NCBI GenBank assembly: GCA_964247055.1
Contig: OZ176057.1
Location: forward strand, 4,898,001-4,962,000
Reading direction: 5' to 3'
From: Paragordius varius
Lineage: Eukaryota > Animalia > Nematomorpha
DNA length: 64,000 nucleotides
Shown: positions 1 to 64,000 of the stretch, in pieces
Position numbering within the stretch: the first letter of the stretch is position 1
Layout: each line of letters starts with the position of its first letter
The notes under the pieces: generated by a model
Databases searched by the model: none
What the model saw: only the letters and a program-made list of their open reading frames with translations
Told to the model about the DNA's origin: nothing
Program-made: the position numbers and the translations under genes

Positions 1-260
1 TTTCCCGTTCTTTGATACAGTAATAAAAAACATCAAATGATCAATATGGTTGTTCTAAAACCCACATTTTATATTTGGTAATTCAACGCTTTGAATAACG
101 AAAGAAAAATCGAAATGAAATCGGTAGCACACACCCAATTTAATTATAAATATTTCCAATTTATCATATCATATAAGGCTGGTAGAAATATTTTAATTAT
201 AAAAATCTGGTTATTTTTAACCTAAATTTTTTTATATTTCATTAATATTTTTTATTTTAG

Positions 261-2090
261 ACCCAGGCTGTTAATACATCAGTGAGTGACGCATCAAATG
301 CCGCAGAACAAACAGCCACAAAAACTTCGTACACAGTAAAACTTACCCAATTTGATGACACGAAAAAAGTTACCCTGATTAAAGAAATCAAAAATCTCAT
401 GACTGATATGAATCTAGTCCAGGTATATATATCATTTACAGTTCAAATTCACCCTCGTACATTTCGAATTTTACCCTCGAACAATACAAATTCACCCTTG
501 AACGATTTTAATTCACTATAAAAAATAAATTATGTTTTCGAAAGATAACTCATATATTTTCAGTATTATTCCAATCAAAAACAAAATTTTATCTTTTGAA
601 AATATATATAAAAATACAAGTTTTAATCTTAAAATACATATAATTTATTAGGGGTGACTTTGAATTATAAATGGTATAGTATCTCAAATACAAATAATAT
701 ATATTTAACAATAAAACTTGGCAAAATTTTTGATACACTTGTTAGTATCTTACTAATATATTTAAACTGTTTGGGTTATTAAAATTTAGGATTATAACTG
801 AATTTATATCATTCACAGTTTAAATTCACCCTTGAACAATTTAAATTCACCCTCGGACAATTCAAATTCACTCTAGAAGAAATTATATGTTTTTTAAGAT
901 TAAAAATTACTTATATTTTTTATAATTTAATTAAAAATAAAATTACGTTTAAAATTAATATTCTACTGAAGAAATAATAAACTATGCCATAAAATTTTAT
1001 ATTAATGATGAGTAGGCGAAACACATAATTTATATTTAGGGTGGATTTGAATTTTTCAAGGGTGAATTTGAATTTTTCGAGGGTGAATTCGAATTGTAAA
1101 TGGTATATATAAGTTTATTGGACTTATGGAGAAATAATTTAAAGAAATGCTTTAATATTAAAATATTTTTATATTGAAAATGATTTTTTTTAAACATGCT
1201 TTTCAGAACTTTTAAATGTTTGAAAAAAATTTTTTAATGTGTATTATTTGAATTTAGCAATCAATTAATTATATAACCTAACTTAACTTTTTTATTTAAT
1301 CCAATTACGGTAAAAATTGGAATTATACGGACAAAACGTAAAAATATGACAACCCCATTCTTTTTTAAACCATTATTCCTTTATTAACTATTCAATATGG
1401 ATGGTAAAATATCACATTGATTGTTTTACCATTATACATCTCTATTTCATACTTTGCAGTTTAAACAATGAGTATTAAATTTAATCATGGAAATATGGGT
1501 TGGTTTAAAGAGTATGGGTTGTCTTTTAATTAAAAAAATATTTATATTTATATTTTTACGTTTTGTCCCAGCATATATACCATTTACAGTTCAAATTCAC
1601 CCTTAAACAATTCAAATTCACCCTTGAACAATTTATATTCACCCACGAACAATTCAAATTCACCCTCAAATAAATAACATGTTTTTTAAGATAAAAAATT
1701 ACCTATATTCTAGTATATTTTTAAAAAATATAATTTTGTTCTAAATTATAATAATATTGAAAAAATAATAAATTATGCCATAAAGATATATTTTATATTA
1801 ATAGAGTTATATTAGTTCGAAAACACCTAATTTATTTTTAGGGTGAATTTGAATTGTTCGAATGTGAATTTGAATTGTTCAAGGGTGAATTTGAATTGTT
1901 CAAGGGTGAGTTTGAACTGTAAATGGTATAATTTCTCAATTTTCCTTTTTTACTTTTTATTTGTCTTTTTTAGGCCAAAAAATTTGTAGAAAGTTTGCCT
2001 CAGATTGTTAAAGCTGATATGGGGAAAGACGAAGCAGAAAAATTGAAAAAGCAATTAACTGATATTGGTGCAACCGTTGTTATTGAATAA
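261..2090 (+). CDS. MRPL12: Mitochondrial ribosomal protein L12 (bL12m), last two coding exons (261-422, 1974-2090); 5' part lies outside the window
   Basis: Exon 261-422 follows a tttag acceptor and reads TQAVNTSVSDASNAAEQTATKTSYTVKLTQFDDTKKVTLIKEIKNLMTDMNLVQ, then a GT donor at 423. Exon 1974-2090 follows a pyrimidine tract and AG and reads AKKFVESLPQIVKADMGKDEAEKLKKQLTDIGATVVIE*. The phase-0 join gives the characteristic L7/L12 C-terminal domain. Confidence 0.93.
427..678. mobile_element. MITE family A (TATACCATTTACAG termini, 21-bp aacaattcaaattcaccctcg subrepeats), MRPL12 intron
   Basis: tatatcatttacagttcaaattcaccc ... tgaattataaatggtata. Confidence 0.85.
805..1107. mobile_element. MITE family A, MRPL12 intron
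   Basis: Inverted termini and subrepeats as above. Confidence 0.88.
1576..1930. mobile_element. MITE family A nested in the right arm of a family B MITE
   Basis: tataccatttacagttcaaattcaccc ... gggtgagtttgaactgtaaatggtata. Confidence 0.92.
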
Positions 2091-2438
2091 CACTCCAATA
2101 TATTATTCCTCTAAAATAAATTTTATGCTCCCTATAGCACAAAAAAAATTGTTAGCTACAGTAAAAATTATGTTGATACAATAAAAACATAGAGCTTTTA
2201 AAATATAAATAATTTTTTGGTGAAAACGCCATATTTTGACAACTTTAATGTTTTTTGATATAAATTGGTAATAATTAAGAATTTTTATAAATATGGAAAA
2301 AGCAAGGATTAAATATTGTGATCTTTTTTAAAAAAGAAGTCTTTTGCTTTTCACGTTTTGTCCCTATTTTTAATTTAATGATAAAACTTGGTGATTCGAT
2401 TTGTTCCGATTAAAAAATAACACTTGTTTAATTGTCTT

Positions 2439-2588
2439 TATATCATTTTCAATCAAACGCAACATTACGAGCAAACGCAATATTTTAAGGAAACACAATT
2501 TTTCAAGACGCAACATTTTCCATTCAAACAAAATGAATAAAAATGTTGCGTTTGGTTGAAAAAGTGTTGTTCTTGACTGAAATGGTAT
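2439..2588. mobile_element. Miniature family F element
   Basis: tatatcattttc...caaacgcaaca units...tgttgcgtttggttgaaaaa...aaatggtat. Confidence 0.7.
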
Positions 2589-2959
2589 GTATAAATGCCT
2601 ATATATTTATTTTTGCCGCAATTTAAAATATTGCAATTACAAATATAAATCTATTGCTAAATAATTAAACGAAGTTGAGCATTTAAATTGGATTAATATG
2701 GTATTAAGCAGTGCGTACCACAAAGCTACATAGGATAATAAATATGAACAATAAATGCGGTTAAATACTAAAACTTGTCATAATTTTTTGCCAAAAAAAT
2801 CTCATTTTTATTTCGAATTATATTAAATAAATAGGAGGAAACGCGTAACTAAATTATATTCATCAATATGAATAATCCTAAATACAAAATTTTATTTAAG
2901 TTTTCGAGAGTCAGAGAAATACATGAATTAAGGTTTGAGGCTGAAAATATGTTATTATG

Positions 2960-3350
2960 TGGTAACTAGTGTTTACCCAATAAATCGTATTTAAAAATGA
3001 TTTAAGTTTTATTTTAAAGGAATTTTTTGAGAATTCGCACCAAAGCGCAAGTAGTCTATAATTTTAATAGAGCCTCCAATGTTTTATAGTATCTTTTCCA
3101 TACAATTCGATAATATACATCTACTGAGTATTTTAAATTTAGGGAGTTTTTAAGCCCATCAGCCGAGATCTATTGTCAAAATGTCACCAAAATATTAATT
3201 ACATTTTTTGGGATCAAAAAATTGTGACGATAGGTGTTTTTTAAATTAAATTGTATATACATGTGCTATGCTATTTCCGCTTTGGTGCAAATTCTTAAAA
3301 AAATTTTCTTTTATAGCTTATATAATTTTTATCGATATATTGGCTAACCT
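2960..3350. mobile_element. Palindromic MITE-like repeat (family M)
   Basis: gagaattcgcaccaaagcg (about 3028-3047) vs cgctttggtgcaaattctt (about 3278-3297), with weaker outward pairing. Confidence 0.55.
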
Positions 3351-4678
3351 CCAGATACACAGTAAATTTATTACTGTAAAATCTTTTACAGCATAAAAAT
3401 AAGTTTTTTAGGACAAATTTAAAACCAACGTGGGATTTTTTACCATCTCTATGTCTTCCCAGGACCGAAAAAATGTCTCTTTATCGAATTTTGTTTTTAA
3501 CATAATAAAACAAATTAAGAGATAAAATTTAGCCAACGTGTAATTCAATTTAATTCGACCTAATGTGCCATAAAATGCCATTTTTTGATATTGCGTCTAA
3601 TAGCACGAAAATTAAATTAATTTTTTCAGGTATTAATTCTGATTTTAATGAATTTTATAAAAATAGGATTATAACTAATAATTATTTAAGATTTATCCTT
3701 TTTGGATTTGAATAAAAAGGTTTATAAAAATGCCAATTAAATTAGCTCAATATTGTTATTTTTGGTTAATAAATACCTTTCTATATGAATTAATTATTAT
3801 ATTTACAAACAATCGCTCAAACAACAATCATCTATATATTTTGATGCTTCCAACATTTTAGAAATTACAATCAATATTTCAACTTAAACAAAAACGTTTT
3901 CCATACTATAAATATTGGGCAACTAAATAATTAATACATTAAAAACATCGATTTAAATTGGTTATAAACAGTCACCAATTCCATAAATTATAAAACATTT
4001 CTCCTTATATCGAGAAAATTTGGCGGTTTTTAAGTATCGGTATAAAGTCGAGCGATTTATCGTTAATTAAATAAATAATGATATTGAAATTACACCATAT
4101 ACCCAACTAATTTTAACCATTTTGTTAACACAAATTTATTTCTTCATCAATTACCCTCTCAACATTGCTCCTTATACCGAGAAAATTTGGCCGTTTATAA
4201 GTATCGTTATCAAGTCGAGTTACTGCAAAAAAATACTTTTTTTTATTGAATTCTGTATAATTTTTCCGGAAAATAATTTGACAACATTATTATTAACTCT
4301 CATTATGGCTCATATAAAGGTCCATCTCTCAACTGTCTTCCAGTGACCAGTTTCATGACAAGCAAATATATAGCAGAGATTATATTATATAGTTAAATGT
4401 TTTTAAAGATTATTTATTTCAGATTAGAAATCTCGCGATTTCAAAAATATTCTCTCTTTCCTCCATTCTCTAAACACCTGATTTTTACGACCTTTCATTT
4501 AACACACTTTAACCTCCTCTCTAATAAAGCTACCTGAGACCAAATTTATTAATCTCTGTTCCTGCCTAGTATGCCTACCGTTTTTACAAACCTTTCTTTA
4601 TTATTTATTAAGGAATCCCATTAAATTACTTAAGGCGCTAAAGGCTTACGCTTTTAACATTTATTGGTATATCTGTTA

Positions 4679-5055
4679 TATACCATTTACAATTCAAATT
4701 CACCCTTAAACAATTCAAATCCAACCTTGAACAATTCAAATTCACCCTCGAACAATTTAAAATCATCCTAAAAATAATTATGAAATTTCGGTCTAATACA
4801 ATTCATCATTAAAATTTAATATATTTTTATGACAAAGTTTTTATTTTTTCAGTATTATTTTGATTACATATAAAATTTCTTTATTAAAAAATCTAAAAGA
4901 TATAGGTAATATTAAATCTTAAAAAACACATAATTTATTTTAGGTTGAATTTGAATTGTTCGAAGGTAAATTTGAGTTGTTCAAGAGTGAATTTGAATTG
5001 TTTGAAGGTTAATTTAAATTGTTCAAGGGTGAATAAATTGTTTAAGAGTGAATTA
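4679..5055. mobile_element. MITE family A, right terminus missing
   Basis: Left terminus plus inverted subrepeat arrays. Confidence 0.85.
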
Positions 5056-5069
5056 ACAAATATTTTAAT

Positions 5070-5620
5070 TATGTTGTTGTAATCTGCAAATTAGGTATTG
5101 TAGTCCATGCTTTAGAGACTTTCGCGGTACAATATACAATCGATTTGTGATTTCTTACTTCTACTTTCCTAGATATTTAAATGGCTATTCCTTTGTTAAA
5201 AAATTTTTTACATTTAAGTTATAATTGAGTGTACTTAAATTAGCCCCTTGTTCATTTTTAACTTCGTTACTACCGTCATACTAAGATTCCAAAGCTCTTC
5301 GATTGTATTCCACATGTCCATTGAAATCATCAAAAATAAGATTTGATGTATTTTGGTAATAAAGTCATTTCTCCATCTAAAAAATCATCAAATATACTTT
5401 TGTCCATTTTAGTTGACCCTATCTGAGGAGCATAAACGCTTATGTAAAAAAACTCTCTTATCTAACAATATGTAAATACTTATATATCTGCTGTCGGCAA
5501 GTCTAACCTCATTTACTTGGTTGGTATATCTTGAACACACAGTTATTGCGACTCCACTGTAACCGTTCTTAGAACCTGAATAAAACATTTTAGAGTTATC
5601 CTTTAAAGTTTTGGTATATA
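5070..5620 (-). mobile_element. LINE (RTE-like) AP-endonuclease relic
   Basis: Broken frames giving KMFYSGSKNGYSGVAI, YAPQIG, DFNGHV and SQID motifs typical of the APE domain. Confidence 0.75.
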
Positions 5621-8600
5621 TATAGTTTCTTAATTGCACAAAAAATTTACCTTTTTTAACCTTATTTCAACTAATACATATAGCGTACTTCTTAACGAAC
5701 CAACATTTTAATGACAAACACACATTCCACAACATCTGCCTATTGTTCTCCCTAGAAATCTGACCTGCACGCCTCACAAACCCCCCCTCCCCTCAAAAAA
5801 AAGAAATTCTATTAAAAGAAATGATATTATTTTAACATTATTTTTAAATAAGGTTTTAATATATTCACCACTATTTGCCCATAAGTTTAAATATTTGTCA
5901 AAAAACAGTTATTCGTTTTAAAGAAAAATTTAAATGGTTGTGTTTGCTGTCGTTTATAAAGCTGAGATTTTTCTAATTTGCCCGATCTTATATAATATTC
6001 CAAACTAAAACAGTAATATATATTTTCATAAGATGGCCAAAAAATTCAAAAATAAAAAACGGTATTTTATAAATATTATTTTGATATATAAGTTTTTTAA
6101 TGTATAAAATATGAATGTTAGTTTTAATTAGTGAAAAATTAATATAATTTAATATATCCCAATATTCTAATCGTGTAATAAATATGTTAAAAAATATTTT
6201 TTTATCTGATTTTGTAAATTTAATATATAAAGTTATATCATTATTTATTGATTATCCTTAATTTTCACTTTTACCCCGAATTTTTATTTTCTCTCAGTAA
6301 TTAGGTTATCAATACATGAAAAAAATGTACGTTTTTTTTGCAAGTGTAATATTAATATTTAAATATACCCTATAAACAATATTTATTATTCCATTTTAAA
6401 ATCATCAAAATTAGCAACGATTGTAATAAATCACAATTATTGTAATATGATCATTGTATCAAATTAAAAAGTTGCAATCGCCATCTTGAATAACCTCCGG
6501 AAAATTGGACATGATATCAAAGAAACTAGAATTATAAAATTTTCATATATACAAACAGTTTAATTAAAAATCTACTAATAAGCGTTCTTAAAAGCAAAAA
6601 TTCCAAGATAAATTATATGCTGTAATAGTACTTGTCCAAACCAGGGTTATCAACAGCAGTCTCCCAAAAATCTTATGTGCGCCCGCAAAAAATTGGAAAT
6701 CCATAATTTATAAAGATGTGCATTAAAAAATTTTTAGTAATATCGATATTTCTAAAACAAATTTTATGAATAAATTTCCATGGGCAATGAACAAGAAAAA
6801 TTTGCTATATAATGTTTCCATTAAACAGTTTTAGCTTTGAATTTAACAAAATATTTTTAAATGCCCATATGCAAAAATGCTGTCCGCGAAGCCATTTGTG
6901 TTGGACACCCCTGATCTGAACGTTTACGAGAATACATAAAAGTTGACATATGTTAATTTACCGTATATTATCATTTTATTCATATCATAAATGTTCAAAA
7001 AGGTTAATTATTACACAAAACCCTCTATAAATTATAATTACTTTTGGAAAAATTCCGAAGGATATAGTAAATGGTGTGGATTCGGACACAAACTCTAAAC
7101 ATTTGAGTATAAAAATTTTAAAATTAAGAAAATGGATTTGATTTGATATGAATTATAGTAGGCGTAGTTTGCATTTCTAGCGACCGGAGCACAAACCGTA
7201 ATACCTCCCCCCCCTCTTACCCCTGACTTTTTAATGTATTATTTAATATAATAATTTTTAAATACTTATTTTGGAATAAAATTATTAAAATTCTTTCTCG
7301 CATTAAGTTTACATGAAGCAAAGGGCAATATATTTGGCCTTAATTTATATTTATTGCATTATACTGCTTATAGGCGCAATAAGAATGCCTTTTGCTGCAT
7401 ATACTATCTGACAATATACAGTAGTCATGTATCCTTTATTTTATCAAAAATTTGTTTTTTTTCGTTAAATGGGTATAAATATTTGGTAAAGAATGGAAAA
7501 AACAAGAGCTCCTTGCTATTAACAATATCATATTCATTAAAAAAAGTATATGAATTATTATAAAGCTCTTGTTTTTTCCATTCTTTACCAAATATTTATA
7601 TACATTTAACGAGAAAATTTTTTTGATAAAATAAAGGATTCATATGACTGTATATAATATAAAACTAATTTACATTCTATGCAGTAATTTTCAATGGTAT
7701 TACGTATATATTACCTCCAATGTAAATTTCAGGTATTCAGAACGTATTTTCCGTGTATCATTTTCCTATCAAAATATATATTCATGTAAGAATTAAAAAT
7801 TTAAATTATATAAAAAGTTATAATTAGCCAAATTCACGCTTTACATTAAACTTCATTATAAAGTTGACATTTTAAGATTTTCAATTTTAATTTTAACTCC
7901 CTTACGTACATTAAAAATTGAATAAAGGCAAACGTAAAACATAAAGAAAAATATTTTTTTCAAAGTCTGCTTTCTATACTTTTTTATACTTGATTTTTTT
8001 AAATCAAACTCATTGTTACGAATTGCAAAGTATGAAATAATGTGCAAGCTTATCGATTATATATTTGCAATTTATATCATTTATGTAGAAAAAATGATGG
8101 TTTAAAAAATATGGGTTGTCTTTTGAAATATATATTTATCGTAAGTTTTTGCGTTTAGCCTGTATAAATTTTATCAATCTCTATAGAGTATAAATGCAAT
8201 GATCGAAAATGATATTATTTATTACAAAAAATATACCCAACAAAAATAATATCGAAATTCTTAACAAATATTACCATGCTTGTTAGAACTTCAAGGCTTT
8301 CCTCGATCAAATTTCGGATATAATTTGGATTTCGGTTATTATTATCTCCAAAAACTATAAATTTTTTATACAATAAAAATTCATACGGACAAAATAATAA
8401 AAAATTAAAAAAGACAAATATTTTTTTCTAATAGACAAAAAACATATTTTTCAAATAAAATAAAATAAGAAATAGAAACGTTATTTGTTAAATTTTATTA
8501 ATAAAGAAATTAAAATTGTAATTAATAATTTATGTAGGCAAAATCTAGGTTCAAAAGTAATGGCATCTTTTTTGAAAAAATATTTTATTTTCGTTGGTAT

Positions 8601-8910
8601 AATTTTAATTTTTATTGTAAAACTATATTTTTAGTATGCAAAATACCAATTTCTTTATTGAAACATAATGGCAATAAAATTATAAATAATATGATATACG
8701 TGCATCCAGAACATCCAATACTATTTGATATTTTATTCTATAAAGAAAAAATATTTTATTCATATAGTTATGGTAATATTATAATATGTGACTACTCTAA
8801 AATAATAAATTACCGTAAAAATTGCAAGAAATAGAGGTGTAAATTGTTAACACTTATATCTAAAGTTTGGGTTTATATAACTTAAGTAAAAAATTTTGAG
8901 ATTTTATTAA

Positions 8911-9360
8911 TATGGTTGTATTGATGTCATGTGGCGTCCAAATCTTGTTGTATTTTAATTCCCATATTCCTATATGGTGGGAAAGCTGGACGCTGAAAAG
9001 AAATGACAAACGACTATTTTGAAATATGGGTTTAAAGGAAACTTCTCCAAATAAAATGGACAGACAAAATTCCTAACGCCACTATTTTAAATAAAATTAT
9101 TCCGAAAATGTCACTACTAAGCTTAATATGGCAAAAACTATTTTTTCTTGGCCACATTATGAAATTTAATTGACTTGAAAGTCAGTTATGCTGGGAAGAG
9201 GTTTTAGCAAAAGAGGAAGAACTCGTTGAATGGATAACATTCTTAAAGAAATCAACCAAACATTATCCAAACTAAACGCCTGATTTTGAATTTGCTATGA
9301 ATGGACAAGGTATATTTTCAATGTTGCAGTTAGTCGGAATCGACCTTAGCAACAACAAAA
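8911..9360 (+). mobile_element. 5'-truncated RTE LINE 3' end with short inverted 5' segment
   Basis: Sense LIPIFLYGG.SWTLKRNDKRL...IKWTDKIPNATIL...FLGHIMK, 3' tail gtcggaatcgacctt; 8911-8955 is antisense KYNKIWTPHDINTTI. Confidence 0.82.
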
Positions 9361-9439
9361 CTAATATGGTTGTCTTTTGGAGAAAAAAATATTTTTACGT
9401 TTTGTCCATATATTATATATTATCACTTTTATATCAATA

Positions 9440-9574
9440 TATACCATTTACAATTCAAATTCACCTTTAAACAATTCAAATTCACCCTCGAACAATTCAA
9501 AATCCCCCTAAAAATAAATTATGAAATTTCGGTCTTGAATTGTTTAAGGGTGAATTTGAACTGTAAATGGCATA
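9440..9574. mobile_element. Short MITE family A
   Basis: Both termini present, internal deletion. Confidence 0.85.
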
Positions 9575-9581
9575 TATATGG

Positions 9582-9760
9582 TATACATTTTTATGGTTGC
9601 CTATTTCACACTATAGTTGGGCGAAATATTGTATAAAAAACAAACTATTGTAAGAAAGAAAAAATTTGGTTGTGTATTTTGCTATTTTTTCCATACACTG
9701 TTGTGCTGCGAATTGCCCAACTATAGTGTGAAATAAGCAACCATTAAAATGCATACTGTA
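9582..9760. mobile_element. MITE family C (TIR tacagtatgcattttaatggttgcttatttcacactatagttgggcaa)
   Basis: Palindromic, about 180 bp; other copies at 10062-10244, 19416-21013 (split by the hAT), 40225-40418, 41115-41305. Confidence 0.85.
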
Positions 9761-10295
9761 TAAATTATTTAAGCTACCCAGGATTCGTAGAGTTTAATAT
9801 TGTGGTAAAAGGCTGTTTGTAGGGTCCCACTCCAATATCTGTGTAAAATATGAATTTTCTTTGGGTTACCATATTAGTGCCGAAATTGTCAGTGAAGCGA
9901 TAAAACTATATATAGTATAAAAGCATAAAATTATAACATAAAAATGTAAAAAATTAACGGAAAAATATTTTTTTATAAGAAGACTGAAATTTAATAAATC
10001 TCGATTATTTTTAATTATAACTATATATTTAAAATTTTATAGATATGTAAATTGTTTCAGTTACAGTGTGCATTTTAATGGTTACTTATTTCAAACTATA
10101 GTTTGACGATTCGCAACACAGTAATTTACTGTAAAAAAGAAAGGAAAATTGTTTATTCGACATTTGGTTGTCCATTTCCATACACTACTGTGTTGGAAAT
10201 TGCCCAACTATGGTGTGAAATAAGCAACCATTAAAATGCATACCATATATGGTAAAATTATTTATAAATATCAAATATCCCTTTGAACTTTTTTA

Positions 10296-10301
10296 AAATT
10301 G

Positions 10302-10343
<42 letters not shown>
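10296..10343. repeat. (TA)n microsatellite
   Basis: Long TA run; others near 35245, 38345, 42785, 44057 and 47276. Confidence 0.95.
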
Positions 10344-10345
<2 letters not shown>

Positions 10346-12055
10346 CTCAATATTTTGGAGTTAAAATATATGAAAATAAATATGTATATGGGTAACACAA
10401 TAAATTATATGTTTTACAAATGTAATTATAAATTTTATGTGGGAATTGTGAAAACCAAACAAAGTATCATGGTTGTCTTTACCAAATATTTGACTTTTGT
10501 TTTGTCTGTATAATTTTAAATTTTACTGTAATACATGCCATATAAATTAATAAATAATTTTGTAATCGCTTTCGCATTTGGAACCTACAGAACAAGAAAG
10601 ACGGGTAAGCTTAAAAATGGGATTTGGCTACTGTTTTGAATAAAATTTTCAAACAAACGGCTCTTAATGTGGAAATTACTAATTTATTTTAAATAAAATT
10701 ATTAATTTGTTTTAGTAAAAATTGATAAAAAGACAAAACGTAATTAAAAGATTAATATTTTTTCTTTAAAACAACCAACCATATTTTTTGAACCTACATA
10801 TTTTTAATTTTTTAGGTGTCAAAATAAATAGTAAAAATGTAAATTGGTAGGTAGCACTCTTTATATATTTCAAAATTGTAATTATGTTATGTGATAAATA
10901 TATAGATTTACAGTAAAATTAAATTTTACGTACAAAAAGTAAAAATAATAAGATAAAAAAATTTTTTCAAAAGACAACTATACTTTTTTAAACCTAAATT
11001 TTTCCTATATTAATATTTTACATACAAAAATATAAAATTACTAATACATCTCTATTTTGTAATTTTTTGTCTAAAACAATAAGTTATATTTAAAATATTA
11101 AGATATAAAAACTATCATTATCTTCTATATAAAAATTTTTGACTTTATATTTTTACATTTTGTCTGTATATTCAAATATTATAGTTTAAAATGGTAGCCT
11201 TTTATAAAAAATGTAGTTTAATTTTTACTAGTTTTAAGGTAGATAATAAATTATACTTGGGGATGCAAAACGTTAGTTGGTATGGAAAACGGATTTTGAT
11301 AATACTAAAATATATATATTTTTTAAAAAAAATTAAATTGCAGGAAATATTGCATATCATAAATTTGAACTTCAAGAGTGTCCTTAAAAATTTAAAGTTG
11401 GTCCTTTAATGATTGCACATATAAAAAAACTATTTTATTAAAATAATCAAAATATAAATCAACATACCGTTTATTAACAAAATAAGTTATATTAATTTAA
11501 AAATTTATAAAGAGAATAGGTTAAAATGATAGAGAGAGATGAATGATACGTTCTTTGATCGATAATAATAAAAGCACAATATAAATGTTAAAAACCAATT
11601 TGAATTATAAAAAAATCAAAGGCACACTTTGGACAATCTTGAAGTGTAAAAGATATTTGAAGTGTAAATAGTATATATAAAATGTTAAAATATTTATGTG
11701 AAAGTAATTATTGTTTTAATTATAATTATACCTGAAATAAAAATCAACCCTGAAATTTATGATTTTTCTATCAAAATATAATTTCTTTCGACAAAACATA
11801 TATTTTATTAGCAGATGTAGATTTTAAGCCAAAAAAGTTATGTGCAAATATTACAGATAATATATATTAAATAATATTTTTACCAATACTGGTAGTCCAT
11901 TTACTAGGGTAGTTTGGATTACAAATCTTGAGTTTGTAATATTTTTCTACGATAATCAAAATATAATGCTAATTTATTAAATTATATATTGTTTGTCTTA
12001 TAATATTTTGTAGAAATAATTTTTTATGATAAATCCGCAAAACATACATATATAT

Positions 12056-13240
12056 CACTGTGAGCAAAAAAATCAACAAAATTTTTTTATGAGATTGCTT
12101 ATGACCAGCGTAGTTTTCCGCAAAAAAATTTTTTGTTGCCTAGTTTTTGAAATTTTGGAAAATCGAAATCGGACAAAATTGAAAAATAAGGATAATTTAA
12201 AAAATAAAGATGAAACTTGAAATATTATGGTTTATTATCATTTAAGAAGATATTTTCAATATATATATATAGCCTAAAATTATATAGTTAGGGTTTCTAT
12301 ATAGTTTCAGCTCAAGAGATCGTTAACACTTTAAAAACAGAAAAAATTTAATGAAATGTTAAAATAACTTTTTATTTACTACCTAAACTCACTAATAAAA
12401 TCTTAACATTCATATTTTATTCAGTAAAAAATATTAATATATCCAAATAAAACCAAAAATATTGTTTTTTATTTTTGCATTTTTTTTGTCATCTGTATGA
12501 GTGTATTAAAAATTTGTAGAGTTTTATTTTGGATTATTACATGAGTGGGAATTATTAAGTATATAATTTTTGCAAAATAGGATTAAAAAAAATGGAATAT
12601 CATCCAACAATCCTTACAAATCCCTATAAAAAGTCTGTTTAATGACAAATTAATATTTTTATTGGGATTTGCACGGATTGTTGGTTGATATTCGACTAAT
12701 TTTAAATCCTATTTTGCATAAATTATATACTTTATAATTCGCACCCATGTAAGAATCCAAAATAAAACAGTATAATTTTTTATACACACACCAACCAGAT
12801 GACAAAAAAATGTAAAAGTAAAAAACAATATTTTTTAATTTTATTTTGATATATAAGTTTTTTTACTGAATAGAATGGATGTTAAAATTTTAATAGTGAT
12901 AGCTATTAAATAATTAAAAATAATCATGTTAATTAAAAATTTTTGTCTTGTGAGTCTTTTAAAAGAACGCCATCTTTTGAGCTGAAATTCTATAGAAACC
13001 CTTACTATATGATTTTAGGCTATTTATACATTGAAAATATAATAAAATGTTATAAACCATATTTCAAATTTTATCATTATTTGAATTATCCTTAATTTTC
13101 ACTTTTTGCCATCTCTCAATATTTCAAAAACTAGGTTGTCAACAAATAAAATTTTTTGCGGCAAATATCAGTCGTTATAAGCTATCTCAATATAAAAAAA
13201 TTTTTTGTAAAATCAAAACCCTCTTTTTTGCATACAATAT
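12056..13240. mobile_element. About 1.15-kb palindromic element (family H)
   Basis: Arms of about 550 bp are reverse complements (e.g. tagcctaaaattatatagttagggtttctata vs tatagaaacccttactatatgattttaggcta) around a short spacer near 12630-12660. Confidence 0.85.
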
Positions 13241-13255
13241 ATATATATCTATATA

Positions 13256-14451
13256 TACAGTCATGTAGACTTTATTTTATCAAAAATTTACTTTTTTTTC
13301 GTTAAATGGGTTAAATATTTGGTAAAGAATAGAAAAACAAGAGCTCTATGGTATTAACCATATCATATTCATTAGAGTAAATAAGTGTGGGGAAAGGGCG
13401 TCGGAAATCTTTGGTAAAAAATGAAAATGCACTAACAACTAACCCTTAACTTAAAATTATTGCATAAAAGGGTTGGGAAAATCGTAATTTTTATCTCAAT
13501 TATATTTTTTTTGTTTTGATATGGGAACGATTTTAAAAGGGATATTCACGATAGATGCTATATTAAATAATCAATTTAATCCAATTTCGTTAGGATGTAA
13601 CCCTGGTATTGCGAGTATTTTTTTCCTTTATAATGTTAGATTCAGAATATGACGCTGGTATAAGACAGAAACAAACTATTGTGCCTGGCAACGATGGTTT
13701 TTCTTTACATTTAGGCTTTAGGTGTTATAAGATCGACGGGAAATTTATAGTTTTCCTATGTTTTCCCTTATATATTAATAAATATTTTTTACCTATACAT
13801 AAAAACTATATTTAAGTGGTTAATTTGTTGTGTTTAACACCTGGATACAATACATTCATTTTTAAGCTAAAATTGAAAGGTAAAAATTTAGTCAACGTGA
13901 CATGAGTGCAATGGTACAATTGAAATATAATACAAAATATATCGCTTTTTCTATTTCTATTAATGTTAGATGTGATTTAAATAAAAAATAATTATCCCCT
14001 TAACACTAAATTAAGACGACATTTTGCCAATACTTTGTAAAATAAAAATGGTGTCGAAGTAGTTTGACCTGATATTTTTTTCAAAACAAAATTTTATTTA
14101 TATATTTTGGCATATTTATATTATTTTTATTAGGTAAGATTAAATTTAAATTGGGACCGTTTCTTTCACTAGTTTTTTCAAAATTCTCACATTTAGTCTG
14201 GGGTAAATTTAGATACCACAATTTGAATCTAGGTGAAAAATAAAAATTTTATCAAAAAAATTAATATATAAAATTTTGCTAAAAAATTAACAAAAATATT
14301 ACCATTCCCCTTTAACAATATTTTAAGATTTTCATTTTTTACCAAAGATTTCCGACGCCCTTTCCCCTTTACTTCTTTTACTTTATCAAATATTTATACC
14401 CATTTAACAAAAAAAGTAAATTTTTGATAAAATAAAGTCGACATGACTGTA
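13256..14451. mobile_element. TA-CAGTCATG element (family I) with nested family D fragment
   Basis: tacagtcatgtagactttattttatcaaaaattt ... aaatttttgataaaataaagtcgacatgactgta; a 236-bp version lies at 7417-7652. Confidence 0.82.
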
Positions 14452-15160
14452 TATATATATATATATATACAAACTAGAACACATTCATTCAAGTCCTCTG
14501 ATTACAATTGGGGTTTTCAAGGAGACCCCAGGCCTGTTTAAATTCAAATATTTTCAAAACAATTTCAAAAGTTTTCCCTTACATCACAATGATGCACCGA
14601 AACTTAAAAAAATATTCGTTAAAAAACTTGTTGGATAAACCTTAAAGTAAAAAATTTAGTTATCATGACATGTGTTCACTAGGTATATATAAAAATAAGG
14701 CAACATAATCAAAGTTATATGTGATTTAAATGAAAAACTTGCTTTAATTTTACAGCTAGAATCAAATTTTATTGCAAAATGTGGTAAAATAAAGATGGCG
14801 TCGAAATAATTTGATATGGTAATTTTGTTAAAAAAAATTAATTAGATATTTTGGTTTATTTATATAATGTTTAACATAAAGCGGATATTGAGCCATGCAT
14901 TTTTACCCAGATATTTTATAGAATTAATCGGACCTTAAATTAAATATATTTATTTTAACAAAAAATAGTAAACCTACTTTAATATTATCCCGTATGATTG
15001 ACAAATACTTTGATTCCATAATCTTAATCTATAATAAATACAAAATATGATATTGTTTGCAAAAATCTTGCTACAATTTATAAAGACATCTTTAATATAT
15101 ATTTGGGTGATTCTATCATTGGTAATACAATTAAATCCAAAAGCTTTTAATTTTTTGGGA

Positions 15161-17980
15161 TTAAAACAGTTTAAATATCACATCTTTTATCGCATGAATG
15201 TTTGCAAAAGGTAGAAAATAGCGGATTTGAGAATCTGCTAAAACCAACTCGGCACATGTTCTTTCATATTCATTTGCCGCTTTATTCTTGGAATAAAGGT
15301 CTGGAGGTATTTGACTAAGCGTTTCCAAAGTCTGAAGTAACTTCCAAAAAGTCGTAAGATCCCTTAAATATAAATATTATGTTAAAGTAAAAAGTAGGAT
15401 TTCAATTTAACTAACGATATGATTTTAACGATTGACAATTTTATTTACATCCAACGTGAAAAACTAAAAGACATTTAAACAAAACCATATAAATACCTTA
15501 GTTTTTTTCAAATATAGCATACTATTTATTTTGCAAGATATAGAGATATAAATTGGTTAGGCACATAGATTTTTAAAATTTAAATATAAAAATACTAAAG
15601 GTCAAAAACTTATGGTTGTGTTTACAAAAAAATTGTTAGTTAGTTTTACCTTTTGTCCATATAATTTCAGTTTTTGCTTTAATTCAATTTTATAATCCAA
15701 ACTTGTTTATTTACAGTTCCCAATTTATATTTGGCTAATTGGTAATACAGTAGCGTATGGTATAAAACAAATTTTGTCCATTATTAAAGAAACTATTATG
15801 ATATTGTAAGGTAGGAAAAAATTATTTAATTTTGACTATTTGTTGTATACCCATATGCTACTGTGTATTGCCATAGGCCAAAATGATGTGAATTGGCTAA
15901 CAATAATGTGATTAGGATATTGCAATAAAATTCATCAACTTTAAATGTCTAATAAATTCAAATTGTCTTAAAGCTATATATTGTGATTTGTCAAAAATCT
16001 TATTATTATATAATTTATTTTTTTTACTTTTTGTTATACGTTGATATCCAAGTCATCCATTTTTTCAAATACTCCTCGTAAATATTGATTGGGGTTTTAG
16101 CTGAATACGCCATATTTGAATTGTTAATGCGCTCCCGTAAAACCAGGTTCAAATCAAGCCCAATCTAAGAAAAAGTTATATATGCATTTTCGGATATCTT
16201 TCGAATACAAATTCACAAATAAATTTCCTTAAAACAAAGATATATATAATACATACCTTTTTAGATAGGCTTGACAGATTTCTGAATGAATATGTAACCT
16301 AAAAAATGCATATATGATATATATAATTGGATTATGTAGAAAATTTGTTAAATGTTATATATAGTTAATACGACTAAATGATAGATATTAAATCATAACA
16401 CCAGAACATATTTTTTACATAATTTATTAAAGGGTGGATTTATAGGTTCTTACCGGTTTAACTAAGAGAAGGCGTCAACATAAAGTACGCAGACGATTTA
16501 TATAGACCTCATTTTTTCTAACATTAAACGAACACACACAAGTTGATCTACCAAAAACTAGTATCATACTTTTATCATCCGTAACCATGTCAAATTTTAT
16601 GCCTGAAAAAGAACATTTGCGGCATGCATTGCCATCAGATGAAAAGGGTTGTTGAAAGTTATCGTTTATTAGTAAAAACATATGGTAAACATGCTCTAGT
16701 TATGATTTAGTGTGAAAGAGTGTAGGCGCTCTGGTATACGACACAACTGCAAAGACGATCGAATGCAAAATTACTGGATGATGGATGTTCATTGGCAGAA
16801 GCATTACGTGTATCCAAAAAACAATGAATAGATGTCTCCCGGGTTAATGGGTCCCAAACAATTAAAATGAACGTCAAATCAAAAATCAAGTGATTATCCT
16901 AGTTCAAGATCACGAAGAATCGTTTTTGTATACGGGTTAAAAGAATTGGACATTTTATACATCCAAAGAAAATCGCTTTCACCTTGCCAAGCGGGTCCAT
17001 ACAAAAAGGTCAAATCGCTTCGGCAAGAAAGCCATTCTCTGTGTCTAGTGTCAAAGCGGTTTGATCCCGTGATATTATTTATTCACAATAAACCTAGAAT
17101 ATTTTGACATCCGGATTGAGCCAGAAACCATGGCAAAGTGATTTCGCTAAATTCAATTCGTACATAGCGAAATTAGTGAAATACTCCTTAAATCGCTTCT
17201 ATAAGAAAATTTTCCGCATCCCTCAACTCTCCTGACTGGCGCCATTTGACAACTACAGTTTAGCATCAATGGACACCCTCGCAGAGCACAATAACTTTGT
17301 AAGCGTTGGAAAATGGCTTAATCAATGCCGTTCGGCATAAGGAAAGCAATATTTCTGGCACAATATTTACATAATACCCGAGAGATGGGCAAAATGTGTA
17401 TAAGTCGATGTATAATATTTTCAATATAATTATAGATTGACCCGGTAAATTATGAATACTCCAGATTATTTATATTATATATATATGTATGTATGTATAT
17501 TATAGCTTAAAAATCACTTACAATTTTGCTATAAGTTCCCTCATTCAGCTCGCAATAACCATCATACATGTTTACATATTTTTCCATATCGGTAATATTT
17601 AAACCAATAATCAAATGTTTCAAGGTATCTTTAAAATTTGTTGCGTTTTGACTCGGATACCACCATAAAATATCTATGGAATTAACTTGGGGTATAACAG
17701 TCAAATTTTGTATCTCAACAAATCGATAATTTAAAACTATGGGTAGTATATCGAATTCAATTAACCACGGATGTATCCATTCATACGGAAAAAGCATATC
17801 TTTGCCAGAACCCAATTCTATTTTTTTCAGTGGGACATCGTATGATTCATATATATTTTGTATAAAGGTTTGATCAATAGTTGGAGCTAGAAGACAGCTA
17901 TCAAAGTATCGTTCTTGATTCCGTATATAATGTTTTTGGCTTAAACTGTAAATTGGATTGTTTTTAGCATTATCTGTCAT
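15161..17980 (-). CDS. Uncharacterised spliced protein, about 275-279 aa (exons 17980-17522, 16298-16257, 16164-16028 or -16040, 15362-15161)
   Basis: The 157-aa ORF has a gtaagt donor at 17521. Three further AG/GT-bounded segments join in phases 0, 0 and 2 with no stop and end in TAA at 15163-15161. No family recognised. Confidence 0.65.
15730..15900. repeat. Dispersed repeat family E; the homologue at 21250-22020 is split by family D
   Basis: Shared tataaaacaa..tgtccat.attaaa and taggaaaaaatt...ggccaaaat blocks. Confidence 0.65.
16425..17470 (+). mobile_element. Decayed mariner (Mos1-like) transposon inside intron 1 of the minus-strand unknown gene
   Basis: From ATG 16587: MSNFMPEKEHLRHAL...ESYRLLVKTYGKHAL...WVPN...RSNRFGKKAILCV...LAPFD...PERWAKCV, with several stops and frameshifts; degenerate TIRs near 16425-16460 and 17438-17470. 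Confidence 0.9.
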
Positions 17981-19485
17981 CGTAAAATATACATATTTTT
18001 TGTAAAAACTTGTTGAATATAAATATAGGCCAAGATTTTTTACGGTTCTTAAAATAATTAGTAAACATCGTAAACTATAAGCAAATCAAAATCTATACCA
18101 AACTTATTTAACTTTCAACAAAAATTTCCAAATATTGATAAACCACATTTTATAAGATCAAATTCCAATAATTTTAATTTTCAAATTTTTGTTCAATAAC
18201 AATACTGATATAATTTTAAATCATAAAAAAGGAACTAATTTCTGAAAGTATGTATTCAAATTGTAAATTATTTTTTTTATCTTGTAAAATAATTCTTCAT
18301 TGATAAAGTATAATTTGTAGTTATTAGATATTTAAATTTTAATATACTACTACTAATTATGAAAAGCATGCAATACTTATTGACTAATTCCCTTATATTT
18401 TTAGAAAATTTTATTTTTGCATAATAATTTAAACATAAAGTAAGATAAATATACCCAAAAAATGTTTTATTTGGTGCAAATAGGCATTTATATCATGGTT
18501 ATATTTATTGAGGTCCTTTGACTTACAAGTTTCATACAATTGTTTTAAACAGTTTTGAAGTTGACCATTATCTGAGTTCCAGGCTTGATTTAATATAAAT
18601 ACAAAAATTTATAAAAATATTGGGTAATCAACATTTGAAAAATTTGTGAACATACACCTGATTTAGAAAAAAAATTTAAAAATATTATTCAGGTTGAATT
18701 GGTGGCTAACAACATTGTAAAACCATATTTTGCAAAAAAACTTTTAAAAAGCAATAAATTAGTCCTATATGCTTTTCCTGGTGAAATAAAGTATTATAGC
18801 AATATACAATAAAAGAAATTACACGGACAAAGCATAAAAAATATAAAGACAAATATTTTTTTAAAAGATAACCATACTTTTTAAATCATGATTTATTTAA
18901 ATATAAATCATTGTTTTAAACAACTATGCATAAAATATATACGAGAAAAATTTATTTTTAATAAGTGTGGTTGTCTTTTAAAAAAATATTCTTTATATTT
19001 TTACGTTTTTTCGTATAATTTCAGTTTTTACTCTATGTGTTTTATTATTGGCTGGAAAGGTATTGTACTTGTCAGTTATTTATTAGCTATATTTTTAATT
19101 AAACACTGTATTTTTCCTTCCGCAATTTTCAATATACAAAAACAGATATTCAATGCATGACTACTCTTAAATCATATTCTTTTAGCAATTTAAAATAAAA
19201 CTATGGCCTATTATAGCGCTTTCTGCACAATGAATTATACGGAAACGTAAAAATTTAAGGCAATCATAATTGGCTAACACCGAGTAACAAAAATTCGTTT
19301 TTTGCTTATACATGATGCACATTTCATAAACAATTTATAGATAAAAAATTAACAGTATGAGTAAGTATACGTTGCTAGTTTGCGCGTAGTAATATATATT
19401 TACTCATACATTTTTTAATGCATTTTAATGGTTGCTTATTTCACAATATAGTTGGATAATTTGCAACACAGTAGTGTATAGAAAG

Positions 19486-20907
19486 TAGGGTTGTGCCCAT
19501 TAGTCAATGACCTAGTGTCATGACCTAGGTCATGACCATGGTCATGACCACGAAAAAAAATGACCTAGGTCAATTTTTTTTAATTTTGTATTTTTTTAAT
19601 TTTTTTAATTTTACAATTTTTAGGAAAACAAAACCTTATATTATCTATATGTGTTTAATTTTGTTTTAAATATCATATGATACCCATCTTTTCTTTACTT
19701 CCTAAATCCTAATGAAAAAATCAGCATTGTAGAAATTTTTCGATCAAAAAAAAATCAAGTTACATGCAAGAAATGCAATTACACTATATATATATTTAAA
19801 TAAAAACTGAATGAAGAAACATCTAAAAGAAGTTCTTGAAATAAATTATATGACAGAGGGTGATGGTCGAAAGCAAGCTAATTATTTAATTTCTAAAGTT
19901 TAGTTTTAAAAATTTCTGTTTTCAAGAGAAATTAGCCAGAAACATTTAGCAAAATTTATTTTTACATCCTCAACTCTTAACATAGTTGAAAATAAACATT
20001 TACGGATCATTCATAGTTTAAACCTAATTGTGCTATTCCAAATAAAAAACAGATTTCCAACGAATTACTAGATTCATGTAAGATAGAAAAATAGAAGTTA
20101 TTGGAATATGTAAAAATAATATTTCATTAATCGTCGATCCCTTTCCACTATTCGTAGGGAGCAAATTTATATTATTTATTGGTCAAGGATCCCAAAAATC
20201 ATTTTTTATTAACTATAGACACATCGTATCATACTAAGACTGCCGAATGTATCTATAACAAAATGGAACCAATTATAAAAGATATTGGAAATTTAAAAAA
20301 TTAATGCCATTGTGACTGATAATGTAGCGAACATGAAGGATGCTGAAAATTGATTAATAAAGAATATTCTAATATAATATGGCATGGATGCCAATGTCAT
20401 ATTTTAAATAACTTGATCAAAGAATATATTATACTTAATAAGATTACTGAAATTTTAAATGTAGTGAGCACGATTATATATTATATCTAATAAATCGTAT
20501 AAAAATTTTAAAAGTATAAAAAAAACTTTGAACCATCCTAAGTTAACGTTAAGTTCATGGACAGTGACTAGTTTTTACACAATCTAAATAATTAGAGCAT
20601 AAATAGGATTCAATAAATCCATATTTTCTCGTACTCTTAGCTTTCTGTGATTTGAAACTTTCTATAAGTCTTTATGTATAATTGCAGGAAAGATCGTTAA
20701 TTGTAGAAATTAAATTATCAGCATTGGTGAAAGTATAATTTTAAAAAAATATATACTTTATGTAAAAACCTTTTTTATGTGATTTAATCAAGTATTTATG
20801 TATGTATTATTATTGGCAATAACATATGGTATGACCTAGGTCGGACCTAGGTCCGACCTAGGTCTAACCCCCTTTTTCAAAAAAAGGGGGTCAAAATCAC
20901 AACCCTA
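19486..20907 (+). mobile_element. Internally deleted hAT transposon with intact ends
   Basis: TIR TAGGGTTGTG/CACAACCCTA; perfect 8-bp TSD ATAGAAAG (19478-19485 and 20908-20915); transposase relic motifs IVTDNVANMK and WHGCQCHILNNLIKE near 20310-20425. Confidence 0.92.
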
Positions 20908-21347
20908 ATAGAAAGAAAGGAAAAATTTGTTTATTCAACATTTTTTTTTTTTTTCATACATTACTTTGTTGTTGCCCAGCTATAGTGTAAACAAGCATTA
21001 AAATGCATACTGTAGTTATTTAAATGCTTTCTTACTAAAACATGATAATATATATCGATGTACGCACGCAATACATTCAATAAAGGGCCATTAAAACTAT
21101 ATTATTTTTGATAACCATTATCATTGTTAATTGATATTGTTGAGTTTTTTTTAAATACAGTAGGGAGAGTATAGGCCATTTTGTGGAGTTTGCGTTTTTA
21201 TTAGTTTTATGTTTTCAAAAATTGTGAAAAACATAGATTCACTTATAGTATGCACATTAATGTTGGTCAATTTTATTGTGTTGGCCAATTAGTAATAACC
21301 GTATAATATAAAACAATTGTGTCCATAATTAAATAAAATTTAATGTT

Positions 21348-21931
21348 TTAACACTTGGATACAACACATTCATTTTAGTCCTTCGATTCAAATTTGGGTG
21401 GTCAATTACCCCAGGCCTATTTAAAATTAAATTCTATTAAAAATATGATAGGAATCGAAACCATGGCAAAATTTTGTACTTATAATGCATGAATAAACCG
21501 ATATATATAAAAAATTTTATTTAAAAATGCTTGATATTACTTATTTTAAGCTAAAACCAATAAAAATTTAATCAACGTGACATGTGTGCAATGGTAATAT
21601 TGAACTAATACAAAAATAAACCGATTTTTCTATTTCTATCAATGTTAGATGTAATTTAAATAAAAAATCAGCTTTAATTTTACCCTTAAAATTAAATGAA
21701 GACTAATTTTTGCAAAAATTTTGTAAGATAAAGATGGCATCAAAGTAGTTTGACATGGAACGTTTTTTCAAAACAAAATTTTATTTAGATATTTTGGCAT
21801 ATTTATATAATTTTTATTAGGATAGAAGCATAAATTTAAATGGGGACCGTTTCCTTCAGTAGGTTTTTAAAAATCTTAACTCCAATTTAGTCTGAGGTAT
21901 TTAGATACCCCAATTTGAATCGAAGTGTTAA
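21348..21931 (+). mobile_element. piggyBac-like MITE family D
   Basis: TTAA|CACTTGGAT...ATCGAAGTG|TTAA, with an internal copy of the right-end motif cttcgattcaaatt(g)ggg about 33 bp inside the left end. Confidence 0.85.
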
Positions 21932-22958
21932 GATAGGAAAAAATTGTTTCCACCATGTGTTTCTTTATTTACTCATATGTTACTCTATAGCAATCGGCCA
22001 AAATAATGTTAATTAAGCAACTTCCTATTTGATTACTGTAAATATTTAACTGATAAAATGAAAATCTCATACATGGCAACAGACATGTAAGTTATTATTC
22101 CCTTTAAGGAAAAATCGAAATGAATAGTAAACGTTACTGGATATTATGTCTACCGCGATACAAAATTAAAATTTAATCAATATTAGGTAATAAAGGTTTT
22201 AAAAAAAGTTGTATATATATAAGATATAATTTACAATTATTTTCAAATGAAACTTTCTTCCAGAACCCTAGATAGCTAGCCCATACTTTAAAAATGTTAT
22301 TTTTAGACTATCGTGATGAAAACTAACTCCTAAAAATTGCTCTTAAAGTTTGGGTCCGCCTAACATAATATATTTAAATATATAAGTACAAATGGTAAAA
22401 TTACAAAGACAATTTATTTTGAAAAGACCGCTGTAGTTTTTTAACTTGATTTTTTAATCACACCTTGTTTAAATTTAAAAATATGAAATAGAAAAAATTT
22501 TGTCTTTTACCTTTTTTCTGTGTAATTTCAATGAAAACAAAGTATATTACCACTCGAACTGGAATATCCAGAGTTCTCCAAATTTTCTTCGTCAACTAAA
22601 TTATATTTAAAAATAATTTTTATTTTAATATCATTTTTACCCAATATCCTTGAATATGTCCATCCAAACAACACCCATAAATTTAAGATAAAAATTGTCT
22701 TCAACATGTTAACTTACAAATATTAATAATATTCTGAACACAACAATAAAATAAATAATTTTAATTATTTACACACCTTATTTTTATTATTTTCTATCAA
22801 TCTATTTTGAAAAAATTTAAAGCTTAACATAGTGTTACAAACTATTTTATTACGTTTATTGCAAAATAATTATTAAAATAAATGAAATATATATATATAT
22901 ATTTATAAATACAAACAAAAATAATTCTTTTTTTTGAATAACATTAAAACAAATAATA

Positions 22959-24114
22959 AACTGCGTGGAAATAATTATTTACCAAAATAATTTTTTTAGA
23001 TAGTAAGACCAGCGAATGCATTTGCTGTAAATTTTTTTATTGGTTTGCGACGTAGTTTAATATTCAGAGAAAAACAAAATTGGGCAAAAAATTAAAATTA
23101 AGGATTCAGTCCAATTCAAAAATGATAAAAGTTGAGATATTATGGTTTATTATCATTTTAAAAAATATATTTGTAATATATAAATAGACTAAAATCATCA
23201 TATAGTTAGGGTTTGTATATAATCTCAGTTTAAAAGATGACGTTTTTCTTGTAACATACTTAAAAGACAGAAAAGATTTATTAATATATGTTTTTATTAA
23301 AACCAGCTATCACTATTAAAATCTTAACATTCATATTCCGTAAAAAATATTGTTTTTTATTTTTTCATTTTTTTGTCATCTGGTTTATGTGTGTATGAAA
23401 AATTTATACTGTTTTATTTAAAATCTTACAGGAGTGGGGATTATTAAATATATAATAAATAGGATTTAAAAGTAGTGGAATATTAACCAACAATCCGTAA
23501 AAATCTCTGTAACACGTTTTTTTCAACACAAATTAATATTTTTATTGGGATTTGTACGGATTTTTGGTTGATATTCCTCTACTTGTAAATCCTATGTATG
23601 TTTTAATTTTATACTACTTCCCGCTCATGTCAGTTTCAAAAATAAAAGAGTAAATTTTTATTACTATTAAACCAGGCGACAAAAAAATAAAAAAATAAAA
23701 AAGTATATCTTTTATTATGATTAATGAGTATTTTACTGAAAAAAATATTAAATCAGATTTTAATAATAATTTTATCCAGTACAAAAAAATTATTTTAATA
23801 TAGTTTAACAAAATGTCTTTTAAGTATGTTAAATGAAAAACATCTTTGGAATTAAGTTATAAAAAGACTAATTTAATAGGCTATTTATATATAAAAAATA
23901 CCTTCTAAAATGATAATAAATCATAATATCTCAACTTTTAACATTTTTCAAACTATCCTTAATCCTTAACTTTGTTTCATCCCAATTTTGTTTTTTTTAA
24001 AACTAATTTGCCAAAAATTAAAATTTTTGCGACAATTGAATTCGTTAGCCATAAGCTCTCTAATGAAAAAAATTATGTTAAAAAAAATTAACCCTCATTT
24101 TTTTGCACGAAGTG
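22959..24114. mobile_element. Second family H palindrome
   Basis: Collinear similarity to 12056-13240, including the centre ccaacaatcc...ggattt..ttggttgatattc; a half copy lies near 6060-6350. Confidence 0.82.
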
Positions 24115-24239
24115 ATAAATTTTAATTAATTGAAAAAATTTTTTAAGCTATAATATTATGAGGCGTGTATTTAAAATGTTAGTATATCAAAACTATATTT
24201 GCTATTTTTAAATATCATATAAATAAATTATTTGCAATG

Positions 24240-25000
24240 CTTTAAACTACTGTAACCACATATGTATTTTTTGGCAGTCCAGTCCTCTTATACCCATAAA
24301 AAACTGCGTTTGCACTGCGTTACTGATTTTATACCTTATTTGTAATTTTAAATTTTATAAAATATACATACTCAAACCCTTTCCCGCTTTGACCATATAA
24401 TTGTGGAAACCATGGGCATGATTGACTTTGTGCAATAAAAAACCAAAAATTAGCCCAGGTTTTTTCTGGAAGAATGGCTTCGAAACTAATATAGTTCAAT
24501 GATAGCGTAAAGCAAGGGCCTAATTAAAGGCTAATTTAAAAAAACCGTTTGACTTAAATTTTTGCCTTTCTACTGATAATATTTCAGGCATTTATTTTTT
24601 TATATGGCCTGATAAATATTCTGAAATTTAGCCCCAAAGGCGCACTATTTCGATATGACCGTCAGTTTTTAGCGGTTATCTGTTTACCCGGCAGCCAAAC
24701 GCACGACTAATTTTTTGCCTTTTCACAAGAAATCCTCATTGAATTTTTACGGTCTCATACCTTGGACAAAATTAGATACAAAAATTATTTTTGTGGACTT
24801 GTTTTTTTAAAAAATGGCATTTTACGGGGTAAGCGGGTAAAAAGAGGGCCTAAATTAAAAAAGCGAGCCGACTATGTCGCAATCGAAAAAAGTAAAGAAA
24901 ATCATATTCGAAATCGAATTGTCCAACACGATTTACGGAAACAGATCAAAAACCCAGCCTTTTCCATTTTTATAAATATATTATAACAGAATGAGAATTC
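24240..25000 (+). repeat. GC-richer unclassified dispersed repeat (family G)
   Basis: Near-identical block aaaattatttttgtggact...gcgggtaaaaagagggcctaaattaaaaa also present in reverse at 36300-37280. Confidence 0.75.
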
Positions 25001-25750
25001 TCATGTTTTTGGACCTGATGAATCATTTATGAAATATATTAATACTTTTGTATCATTGCACCGTATCAAAAAATCGCATAATTAACGCCCATTACGCTCT
25101 AATTAACAATGTTTAAGCTGCTCTCCAAAATATATTATTCAAAAAGTATTAAAAACCATATTTATAAAGCAAAGCATTCATATTAAAATAGATGTGGACT
25201 TTGATCGTGTCAATTTTTGACTTCACAATGGGCTATCTTAAAATAAGCGTGAAAACTCTAGATTACCCGAAAATTAATATTTAAGACACCAAAAAAATAG
25301 ATAAATATAATTAGCATTATAAAACATAGATGGTATTTTAAAGCATGACTAAACCGTAGATATTTTAAGGAACTTTCTAAAAAACCTCGAAATCAGCACC
25401 ATTAAATTTATGTTACATTTTCGTATCATATTATATATATATTAAAATAAGATATTTTGAGCGCACTATGTTGCTAATAAGCAATAAGATTCAATTAAAT
25501 GTTGACTCAATTTATTTTGTTCTCTTTATAACTAACATATATATATCAATTTTTTATTTAAGTACTGAAATTATGTAATATTTTTGAATATTTTTTGAGA
25601 AAAAAACAATCATATGAGCAAATTAATAGCATGGGTGGTATAATTATAAAAATAGGTTTATATTATCCAATTATTCATTCCAGGTTATTTTGCATATATT
25701 GCAGCAATCGTAAATATAAAAATAATGTTATAATTTTTCACACGAGTTTC

Positions 25751-28700
25751 TTAATTTTTCAGGGCTGTTTTTTCATTCAATCTCTTAATAAGGTCAAGCA
25801 TTCTATCCTCATCTTTTTGACGTTTAAGTTTGGCATTACTCCTAATGCCTTTTTTATCTTCATGCGTAGGTATTCTTTCATCATTTATTTGAGGTAGATG
25901 ATTTTGTAACATTAGGTCTCCATTATTTTTTAGCGTTGGAAAATGTTGTTCAACCGAAACATTTTCGGATGAACCCCACGAATAATCGTTTGATGATGAT
26001 GGATTATTTGGTTGTAGTGTTATAGGCGGCGGAGGTAAAAGAAGTCTACCCTGATTAGTTCGATGAGAGCTCTTGCTATTAGAGCCCGAAGCTGATATAA
26101 CATTAGAAAATGAGGTAGCAAAAGACGTTTTCCCATTCTCTTGATAATTTTTGGGGTTATTTTTCATGCCTGATGATAAAAGGGTTGGAAAATTTAATGT
26201 ACTTAATGTAGCATCTCTCACCATTGTCGTCGTTCCCATTCCTATAGTTTTAAAAGAATCCTCAGGTGTATCGATTAAATTATCGGGTCGAATAATTGGT
26301 AACCCGTGAAATTCATTTCGATACGATGGGTGATTCATTGTTTTAATTTTAGCAGCATAACTTTTTTTGGTGTCATCCGTACTAAATCGTACCGTACTAT
26401 CCCGAACATTAAAAGCAAATTGCTGGGCCAGCGACGAAGACGATGAAGGATAATTTGTTTGCCAATCCTCTCCGTCACTGGAATCAAAATTTGGATCTTT
26501 CCTTGGATTATATTTTGATTTTCCAGCAATACTATTGCTCGTTGTTGTAAATGTTTCAAAGCTATCACTTTTAACATTAGATTTTACGAGGGCTGTAGAT
26601 TTTAAGGTTTGTTTTTGACCTGATATGTGATTAGTGGATTGTTTGGATGATTTAATTGGTTTAGTATAAATACTTATGGCATGATGATTTTGAGCAGATG
26701 AGGTACAAGTAACAGAATTATTTTTAGTTTTGCTGGGTAATGTTATGGGTTGAGAAGTCTTTTCTATATATACATATTTATAGTTTTAAACAATATTTTT
26801 AATAAGGGATATTGAAAAAAATTTAAACTAAAAATATAAATAATATTACTTGTGGTTGGAACGGATGCTTTAGGTAACGAAGGAAAAGCGTTAGGATCAT
26901 TTAAATGATAATTTTTAGCTGTATTAGACCACGTGGCTGAAACATTATCCTACAAATCAACAAGAAAAATAGAATACTATAAATCAAATCATGATGGTTA
27001 GACTGTAATTTAAGATCAGATAAATGTTAAAATAAAATTCTATATATTTTAAATCTCCCACCCCTATTTTCCATTTCTAAATATTTTGAAAAGATAGGAA
27101 TATTAAGGTCTTATTAAAACATAGTAGGTATAATGTTCCCGAAATATTTTTTAATAATGTAATATCGAAACATATATACAAAAAGCTATCTACCGTTGTC
27201 AAATTGTATGATTTAGGTAAAAAGGGAGCCCTAGAATTGCCTATAGAGGAGGCATTGGTTTGTATTTGTTGAACTTTTGAATCGGCTCCCTTATTTGGTT
27301 GTTTTTGAGTTGGCACCATATTTATCGCAATATTAGAATTATTTCCATTTATATCGGGGGGATTGCTTTTTGCAATAGTAGGAAAATCTTGATCTGTCAT
27401 TTGATAACGTCGATAAAAACCATTTTCAAAACCGTTTTCATCATACGCATTGCTCAGGTTGGAATTGTAAAATTCAATGGTGCCTGTACCAATACCCCCG
27501 GCTAAATATGTTACATCTTGTTGTTGGGATTGACTACTGTAATATAAATAATAAATACAAAAATCTGAAAATTTTACAGTAAAAATCGATATTATGCATA
27601 TCAAACGTAAAGGCTAAAAATCAAATATTGTTTTATCAAGATAATCATATAAACTTGATTTTCCTAAACATATACCATTTAAGTTGCTAAATTAAAAAGA
27701 GATGTGTAAAATGGTTATAGTCTCAATTATACAATTTGAAATTGTAATTATATGGTCTATGGTAGGTAAAATCAACGTTGTAAAAAATAGGGTTGTTTTT
27801 TTTAAAAAAATATTTGTTCTTAGTTTTTTTTACATTTTATCTCTACATTATATATTACTGTATTATTACGACCCCTAATTGAAAAAAAGATTTTTTAGTA
27901 AAAATCGTTGATAAACTGAGGTGTTAAAGAAAATATATATTTAAATTTTTTGGTATTATTAAAAAAGGTCATATTACAGGGATTTTTACTATATAAGAAT
28001 CCTTACAATGTTAATGACTGCAAATTTATCTGTCTTAAAAATATAAACTAATTTTGAGATTTTTTTTAAAAAAACATATTAGTGTGCAAATATTTTTTGG
28101 ATATTGTTTACGCTGAAGTGTGATTGTATTATGATATTGCAATTATAATTCTGCTAAAATTATAAGAATTTATTATGAATTTTATTTATATTTTACCAAA
28201 ATAACTTTTAAACATTTTAAATTAAGTGCGCATTTTATCCCCACCCCAAAGTATAATAAATCTAAATTTTACTTATTCAAGCGAGTGTTATTGGTTGATG
28301 ATTGATTGAAATTTGTTGAGACATTCGAAGTGGGTAACAGAGTGCCCTGTGCAAAAAATGGTCGTTTTTGTCGTCCTGTAGCGTTTGTGTTAATAAAATT
28401 ACCAGTTTGTTCCCCAGATAAGCTATTATTTTCAACATTGTTAGCGTTTCGAGTTCCCGACCTATTATTTCTAATATTATTCTGATTATTAAAATTTGAA
28501 TTTGGACGACCCCTTGAATGTAAACCACCACCCCTATTTTGATTTCGATTTCGATTATTAACATTAAGATTAGAAACATTATCACCACCATCATTTGTTG
28601 TATAGATTGAACTTGGTTCGGTTGGAAATCTATACCCTGATGATATATTATCATTGCTATTATGCATGTTGAAAATATGAGTATTGTCTACTAAATTATT

Positions 28701-31700
28701 TGTCGCATGATGCGTATTATTATTGACCACGAGCAAATCTACAGCCCGTAAAAGTCTTTGACTTTGTTTGTCCATGCCACGGGAATGTTGTTCCAACATG
28801 TGGTGTTTGTATTCAATTTCTAACATTATATAAGAGATTATGCTAGTTTTAGATTCAAAAAGTGTTTTCAAAATTGAATTAAAACTTGGAGTAAAAAAAA
28901 TGTTAGGGGGTTTAAAGTCAAAAAAAGCCAAAAATTATACAAGTTTTTAGTATGCACCAAATTTAAGTCTATAATATTACAATATAGCCAGGTTAAGTAA
29001 TGCAAAAACTAGCAATGCATTTCAATATACACTGTGAAACAAAAATAAACATTATAATTGAAAATATGTTCAAATTGAAAAGCAAGTTAAAAACAAAGCA
29101 GAATATAAGAGGATATGACAAATGGGTAATATTCAGACGTAAGTTTCATTTTTACTTAAACATTCAAGTGTAAGTAATACTTTATTAACCCGTACTCGGA
29201 AATAAGCAAACTAAAATAACTAAAACTTCAAAATAAAATAATTTTTATAATTTATTGTATACCTATTCGACTTTGTGCAAAAAAAAAAGATAATTTCTCT
29301 TTGAAATCTAAAATAAAAAAAAACCGTTTCTAAAAGCCGTGGTAAATCTTTCGTGTTTGCATTCCCCTTCCTCACACAAAAAGTGCTCAGCACGAAAATG
29401 ATCTCGAAGTATGGGGTATGTGCTAAAAAATTAGGTGAAATAAAATTAAAAAAATTTAACTAATTCCATGTGGGACCAAATTTCCGGGAAATATATCAAT
29501 TTTCCCAATTAATGATTCTTTCATGCCTAGCTTTTTTGAATAAACAGCGATAATTATTAATCATTATTAATTTTTAGCTTTTTTGAATAAACATGATCAT
29601 CATATCATCAATAATTTTAATTAAACTAAAAAAAATTAAATATAAATATAATATTTTATACATTTTTATTTCAACATTGTAATCGTTTTAAAAAATAATC
29701 GTGATGCGAATAATAAGCTATGTATTTTTTTCCTATAAAAATTGTTATCAATCACGTATATATAAACGGGCCGTCTTACTAATTATAGTTATATAACTAA
29801 AAACTTAAATTTCTGATTAATATATCTTAAATCTTTTTTTAAGAAAAATTTCTAATATATATAACATTTACACTTTAAAATCACCCTTAAATAATTTAAA
29901 TTCACCCTAAAATTTATGTATATCAAGTTAAAATACCCATATTTACTTATATTTTTAAAAATTAAAATAATACTAAAAAAATAAACTATGCGCCATAAGG
30001 ATATATTTCATATTAATTAAGAGTTATATTAGCCCGAAAACAAAAATTTATTTTTAGGGTTAATTTGAGTTTTTCAAGGGTGGGATTGTAAATGGTATAT
30101 ATATTATATATACGTATATTCAAAAACAAATTATTTCTGTAGTATTCGTCATTTAAAAATCTTTTTATCACAAATTAGACTTTCATAACAAAAATACCTA
30201 TTCCCTAAACCTTTTTTATAAATAATTGACCCTTGATTTTGCTCCGTATTTCCTGGTAACTATTTTAGCTTAAAAAAACTGTTTAATATCAATAATTAAA
30301 AGAAAAAAGCAGGAAACAAATACCTTTTTTTAATATACATTACAAACTAACCTAAACTTGTAGAAAAAAAACTTACTCAAAATATCGATTCCTTCCCTCA
30401 ACATCACAGAAATGACAGAAAAAATGATCTCTCCGTAAATGTTTATACAATTCCTCCTGATCTAAAAAACGGGCTGAAAACAATGTTACACCACCGCCAT
30501 CTTTATTAGAGGTTAATTTTTGCATGCAAAACAGGCAAGCTGGGTGTCCTTTATACCCCGAATCTATGAAATTTACTGTTGTAGATTGTTGAATTTCACC
30601 ATTATTTTCATTTGTGGTTATTGATTGATTATTTGGGGTAGATTTATTATCAGATGTTGGTTTTATTCCTGGAGTCTTGGTGTTATAATTACCTTCAAGA
30701 TGTTGAGCCAACTCAGAACTTGTATATATGGCACGTTCACTAGTGAATAACTAAATATAAAAGAAAAAAGTAAAAATAAATTTTGGTTTCAAATTAATTT
30801 TTTTTAAGTTTAAGTTTTTACTTAATATTTAATTAATTTTTAAACTCAATTGGTATCTAACCCATTGTTTATACTATACAAATATAAATTAGGCCAAAAT
30901 TTTTTTTTATAAAGATGCAAATCAAATCACTCAATTATATACTAAAGAAAGAATATTTTTTAATAAATTTTTTTTAATAATAATAATAAGTTAAGTACCA
31001 ACATGTTAATTAAAATATTTTTATTATATGAAAAAACTATTTCGTGTCTACACAATGTAGATTATTAAAATATCGATCAAAATAATATAGAAAAGTTGAC
31101 TATAAAGAATTAAACGTTAAAAAACAAAGTATTAAAAGCCTACAATTGGTTTAAATCAAATTTTATACAATCCTATTAAAAGACTTATTTTAATCATATA
31201 ATTATATTCTGAAAATAAATTGAGCTAAAAAACGCTTCATAAGAGAAGAATGCCTTAAACCGAAAAAGTAAATATAATTTTTTGCATTTTTTAAGTGATT
31301 CATTTTATCAAATACAACGCTAGAAAATTGTATTTTTAATATTAGATCCAGAAAGATTATATAAAGCTTTAAATTTTGGTGAATGTTAATATTTAATCTA
31401 AATTTGCATGGAATGGAATATCGATATATGTATAATCATTTTTTTAAATTTAATTTTTAGGGCTCCCTTCGAACTAATAGTAAAGATGGCGTAATTGTAC
31501 ATATTTTAACAATGGTTGCCATTTAAAAACAAAAATAAATTAATATTTAATATAATAACCTTATTTTATATATTTTAGCCTAAATTTTCATAATATAAGA
31601 GATTAGGATTCTAGGTAATACTACGACCTTTTTCAAAAACATAAGGGACATTTGAATATTATTCTAATTTTAACCAGAGTTTTTGCTTTAAAGGTATTTT

Positions 31701-32453
31701 GAGTATTTTAAAGCGCTTATATTATAATAGTTGGAAATATGGTACATTTTGTTTTGTTGCAAATTATTTTTTATATAGCGTTTAACACTAGAATTAATAT
31801 GATTTTACGATCTTAACATTAACAATCATACCAAATCCTACCCCAAAATTTTTTAAAAAGTATTGACAATAAAGAAACTGCCTTTTTTCATTTTTTCCTT
31901 ATTTATACATAGTTTTTACTTGAAATGTATTACCTTCAAATGATTAAGGCAAATTTCACAAAAATATTTTTCGTGAACGACTTGCAAGTGGAGTTTTAGT
32001 CCCATAATGTTGGAATAAACTTTGGGATTGTCTGTTTTCTTAGCACAAATGATACAAATATCATTTAGCAATCGCATGCATTTATCTTTAATGGCCTGAG
32101 AATCGAAATAAATGCCCCATTTCGGAAGATTGGTTTCTGTTTCATCGCTTTTTTCCAAATATTCAACTTCGCTTGGATTGTAATTGTGGGATATGATAAC
32201 CTGTATAGAATTATATAATATATTTTCCAATTACAAAAAAATAAAAAGGTAAAAAAATAAAAACCTTTTGGAGTGAAGTTCTACAAACCGGACATTCCTG
32301 TTGATCACAAAGGACACGAATCCTCATTTGACATTTATGGCAAATGTAATGAAGGCATTTACCATAAGAATAAATTGATATTGGATAGCAGCAGATAAGA
32401 CATGTATCATTGGAAGACGTATTTAATTCATCCATATTAGGTTTGGTATCCAT
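25751..32453 (-). CDS. ZNF598: ZNF598/Hel2-family RING-C2H2 E3 ubiquitin ligase, 8 exons (32453-32265, 32200-31934, 30750-30377, 29422-29325, 28819-28273, 27536-27194, 26949-26850, 26763-25751), 976 aa
   Basis: N-terminal RING CLICC...GKCLHYICHKCQMRIRVLCDQQECPVCR, followed by C2H2 motifs FCEICLNHLK-LFTSER, KGHPACLFC...LYKHLRRDHFFCHFCD and LRDHFRAEHFLCEEGEC. All junctions are GT-AG with consistent phases; total 2931 nt, divisible by 3. Confidence 0.93.
29860..30099. mobile_element. MITE family A in ZNF598 intron 3
   Basis: tataacatttacac...caccct ... agggtgggattgtaaatggtata. Confidence 0.8.
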
Positions 32454-33110
32454 ATTAAATCAATTAAACTAAGGACTAGGAAAGGCCGACTCGACAAAAT
32501 ATGTTCAGGTGGATTTGTTTCAAAAAAGTAATATACTGATTTTTTTAAGCACTGTCCGGCAAAAATGGGATATAAAAATACAGTAAAAATTGAAATTAAA
32601 CGGACAAAACGTAAAAATATAAATAAAAATATTTTTTTCAAAAGGCAACTATACTTTTTTGAATCTAAATTTTCATCCCTAATAATTTATTATGTTACCA
32701 TATAAATCTCCACCTCATATATTAAAATCTTAGACACTATTTTATATTTAAAAATCAATTATAAAATATGGTTGTCTTTTGGAAAAAATATTTGTTTTTA
32801 CATTTTTAGGGTTTGTGCGTAATTTTTTTTTACTTTATGTGGTTATCAATCACTTATTATAACTAAAATCTTTAAAGTAATTCATATGTGGGTCTTAATT
32901 TGAAAAAATATTTTTACTTATCTATCAGCAAAAAACATGTTTTAAGCGAAAAGACTCAATCTAATTTTTATTTTTTAATATGTATCCATAAGGTTAATCT
33001 TAGATGCAATCTATTATATTATTTAATATATAAGGAATGTCTTAAACACACATAAAATGCTATTGCAGAAAATTCTATAGTTTAAAAACATTTTAGAAAG
33101 TTTACATTAA

Positions 33111-33196
33111 TTAAAGCTAAACAAGACCTTTGGGTAAATATTTATAAAACTTGTTAAAGCTAAACAAGACCTTTGGGTAAATATTTATAAAACTTG
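33111..33196. repeat. Perfect 43-bp tandem duplication
   Basis: ttaaagctaaacaagacctttgggtaaatatttataaaacttg x2. Confidence 0.95.
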
Positions 33197-33829
33197 TTAT
33201 TCAAAGGGTTTTATATTTTTACTTGATAATGAATTACTTTACCAAAAATAATTCTTGTTCAAGGATATGCCTTTCAGGCAAAAAGCAATAATGCCGTAAT
33301 TTGCAGCCGAAATGGCACAAAACACTGGAACAATTTTCAGGCAAAATAGTTTTCTGAGTGAAAATCTGAAATCATAGCTTTTTGAATATAAATAAATAAA
33401 TAATTTATATTTATTTAATCTTAAAATTTAGGCTTCATCCGCTTATTATATCTATCAAAAGTGACCGCAACCCACGGGCACTATGTCTCCCTAAAACTAT
33501 TTTTTTGCAATAAAATACTTATTAAATTTTTGGATATTTTTATTTGGAGTATAAATATCTGCAAATTAACAGCTTTAAAACAGTACCATATAGTCCACAT
33601 TTAAAAATGTACGTAATTAAGTCAAAAATATTTTCGGTGAAAGCTAAATGCTTCATCTAAAAAAATTGCCAAAATATATACACCTTTATATAAAATTATT
33701 ATTATATTAATTGCCCTTCTGAAATGGGCTACTCTTATAAGCGGCCCAATATGCCAAGATTGCGAGATGAAAATTTTAGTAAGTGTTAAATTGTCAAATT
33801 AAAACAATATTATATATATATAAATGCAT

Positions 33830-34440
33830 TGTTGTTATAGTTGCTAAGGTCGTTTCGACGAACTGCAGCATTGAAAATATATCTTCGTCACTTATTGCGA
33901 CAAAATCTTAGCGTTTAGTTTAACTAATGTTGGTTTGTTTCATTGAGATGTTATCCATCCATCAAAATCTTTTTGTCACTCTTTGAGCAGCACTCACTTT
34001 CCCAGCATTAATGACTTTTCAAGTAAGTTGAATCTCAGAATGTGGCACCGAAATGTAAAAGTTTTTGTATAAGGCTGCCAAGTAGTGACATTTTAGGATT
34101 AATTTAATTTAAAATGGAGGAGTAAGGAATTATGTCTAACTATTTTATTTGGAGAAGTTTCGTCCCCCATGAAAGAATTGATTATACGTTCGGCATATTT
34201 TTCCGTGCCCAGCTTTGGTACTCATATAGTAATGTGAGGAATACTATTACCGACTCTAACAACCAACTCAATAATCTAGACGAAAATTAGATTGAAACCT
34301 TAAACAGTTACACGTATTTTGGCAGTTTTATAAACAGACAACAACTCTACTCCAGAAATAAAACGAAGAATTGCTATTGCAAAAACAGTTGCATTAAAAT
34401 ATTACAAATTTGGACGTCGCATGATGTAGAATTAAAAAAT
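33830..34440 (-). mobile_element. RTE LINE relic: 3' end on the - strand (33830-34100) plus RT-region fragment on the + strand (34270-34440)
   Basis: 33830-34100 is the reverse complement of the 9100-9360 tail; 34270-34440 reads IETLNSYTYFGSFIN...EIKRRIAIAKT...WTSHDVELK. Confidence 0.75.
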
Positions 34441-35238
34441 GCATACCTTTTAAAAAATTTAATTTTAAAAGTTTTGAAGCCTGCTTCATATTATGTTGAT
34501 GATAAAAACGTCATAAATGTTTTTAAAATTTTATTTCTGTTTTATTCTTATGATTTATGTTAAATTTAATTTGCATTTATCACAAAAATTCAGCCAATTA
34601 TAAATCGAACAAATTGAAAAGATTAAAATTCTGAGATTTATAATATCTTATAGCGTTTTTATATCGTTTTCATAATTCCTCAAAATAGTATCAAGTAGGA
34701 TTCAACAAAATTTTGCTATATATTAAATTTTAAACATTTTTTGGAAAAACTTTTTTGGTATTAAATTACTTTCGGATTCTTTACTTATTCATAAAGATAT
34801 TGTTTTGCATTTACATCTAGTATTTGACTTATTTTAGTGATGTTTTTATAAATGAAGCATTAAACTTACTTGAAACATTTAACCAAATGTGCGCATATTT
34901 TGCCATTTTTGATATGAGGTAGCAAAAACTCTAAATTTTCTTAACACTTGAATACAACACATTCATTTCAGTCCTTTGATAATTAGGGTAGTTTCATACC
35001 CCGCTGTATAGAATTAAATGATATTTTAAAAGCTAACGAATCAAAACCATGGCAAAAGTTTGCACTTATATAATATTAATGAACCAAAATATAAAATAAA
35101 ATTCATTTTAAAATTATTACTTATTTTAAGAAAGCCCAAAGGTATAATTTAGTCAACATGACATGTGTGCATATGTTAAAAATATGCTAAAACTTGAAGT
35201 TTAATGAAAAATATGCATTTATTCAAACTTTATTTATG

Positions 35239-35277
<39 letters not shown>

Positions 35278-35992
35278 TTTAAAATTTTTATCGCTTAATA
35301 TTGGCATTTTTGCAATTAAAGGAAACTTGCCTATTTCAAACGGGTCCATAATTTAAGACCTTCGAAGGCCACAATTTTTATATAATGCTTATTTGGAGCT
35401 TTCGCTAAAACTGCAAAATTTTCTAAAAAATATATTTTTACCAAAAATATGGTATTTCGCAGCATGGTGAGAAGGGTCTAAACACATTTTAAGATATTAT
35501 AACACTTTTATATGATTCCATTGCAAACATTTTTATTTCAAAAGATTAAACCATTCTGTTTAAAATCATTTATATTAATAAGTTAGACATATTATATCAA
35601 ATTCATAATTTAAAGATGAACAATTATCTTAATCAATATTCGGGAGGGGGGACAGTATCATTGATTGTTTTAAGCTTTTGTCGTAACCACCGTTAACGAT
35701 TATATGGGAAAACTCCTCTAATCGGCACAATCTACTGGATATATCCATTTTTATTTATCTTTTACCGCTAAATTCAAATCTTCTAATGTCATCTTAGTCT
35801 CCTCTTTTATAATTAACTTATCTGTGGTCAGCCTCGTTTTATTGCCCTTCTGCCTTTCCATTATGTCTTCAAGAATTAGACCGCTGAAATATGTTAATTT
35901 TTTTGTAAATTTTCTCTGATATATTTATTTATAATAGCTTTTTATTTTGTCTTTTTATGTATACCCAAAGCATCCCCGACCAACAAAACCTT

Positions 35993-38337
35993 TCAAAATA
36001 GCCAAAACAGCTTTTTTGTCTCGTTTTTAGGGGTCCTGCTTATCTCATATCCATGTGTGGTGACTAGAAGAACAAAACAATTAAGAATTGTTTTGGTTGG
36101 AAATCATACACTTTTATTTTCCGTATCATAAATAAGTTGGATCTTTTATAGCATGATGTGGAAACATATGATGTAGCGCCATGATATAATAGATTCATCT
36201 TTTTATTTTATTCCTAAAGAAAATTTCAAGATATAGAATAGTAACTTCTTAATAATACTAATTTTTAAATTATATTCTTGTATATTGATGTGTATTCTTT
36301 TGCCTAGTTTTTTATTTTTTGCTTGCATCTTAAATTTAAAGTAATATAATCTATATATTCATAAAAATGGAAAATGCTGGCTTTGTGATCTGTTTCCTGT
36401 AAACCAGTATATTCATTCAAAGCATGCCGAAAAAATATAATCATTAATGAATGCCCCGACAATAGCTTCGCCCTTTTTTGAATTAGGCCCCCAGTTCGGG
36501 TCCACCCCGTGAAACGGTTTTCTTGAAAATACAAGTTCACAAAAATCGTGTCTTGGAGACAATGGAAAACGTGTTGGATCATTCGATTCAAATATATATT
36601 TTTTTTACTTATTTTCGATCGCATTTTTAATTTAGGCCCTCTTTTTACCCGCACCCCCCGTATGCCATTTTTTTCAAAAAAACAGTCCACAAAAATAATT
36701 TTTTGAATCTCTTTTTCCCCCAGGGTAGGAGATTGTAAAAACTTAATGAGGACTCCAGCTCTTACCTGTTAAAAGGCAAACGTTTTAGTGGTGCATGTTT
36801 TTTATATTGGATGCTGGATAAGGAGATACCCACTTAAAACTGCTCCGTCATATCAAAATTGCGCTAAATTTCAGGAAACCTGTCAGGCCATATGAGTTCA
36901 ATAGCTGGCTTAAAATATTACCCGCAACTAGGAAAAAAGTTAGGTCATACGGTTTTTTTAAATTAGCCGTGCTATAGGCCCTTCACGCCCTGAAAAGGCG
37001 CCACCATAGAATGATTTTATAATTTTGTGGCAATTTTTCCAAAAACTAATGAGAGCATATGGAATCAATCATGATTACAGGTAATTTCCGTAAAAAGGCA
37101 AAAATTTTGATCAAGCGCTATTTTGTATCAGCCTCTGGGCAGGGAGCTACCGCCTAAAACTGCGCCACCAATCGAAATTGCGTTGTTTGTGAGTTATTTT
37201 TCAAAAACTTATCAAGCTACATAAGTTTAATAAGGGCCTGAAATATTACCCGTAAAAAGGTAAAAATGAGCGGTTTTTTTAAATAAGTAGTTTAATATAC
37301 TATAATTCTTAATTCATCGAAAATTGACAAAACTTATATAATTATATATATGTATACTTTTTGATATATGCGGATAGTTAAGAGGGAGGGCGATTTCAAA
37401 CAACGCCCATTTTTTTATTGTCAAAAAAATAGTTATTCTATTTAATGTGGTTAACGAATAATTTTTAAGTTGGTTGCTAATGTTCGATATTAACAGATAC
37501 AGGTTATAATTAAAAAAGAAATGGATAGATTGTACCCAGATATATTGAGTTTAACGGAGACTAAGCAAAATTGTAGCGCTAAAACACACGAAAAATATCC
37601 ATTGTTAAGATTGGGGAGAGATGACCAAAAATCAGAAGGAATTCCAGTATTAAATACCTAATTAAATAAAATTTTCCATTAGTAATAATATACACTCAGA
37701 GTTATGAGTATCAGGCTGAATACTAAACCACTTAAATTGACATACATAGTAGTCTATGCTCCTACGCAAATGCTCATAAAGAGGACATACAATTTTATGC
37801 CAAACTGCAAATAGTTTTGAATGAAGCGAAGAAAGGAGATGTGATTATCGTAGGTGGTGATTGGAACAGCAAAGTTGATAGAGGTAAGGTAGATTATACT
37901 GGCCATATGGAATGGGAGAAAACACGATGGGGTCTGTCCTGGGAATCAAATTCACCATATACCTGGTACATTACTAATCGGAATATTTAGATTTAATTAT
38001 ATTTTTTTATCATCGATTTCGGTGAGCATATATCAAAAACCTTATCTGGAAGATCTAAGCTTTTAGAAAAAGAGTATTTTTCATTCGCAGTTACTGTCAT
38101 AAATTGCTCCCTTAAAATTAGACTACCCATAAAATACATATTTTTTTATAGAACATCCACTAGATATTTTTGTGCCGGATCTACCTTGAAATGGAATTTT
38201 GAATTCCGTAAATTTCGTAGTGCTTTTATACTACGGTTTGAGCCATCATTTTAATAATATCGATAATTCTAAATAAATATTTATTTACAAATAGTATTTT
38301 CTGAGGTGCGACAACAATCCTTTGAGTAATTTCAACC

Positions 38338-38368
<31 letters not shown>

Positions 38369-41300
38369 TCGATTTAAAAACCAATTAAGCAAAATTTAAT
38401 TAAATATTTATCCCTTTATGTTATATCCTTAACCTGACATTCTAGGTAGGGAGTTTGGTATTGGAGGTGATATAACGCCATTTACAGCAAACATTTAAAA
38501 TAATACAGTAAAATTTGAAATTATGCATACAAAATGTAAAAACATAAAAGACAAGTAATTTTTCAATTGGCGGCTCTACCTTTTTAACCATGGTATTTGC
38601 TCTAAACTGCAAATCAAGAAATCAATCAACTATATATTTTACAATTGTTATAAAATATTTTAGGGAGAAATCAAGATTCAAAAAGGTATGGTCTTTTGGT
38701 AAAGTGTATATTTATTTAAAGTTTATAAAAAACAAAAAAAAGAAAAAAATGGCTGACACGAATTGGTAGTTAGATTGTGTCTTTTATTTAATTTTAAAAT
38801 TTGTTAATAAAATACGACAACATTGAAAATTGCTAGTAGTGAAAAATATAGTATATAATATAAGGATTTAGATGAATTAAAAGTTAAATAAAAGTATTAA
38901 TTCATGCAATTTGTTTTATATGTTTATTTAAATACTTTTTTTGTAAACTTTTTATCGTAAATATTTACTAAATAATAAATGTAATATTTTAGGATCTAAA
39001 TCAGATTTGATTACATTTATATAGTAGTGTCAAAATTCGAATTAAAATTTATTCAAAAAATTTAGTTAAATATCTAATTTATCTGATAGGATTTAGGGTA
39101 CTTTACATTTGGAACAATAAATCCCAAAAAATTTTCATATGGGTCATATAAAAAATTTTATGTTAGTTATTAAAATATTATATAATAAAATATAATATAT
39201 AATACAAATGAAAAAGTTGTGCGCCTCTCATATGATATATCAAAATATAAAACTATACAATTTTTGAACTTTTAAATTTAGATTTATCTTTTATTTTAAA
39301 AATTGAAATTGGCATAATTTCTAATACCCAAGCACTCCAGTGCTCAAAAAATGGGCTTGACCGAAGCACTAATATTTTAACTTTTTTTATGTCGAATCGT
39401 TGTGTAAATAGTGTTTTAGTTATGAAATATAAAATAGTCTTGGAAAGCTGGTATAAACAATTTCGTGCCTTAATAGTTTTTAAGTATTATAAAGTAGATG
39501 TTTTAATATAATGCAAACATTTGAAATTTAAATAAATAATTTCATTAAAATTATAATTAAAACCTATATTTTCTAATTTGATTTTTCAATAAAAATCCAA
39601 ACTAATAATATGGAATGGTTTCCATTTATCCATGCAAATTGTGGTAAAAAAATTATTTTAAATGTTAGAGATGTAAAATGATCATATGTTACTTTTGTAG
39701 TTAAACTTAAAGCCTTAGAATTGAGCCTTTTTATAGAGATTAGAAAATTATTGCCTATGTTGTAATAAGTAAATTATAATAGGGCTCATATCCTATTAGG
39801 AAAATTTGAGAGTTTTGTTTTTAAAAAAAAATAACAAAATTTTTATAATTAACGCCCGAGACCCTTAAATTAGACACCTCTGATTAAACTTTTGAATATT
39901 AATTAAAAAAATTAATCACTCATGAATCCGCCTCCACATTATAATTTACTTTTAATATTGTCAGTATCAAATAAATTCCTGACGTTGCCTTGATTAAAAT
40001 TTTTGTTACGTTGAGTAAGTACACATTGATAGAAAGTTATTAATTTTTGCCAAATAGCATATAAAGGGCAGTTATTGGCTTATAGTTATTTTTTTCATTT
40101 TTACTATTAGCCCATAATTTCTTGCTGCATATTCTATTTGGCAATAATTAATAACTTTCTAGCAATATATACTTACTTGTGCTGTATAACTATTCGCATA
40201 TAACCACATTTTAGAGAATATACAATATGCATATTAATGTTGCTTATTTCACACTTAATAAGGCTTAACACAGTAGTGTATGGAAAAAACAACAAATTTG
40301 AATAAAATGAACAAAGTAATGTAAGAAAGGAAAAAATATTAATTCAACTTGTTTTTTTCATACTGTGTTGCAAATTGCCCAACTCTAGTGTGAAATAAGC
40401 AACCATTAAAATGCATATTGAAATTCTCTCTCCTATTCAATATAACAAAAAAATTTCCAAAAATTTTGATAAAATGTAGAAATATTACGTCTAGGAGGTG
40501 GAACTGTTCGCAAGGGTGGTATAGCTGTAGGACCTATTTTTATATATAATATATTTGAGATATTTGATGGTAATCATGTTTTGGGGTTGAAATATTGTAA
40601 GAAAATATTATATCTGGAGAGAGAGACTATCAGTATCTACAAAAAAGCACTTATATGGGTAGTTTTATATCCCAGAACAATTCGAAATTAGAATTAAGGT
40701 GATAAACTGACAATATATGCCTTCAGCAATTTAGTTTTACAACTAAAAATGTAAAATTGCTTCTCAAACTTTTGTGCATTTGTAATTAAATTTAACTAAA
40801 ATAACTTTCAAAATTATAGTTTATATACAAAACTGAGCTCTGGGATACAAAACTACCCCAATATTAAAAAACAGTCTTAATAACACGTTAAATATCATTG
40901 CGACGTTTATGAATTTTTTGCGAAATCTTTTATAAACGAGGTCCTTTTCGTCTGTGACATTTATTGGATAAAAAAATTTGGATCTTTGAAAATCAAACCT
41001 TGTTCTCATGTATAATTTAAAAAAGCTTATATTTCCATTTTTTCTAAAATACAAAATTGCGGCAGCTTCTAAACACGATTAAAACGAACAGTTGAAAACA
41101 CATTTTAGGTAGTATCTGCATTTTAATGTTGCTTATTTCACACTATAATAGGGCAATTTGCACATAATGTATGGAAATCCTGAACAAAATGAACAAAATA
41201 ATGTAAGAAAGGATAAAAATGTTAATTCAACATTGTGTTTTTCATACTTTTTTGCAAATTGCCCAACTCTAGTGTGAAACAAGAAACCATTAAAATGCAA

Positions 41301-42783
41301 ACTGTAATTCTCTCCCCCATTTATATAAAACCAAAAATAAATTTCCAAAAATCTTGATAAAAAAACCTACTTATAGAAATAATACGTCTAGGAGGTGGAG
41401 ATGTTGACAAGGGTGGTATAACTCTAGGACCTATTTCTATATATAATATATTCGATATATTTGATGATAATATGTTTTGGGTTGAAATATTGTAAGAAAA
41501 TATTATATCTGGAGAGAGAGAGAGACTATCAGTTTCTACAAAAAAGCATTTAGGAGTTTTAATAAAATTGTGTAGTTGAGTGTATTATTATCATACATTT
41601 TTCTATCTCGCACTGAAATCGATTGGTTATAATTAAATTTAATATTTAAGTCTAAAAATATTAAGGCTTAAGTTTTCACATTTTATTTTTAAATTTATGT
41701 GCCATAACAAATTTGATTTTGGTTAATTAATGAATATATGAAATAAGTTAGCTTTCTGTGAAAAGTTAACACTTCATTACCTTTTGAGGTAGATATCCCA
41801 GAACGATTTAAAATTTGAATATCTTAAAAATATAAGGTAATAAACAAACCTAGGATTTCTTTAGCCTTTTAGGCGCGTTATACGATTTTTTTAAATGTAA
41901 ATTTGCAAAATAATCCTAATCTCAAACTTTTGTGCCGCCATTGTTTTTTATATTTTTTTCAATCATAATGCAACAATAAAATAAATTTATAATTAATAAT
42001 AGATGTGATATATTTTGTTTTATATCAGCTGTTCGTTACAATCGTGTTTTAGACTTTATAAAAGTCAAAATACTGTATATTGCCTAAAATAACTTTCAAA
42101 ACTATAGTTTGGATTAAAAATCAGCCATAAATTACCCCCTACTATGTGAAATGGTTATAAAGTGTTAATAACACGTTAAATATCTTGTCTCATTATATAT
42201 CTATATAGTCATTGAACAAATTGAAATTATTATTTGAAAAATACAACTTTAAATAAGTATAAAAATTTGTTTTAAGCATTTAAAGCAATATGCATATTAA
42301 TCTTTTTAAATACGGCATTGACATATATTGGATTAAAAAAAATTTTGATCTTTGAAAGTCAAACATTGTTCTCTAGTATTAGTTAAAAAGGGTTATATTT
42401 TTTCCAGTTTTGCATATTTAAAATTCAATTTTGGGCAGCTTCAAAACACGATTAAAACGAGCAGCTGATATTAAAACCATAATAAAGCAGGTTTTTGCTG
42501 GTTTTACCCTAAAAGCTTCTTAAAATTAATTATATATATTCTCTAACCATATAATACATTTATGCCTGTTTCATAAAAACATTCAAAAAAATAAAAAAAT
42601 GGCAACAAAAAGTTTGATATGTTAATTTTTTACAATTTTACATTTTTTTTATAAAAATTTATATAATCCGCCTAAAAGGCTAAAAGAAAGCATATTAAAT
42701 GGGGCTAATAACTTGAATACTTAAGATATTGAAATTATCGTTTGGGACATATAGCCAAAAAGGTAATGGAGTTTTATTAACAT

Positions 42784-42816
<33 letters not shown>

Positions 42817-44052
42817 TATATTTAATACAAAAATTTATATAATATCCTAAAATAGATATGCTATATTAAAGCTTAAATTTTAATTGGTAGAAATTGGAGG
42901 AAATAACACTAATTGGATTATGAGTTATGAGCGTTAAATAAATAAAATTAAACTTTAAATATATATTATGATATTTTACATGTCCAGAATATAATTATTA
43001 AATTTTATATTTATATACCATTTAGAGTTCAAATTGTCCTAAAAACCATTAGTGTATTTAATTAATATAAATCATTGAAGCCGAGTATACTTATCAGTAT
43101 TTTGATTTAAATGAAATTTCATTTTACAAAAATATATAAAATATAGGTAATCTTAAAACACACATAATTTATTTGAGGGTGAATTTGAATTGTTCAAGGG
43201 TGAATTTAAATGGATAATGATATATTAATAATATTTGATAAAAAAATGATATTAATTTGTATATTTTTTATTAATCGGCTTATTTTAGAAAGGGTCGGTC
43301 CATTGTGCAAATAATTTTGTTAAAAGACCCATTTTTTTGTTAAAAATAATATATTTGCAAATTTATAATTCTTTTTTGTATTCCTATCATCTAAAAACTA
43401 CCTGAAAAAGAGATTCTTCGTGAAGGTCGTGTAGTTGAGAGTGGTAAAATAGCTGTCCACAGGTATAAAAAAAATTAAATTAACAACGTAAAAATATTGG
43501 AAAACTTTTTTTCAATAATAAAATTATTTTGATTTTTGTTTACTCCTTGGTTTTACTGGGAGCCGTGGTTTTGAAGTCGTTTTTGGTGGTTCTATAAAAA
43601 ATACAGTAAAATTTAAAATTATACGGACAAAACGTAAAATTTAAAAATAAATATTTTTTTTAGAAAAAAACCATACTTTTAAACCCTACTATTCTTGTAT
43701 AAGCTATTTAGTTACAATATATAAAATTGTTTGATTATAAATTGTTTTTAATTTAACTAAAACATTTTGTTCATGGTGACTATACCATTGAAAATTGATA
43801 AATATTTATAGTACCTAATATTTGACATTCATCAATTTATAAAATGAAATTAGACCTTAAATTAATGGTTATAGGATTTAGCATATAAAATATATGTATA
43901 TGCCGGCGTTCCCATATGAATGATATAAGTCCATAAATGCTTAACATATTTTTTCCTAAATTTGTTTAATTTTTTTTATATTATTTCTAAATTTTTTAAA
44001 AAGAATAACTTCGTTCAGCTTAGATAGGCAAACATAAAATATTTTTATGTTT

Positions 44053-44091
<39 letters not shown>

Positions 44092-47000
44092 CAATGAAGA
44101 TATAAAAATATTTCATAAAATAATTTTTTCAAATCGTTTAATTATTATTTGTGCATCTCAAAATCACATGTTTTAAAAGAGCATGTTGGAAAGCCAATGT
44201 GCAAATACCGTTTTTAGACAAAACAAATGCTTTATTCCTGAATTCTTGTTGGAAAATTTTTAATAAATTTTAAGGTTTTTTTACGATTTGTCCTTTGCAT
44301 TTTAAACGCATATTTTTACATTATCAATGTCGAAGCTTATTCCTGAGTAAATTAGAAATTATATTTTATTATTAATGAATAAGTATTAGTATATTACACA
44401 AATAGCCGGCTCTGCTTAAAATTTATTTTAAGTTAATTTTCTTTATGTGCAAAGATATCCCAAAATTTTTCGGATTCTAAAAGCTGGGTTACCCTCAAAA
44501 TATGACAAATTAAATAAAGCTTTTGACACCAAATTTTGCAAACTATGATCCATACAATGTAAATTTTTAAATATTTTCCCACAAATACATTCATAAAATA
44601 AATTTAATTAATCTGCTTTTAATGATAATACCATATATATCGATAAACTTGTAAAAGTATATTTAAAAAAATCTTTTAAAATCTGCTTTATATTTTATGT
44701 GTTCATCGACATATTAATTAAAAAATTGCATAATCATTACATATATATATTCATTCCTTTGAGTAATATAATAAATGTACTCTTTTCTAATGCACCTTCC
44801 TCAAAGGCATAGCTATATAGGGGGAAAGGGGGCTGATGCACCAGGCGCCATAGTTGAAGGGGCGCCGAATTTTAAATAATTATTAATTTTATTTCAAAAA
44901 ATAGATATTTAAAAGTTTGATATAAAATCATCCATTTATGAGTGATCATGACCACGGTTAAAATTTAATTAATTTTTTATAATCCAAGGGGTCGCATGGA
45001 CGGGAGGGAGTGCTAGAAATGCAAGCAACACTTCTGCACTTCCTTTCTTTTATTCTTAAATGCTACGAATTCCCAATAGAAATTTTATATATCGACAAAC
45101 GTATTATACACCATATCGGAACAAACTCTAAACAAGTGCATGGTCAAACCTCACTTTGTTAAAAAACTAAAATGTTTTTGGATTCCGATATTTTTTTAAA
45201 CTATTAGCGGCATTAAATAAATATTATGGAATCTCGTAGATTGTAAATCATTTAAAATATAGATGAGAATCAGTGAAAATGGATTTAATGATGCTTAAAA
45301 AATGTATAATATTTTAAATAATAAATATATCATTTAAACCTTAAATTCAGCCTCAAACAATTAATTTGCCCTAAAATAAATTATGTGTTGTGAAACTTGA
45401 AAACTATATTTTACAACCTTAAAAAATTGTCATTAAATTATTATAATACAAATAAATAAACTATGACATAAAGATATATTTTATATTAATGATGAATTAT
45501 ATTAATCCGAAAACACAAATTTATTTTTAGGAAAATTCAAATTGTTGAAGGGTGATATTTTAATTATTAGAGGAATTTGAATTGCAATGGTGCAATACAA
45601 ACGCAGTAATCTCTTTATTATTGGTCAATCACAGACCTATTGAAAACACACAGTAGTGCAGAGTATGCATATTTTGCCCATAATCAAACATGCACACATT
45701 TAATGTTCATAGGAAGCAAACAATTGTTTAACATTCCAGTACCTTTTGGGGTAGTTTTATATCCCAAAGCGATTCTAAATTTGAAAATCTTAAATAGTTA
45801 AGCTATTAAGTTAAATTCAAAAAATGTTTAAAAAAATTCGAAAAAATAAAATTTTAAATAATCCACATCCAAACTTTTTTGCCGCCATTTCTATATATTT
45901 TTTTTAGAAAATGTAAATAATTAACTAAAATTTAAGGCTACATTTTACCGGCAAAACTCGAAATATATATCAGCTGTTCATTTCGGTCGTGTTATGGAGA
46001 AAATTCTAGCAGTCACAAAACTGTAAAAAATATAAGCTTTTTTATTTAATATATGAGTAAAATGTTTGATGATTGATTTTAACTAATTAAACTTCCAAAA
46101 CTGTTTATTTGCAAAATAGAGCTGTGTGATATAAAACTACCCCAAAAGGTAAACTAGGACAAAAGTCAAAACTTATGGAAATGCTAATTAAACTCATTTG
46201 TTGTTTTTTTTACTCATGCGTAACTGTATTGCCAATGGGTTAAATTTTGTAGCGGCCAACAATTAAGTAGGAACACTGTATATAAATTTAATATACGGAT
46301 GAAAAAAATCGAATATATGCATATGCTTTGAATAGCGATATTTATTCTATTAACGAATTTCATCAGTATTAAATATGTAAATACTGTATTAAAATATTTT
46401 TATATTATTATAAATTACTTAAAGGATGTCGCAAGTTTATTTGCGGCAAAAGCGTTGAGACAGACTTCACTAACGAAAGAAAGATGTCATTTATATTATT
46501 GTAAAAAATTTCATTTAAAATGGTATTTTTTGCTTTTTATGGATGTATATATATATATATATAAAGGAATTTAAAAAATTTTTTGGCACAGTTATCTTAG
46601 GGCCCTCTAATGACTTTTAGTCTACTCAAAATTTGCCCATGTGAATTGGACTTGCAAATAAGCCGGCATAGAGTATACCTTGAACACCTACTATTACGTT
46701 TTGGTATTTTTATAGCCCTCACAAATGGTAGCCTAAAATATTTCACATTAAACTTTTGAAATTTTCAGCACAAACAGCATTTGCTCAAGCAAATGCAACA
46801 TTTTTTCAACCAAACGCCATATTTTTCAAGCAATGACAACATATTTTCAAGCAAATGCAACATTTTATCAAGCAAAGACTAAAATATTCAAGCAAAAGCA
46901 ACATTTTCAACCAAATGCAACATTTTTTCATTTAAACAAAATTAAAAATATTGTTTCTTGTTGAGTTAAGTTAAAAATTGTTGCTTGAAAAAACTTTTTG

Positions 47001-47274
47001 CTTGAAGTAATTTTGTTTTTGCTTAAAAAAATGTTGTCTTTGCTTGAAAAATGGGGCGTTTGATTGAAAAAATGTTGTTTTTTGGTTTATTAACAAACTA
47101 ACTCGATCATTTCGCAAAGGTCTTAAGTACTCTGTAATTTTTGTGCTTATATATTTTTTTACATGAATCAATATTTCATATGGGCTCAAATAATTTACCA
47201 GAATTATAGAAATTATAAAGAGTTTTATATATAATACCTGGTGGTATTGGCTTGAGGGGACCTAGAAATATATA

Positions 47275-47306
<32 letters not shown>

Positions 47307-50300
47307 CAAGTATATTATATATACAGATATTTATTTTGACAATTATGTTTGAAATAATGATTTTAAATTAAAATTTTAATCATGTAGACTTTATAATTAA
47401 ATAATTATTAGGATTAAACGTATATAAATTGAGTTGACACATCAAAGGCAATTTTCTTCTTACTAAATAAATGCCATAATATTTCGATAAATAATTTCAC
47501 ACTCTGGTATTTTAATATGCTACGTAATTAATTTATAATTAATATAAAAATGATCCAATATTATATTTTATTAATTAAAATAAAAACCTAAAATATTGCG
47601 CCATATTTATTATAATTGTTATAATTTACATCCAAAGATCCAAATATAGGCTTTAATATTAACAATTTACAAAAGTTTGGGAATTGAATAAAACTTATTA
47701 TACCGGTAAAAAACGTAAAAATATAAAGACAATTTTTTAAGGACAACCCCTTACCTTTTCAAACCTTAATTTGTCCTAGAAAATTTGTTCAAAATATTTT
47801 CGTAAATACATTGATTGTGTTAATAATTTACAACTTTATTTTATAACAATGAGGTATAATACAAAATAATTAAGTTTAAAACATATAATTGTTTAGGAAA
47901 AAAAAATTTGTATTTATATTTTTACTTTTTGTCTGTATATCCATTTTTACTGTATATTTCTACCCCGTTAGTTAGGAGAGATGTATGAGGAAATAACTAT
48001 AACATTAGTAGCTTAATAATCAATAAATTTAAAAATATATGTTTTAAAGTTTATCGCTAAGTTATAAAGCGATCCTACTATTTTGAATTCGTATACTTTT
48101 TTAAAACTAAAAAATAGATATTAAAGATATGTTAAGGGACGTATTTGTTTCAGCCCTGAATAAGATTTATTATACTATAGGAATATATATAATATTGTGT
48201 TTAAATAGAATATTATTCTGTCTATTCCCATTACTAATTAGAGGATAATTTATGTAAAGGGACATTGTATAAATGCCAATATTACCAAATTTTACATTAA
48301 AAATAGAAATTTACGGACCAAATATAAAGATATAAATACAAATATTACTTTCTAAAAGACCATTATACTTTTTAAATCTTGATTTAATTAAATAAAACTT
48401 ATTATCAGTAATTGTTACGTATGGAATAGAGATGCATATAGGTAACATAATTAAACATATTTTACAATTTTTATTAAATTGTTTATTTTATAGGAAAAAA
48501 TAAGAAAATATGGTTTTCTTTTGAAAATATATTTGTCTATATTATTTTCTAGGTGTTGTCCTCGTATAATTTAAATTTTTACTGTACATTCTTTTAAAAT
48601 TTAATTTTAGATATCTGATGCTTTCTATTTTTCATAAATTAAACGCAACAATAATTAATGTTCTCGGCCATTATTATATTGCAAAATAATATTTCATCTA
48701 AAGTTTTACAGTAAAAATTAAAATTATATACCATTTACAGTTCAAATTCACCCTTAAACAATTCAAATTCACCCTCGAACAATTCAAATTCACCCTTGAA
48801 CAATTCAAATTCACCCTCGAACAATTCAAATTCACCTTCAAATAAATAACATGTTTTTTAAGATTAAAAATTACCTATATTTTAATATATTTTAAAAAAA
48901 TAAAATTTTGTTTTAAATTAAAATAATACTGAAAAAAATAATTAATTATGCCATAAAGGTATATTTTATATTAATAATGAGTTATATTAGTTCGAAAACA
49001 CATAATTTATTTTTAGGGTGAATTATGTTCTAGGGTGAATTTGAATTGTTCAAGGGTGAATTTGAATTGTTTAAGGGTGAATTTGAACTGTAAATGGTAT
49101 ATTAAGGACAAAAGGTAAAATTATAAAGACAAACTTTCTAAAGACACCCTTTTAAATTCTTTATTAATATAACTACTCATTGTTTAATATGGCAAAGTGT
49201 AGAGATTACTAGTAAAATCAATTCTATATCCTTTAATTGTAACTAAGTAGCTAATGTAGGAATAATATGGTTATCATAAAAATATTTATCTTGATATTTT
49301 TACATTTTGTTCGTATAATTATAATTTTTTTTGTTTGATAAATAACAGATGATTGAAAAGGTGCGTTTTCAGAAATTATTTTTCAGATTCTAAATGCTGA
49401 AGCCACAAAGTTTCGTATTCGAAATCATAAAAATTATTTTTACCTTAAATTTACACGATGTTAAGCACATTATCATAATATTAAAACAATTTTTTTGATT
49501 TTTTAATTTTATTTTTGACTATGGTGTTTTAAAGGCTCTGGATAAGGAATCTGTATTGCTATTTAATATCATCACAAATTTTATTTTGTAAAAAATCATT
49601 TTAATTGATAAAATAATAATTATGGAGGTCTATAAATAGACTTAACATAACTTAAAAAACAAATTGATGATAGTGTGACTAAATCATAATTATTAATATT
49701 AATATAATTTAATATTTTACACTACAGTTTATTATTTCAAATTCACCCTTAACACTCCATTACCCTTTGGGATATTTTATATATCAGAGGGATTCGAAAT
49801 TCGAATGCTTAAAAATAAGGTATTAAGCCGAATTTAAAATTATGCTTTCTTTAGCCTAGGCGTAAATACAAATTTTTTTAAAAAATTTTAAATTTTAATA
49901 AAATCCTCATCTCTAACTCTTTTTCCTCTATATTTTTTTTAAATTTTTTTAAAATGCTTATGTAACAGGGAAATAATTGTATATCATGGTTAGAACATGT
50001 ATTAATTTAACTTAAAAAAGTGTTAATTTTAATATCGGCTGTTTGTTTCAATCGTGTTTGTCCCAATTTTATAGAAGTCACAAAACTATAAAAACTTTTT
50101 AACTAATACATGATAACTATGTTTGATAATTAAATTATTAAAAACTGTAGAATATTTACAATTTGAGCTCTGGGTTTTAAAACTACTAAAGGTAAACTAA
50201 GACATAAAAGTAAGGTAATAGAGTGTTATACATTTTGAATTTACACCAATAATTGTGTTTGAGCTAATCTAAATATTATATCATTATTTTATTTATTATA

Positions 50301-53300
50301 AGCAAATTTATATAGTAAAATATCAAAAAATATAGTAATTTTTGTCACAAAACATATTTTATTTTTACAGTGATTTTGTTTATTGAAGTATACATTTTAC
50401 AAAAAATATATATAGGGTGTAACATTTTTATGCCCTAAAATTAGGTCCAAAATCTATAAATTTCTTTAAATGGCACAAATATTTGGAAAAGGGTATTTTA
50501 TAACTAAACAAAAAAAGTTAGCTTAAATTATGATAATTAACTACTTTTTACTTAACACTTCATTACCTTTTCGCTTTTTGTCTTAGTTTACCTGAGGTAG
50601 TTTTATATCTAGAGCTCCATTTTGTAGTTAAACTAGAGTTTTAAAAGTTATTTTAATTATTATTAAAATATTGTTCTTAAGATTTAGATAGAAAGGCTTA
50701 TATTTTTTACAGTTTTGTGAATTTTACAGTCTAAAATTGGGCACTAGTCACAAGATTAAAACGAATAGCGGATATTAAAGTTAGTATAAACCTTTGACTC
50801 GTAAAATGTAGCCTGAAAGCTATCAAAAATAATTATTTACATTGTTTAACCAAAATATACAGTTTTTGCCTGTTGCAATAGCTATTTAAAATATAGAAAA
50901 AAATGAAAGTTTGAGATCTGTATTTTTTTACAATTTATCATATTTCACAAAAAAATTTTTTTTATATAATGCAAAGTCTATAAAGCATATTTTTTAATGT
51001 CTTATTGTCTTTAACATTTTAAGATATACAATTTTAAAATATAAAACTACCCTCCCCCCCCCCCCCCCCCCAAAAAAAAAGTAATGGAATCATTGAAGGA
51101 AAGTTTGGTTTGATAAAATGGTTTTTAGTTTATCAAAACATCATTTCATTTTTGTCAATATCATTATAATTTATTGATATATGTCTAAAAATATAATTTT
51201 TTACCTGAAGGCGTAGGATTTGTATATCGCACTGTATAAGGCGGTGTTGCTACAAAATAATATATAGAAAGTATATTTACAATAAAAGTTTAAAGCTATT
51301 TTTTATACAAGCTACCTTATTTTTGACCCTTAATTTTTTTAATAGAGTAGCTATTGTTTTTTGGTTACAGAAGAGGGAATAGAGATGTAAGTTGTTTTCA
51401 TTTATTATTGCCAAATAGCATATACCGCAAAGGGCAATATTATTGGCATATAGATATTTTTTCATTGTTTACTAAGCAGACTTGCGAAAAAAATTGTATT
51501 TAGTTTTTACATTTTTTCCGTATAATTTTAATATTAATGCAAATATTTTCAAAGTCATATAATATTTTGTTTAAAATTCCGAATAGTATATACAAAATAT
51601 TTTATATATACCTGGTTGAGGTGGAATATGCTTCGTATAATGCGTATTCCATGGCATTAAAACTAAAAAATGGATTAAATGACATAAAATTATTTGTGAT
51701 AAAGAAATTTTTTTGCAAAAATGGTAATATTTAAAATAGCTGTGATTTGGACCAACTCTAATATTCTTCTATGGCATTGTAACAGTATTTTTCGAAAAAC
51801 ATACAATTGAAATTATAACAAAACGTAAAAATATAAAGACAAATATTTTACTTAAATACAACCATACTTTTTTATCTCAAATTCTTTAAATATAAATCAT
51901 TGTTTCAAAATTCAAAGAGTAGAATAGGGATGTGTATTGGTAACACAATCAATCACATATTTCACGATTGTTATTAAATGATTTTAAAGCATTAATTAAG
52001 GCTTGTGGGTTGTCTTTGAAAAAAAAATGTCTTCATTCTACATTTTGTCCGTATAAATTCATTTTTTACTATATATTATATTTATATTTATATAATAAAA
52101 AATAAAAAGAGTTAAAGTATTTATCTAATTTAAAAATCAATTGGCTTTTTAATACAGGCGAAATTTGAAAAAAAACTCAAACTTATATCAAGTTTTCGTT
52201 CTATATACAAATTTAACCTTATTTAAAAATAAATTTTATAAAAAAATGTTAAAAAAAATCAACATACCAAAAGGGTTTGGAGATGGATACCAGGAATTAC
52301 CCCCATAATTGTTTGGGTAATAGCGCCCTTTATATTTTTCATGCTTATATCGTGAACTTTTTGTTTTAGTTTTTGCTTTTAGTTTTCGATTTATTTTGTT
52401 CAGAACTTCTGCAAATTCTATTTTTATTTATCAATGGAAATAATTAAATGAGAAAATATGTTTAATAATTAAATATATTTCTTTTAAAATTAAATTTTAG
52501 GGGCTTCGTCAGCATGAGGGGTGTGGATCATGAGTTGAGGGTGGATACATAGATGCCTAAATATATAATAATTGAAGGCAAACAGTAAAAATTGAAATTA
52601 TACGGACAAAAGGTAAAAATATAAAGACAAATATCTTTTTTCAAAAAACAACCATACTTTTTAAATCTTAATTTTTTTGAAATATAACTAGTAGTGGTAG
52701 ATATATATAAATTTGATATTTTACCATCGTTATGGTATAGCTTATAGAAAAAAAATTAGTGTTTGAAAATGGTTGTCTTTTGGAAAACAATATTTGTCTT
52801 TATAGTTTTACGTATTGCCCGTATAATTTCAAATTTTCCTGTAAAGTTTTTTTTTGAAAAAAATAAGGATGATATAAAAAACATATATAAATGTTGCTAA
52901 ATCACCCATATGGCTTCGTTTGTCCTCTTGATGGCGAGTGGCTGAAAAAAAAATAATTTACTAACCCTAGAGAGTAAGTATACTTTGCTAGAAAGTTATT
53001 AATCATTGCTAAATAGCCTATACTGCAGCAAAGAGAATTATTTTGGCTCATAATAGTAAAAAGTGAATAAAATAACTATAAGCCAATAATACTGCCCTTT
53101 GTTTCATATACTATTTGGCAATAATTAATAACTTTCTAGCAATGTATACTTACTCATACTGTAGATTAGAACTATAAATAAAATGTTGTATTTTTATATA
53201 TTTTAATGTTTTGTTTTTCATTTTTTAAGTTAAATTTAATAATTAATTACTTAAATACTTTTTTTGATTCAAACCCAAATCGTTTCTCTTTAAATCCAAA

Positions 53301-53973
53301 AATCAAACAATTTTAAGACCAATTAATTCCATATCGATATACAGATTGTTGCGGTGACTACTTATATCACGATGCGTAGCTAAAAATAAATGTTAATTAA
53401 TAATATATCATTCGATAGTTTAAGGCTTCAAGATAATGAATATCGAAATGATATATGCGGTTAAAATACAAAAAATTATTTTAATATTTATGTTATTGGC
53501 CAAAATTAGAAAAATCGCATTTTAATAGAATATTATGTTAAATTAAATACAATAAATGAAAACATTTCAACTAAACAAATATAGCATAAGGATAATTCAA
53601 AGCGCAAATTTTATCAAAAAAGATTTTACTTTTTTTCGGAAGGTCCGAGAAAGATTTATAAATTATTAAACTTAAAAAGACAATTTTTTAAAAAAGCATA
53701 CTTTGTTAAGCTTTTAATTGAAAATACTATTGAATATATAAATGATTTTGTTGTTAATTTACATATGTTGGTACTTTGCAATTATAAACATGGAAGTTTC
53801 AAATACGTTTGAAAATGCAGTTTTGAAAACAATATTTGTCTTTTGGTTATTATGCCATTTGTATAAAATCAATTTTTTATATATATTAATCAAGAGTTTA
53901 ACACATCTTAGCAGGCCGCATTTGAAATATATATGGGCACATATAAAAAATTTATTACCTTTCAAACATAAGA
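35993..53973 (-). CDS. Putative micro-exon gene encoding a Pro/Ser/Thr/basic low-complexity protein (first exon not identified; last exon tentative)
   Basis: Collinear AG...GT-bounded, 3n-length, phase 1-1, stop-free exons: 53973-53959, 52941-52906, 52417-52268, 51662-51612, 51249-51205, 49558-49520 (weaker), 47261-47238, 46469-46419, 43591-43544, 43452-43402, 41430-41386 and 40533-40489. Candidate terminal exon 36063-35993. Confidence 0.7.
36300..37280 (-). repeat. Family G repeat, inverted relative to 24240-25000
   Basis: See above; internal modular repeats (gggcctaatt, aaatattacccg). Confidence 0.75.
37470..37975 (+). mobile_element. LINE (RTE-like) AP-endonuclease relic
   Basis: DILSLTETK...RVMSIRLNTKPLKLTYIVVYAPT...VIIVGGDWNSKV. 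Confidence 0.85.
40489..40533 (-). CDS. 45-nt phase 1-1 exon, duplicate copy (xPTAIPPLRTVPPPR)
   Basis: aaaatag|gt cct aca ... cct aga c|gtaata. Confidence 0.7.
41386..41430 (-). CDS. 45-nt phase 1-1 exon, duplicate copy (xPRVIPPLSTSPPPR)
   Basis: gaaatag|gt cct aga ... cct aga c|gtatta. Confidence 0.7.
41766..42168 (+). mobile_element. TTAA-CACTT MITE family J
   Basis: TTAA|CACTTCATTACC ... AAAGTG|TTAA; related copies at 45728-46190, 49749-50230, 50552-51095, 42300-42780 (reverse), fragment near 62380-62640. Confidence 0.75.
43014..43216. mobile_element. Degenerate MITE family A
   Basis: tataccatttagagttcaaatt ... gagggtgaatttgaattgttcaagggtgaatt. Confidence 0.75.
43402..43452 (-). CDS. 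51-nt phase 1-1 exon (xILPLSTTRPSRRISFS)
   Basis: ggacag|ct att tta ... ttt tca g|gtagtt; separated from the previous exon by a 91-nt intron. Confidence 0.65.
43544..43591 (-). CDS. 48-nt phase 1-1 exon (xPPKTTSKPRLPVKPR)
   Basis: tttttatag|aa cca cca ... cca agg a|gtaaac. Confidence 0.7.
45326..45592. mobile_element. Highly degenerate MITE family A
   Basis: Internal sequence similar to other A copies; eroded termini. Confidence 0.6.
46419..46469 (-). CDS. 51-nt phase 1-1 exon (xKSVSTLLPQINLRHPL)
   Basis: ctttctttcgttag|tg aag tct ... cct tta a|gtaatt. Confidence 0.65.
46777..47085. repeat. Family F inverted arms without clear termini
   Basis: ttttcaagcaaatgcaaca units at 46780-46930, inverted units at 46975-47080. 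Confidence 0.75.
47238..47261 (-). CDS. 24-nt phase 1-1 micro-exon (xPLKPIPP)
   Basis: tttctag|gt ccc ctc aag cca ata cca cca g|gtatta. Confidence 0.7.
48727..49101. mobile_element. MITE family A (near-consensus) nested in the left arm of a family B MITE
   Basis: Perfect TATACCATTTACAGTTCAAATTCACCCTTAAACAATTCAAATTCACCC inverted termini. Confidence 0.93.
49520..49558 (-). CDS. 39-nt candidate phase 1-1 exon (xIQIPYPEPLKHH)
   Basis: aaatag|ca ata cag att cct tat cca gag cct tta aaa cac cat a|gtcaaa; the donor is weaker than the others. Confidence 0.45.
51205..51249 (-). CDS. 45-nt phase 1-1 exon (xTPPYTVRYTNPTPS)
   Basis: ttattttgtag|ca aca ccg ... cct tca g|gtaaaa. Confidence 0.72.
51612..51662 (-). 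CDS. 51-nt phase 1-1 exon (xLMPWNTHYTKHIPPQP)
   Basis: ttttttag|tt tta atg ... caa cca g|gtatat. Confidence 0.72.
52268..52417 (-). CDS. 150-nt phase 1-1 exon (xFAEVLNKINRKLKAKTKTKSSRYKHEKYKGRYYPNNYGGNSWYPSPNPF)
   Basis: aaaatag| 49 open codons g|gtatgt; strong donor. Confidence 0.75.
52583..52843. mobile_element. MITE family B, representative copy; TA-CAGT termini, Tc1/mariner-like
   Basis: About 80-bp TIR cagtaaaaattgaaattatacggacaaaa...gacaaccatactttt. Many other full or partial copies, e.g. 1307-1570, 10908-11170, 18805-19035, 32578-32830, 47700-47955, 48300-48590, 51805-52070, 57325-57590, 59064-59268. Confidence 0.85.
52906..52941 (-). CDS. 36-nt exon (xTRHQEDKRSHM in phase 1; open in all three frames)
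   Basis: ttttttttcag|cc act cgc cat caa gag gac aaa cga agc cat atg g|gtgatt. Confidence 0.62.
52975..53163. mobile_element. MITE family L (TACAGTATGAGTAAGTA termini)
   Basis: Palindromic arms gagtaagtatactttgctagaaagttatt / aataactttctagcaatgtatacttactc; similar copies near 40015-40195, 51330-51470, 19200-19410, 7310-7400. Confidence 0.72.
53959..53973 (-). CDS. 15-nt micro-exon (xLCLK)
   Basis: tttcgtag|tc tta tgt ttg aaa g|gtaata. Confidence 0.5.
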
Positions 53974-53996
53974 CTACGAAATGAAAAAACGGAATG

Positions 53997-55476
53997 TATA
54001 CCATTTTTCATGCAAAAACATAATTTTTTCAACCAAATGCAACATTTTTTCAACCAAACTCAACATTTTTTCAAGCAAATGCAACATTTTTTCAAGCAAA
54101 GACAACATTTTTTCGAGCAAACTCAACATTTTTTCAAGCAAACGCAACATTTTTTCAAGCAAAGACAACATTTTTTCGAGCAAACGCAACATTTTTTCAA
54201 GCAAAGACAACAATTTTTCAATCAAACGCAACATTTTTTCAAGCAAAGACAACAATTTTTCAAGCAAACGCAACATTTTTTCAAGCAAAGACAAAATTTT
54301 TTCATCCAAACGCAACATTTTTTCAAGCAAAAACAACAATTTTTTTTAAAAAAAAAACCATTTTCTTTATCTTAAGATATAAATTTAAAGTTAATGTAAA
54401 TTAATTTTAAACTAGAATTATGATATTTATTGTTTTATCATCAATATTTGATGGTAAGATTGATTTTCAACATTTTAATTTAGCCCATAAATTGCATTAT
54501 TTATTTATATTAATATTTTTTTCTTTTACAACATAAGTTTCACCTAAATCTATAGTGCGCTTCAAGATTGTTTTTTTAAATTTAAATTTAGTCCTAGAAT
54601 TCAAGTTGATCCTTCAATATTTTAATTTTGATTTTAACGTTTATTTATGAGGCAATAAAATATTCATTATTCAATCATTTAAACCTAATTTTTATATTTA
54701 ACCTAAACCTTTAAGTGAATCCATTTCTTTCATAAGAACCGTATATCCTTATTATTCTCTATAAATTAATATTAAAAAATATCTACGTTTTGTGGGTTAT
54801 TGAGGTAATATCTAGTTTAAAACAATAATTCATTTATAATATTGATAAATTAATGAAAATTTTCAAACAAAGTTGTTTTACTATGAAAATATTAATTTTG
54901 ATTCAAAAACTAATAAATAGAGATATTAGTTTAAATTAAAAATAGATAATTACACACAAAAATAACGGTTGTATGGAAACTGCAAAAAATGTAAGGAATT
55001 TTAAGCGAGGGATAACTTTAAATTTTTAAAGAGAGTCTTAAAGCTCAAATTTGATTGATATAAAAAATATTTATAAATAAATAATGCAATTTAAGGGCTA
55101 AATTGAAATGTTTGAAAATCAATCATACCAAATATTGATGATAAAACAATAAAAATCATAATTCTAGTTTAAAATTAGTTTACATTAACTTTAAATTTAT
55201 GTTTTAAAATAAAGAAAATGGTTTTTTATTTTAAAAAAATTGTTGTTTTTGCTTGAAAAAATGTTGTCGTTGGTTGAAAAAATGTTTCGTTTGGATGAAA
55301 AAATGTTGTCCTTGGTTGAAAAAATGTTGTCTTTGCTTGAAAAAATGTTGCGTTTGCTCGAAAAAATGTTGTCTTTGCTTGAAAAAATGTGCGTTTGCTT
55401 GAAAAAATGTTGAGTTTGGTTAAAAAAATGTTGCATTTGGTTGAAAAAATGATGTTTTTGCATAAAAAATGGTATA
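53997..55476. mobile_element. Foldback-type element (family F), 1480 bp, long inverted arms built of 21-bp tandem repeats
   Basis: Ends TATACCATTTT...AAAATGGTATA; unit ttttttcaagcaaacgcaaca repeated at 54010-54350 and inverted at 55220-55460; the non-repetitive inverted arm continues to about 54486 / 55095. Confidence 0.88.
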
Positions 55477-55970
55477 ACAACTTTTTTTGTTTTTGTTATA
55501 TGGATAGTATTTGGAAAAAAAGTTTAAGATTAGGGAATTTTAATCAGATTTTATGAGCATATGTCTTTGCAAATTATAAATTCCAATTTTTTTGCAGGGC
55601 GCGTGTTGGAAAACCCTAGTTTTAAACTGTATGAAAGTATAAGTAACATTAATCATTAAATTCCATATACCAAAATCAACAAAATCTTCCGCGTCAATTA
55701 AAAAATTGGTAAATTTAACTGTTTTTAAAGAGAATTTAAAAAACAGAAATTCTTTAACCTGCAACAGTTTTTTATGAGAAAAATATGTAATCGGTCCCAC
55801 TCATGACTTTTCAAGCAGTTTGAAATGTATATTCTTTCGATTTTCAAATCGAATTCGCCTCAAAAATATTTAATAACTTTAACAGTAATAATTTTTTGGC
55901 CTTAAGATAAAATATACTAATTCCAATTTTAATAAGGACTAATTTTTTCTATATTATTTTAAAACCATTA

Positions 55971-56730
55971 TATAACATTTAAAGTTCGAATTCACCCTCG
56001 AACAATTCAAATTCGCCCTAAAAATTTTTAAATAAATATTACCTATATTTGTAAGTAAACTAATACTGGAAAAATAATAAACTATGCAATAATGATATTT
56101 TTCAATTAACACTTCGATTCAAATTGGGGTATCTAAACACCCCAGACTAAATTTAAATTAAAATATCTAAAAAACTACTGAAAGAAACGGTCCCAATTTA
56201 AATTTATGCTTCTATCATAATAAAAATTATATAAATATGCCAAACATGTCAAATTCGACGCCATTTTTATTTTACAAAATTTTTGCAAAATATCGTCTTC
56301 ATTTAATTTTAAGGGTAAAATTTAAGCTGTTTTTTTATTTAAATTACATCTAACATTGATAAAAATAGGAAAGCGGCTTATTTTGTATTATTTTTCAATT
56401 TTACCTTGCATATATGTCACGTTTTTTACCTTTCGGTTTTAGCTTAAAATAAGTAATATCAAGTATTTTTGAATAAAATTTTTCATACATTCCGGTTTAT
56501 TAATGTTATATAAGTGTAAAATTTTGCCGTGGTAGGATTCCTTCCATATTTTTTAAAGAATTTATTTTTAAACAGGCCTGGGGTATTTAACTACCCCAAT
56601 TTGAATTGAAGGACTAAAATAATGTATTGTATCCAAGTGTTAATAAGAATAATGTTTGTTCGAAAACACATGGTTTATTTTTAGGGTGAATTTGAATTGT
56701 TCAAGGGTGAATTTGAACTGTAATGGTATA
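55971..56730. mobile_element. MITE family A interrupted by a family D element
   Basis: A left part at 55971-56105 and right part at 56644-56730. Confidence 0.85.
56106..56643 (-). mobile_element. piggyBac-like MITE family D
   Basis: TTAA on both sides, reverse orientation. Confidence 0.88.
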
Positions 56731-58448
56731 TATATATATAGCTCTTAGTTTCCAAATTTAAATATTAAACAGTATCTAAGAAATATTTGGTGAGTAAAAA
56801 TGACTAAGGATTATTACCACTACTCTACATTTTTATAAACAAATTAACTATACTTTTTATTTGGCCTAGAGTTACTTTTTGCGTTTCTTTATATTTAATT
56901 AGAATAGCGCTTAGGCGCAAAACTATCCCAAAAGATTATGAATTTTGCTTTTAATATAATTGGTGTGTATTTTAATAAAAAAATAGTGAGAATATGGTAG
57001 CATAAGCTTTTTGACTTCAATTTAACTGAAACATTTTTATCCTTTACCAATAATTCATTTAATAATATCAAACAGTGGCGTAATTAGAGGGCGGGTGCAA
57101 GAAATGCCAGCTACGCCTGAAACTATAATAAAATACCTTTAGGCGTTTCAAAATGCAAGTCTTTAATTTTTGTAAAATAAGTATTTCCATTTAACAAAAA
57201 ATTATTGCGTTAACAAATGCAGAATCATATAATTTATTTGGATATAATTGTAGGAGAGTATATTTTTTATCTATTGCGATTCTCAATAGGATGATTACAA
57301 AATATTCGAACGATATTACTAACTACGGTAAAAATTCACATTATACGGACAAAATGTAAAAATATGAAGATAAATATTTTTTGCAAAAGACAACCACACT
57401 TTTTAATTCCTAATTTTTCCAATATAAATTATTTAATTACAATCGTAAAATATATAATTGATTGTTTACCATAATACATCGCTTATTCATATACCTTGCA
57501 TTTTTAAACAAGCATTTATATTTTTAAAAAGTTATTAAGAAAAAAATATTTGCCTTTATATTACGTTTTGTCCGCATAACAATTTTTACTAATTAACGTT
57601 CTTATTTTTTTAGCCAAATTAAAAATAATGAATTCTACGGAAATTTAGAATAAAAATATCAAAAATGGAAATATAATGTTATTATTGATAAAATATATTA
57701 GTAATTCATAAAATACTGCATAAAAAATAAAAATTTATACTTACATTAAATAATAAATCAAAAGTTTTATGCCAATAAATTGAGCTAATTAAGTTACAAA
57801 ATTATAGTTTAAACCCTAGAAAAAATCAAACATTTTTTGTCTAATATTGCATTATGTGTTTTTAATAAAATATTAATTAAAAGGTGTAAGAATATAAAAA
57901 AAATTATTAAAAAAATTTTTAAAAATATAATTTAAATTTTAGGAGATAATAAAATATTTCATGTGAAATTTTTTTTAAATTAACCCCAATCATTAAATAG
58001 TATTAGTTAGTACCTACCTGCATCTCGAATATGATGTCAATAAACTTATGTCAAAATTATCACATAAAAGAAAAAAAATTGTGATATACGTGTAAGCCTA
58101 AAGGTCTAAAAAATAATAAATATTTAAAGGAGAGAATATTTTTAAAATTTTTTACTCATAATATATATATACAATATGGAATTTGCAGAATATTTAAGGC
58201 CTGAGGGATCATTAATTATGGGAACATTGTATTAAATCAAAAAAGATTTTTAAAGAAATATAAAATGAAATACAGTAAAAATCGTAATTATACGGACACA
58301 ACGGAATAATATAACGATAAATATTTTTTTCTAAAAGGCAGGCAACCATACTTTTTGAACCTTTATTTTTCCTGTATAATATAATACATAATTGATAGTG
58401 TGACTAATTTGCGTCGCTATTTAATACTGGCATTGTAAAACCATGAGT

Positions 58449-58797
58449 TATACCATTTAAAATTTAATTCACACTTAAACAATTCAAATTTACCCTTGAA
58501 TTTAAATTTCCCCTCGACCAATTTAAATTTCCCCTCGAACAATTTAAATTCACCCTTGAACAATCCTTGAAGAATTCAAATTCACCCTAAAAATAATTTT
58601 ACCCCAATAATAATTTAATTCATTAATATAAAATTTATGTTTATGACTTAGTTTATTATTATTTCAGTATTATATTAATTTTTAACGAAATTTCATTTTT
58701 TAAAAATATAAAAAAAATACATTTAATCTTAAAAAATATATAATTTATTTGAGGGTAAATTAAAATGTTTTATGGTGAATTTGAATTGTAGATGGTA
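58449..58797. mobile_element. MITE family A
   Basis: tataccatttaaaattt, subrepeat array, ggtgaatttgaattgtagatggta. Confidence 0.8.
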
Positions 58798-60813
58798 AAT
58801 ATATACCTCATGCGTTTGAAACGAAAAATTTTTGGCCTGTTAATAATAATAATAATAGTCAGTGAGTTAGGAATATATGATAATAATTAGAAATAATTGT
58901 ATTTAAGTAAAAATCCAATTAATTATATATACCTAACATTTTTGCCTGTTAAAATTTTTTAACAATTTAATGATAAATTATCCCAAATATATACTTATGA
59001 TTAGAGACTATATGTTTTAGTTCATAATTAACATTACCTTTTACGAAAAATATATTTTAATAAAAATTGAAAATATATGGACAATACCTAAAAATAAAAA
59101 GACAAATATTTTTTAAAAAAAAACCCCTTGTTTTTTAAATCTTGTTTTTTTTAAATATAACTCAGTGTTTTGACCTGTTTTGGTAACACAATCATTATGT
59201 ATTTTTGATTTCATTTAAACAATTTTTAATTTAGGTTTTAAAAAGTAGGGTTGTTTTATCAAAAGAATTTCGTCTTTATATGCCCTTATAATTTCAATTT
59301 TTACAGTAAATTTGCTGTAGTTAAATTTGATTTTGATATATAATTTTACAGTTTAATATAGCGAAACAGTTTCAAAAATATTAGCGCTTTAAAGTTTGAG
59401 ATAAGGATTTCATGAAATTTTATTTTTTACAATGCGTTTAAGCCATAGTATGCAATTTAAATTTATTTTATAAACTTATACATTTAAAAAATTCGTTCTC
59501 GCCAAAAAGTATATATTTTTGGGCCAACATTATAATTATCAAGTGTTTATAAACCTTTTTTTATACAATATTTTCTAAAATAAAAACACTTATCAATCCA
59601 TATTCACCCTAAAAAGGATTATAATATATTTACTAAAAGTCGGTAAAATTAAAATTATGCGTAAAACATTACTTATAATTAACTTTAACATGAACCTGTG
59701 TTAACCCGGTTTTTTTATATAATTTGATTTGAAAAAACAGGAAATTTTGATTCTAGTAATTCTTCTCATATAAAGCTCATATCAATTTGTTAAAGAAATA
59801 TAAATAATTGTGTAGTAGCTAAATGCTAATAGAAGAATATCAAAATTTAACATTTTCTAGGACCGTTTTGGAATTTTTTGATTCGTTATTTTAAAGAAAC
59901 AAATATTTTAGAACATTCTGCAAGGATATCAAAATGTTAATCAAAATATTCATATTTGGATTTAAATGCAATCCAATATTATTGTGTCACAATACTTTAA
60001 ACCGTTAAAATCCCATTATAAATTTTTTTGGCTACCAATTATATCTAATCTAAATTGAAAAAAGATTTGTTTGTTTGTAGATTTTAGAGCAGGGGCATTT
60101 AACATGCTGCACGGGAACAGTAATTTTGTATTTTGAGATTAAATTTCATAGAGTACTATCGTGTATTTGAGGTGAATTAATGTTATACAACAATCATCCA
60201 AAAATTTCTTAGAAAAAAACCGTATTTTAGAAAATATATCCAAGTTAATGTGTTATAATGTAGTGTTAAATTTTTATGACATTCACATAATATGGAGTCA
60301 AATTTTGTTAATTCACTTTTACGAAAGGAGAATAAACGAACAATTATCTTTTTCTATACTCCTAAATCAATAAAAAATCTCTCATTCAATTACAAAAGAT
60401 TCTTTAGGATTAATTTTCATCGAATTTTTAATGAAAAATAATGATTCACCAGATAAAAGCAGTTTTTTGGTTAAAGAAAATTTTTTTAAATGTAAGTTTT
60501 TTTGGAAATTTCCGCTTTAAGTTTTTATGTATAAACCTACAATGGTAATTTAAAATTGGCATTAAATATCTTAATATCAGATGAACATTCCATCAATTTT
60601 TTAATATATATGGATAGATTATATTAATAATATTCATACAATTTAGTTTGCGTACGTTTTTTCAAGCAAAAAAATTTCAGGTCAAAGTTCTATTGACGCT
60701 TCCCCTGTGTTAGTAGTATATAAAAATGCGCTAAGGCCAAAGGCAAGTAAGTTTTCTAATGAATTGCAAAATTTTTCATTGTGGGTATGTGCTACTTCAT
60801 AAAACTGCCTCAT

Positions 60814-61343
60814 TTAACCCTAGGATACAACGCATTCATTTCCGTCCTTCGATTCAAATTGGGGTAGTTACCCAAAACTTTAAAATTAAATATTTTAAAA
60901 AACATGGAATAAATTAAAACCACTGCAAAAATTTGCACTTATAAAAATATTAGTGAATCTAAATAAAAATTATTCAAAAATACTTGATATGACTTATTGA
61001 GAGGCGAAACCCATAGGTCAAAATTTAGCCAACTGACGTGTGCATAAGCTAAATTTTAAAATAATATATACCACTTTTTCTGTTTATATCAATGTGTATT
61101 TTATTTAAAAAAAATAAACTTAATTTTCGGCTTAACAAATAAATACGATATTTTACAAAAATGTTGTAAACTAAAAATGGCGCCCAAGTAAGTTTATCGG
61201 AAATTATTTTCTTATTTTGGTATAATCATATGATTAGAAGCATATATATATAAATTGGAACCGTTATTTTTAGTAGTATGTTTAAAATATTAACTTAAAT
61301 AGTGTCCAGGTTTTAAATACCCCGATTCAAATTAAAGTGTTAA
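60814..61343 (+). mobile_element. piggyBac-like MITE family D
   Basis: TTAA|CCCTAGGATACAA ... AAAGTG|TTAA. Confidence 0.82.
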
Positions 61344-61629
61344 CCATAATTATGGCTAATATGAAAATGAATGCTGTATGGCAAACTATAGAGTCTTAGG
61401 AATAAAATAAAATCTCAAAAATTATAATTTTGAGTGTGCAACCACAAAATTAAATTCTTGAAACTTTTCTGTTGTATTTTGCATGTCTATGTATATGTGT
61501 TTGGACAAATATTATATTCAGTTTAATTATTTATCCTAAAATTGTGATAAAATAACTACTAATCGATTACTCATTGATTTCGTTTAAATATTTACAGTTC
61601 ATGTTGGCAATTATGTCTTGTTATCTTTT

Positions 61630-62201
61630 TTAACACTTGGATACAAGACATTCATTTTAGTCCTTCGATTCAAATTGGGGTAGTTAAATACCCCAGGCCT
61701 GTTTATAATTAAATTCTTTATAAAATATGGAATGAATCGAAACCATGGCAAATTCTTCCACTTATATAACATTAATAAACCCAAATATATAAAAAGATTT
61801 CAAAAATACTTGATATTACTTATTATAAGCTAAAACCGAAAGGTAAAAATTTAGTCAATGTGACATGCTGGCAATGGAAAAATTGAAAAACAATACAAAA
61901 TAAACAGCCTTTTCTATTTCTATCAATGTCAGATGCAATTTAAATAAAAAATTAGCTATTTTATCCTTAACATAAATAAAGACGATATTTTGCCAAATTT
62001 TTGTAAAATAAAAATTGCGGCCAAGTAGTTTGACATGGAGATTTTATTTCAAAACAAAATTATATTTAGATATTTTGGAATATTTATAAAATTTAGGATA
62101 GAAGCGTAAATTTAAATTGGGACCGTTTCCTTCAGTAGTTTTTTTTAAATCCTTAAATTTAGTCTGGGGTATATAGATACCCCAATTTATCGAAGTGTTA
62201 A
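61630..62201 (+). mobile_element. piggyBac-like MITE family D
   Basis: TTAA|CACTTGGATACAA ... TCGAAGTG|TTAA. Partial copies also at 13834-14235, 14470-14940 and 34941-35180. Confidence 0.88.
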
Positions 62202-63029
62202 AGAGCGACTTTTATTACAATCCCAAAAACTGAAAAACATAATCAAAAAAATTAGACTTATTATCAATATTTTATTTATTAAATATTCGTTTTCATAATT
62301 AAAAAAGGGTAGGTTTTAATTACAACTTTACATTTTTTACCTTTTAAGTGGGTTTATACTCTAGAACGATTATATTTTGAATATTTTAAAAATAAGCGTA
62401 TTAAGCCAAGTGTAAAAATATGTTTTTTAGCCTTTTTCGAACATGATACAAATTCAAAAAAATGCAAAAATTTAAATAACTTTCAAACTTTTTCGCCGCC
62501 ATTTTTATTCTTTTGGATACATATGTAATAGCACATTTGTATATTATTGTTAAAAAATTGTAAACAACTAACTTTGGAAAGCTTTCAGATTGTTTTAACA
62601 GCTTATTTTCAGCTCTTTGCTTCATTCATTTTTTGAAGCTGTCCTATTTTAGGATTCTGGAAGTTAAAAATGTCATAAATATTTTTTTTCTAAAAAATAG
62701 GAACATAATTTCATTTTGACCAAAACAACTTACACAGCAGATTTACAATTTAAACTTTTCCCAAAATATATACGGAATAACAGACCACAGGATTCATGGT
62801 TTTTTTTGACCCAATATTAAAATATTGATTTATTTTAATCGCATGGCCAAACCTCATATGATGGTAATAAAATAAAGTGATGGCGCTAAATAAGTTAAAT
62901 ATTCAATTTAGATGGAAAAAGTGTTAGCTTTTATAATTACGCTAAAAATTTTTATAAATTTTACACCTAAAGTGGGGAAATTACTGAGTTTTAGCCAGTG
63001 AATTTCGAATTTATTTAACTTTATACGGT

Positions 63030-63993
63030 ATGTGCGCATATGATAAACGTGACAAACCACTCAGACTAGTTTTATGGGATTTCAAACAATGCGACAGTAA
63101 AAAATGTACCGGTGCTCGTCTTTTACATTTTGGACTTGTAAAACCAATAAATTTTAAATCATCCTGGACTGGCTTGGTACTTAACCCATACGCAAAATTA
63201 TATGTTTCAAATAATGACAAGTAATGTGTAGTAAATTATTAATGTATAATTTTAGAGACACAATGTTATCAAAAGGTTTGGGATGCGTAGATTGTTCTTG
63301 GAATCAAATTGTGGAAACTGAATTTATGCGTTATAAACCCCACATGTCTCGAAAACTACCCTTTTTGATCGCCGCAAATACGATAAATTATGGGAAACCA
63401 TTTAAATTATCTTGCGTTGAAGCGTATGCTGCATCTCTTTACATAATGGGTAATTATGTTAAAATTAAATTTTTATATCCAATAAATTTTAACTGTAATC
63501 AGACGTCTTTTATTTTTTTAAATTATAAAGTTTTGTTATAGAAACGTTACAGCATTCATTTATTTTATAATTAAAATTTAATGATTTTCTTGAAAATTTC
63601 ATTTATAAATTATTTTTACTAATTTCCAATTTAAAATATCCAAAATTAATATTTTTTAAAGTTTTTAAGAAAACATTTTAATATGCTTTATAAATCATTT
63701 CAAGTTTTACCACATACAAAATCCCTTTTATCATATAATCATATTTTTATCCAAAACAAAATTTTTCATAAACCTTTGCTTTATTTATTATTCTAGGGTT
63801 AATCCAACAAGGCCATGATTTATTAGAGAAATTTAAATGGGGACCAAATTTTTATGAGTTAAATCGACGTCTCTTTAACCAATATGCAGAATGCAAAAAT
63901 AGCGATGAAATCGAAAATGTTCAATCCAAATATGTAACTTTTACCATGCAAGATGGTGTAGAGGGCATATTGATAAAAGGTTTATATTACTAA
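63030..63993 (+). CDS. TSR3: 18S rRNA aminocarboxypropyltransferase TSR3, exons 63030-63220, 63256-63449, 63797-63993
   Basis: Motifs LWDFKQCDSKKCTGARL, GLVLNP, VDCSWN, LPFLIAANTINYGKPFKLSCVEAYAASL and LLEKFKWGPNFYELNRRLFNQYAEC match TSR3. GT-AG introns at 63221-63255 and 63450-63796. The exact start and 3' end are less certain. Confidence 0.92.
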
Positions 63994-64000
63994 AATTCAT

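Follow-up and report, generated by a model that had tools for sequence, protein, structure and literature searches.

The elastin gene is composed of 1-1 symmetric exons with lengths that are multiples of three (3n), encoding short, low-complexity, Pro-rich modules, and these exons are mostly spliced constitutively with some use as cassettes. Exons with 1-1 symmetry are a general rule in genes for disordered extracellular proteins (PMC3632108). Short exons of 3n length are also known from the micro-exon genes (MEGs) of schistosomes and other flatworms, where 10–20 of them form a string interrupted by introns of 0.1–5 kb (PMC10526429, PMC5825161). The lengths of these exons range from 6 to 81 nt, with values near 15 nt predominating (PMC10526429), while a looser definition of the micro-exon admits lengths of up to 51 nt (PMC6600660). 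In the bicycle genes of aphids, nearly all internal exons are small and start at codon position 2 (PMC9168663).

Within a stretch of 64,000 nt from the horsehair worm Paragordius varius (hereafter the window), a minus-strand protein-coding gene extending from approximately 54004 to 40433 is predicted with good likelihood, having about 12 small phase-1 exons and having grown by duplication of frame-neutral exons. The original prediction had compared this locus to MEGs, and the likeness holds for its string of short symmetric exons (3n length and phase 1-1 apply to all 10 internal ones), for its introns of 91–2827 nt, which are in keeping with the MEG range, and for its growth by duplication, its difficulty for automatic annotation and its small, orphan, fast-evolving type of product containing Pro and Lys. 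Exon size does not agree. The median here is approximately 48–51 nt as against the 15 nt typical of flukes, one exon has 150 nt, only two do not exceed 36 nt, and two exons longer than 81 nt make up 36% of the coding sequence (CDS); under the looser definition of up to 51 nt, nine of the 12 exons qualify. A proven signal peptide, expression in glands and documented skipping of exons characterise flatworm MEGs, whereas the gene described here is predicted from DNA; it belongs to a different phylum and has no sequence similarity to them. A literature search found no paper tying Nematomorpha to micro-exon genes.

With the bicycle and megacycle genes of aphids (PMC9168663) the locus shares many small internal exons and the same codon split, each internal exon starting with the second base of a codon, and both encode orphan proteins that are recognised by gene structure and not by sequence. 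Bicycle proteins are salivary-gland products with signal peptides and paired CYC (Cys-Tyr-Cys) motifs; the protein predicted here has only two Cys residues and no CYC motif. The closest match to the likely working of the gene is probably to be found in the disordered-protein genes of the elastin type, with which it has in common 3n exons, codons split after the first base, low-complexity Pro-rich modules and tandem exon duplication, disorder being judged here from composition only. Elastin-like proteins differ in their Gly/Val/Ala-rich hydrophobic and cross-linking domains, which the predicted protein lacks, and the latter is much smaller, strongly basic and unrelated in sequence.

Exon structure of the predicted gene

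All exons lie on the minus strand and are numbered here from the 5' end; a slash marks the exon–intron boundary in donor sites. The original prediction had listed islands bracketed by splice-like signals, and all 12 (12/12) were found in place, each following a YAG, preceding a GT, being 3n in length and free of stops when read as 2 nt, codons and 1 nt. Joined as listed, they form an open frame of 600 nt, the translation of which contains the quoted peptides. Revision of three of these exons gave a CDS of 702 nt, open from ATG to TAG, which encodes 233 amino acids in 12 pieces. Donors begin with GTA or GTG in 11 of the 12 exons. Because all introns fall between the first and second bases of a codon and the internal exons are 3n, every exon is a frame-neutral cassette corresponding to one short peptide module. 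The exons lie outside repeats, and only their flanks and the introns, which are full of MITEs, matched these elements in local BLAST of the sequence with 49861–49906 masked.

The putative first exon (exon 1, 53959–54004, 46 nt) opens with an ATG at 54004 and consists of 15 mostly hydrophobic codons and 1 nt, followed by the donor AAG/GTAATA. No start exon had been found previously; a 15-nt exon (53973–53959) had been listed, which is the 3' part of exon 1 and reads better as the tail of this larger candidate. Its role as an ATG first exon is plausible. Only 10 signal-like ATG phase-1 first exons of this type occur on the whole minus strand of the window. The 5' end of exon 1 touches a 21-bp tandem repeat array located directly upstream (54004–54349), with an inverted copy at approximately 55235–55476 and related arrays at 46762–47087. 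This array probably belongs to a mobile or foldback element rather than to the coding sequence.

Exon 2 (52906–52941, 36 nt, phase 1-1) has a strong T-run acceptor and the donor TGG/GTGATT, and ends with an in-frame ATG. Taken by itself it is open in all three frames and shows no codon periodicity; its standing as an exon is moderate. Exon 3 (52268–52417, 150 nt, phase 1-1, donor TTG/GTATGT) encodes a Lys-rich and then a Tyr/Pro/Asn-rich segment. Only its phase-1 frame is open, with GC contents of 0.37/0.39/0.22 at the three codon positions, and a second AG situated 9 nt downstream would also keep the frame. Exon 4 (51612–51662, 51 nt, phase 1-1) is bounded by the acceptor TTTTTTAG and the donor CAG/GTATAT, and exon 5 (51205–51249, 45 nt, phase 1-1) by TTTTGTAG and CAG/GTAAAA. 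The 39-nt exon 6 (49520–49558) is doubtful. It had already been called weaker, and this is borne out by its purine-rich acceptor region and non-consensus GTC donor (ATA/GTCAAA); possibly it has decayed or was never an exon, and the frame is kept if it is skipped.

Exon 7 (47238–47261, 24 nt, phase 1-1) has a GC content of 0.58, the acceptor TTTCTAG and the donor CAG/GTATTA. Exon 8 (46419–46469, 51 nt, phase 1-1) has a good acceptor (CTTTCTTTCGTTAG) and the donor TAA/GTAATT, and it is neither Pro-rich nor periodic in its codons; as an exon it is again of moderate standing. The polypyrimidine tracts of exons 2 and 8 are the best of the exon set. The acceptor of exon 9 (43544–43591, 48 nt, phase 1-1, donor GGA/GTAAAC) follows directly on the end of a MITE, and exon 10 (43402–43452, 51 nt, phase 1-1, donor CAG/GTAGTT) is an older paralogue of exons 11 and 12.

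These last two exons had both been given as 45 nt long, and in that form they are indeed open, 3n and phase 1. Exon 11 (41371–41430), however, is probably 60 nt long, ending at the donor A/GTAGGT, which is positionally homologous to that of exon 10; the 45-nt version ends at 41386 with a weaker donor (C/GTATTA), and either version is 3n and phase 1. Exon 12 (40433–40533, 101 nt) had been ended at 40489. As a copy it lacks the 9 nt that hold the GTAGGT donor of exon 11, and it probably runs on to a TAG stop (40435–40433), making it the last exon.

The gene is thus taken to end with exon 12, and its extent is smaller than the interval of approximately 18 kb (53973–35993) originally proposed. The lower third of that interval (35993–40200) holds no exons of the gene, nothing exon-like of this kind was found in 35993–40430, and a search of 33–40.4 kb downstream gave no further convincing island. 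Upstream, 54–64 kb contained no convincing further exons. Within the GC-rich segment at 36.3–38.0 kb there is a dispersed repeat that recurs at 24514–24981; a retrotransposon endonuclease remnant considered on the plus strand at 37817–37990 was unsupported by Pfam and PDB sequence searches.

Coding signal in the exons

The joined phase-1 frame has GC contents of 0.47/0.52/0.25 at codon positions 1, 2 and 3 (chi-square across positions, p = 3e-7), a pattern like that seen in four long ORFs from elsewhere in this DNA (GC1 0.36–0.42, GC2 0.27–0.40, GC3 0.24–0.25). The originally listed exons were also compared to 214 chance candidates that fit the same formal definition, and their mean GC12–GC3 difference was 0.266 as against 0.015 (sd 0.154) in the latter (Mann–Whitney p = 1.2e-4). 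Splice sites differed in the same comparison: a YAG acceptor was present in 10 of 10 exons and 48% of chance candidates, a purine at donor position +3 in 9 of 10 and 43%, and G as the last exon base in 5 of 10 and 21%.

Frequency by chance depends on how strictly an island is defined. The loose definition (AG..GT, 3n, open in phase 1) is common, at 0.4–1.4 occurrences per kb; the window contains 81 on one strand and 54 on the other, and it is the periodicity and the excess of one class that go beyond chance. Among 22 GC-rich AG..GT islands on the minus strand at 40–54 kb, 13 are readable as 3n phase-1 islands, compared to 3–6 in each non-3n class, while the plus strand of this region has no comparable excess. 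With a stringent filter on the same 40–54 kb (at least 36 nt, GC of at least 0.38, GC12–GC3 of at least 0.2), the minus-strand, phase-1, 3n class gave five matches as against 0–2 in each of the 17 other strand/phase/length classes; exon 5 is among those that pass this filter, and the scan is also evidence for exons 9 and 10. The earlier statement that nearly every GC-enriched island is bracketed in this way was too broad, since of 19 islands in 40.4–54 kb nine are exons and 10 are not. Five of the 12 exon islands are open in all three frames, and periodicity of their own is absent from the exons beginning at 52941 and 46469 and from the 15-nt piece.

Rfam and ARAGORN searches returned nothing in 40000–49800 and 49950–54400, and an RNA family or tRNA as the cause of the islands was accordingly rejected.

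Exon duplication

The peptides of exons 10 and 11 are identical at 9 of 13 residues, and seven of the nine conserved residues are encoded by different codons; the other two frames give 2–3 identities in 12. Two tests with composition-preserving shuffles attained this identity in 0 of 5000 and 1 of 2000 cases, pS was 0.79 as against a pN of 0.24 (Fisher p = 1e-3), and a simulation of 16 random changes gave p = 6e-4, the p-values requiring a correction of the order of 55, as the pair is the best of 55 exon pairs in protein-level alignment. Exon 10 is an old exon copy which has been held similar at the protein level.

Exons 11 and 12 are a young copy pair, showing that the gene grew by duplicating frame-neutral exons. 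Each lies together with a MITE in one of two copies of a unit of approximately 450 bp (minus strand, ~41560–41110 and 40665–40215, together spanning 40215–41560), which are 897 bp apart. The exons are 86.7% identical and free of indels and the flanks are 88–91% identical, a comparison which gives no sign of purifying selection on the young pair. All six exon differences (6/6) are nonsynonymous, which is not significant (~0.75^6 = 0.18 by chance).

Predicted product and alternative readings

The predicted product of approximately 233 amino acids has a pI of ~10.7, 16% Lys+Arg, 3% acidic residues and a GRAVY of -0.67; the earlier description of a Pro/Thr/Ser-rich protein agrees with its 17.6% Pro and 16% Ser+Thr. 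The N-terminal half is rich in Tyr, Lys and Pro and the C-terminal half is made up of Pro-Arg-Ser/Thr modules, with Cys at 0.9% (two of 233 residues, of which the leader and the tail have one each). From this composition the protein would almost certainly be disordered. Translation probably starts at the ATG at 54004, and since this opens a hydrophobic leader the protein may well be secreted. The earlier proposal of a secreted or mucin-like product depends on this 15-residue start, which is compatible with a signal peptide, in an exon that abuts a repeat and is one of 10 such starts on the strand. Starting instead at the in-frame ATG which ends exon 2 would give a basic protein with no leader. 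The product may be an extracellular protein of structural or adhesive type.

The protein appears to be an orphan, with no detectable relatives. The 49-residue peptide of exon 3 had no phmmer matches in 1.84 billion representatives, and consequently exon 3 is not in any annotated protein of this genome; Pfam gave only sub-threshold noise, and the ESM Atlas, with a best score of 0.54, no relative. As the search for homologues was empty, the suggestion that such a gene evolved independently of the MEGs is plausible. Sampled words of a three-exon stretch occurred in none of the five runs labelled 'RNA?' for the species, which are few and small. Four sequence runs that did hold exon words carry intron along with exon and are probably DNA; they were rejected as transcripts.

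Taken together, the coding periodicity, the quality of the splice sites, the class-specific excess and the paralogous exon pair make it very probable that the locus is a real gene, apparently unannotated, whose small symmetric phase-1 exons encode a protein rich in Pro, Ser and Thr. The 702-nt CDS would be joined from the ATG at 54004 through to the stop of exon 12, splicing being taken by default as constitutive or nearly so, and exon duplication would add peptide modules with no change of frame. It is very improbable that all islands are due to chance, as pseudo-exons which the eye selected from AT-rich DNA: the choice among alternative GTs, the pieces open in every frame and the abundance of loosely defined islands would fit, but not the excess in a single class, the aperiodic chance candidates, the 150-nt exon open in phase 1 only or the conservation of exons 10 and 11 through different codons. 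A possible though doubtful reading is that only a core is real, or two genes, namely exons 3–5 (Tyr/Lys-rich) and exons 7 and 9–12 (Pro/Arg/Ser/Thr-rich), bridged by chance by the 15-nt piece or exon 1 and exons 2, 6 and 8. The halves do differ in composition, the bridging pieces lack periodicity or good sites, islands of their kind arise by chance at the above rates, and gaps of 1.6–2.8 kb flank exactly exons 6 and 8. However, the halves join in frame and share strand, phase and the 3n rule, there is no signal-like ATG phase-1 first exon between exons 5 and 9, and the polypyrimidine tracts of exons 2 and 8 speak against chance bridges.

A relic of such a gene, now silent or decaying and leaving a coding imprint with no product, appears unlikely. 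It would account for the RNA-labelled runs and protein libraries lacking the sampled words and the largest exon respectively, for the crippled donor of exon 6, for a young pair evolving like its flanks and for the loss from exon 12 of the donor kept by exon 11. Against this, the runs at hand are few and small, the frame has stayed open over all 12 pieces although stop codons are common at a GC content of 24%, 11 of 12 donors keep GTA or GTG, and the imprint is strong, with GC3 at background and GC1 and GC2 about double. A MEG in the fluke sense, whose symmetric cassettes are skipped in combination to vary a secreted protein such as a parasite effector facing the host, is also considered improbable. 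Any internal exon could be omitted with no frameshift, the protein is an orphan, and the exclusively amino-acid-changing differences between exons 11 and 12, slightly more numerous than in the flanks, would fit diversification. These differences are not significant, though, the exons are mostly 45–51 nt long and not ~15 nt (PMC10526429), the signal peptide is a candidate and the sampled words are in none of the 'RNA?' runs. Moreover, genes for disordered extracellular proteins that are spliced constitutively follow the rule of symmetry as well (PMC3632108), the type exemplified above by elastin.

On its own, the gene favoured here is a modest example and is silent on exon shuffling. It is rather improbable, but conceivable, that this host-manipulating horsehair worm has a large, lineage-specific set of phase-1 micro-exon genes to which the locus belongs, and that skipping or duplication of its frame-neutral cassettes varies a secreted Pro-rich protein in contact with the host; the MEG/bicycle design would then have been invented independently for a third time. 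If transcripts confirm the prediction, it would represent a new orphan gene, probably missed by standard annotation. With its old copy (exons 10 and 11) and its young pair (exons 11 and 12), the locus offers a direct view of how such genes grow.

Structure of the island chain and tests against chance

The window is very AT-rich (GC 0.21-0.33 per 2 kb), and at 38-54 kb no ORFs of at least 110 aa were found except for frames crossing a 21-bp tandem repeat. The original prediction had described a chain of small minus-strand islands at 35993-53973, and this description proved to be accurate. All of the quoted peptides were located on the minus strand, and a boundary check placed TAG or CAG directly 5' and GT directly 3' of each of the 12 islands (10 GTA, 1 GTG, and 1 GTC). 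The islands range in length from 15 to 150 nt, with all 12 being multiples of three and stop-free when read as 2 nt, codons and 1 nt, and together they form an open frame of 600 nt. Five of the 12 are open in all three frames. The extent of the chain had been overstated, with only 9 of 19 GC islands at 40.4-54 kb being exons rather than nearly every one, and with 35993-40200 containing no exons of the predicted gene. This includes the GC-richest part of the claimed interval (36.3-38.0 kb), where 36353-36983 is a GC-rich dispersed repeat with a diverged inverted copy at 24514-24981 (71-90% identity).

The loose criterion (AG...GT, length divisible by three [3n], open in phase 1, pyrimidine-rich upstream) is by itself not above chance, with 0.4-1.4 such pieces per kb on both strands. 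Four independent tests say that the core of the exon chain is real. GC at the three codon positions of the claimed frame is 0.47/0.52/0.25 (chi-square p 3e-7), with the third position (GC3) at genomic background; the corresponding values for four long ORFs of neighboring genes in the window are 0.36-0.42/0.27-0.40/0.24-0.25. The difference between the first two positions and the third (GC12-GC3) is 0.266 for the predicted exons vs. 0.015 +/- 0.154 for 214 chance candidates, these being pieces of the same formal kind (Mann-Whitney p 1.2e-4). A 3n phase-1 reading is possible in 13 of the 22 minus-strand GC-rich AG..GT islands at 40-54 kb, with non-3n classes reaching 3-6, and plus-strand islands of this stretch have no 3n phase-1 excess. 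Under a stringent filter, the minus-strand, phase-1, 3n class has five hits at 40-54 kb and the other 17 strand, phase and length classes 0-2 each; these five, within 14 kb, are of a total of six for that class in the window. Splice features lying outside the candidate filter were also compared with controls: a YAG acceptor is present in 10/10 predicted exons (48% of controls), a purine at donor +3 in 9/10 (43%) and G as last exon base in 5/10 (21%). It is likely that the locus is a real gene.

Gene model and its surroundings

In the revised model, 12 exons (E1-E12) whose boundaries all split codons after the first base (phase 1) add up to a complete ATG-to-stop CDS of 702 nt, with introns of 91-2827 nt. 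The 15-nt first exon originally proposed retains its donor, but is better seen as the 3' part of E1, an exon of 46 nt with an ATG at 54004 followed by 15 mostly hydrophobic residues before the donor. Signal-like phase-1 first exons are rare, with 10 on the minus strand of the window, and a scan of this strand found none between E5 (51249-51205) and E9 (43591-43544). As E1 adjoins a 21-bp tandem-repeat array with an inverted copy at 55.2-55.5 kb, it is only a candidate start; an alternative start, lacking the leader, is the in-frame ATG closing E2. At the other end, E11 has a better second donor (A|GTAGGT at 41370) 15 nt beyond that first chosen, giving an exon of 60 nt, and this donor is positionally homologous to that of E10 (CAG|GTAGTT). 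In the E12 copy a 9-nt gap deletes exactly this E11 donor, and E12 stays open for another 18 codons, up to a TAG at 40435-40433. The gene probably ends with E12, since no periodic Pro-rich islands were found downstream of it as far as 33 kb. The weak links of the model are E6 (49558-49520), whose donor is GTC and whose acceptor region is purine-rich, and E2 and E8 (46469-46419), which have no codon periodicity of their own; the frame survives omission of any of the three.

The exons lie outside repeats and the introns are crowded with copies of a MITE-like element of ~80-140 bp, present in >20 copies in the window in both orientations (52582-52858, 51807-51871, 48287-48595, 43590-43737, 38498-38563, 57321-57468, 32574-32838, and others). 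One MITE ends 10 nt before the acceptor AG of E9 and therefore supplies part of its polypyrimidine tract. The 21-bp array and its inverted copy (54004-54349 and 55235-55476), separated by ~900 bp and located just 5' of the gene, give rise to long spurious ORFs on both strands, and related arrays occur inside intron 7 (46762-47087) and near 2.5 kb (2446-2588). These arrays resemble a foldback or mobile element that has tandem repeats inside it. Short tandem arrays with a 16-17-bp unit (GGTGAATTTGAATTGTT-like) at 48740-48835 and 49040-49100, inverted and ~200 bp apart, are the arms of a second foldback-type element in intron 6, and the unit also occurs at 43180-43215. Intron 5 contains a run of ~20 G, read as C on the plus strand, at 51062-51081, possibly an assembly or homopolymer feature.

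There are four unique non-exon GC islands (44.78-45.05, 46.58-46.71, 52.49-52.56, and 53.34-53.38 kb), for which no Rfam family, tRNA or within-window repeat match was found. The first (44779-45051), in the 2.8-kb E8-E9 intron, has the highest GC content of all islands in the region, peaking at 0.67 over 45 nt, and has no bracketing splice sites. That in intron 2 (52485-52564, GC 0.60) lies right after a MITE end, and its phase-1 frame has a stop. Further away, several long Asn/Ser-rich minus-strand ORFs (112-220 aa) at 25751-30711, which served as the coding control (GC3 0.24-0.25), have the appearance of exons from a single large gene. Cys/His patterns are present in the piece at 30373-30711, and Pfam yielded only a sub-threshold DUF4187 match.

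Exon duplication within the predicted gene

The peptides of E10 (43452-43402; ILPLSTTRPSRRI) and E11 (starting at 41430; IPPLSTSPPPRRI) are identical at 9 of 13 residues, with 7 of the 9 conserved residues encoded by different codons, and only 2-3 of 12 residues are identical in the other two frames. Their score was reached by 0/5000 and 1/2000 composition-preserving shuffles in two tests, pS is 0.79 and pN 0.24 (Fisher p 1e-3), and when the same 16 nucleotide changes are placed at random, at least 9 identities arise with p 6e-4, although this is the best of 55 pairs, aligned as protein, and the p-values are to be weakened by approximately that factor. The two exons are adjacent in the chain, as would be expected of a duplicate. 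E10 belongs to the E11/E12 exon family as an older member.

E11 and E12 themselves sit in two ~450-bp copies, 897 bp apart, each with a MITE. The exon is 86.7% identical between the copies and the flanks 88-91%, and indels are absent from the exon and many in the flanks. All six exon differences are amino-acid-changing, which is not in itself evidence of positive selection because the probability of this by chance is ~0.18; the pattern is compatible with a young exon copy whose evolution is either relaxed or diversifying. As the exons are 3n and in phase 1, the frame is preserved through each duplication. At the level of the DNA, these copies show growth of the predicted gene by frame-neutral exon duplication, with the frame left intact.

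Predicted product and related gene architectures

The predicted protein has 233 residues, a pI of 10.7 and a GRAVY of -0.67, and is composed of 17.6% Pro, 16.3% Lys+Arg, 16.4% Ser+Thr, 5.6% Tyr, and 3% acidic residues. Its N-terminal half (E3-E6) is Lys/Tyr/Pro/Asn-rich, its C-terminal half consists of Pro-Arg-Ser/Thr modules and its tail is short and hydrophobic. The 49-aa peptide of E3 (52417-52268; 150 nt) had no matches among 1.84 billion representatives, so no annotated protein in the searched libraries carries E3, and no relatives of the protein were found in Pfam or the ESM Atlas. We read the product as intrinsically disordered and extracellular, of a structural or adhesive type, and the candidate leader suggests that it is probably secreted.

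No literature linking Nematomorpha with micro-exon genes was found in the library searched. The micro-exon genes of flukes have 3n exons, long introns, orphan status and very short exons (PMC10526429); the predicted gene shares the first three of these, but its exons have a median of ~50 nt, one being 150 nt. The codon split is common to the aphid bicycle genes, whose internal exons begin at codon position 2 (PMC9168663), while the CYC motifs of the latter are absent from the predicted protein.

Four sequencing runs with sequence of the locus (X1-X4, probably DNA) contain intron and exon alike, and in the runs of this species labeled 'RNA?' none of the sampled locus words were present. Combinatorial exon skipping, which had been predicted from the symmetry of the frame, is considered unlikely. 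Elastin is an example of the class of 1-1 symmetric-exon genes encoding disordered proteins. It is this general class (PMC3632108) that is the closest working analogue of the predicted gene; in the class, frame-neutral cassettes multiply through duplication and splicing is mostly constitutive.
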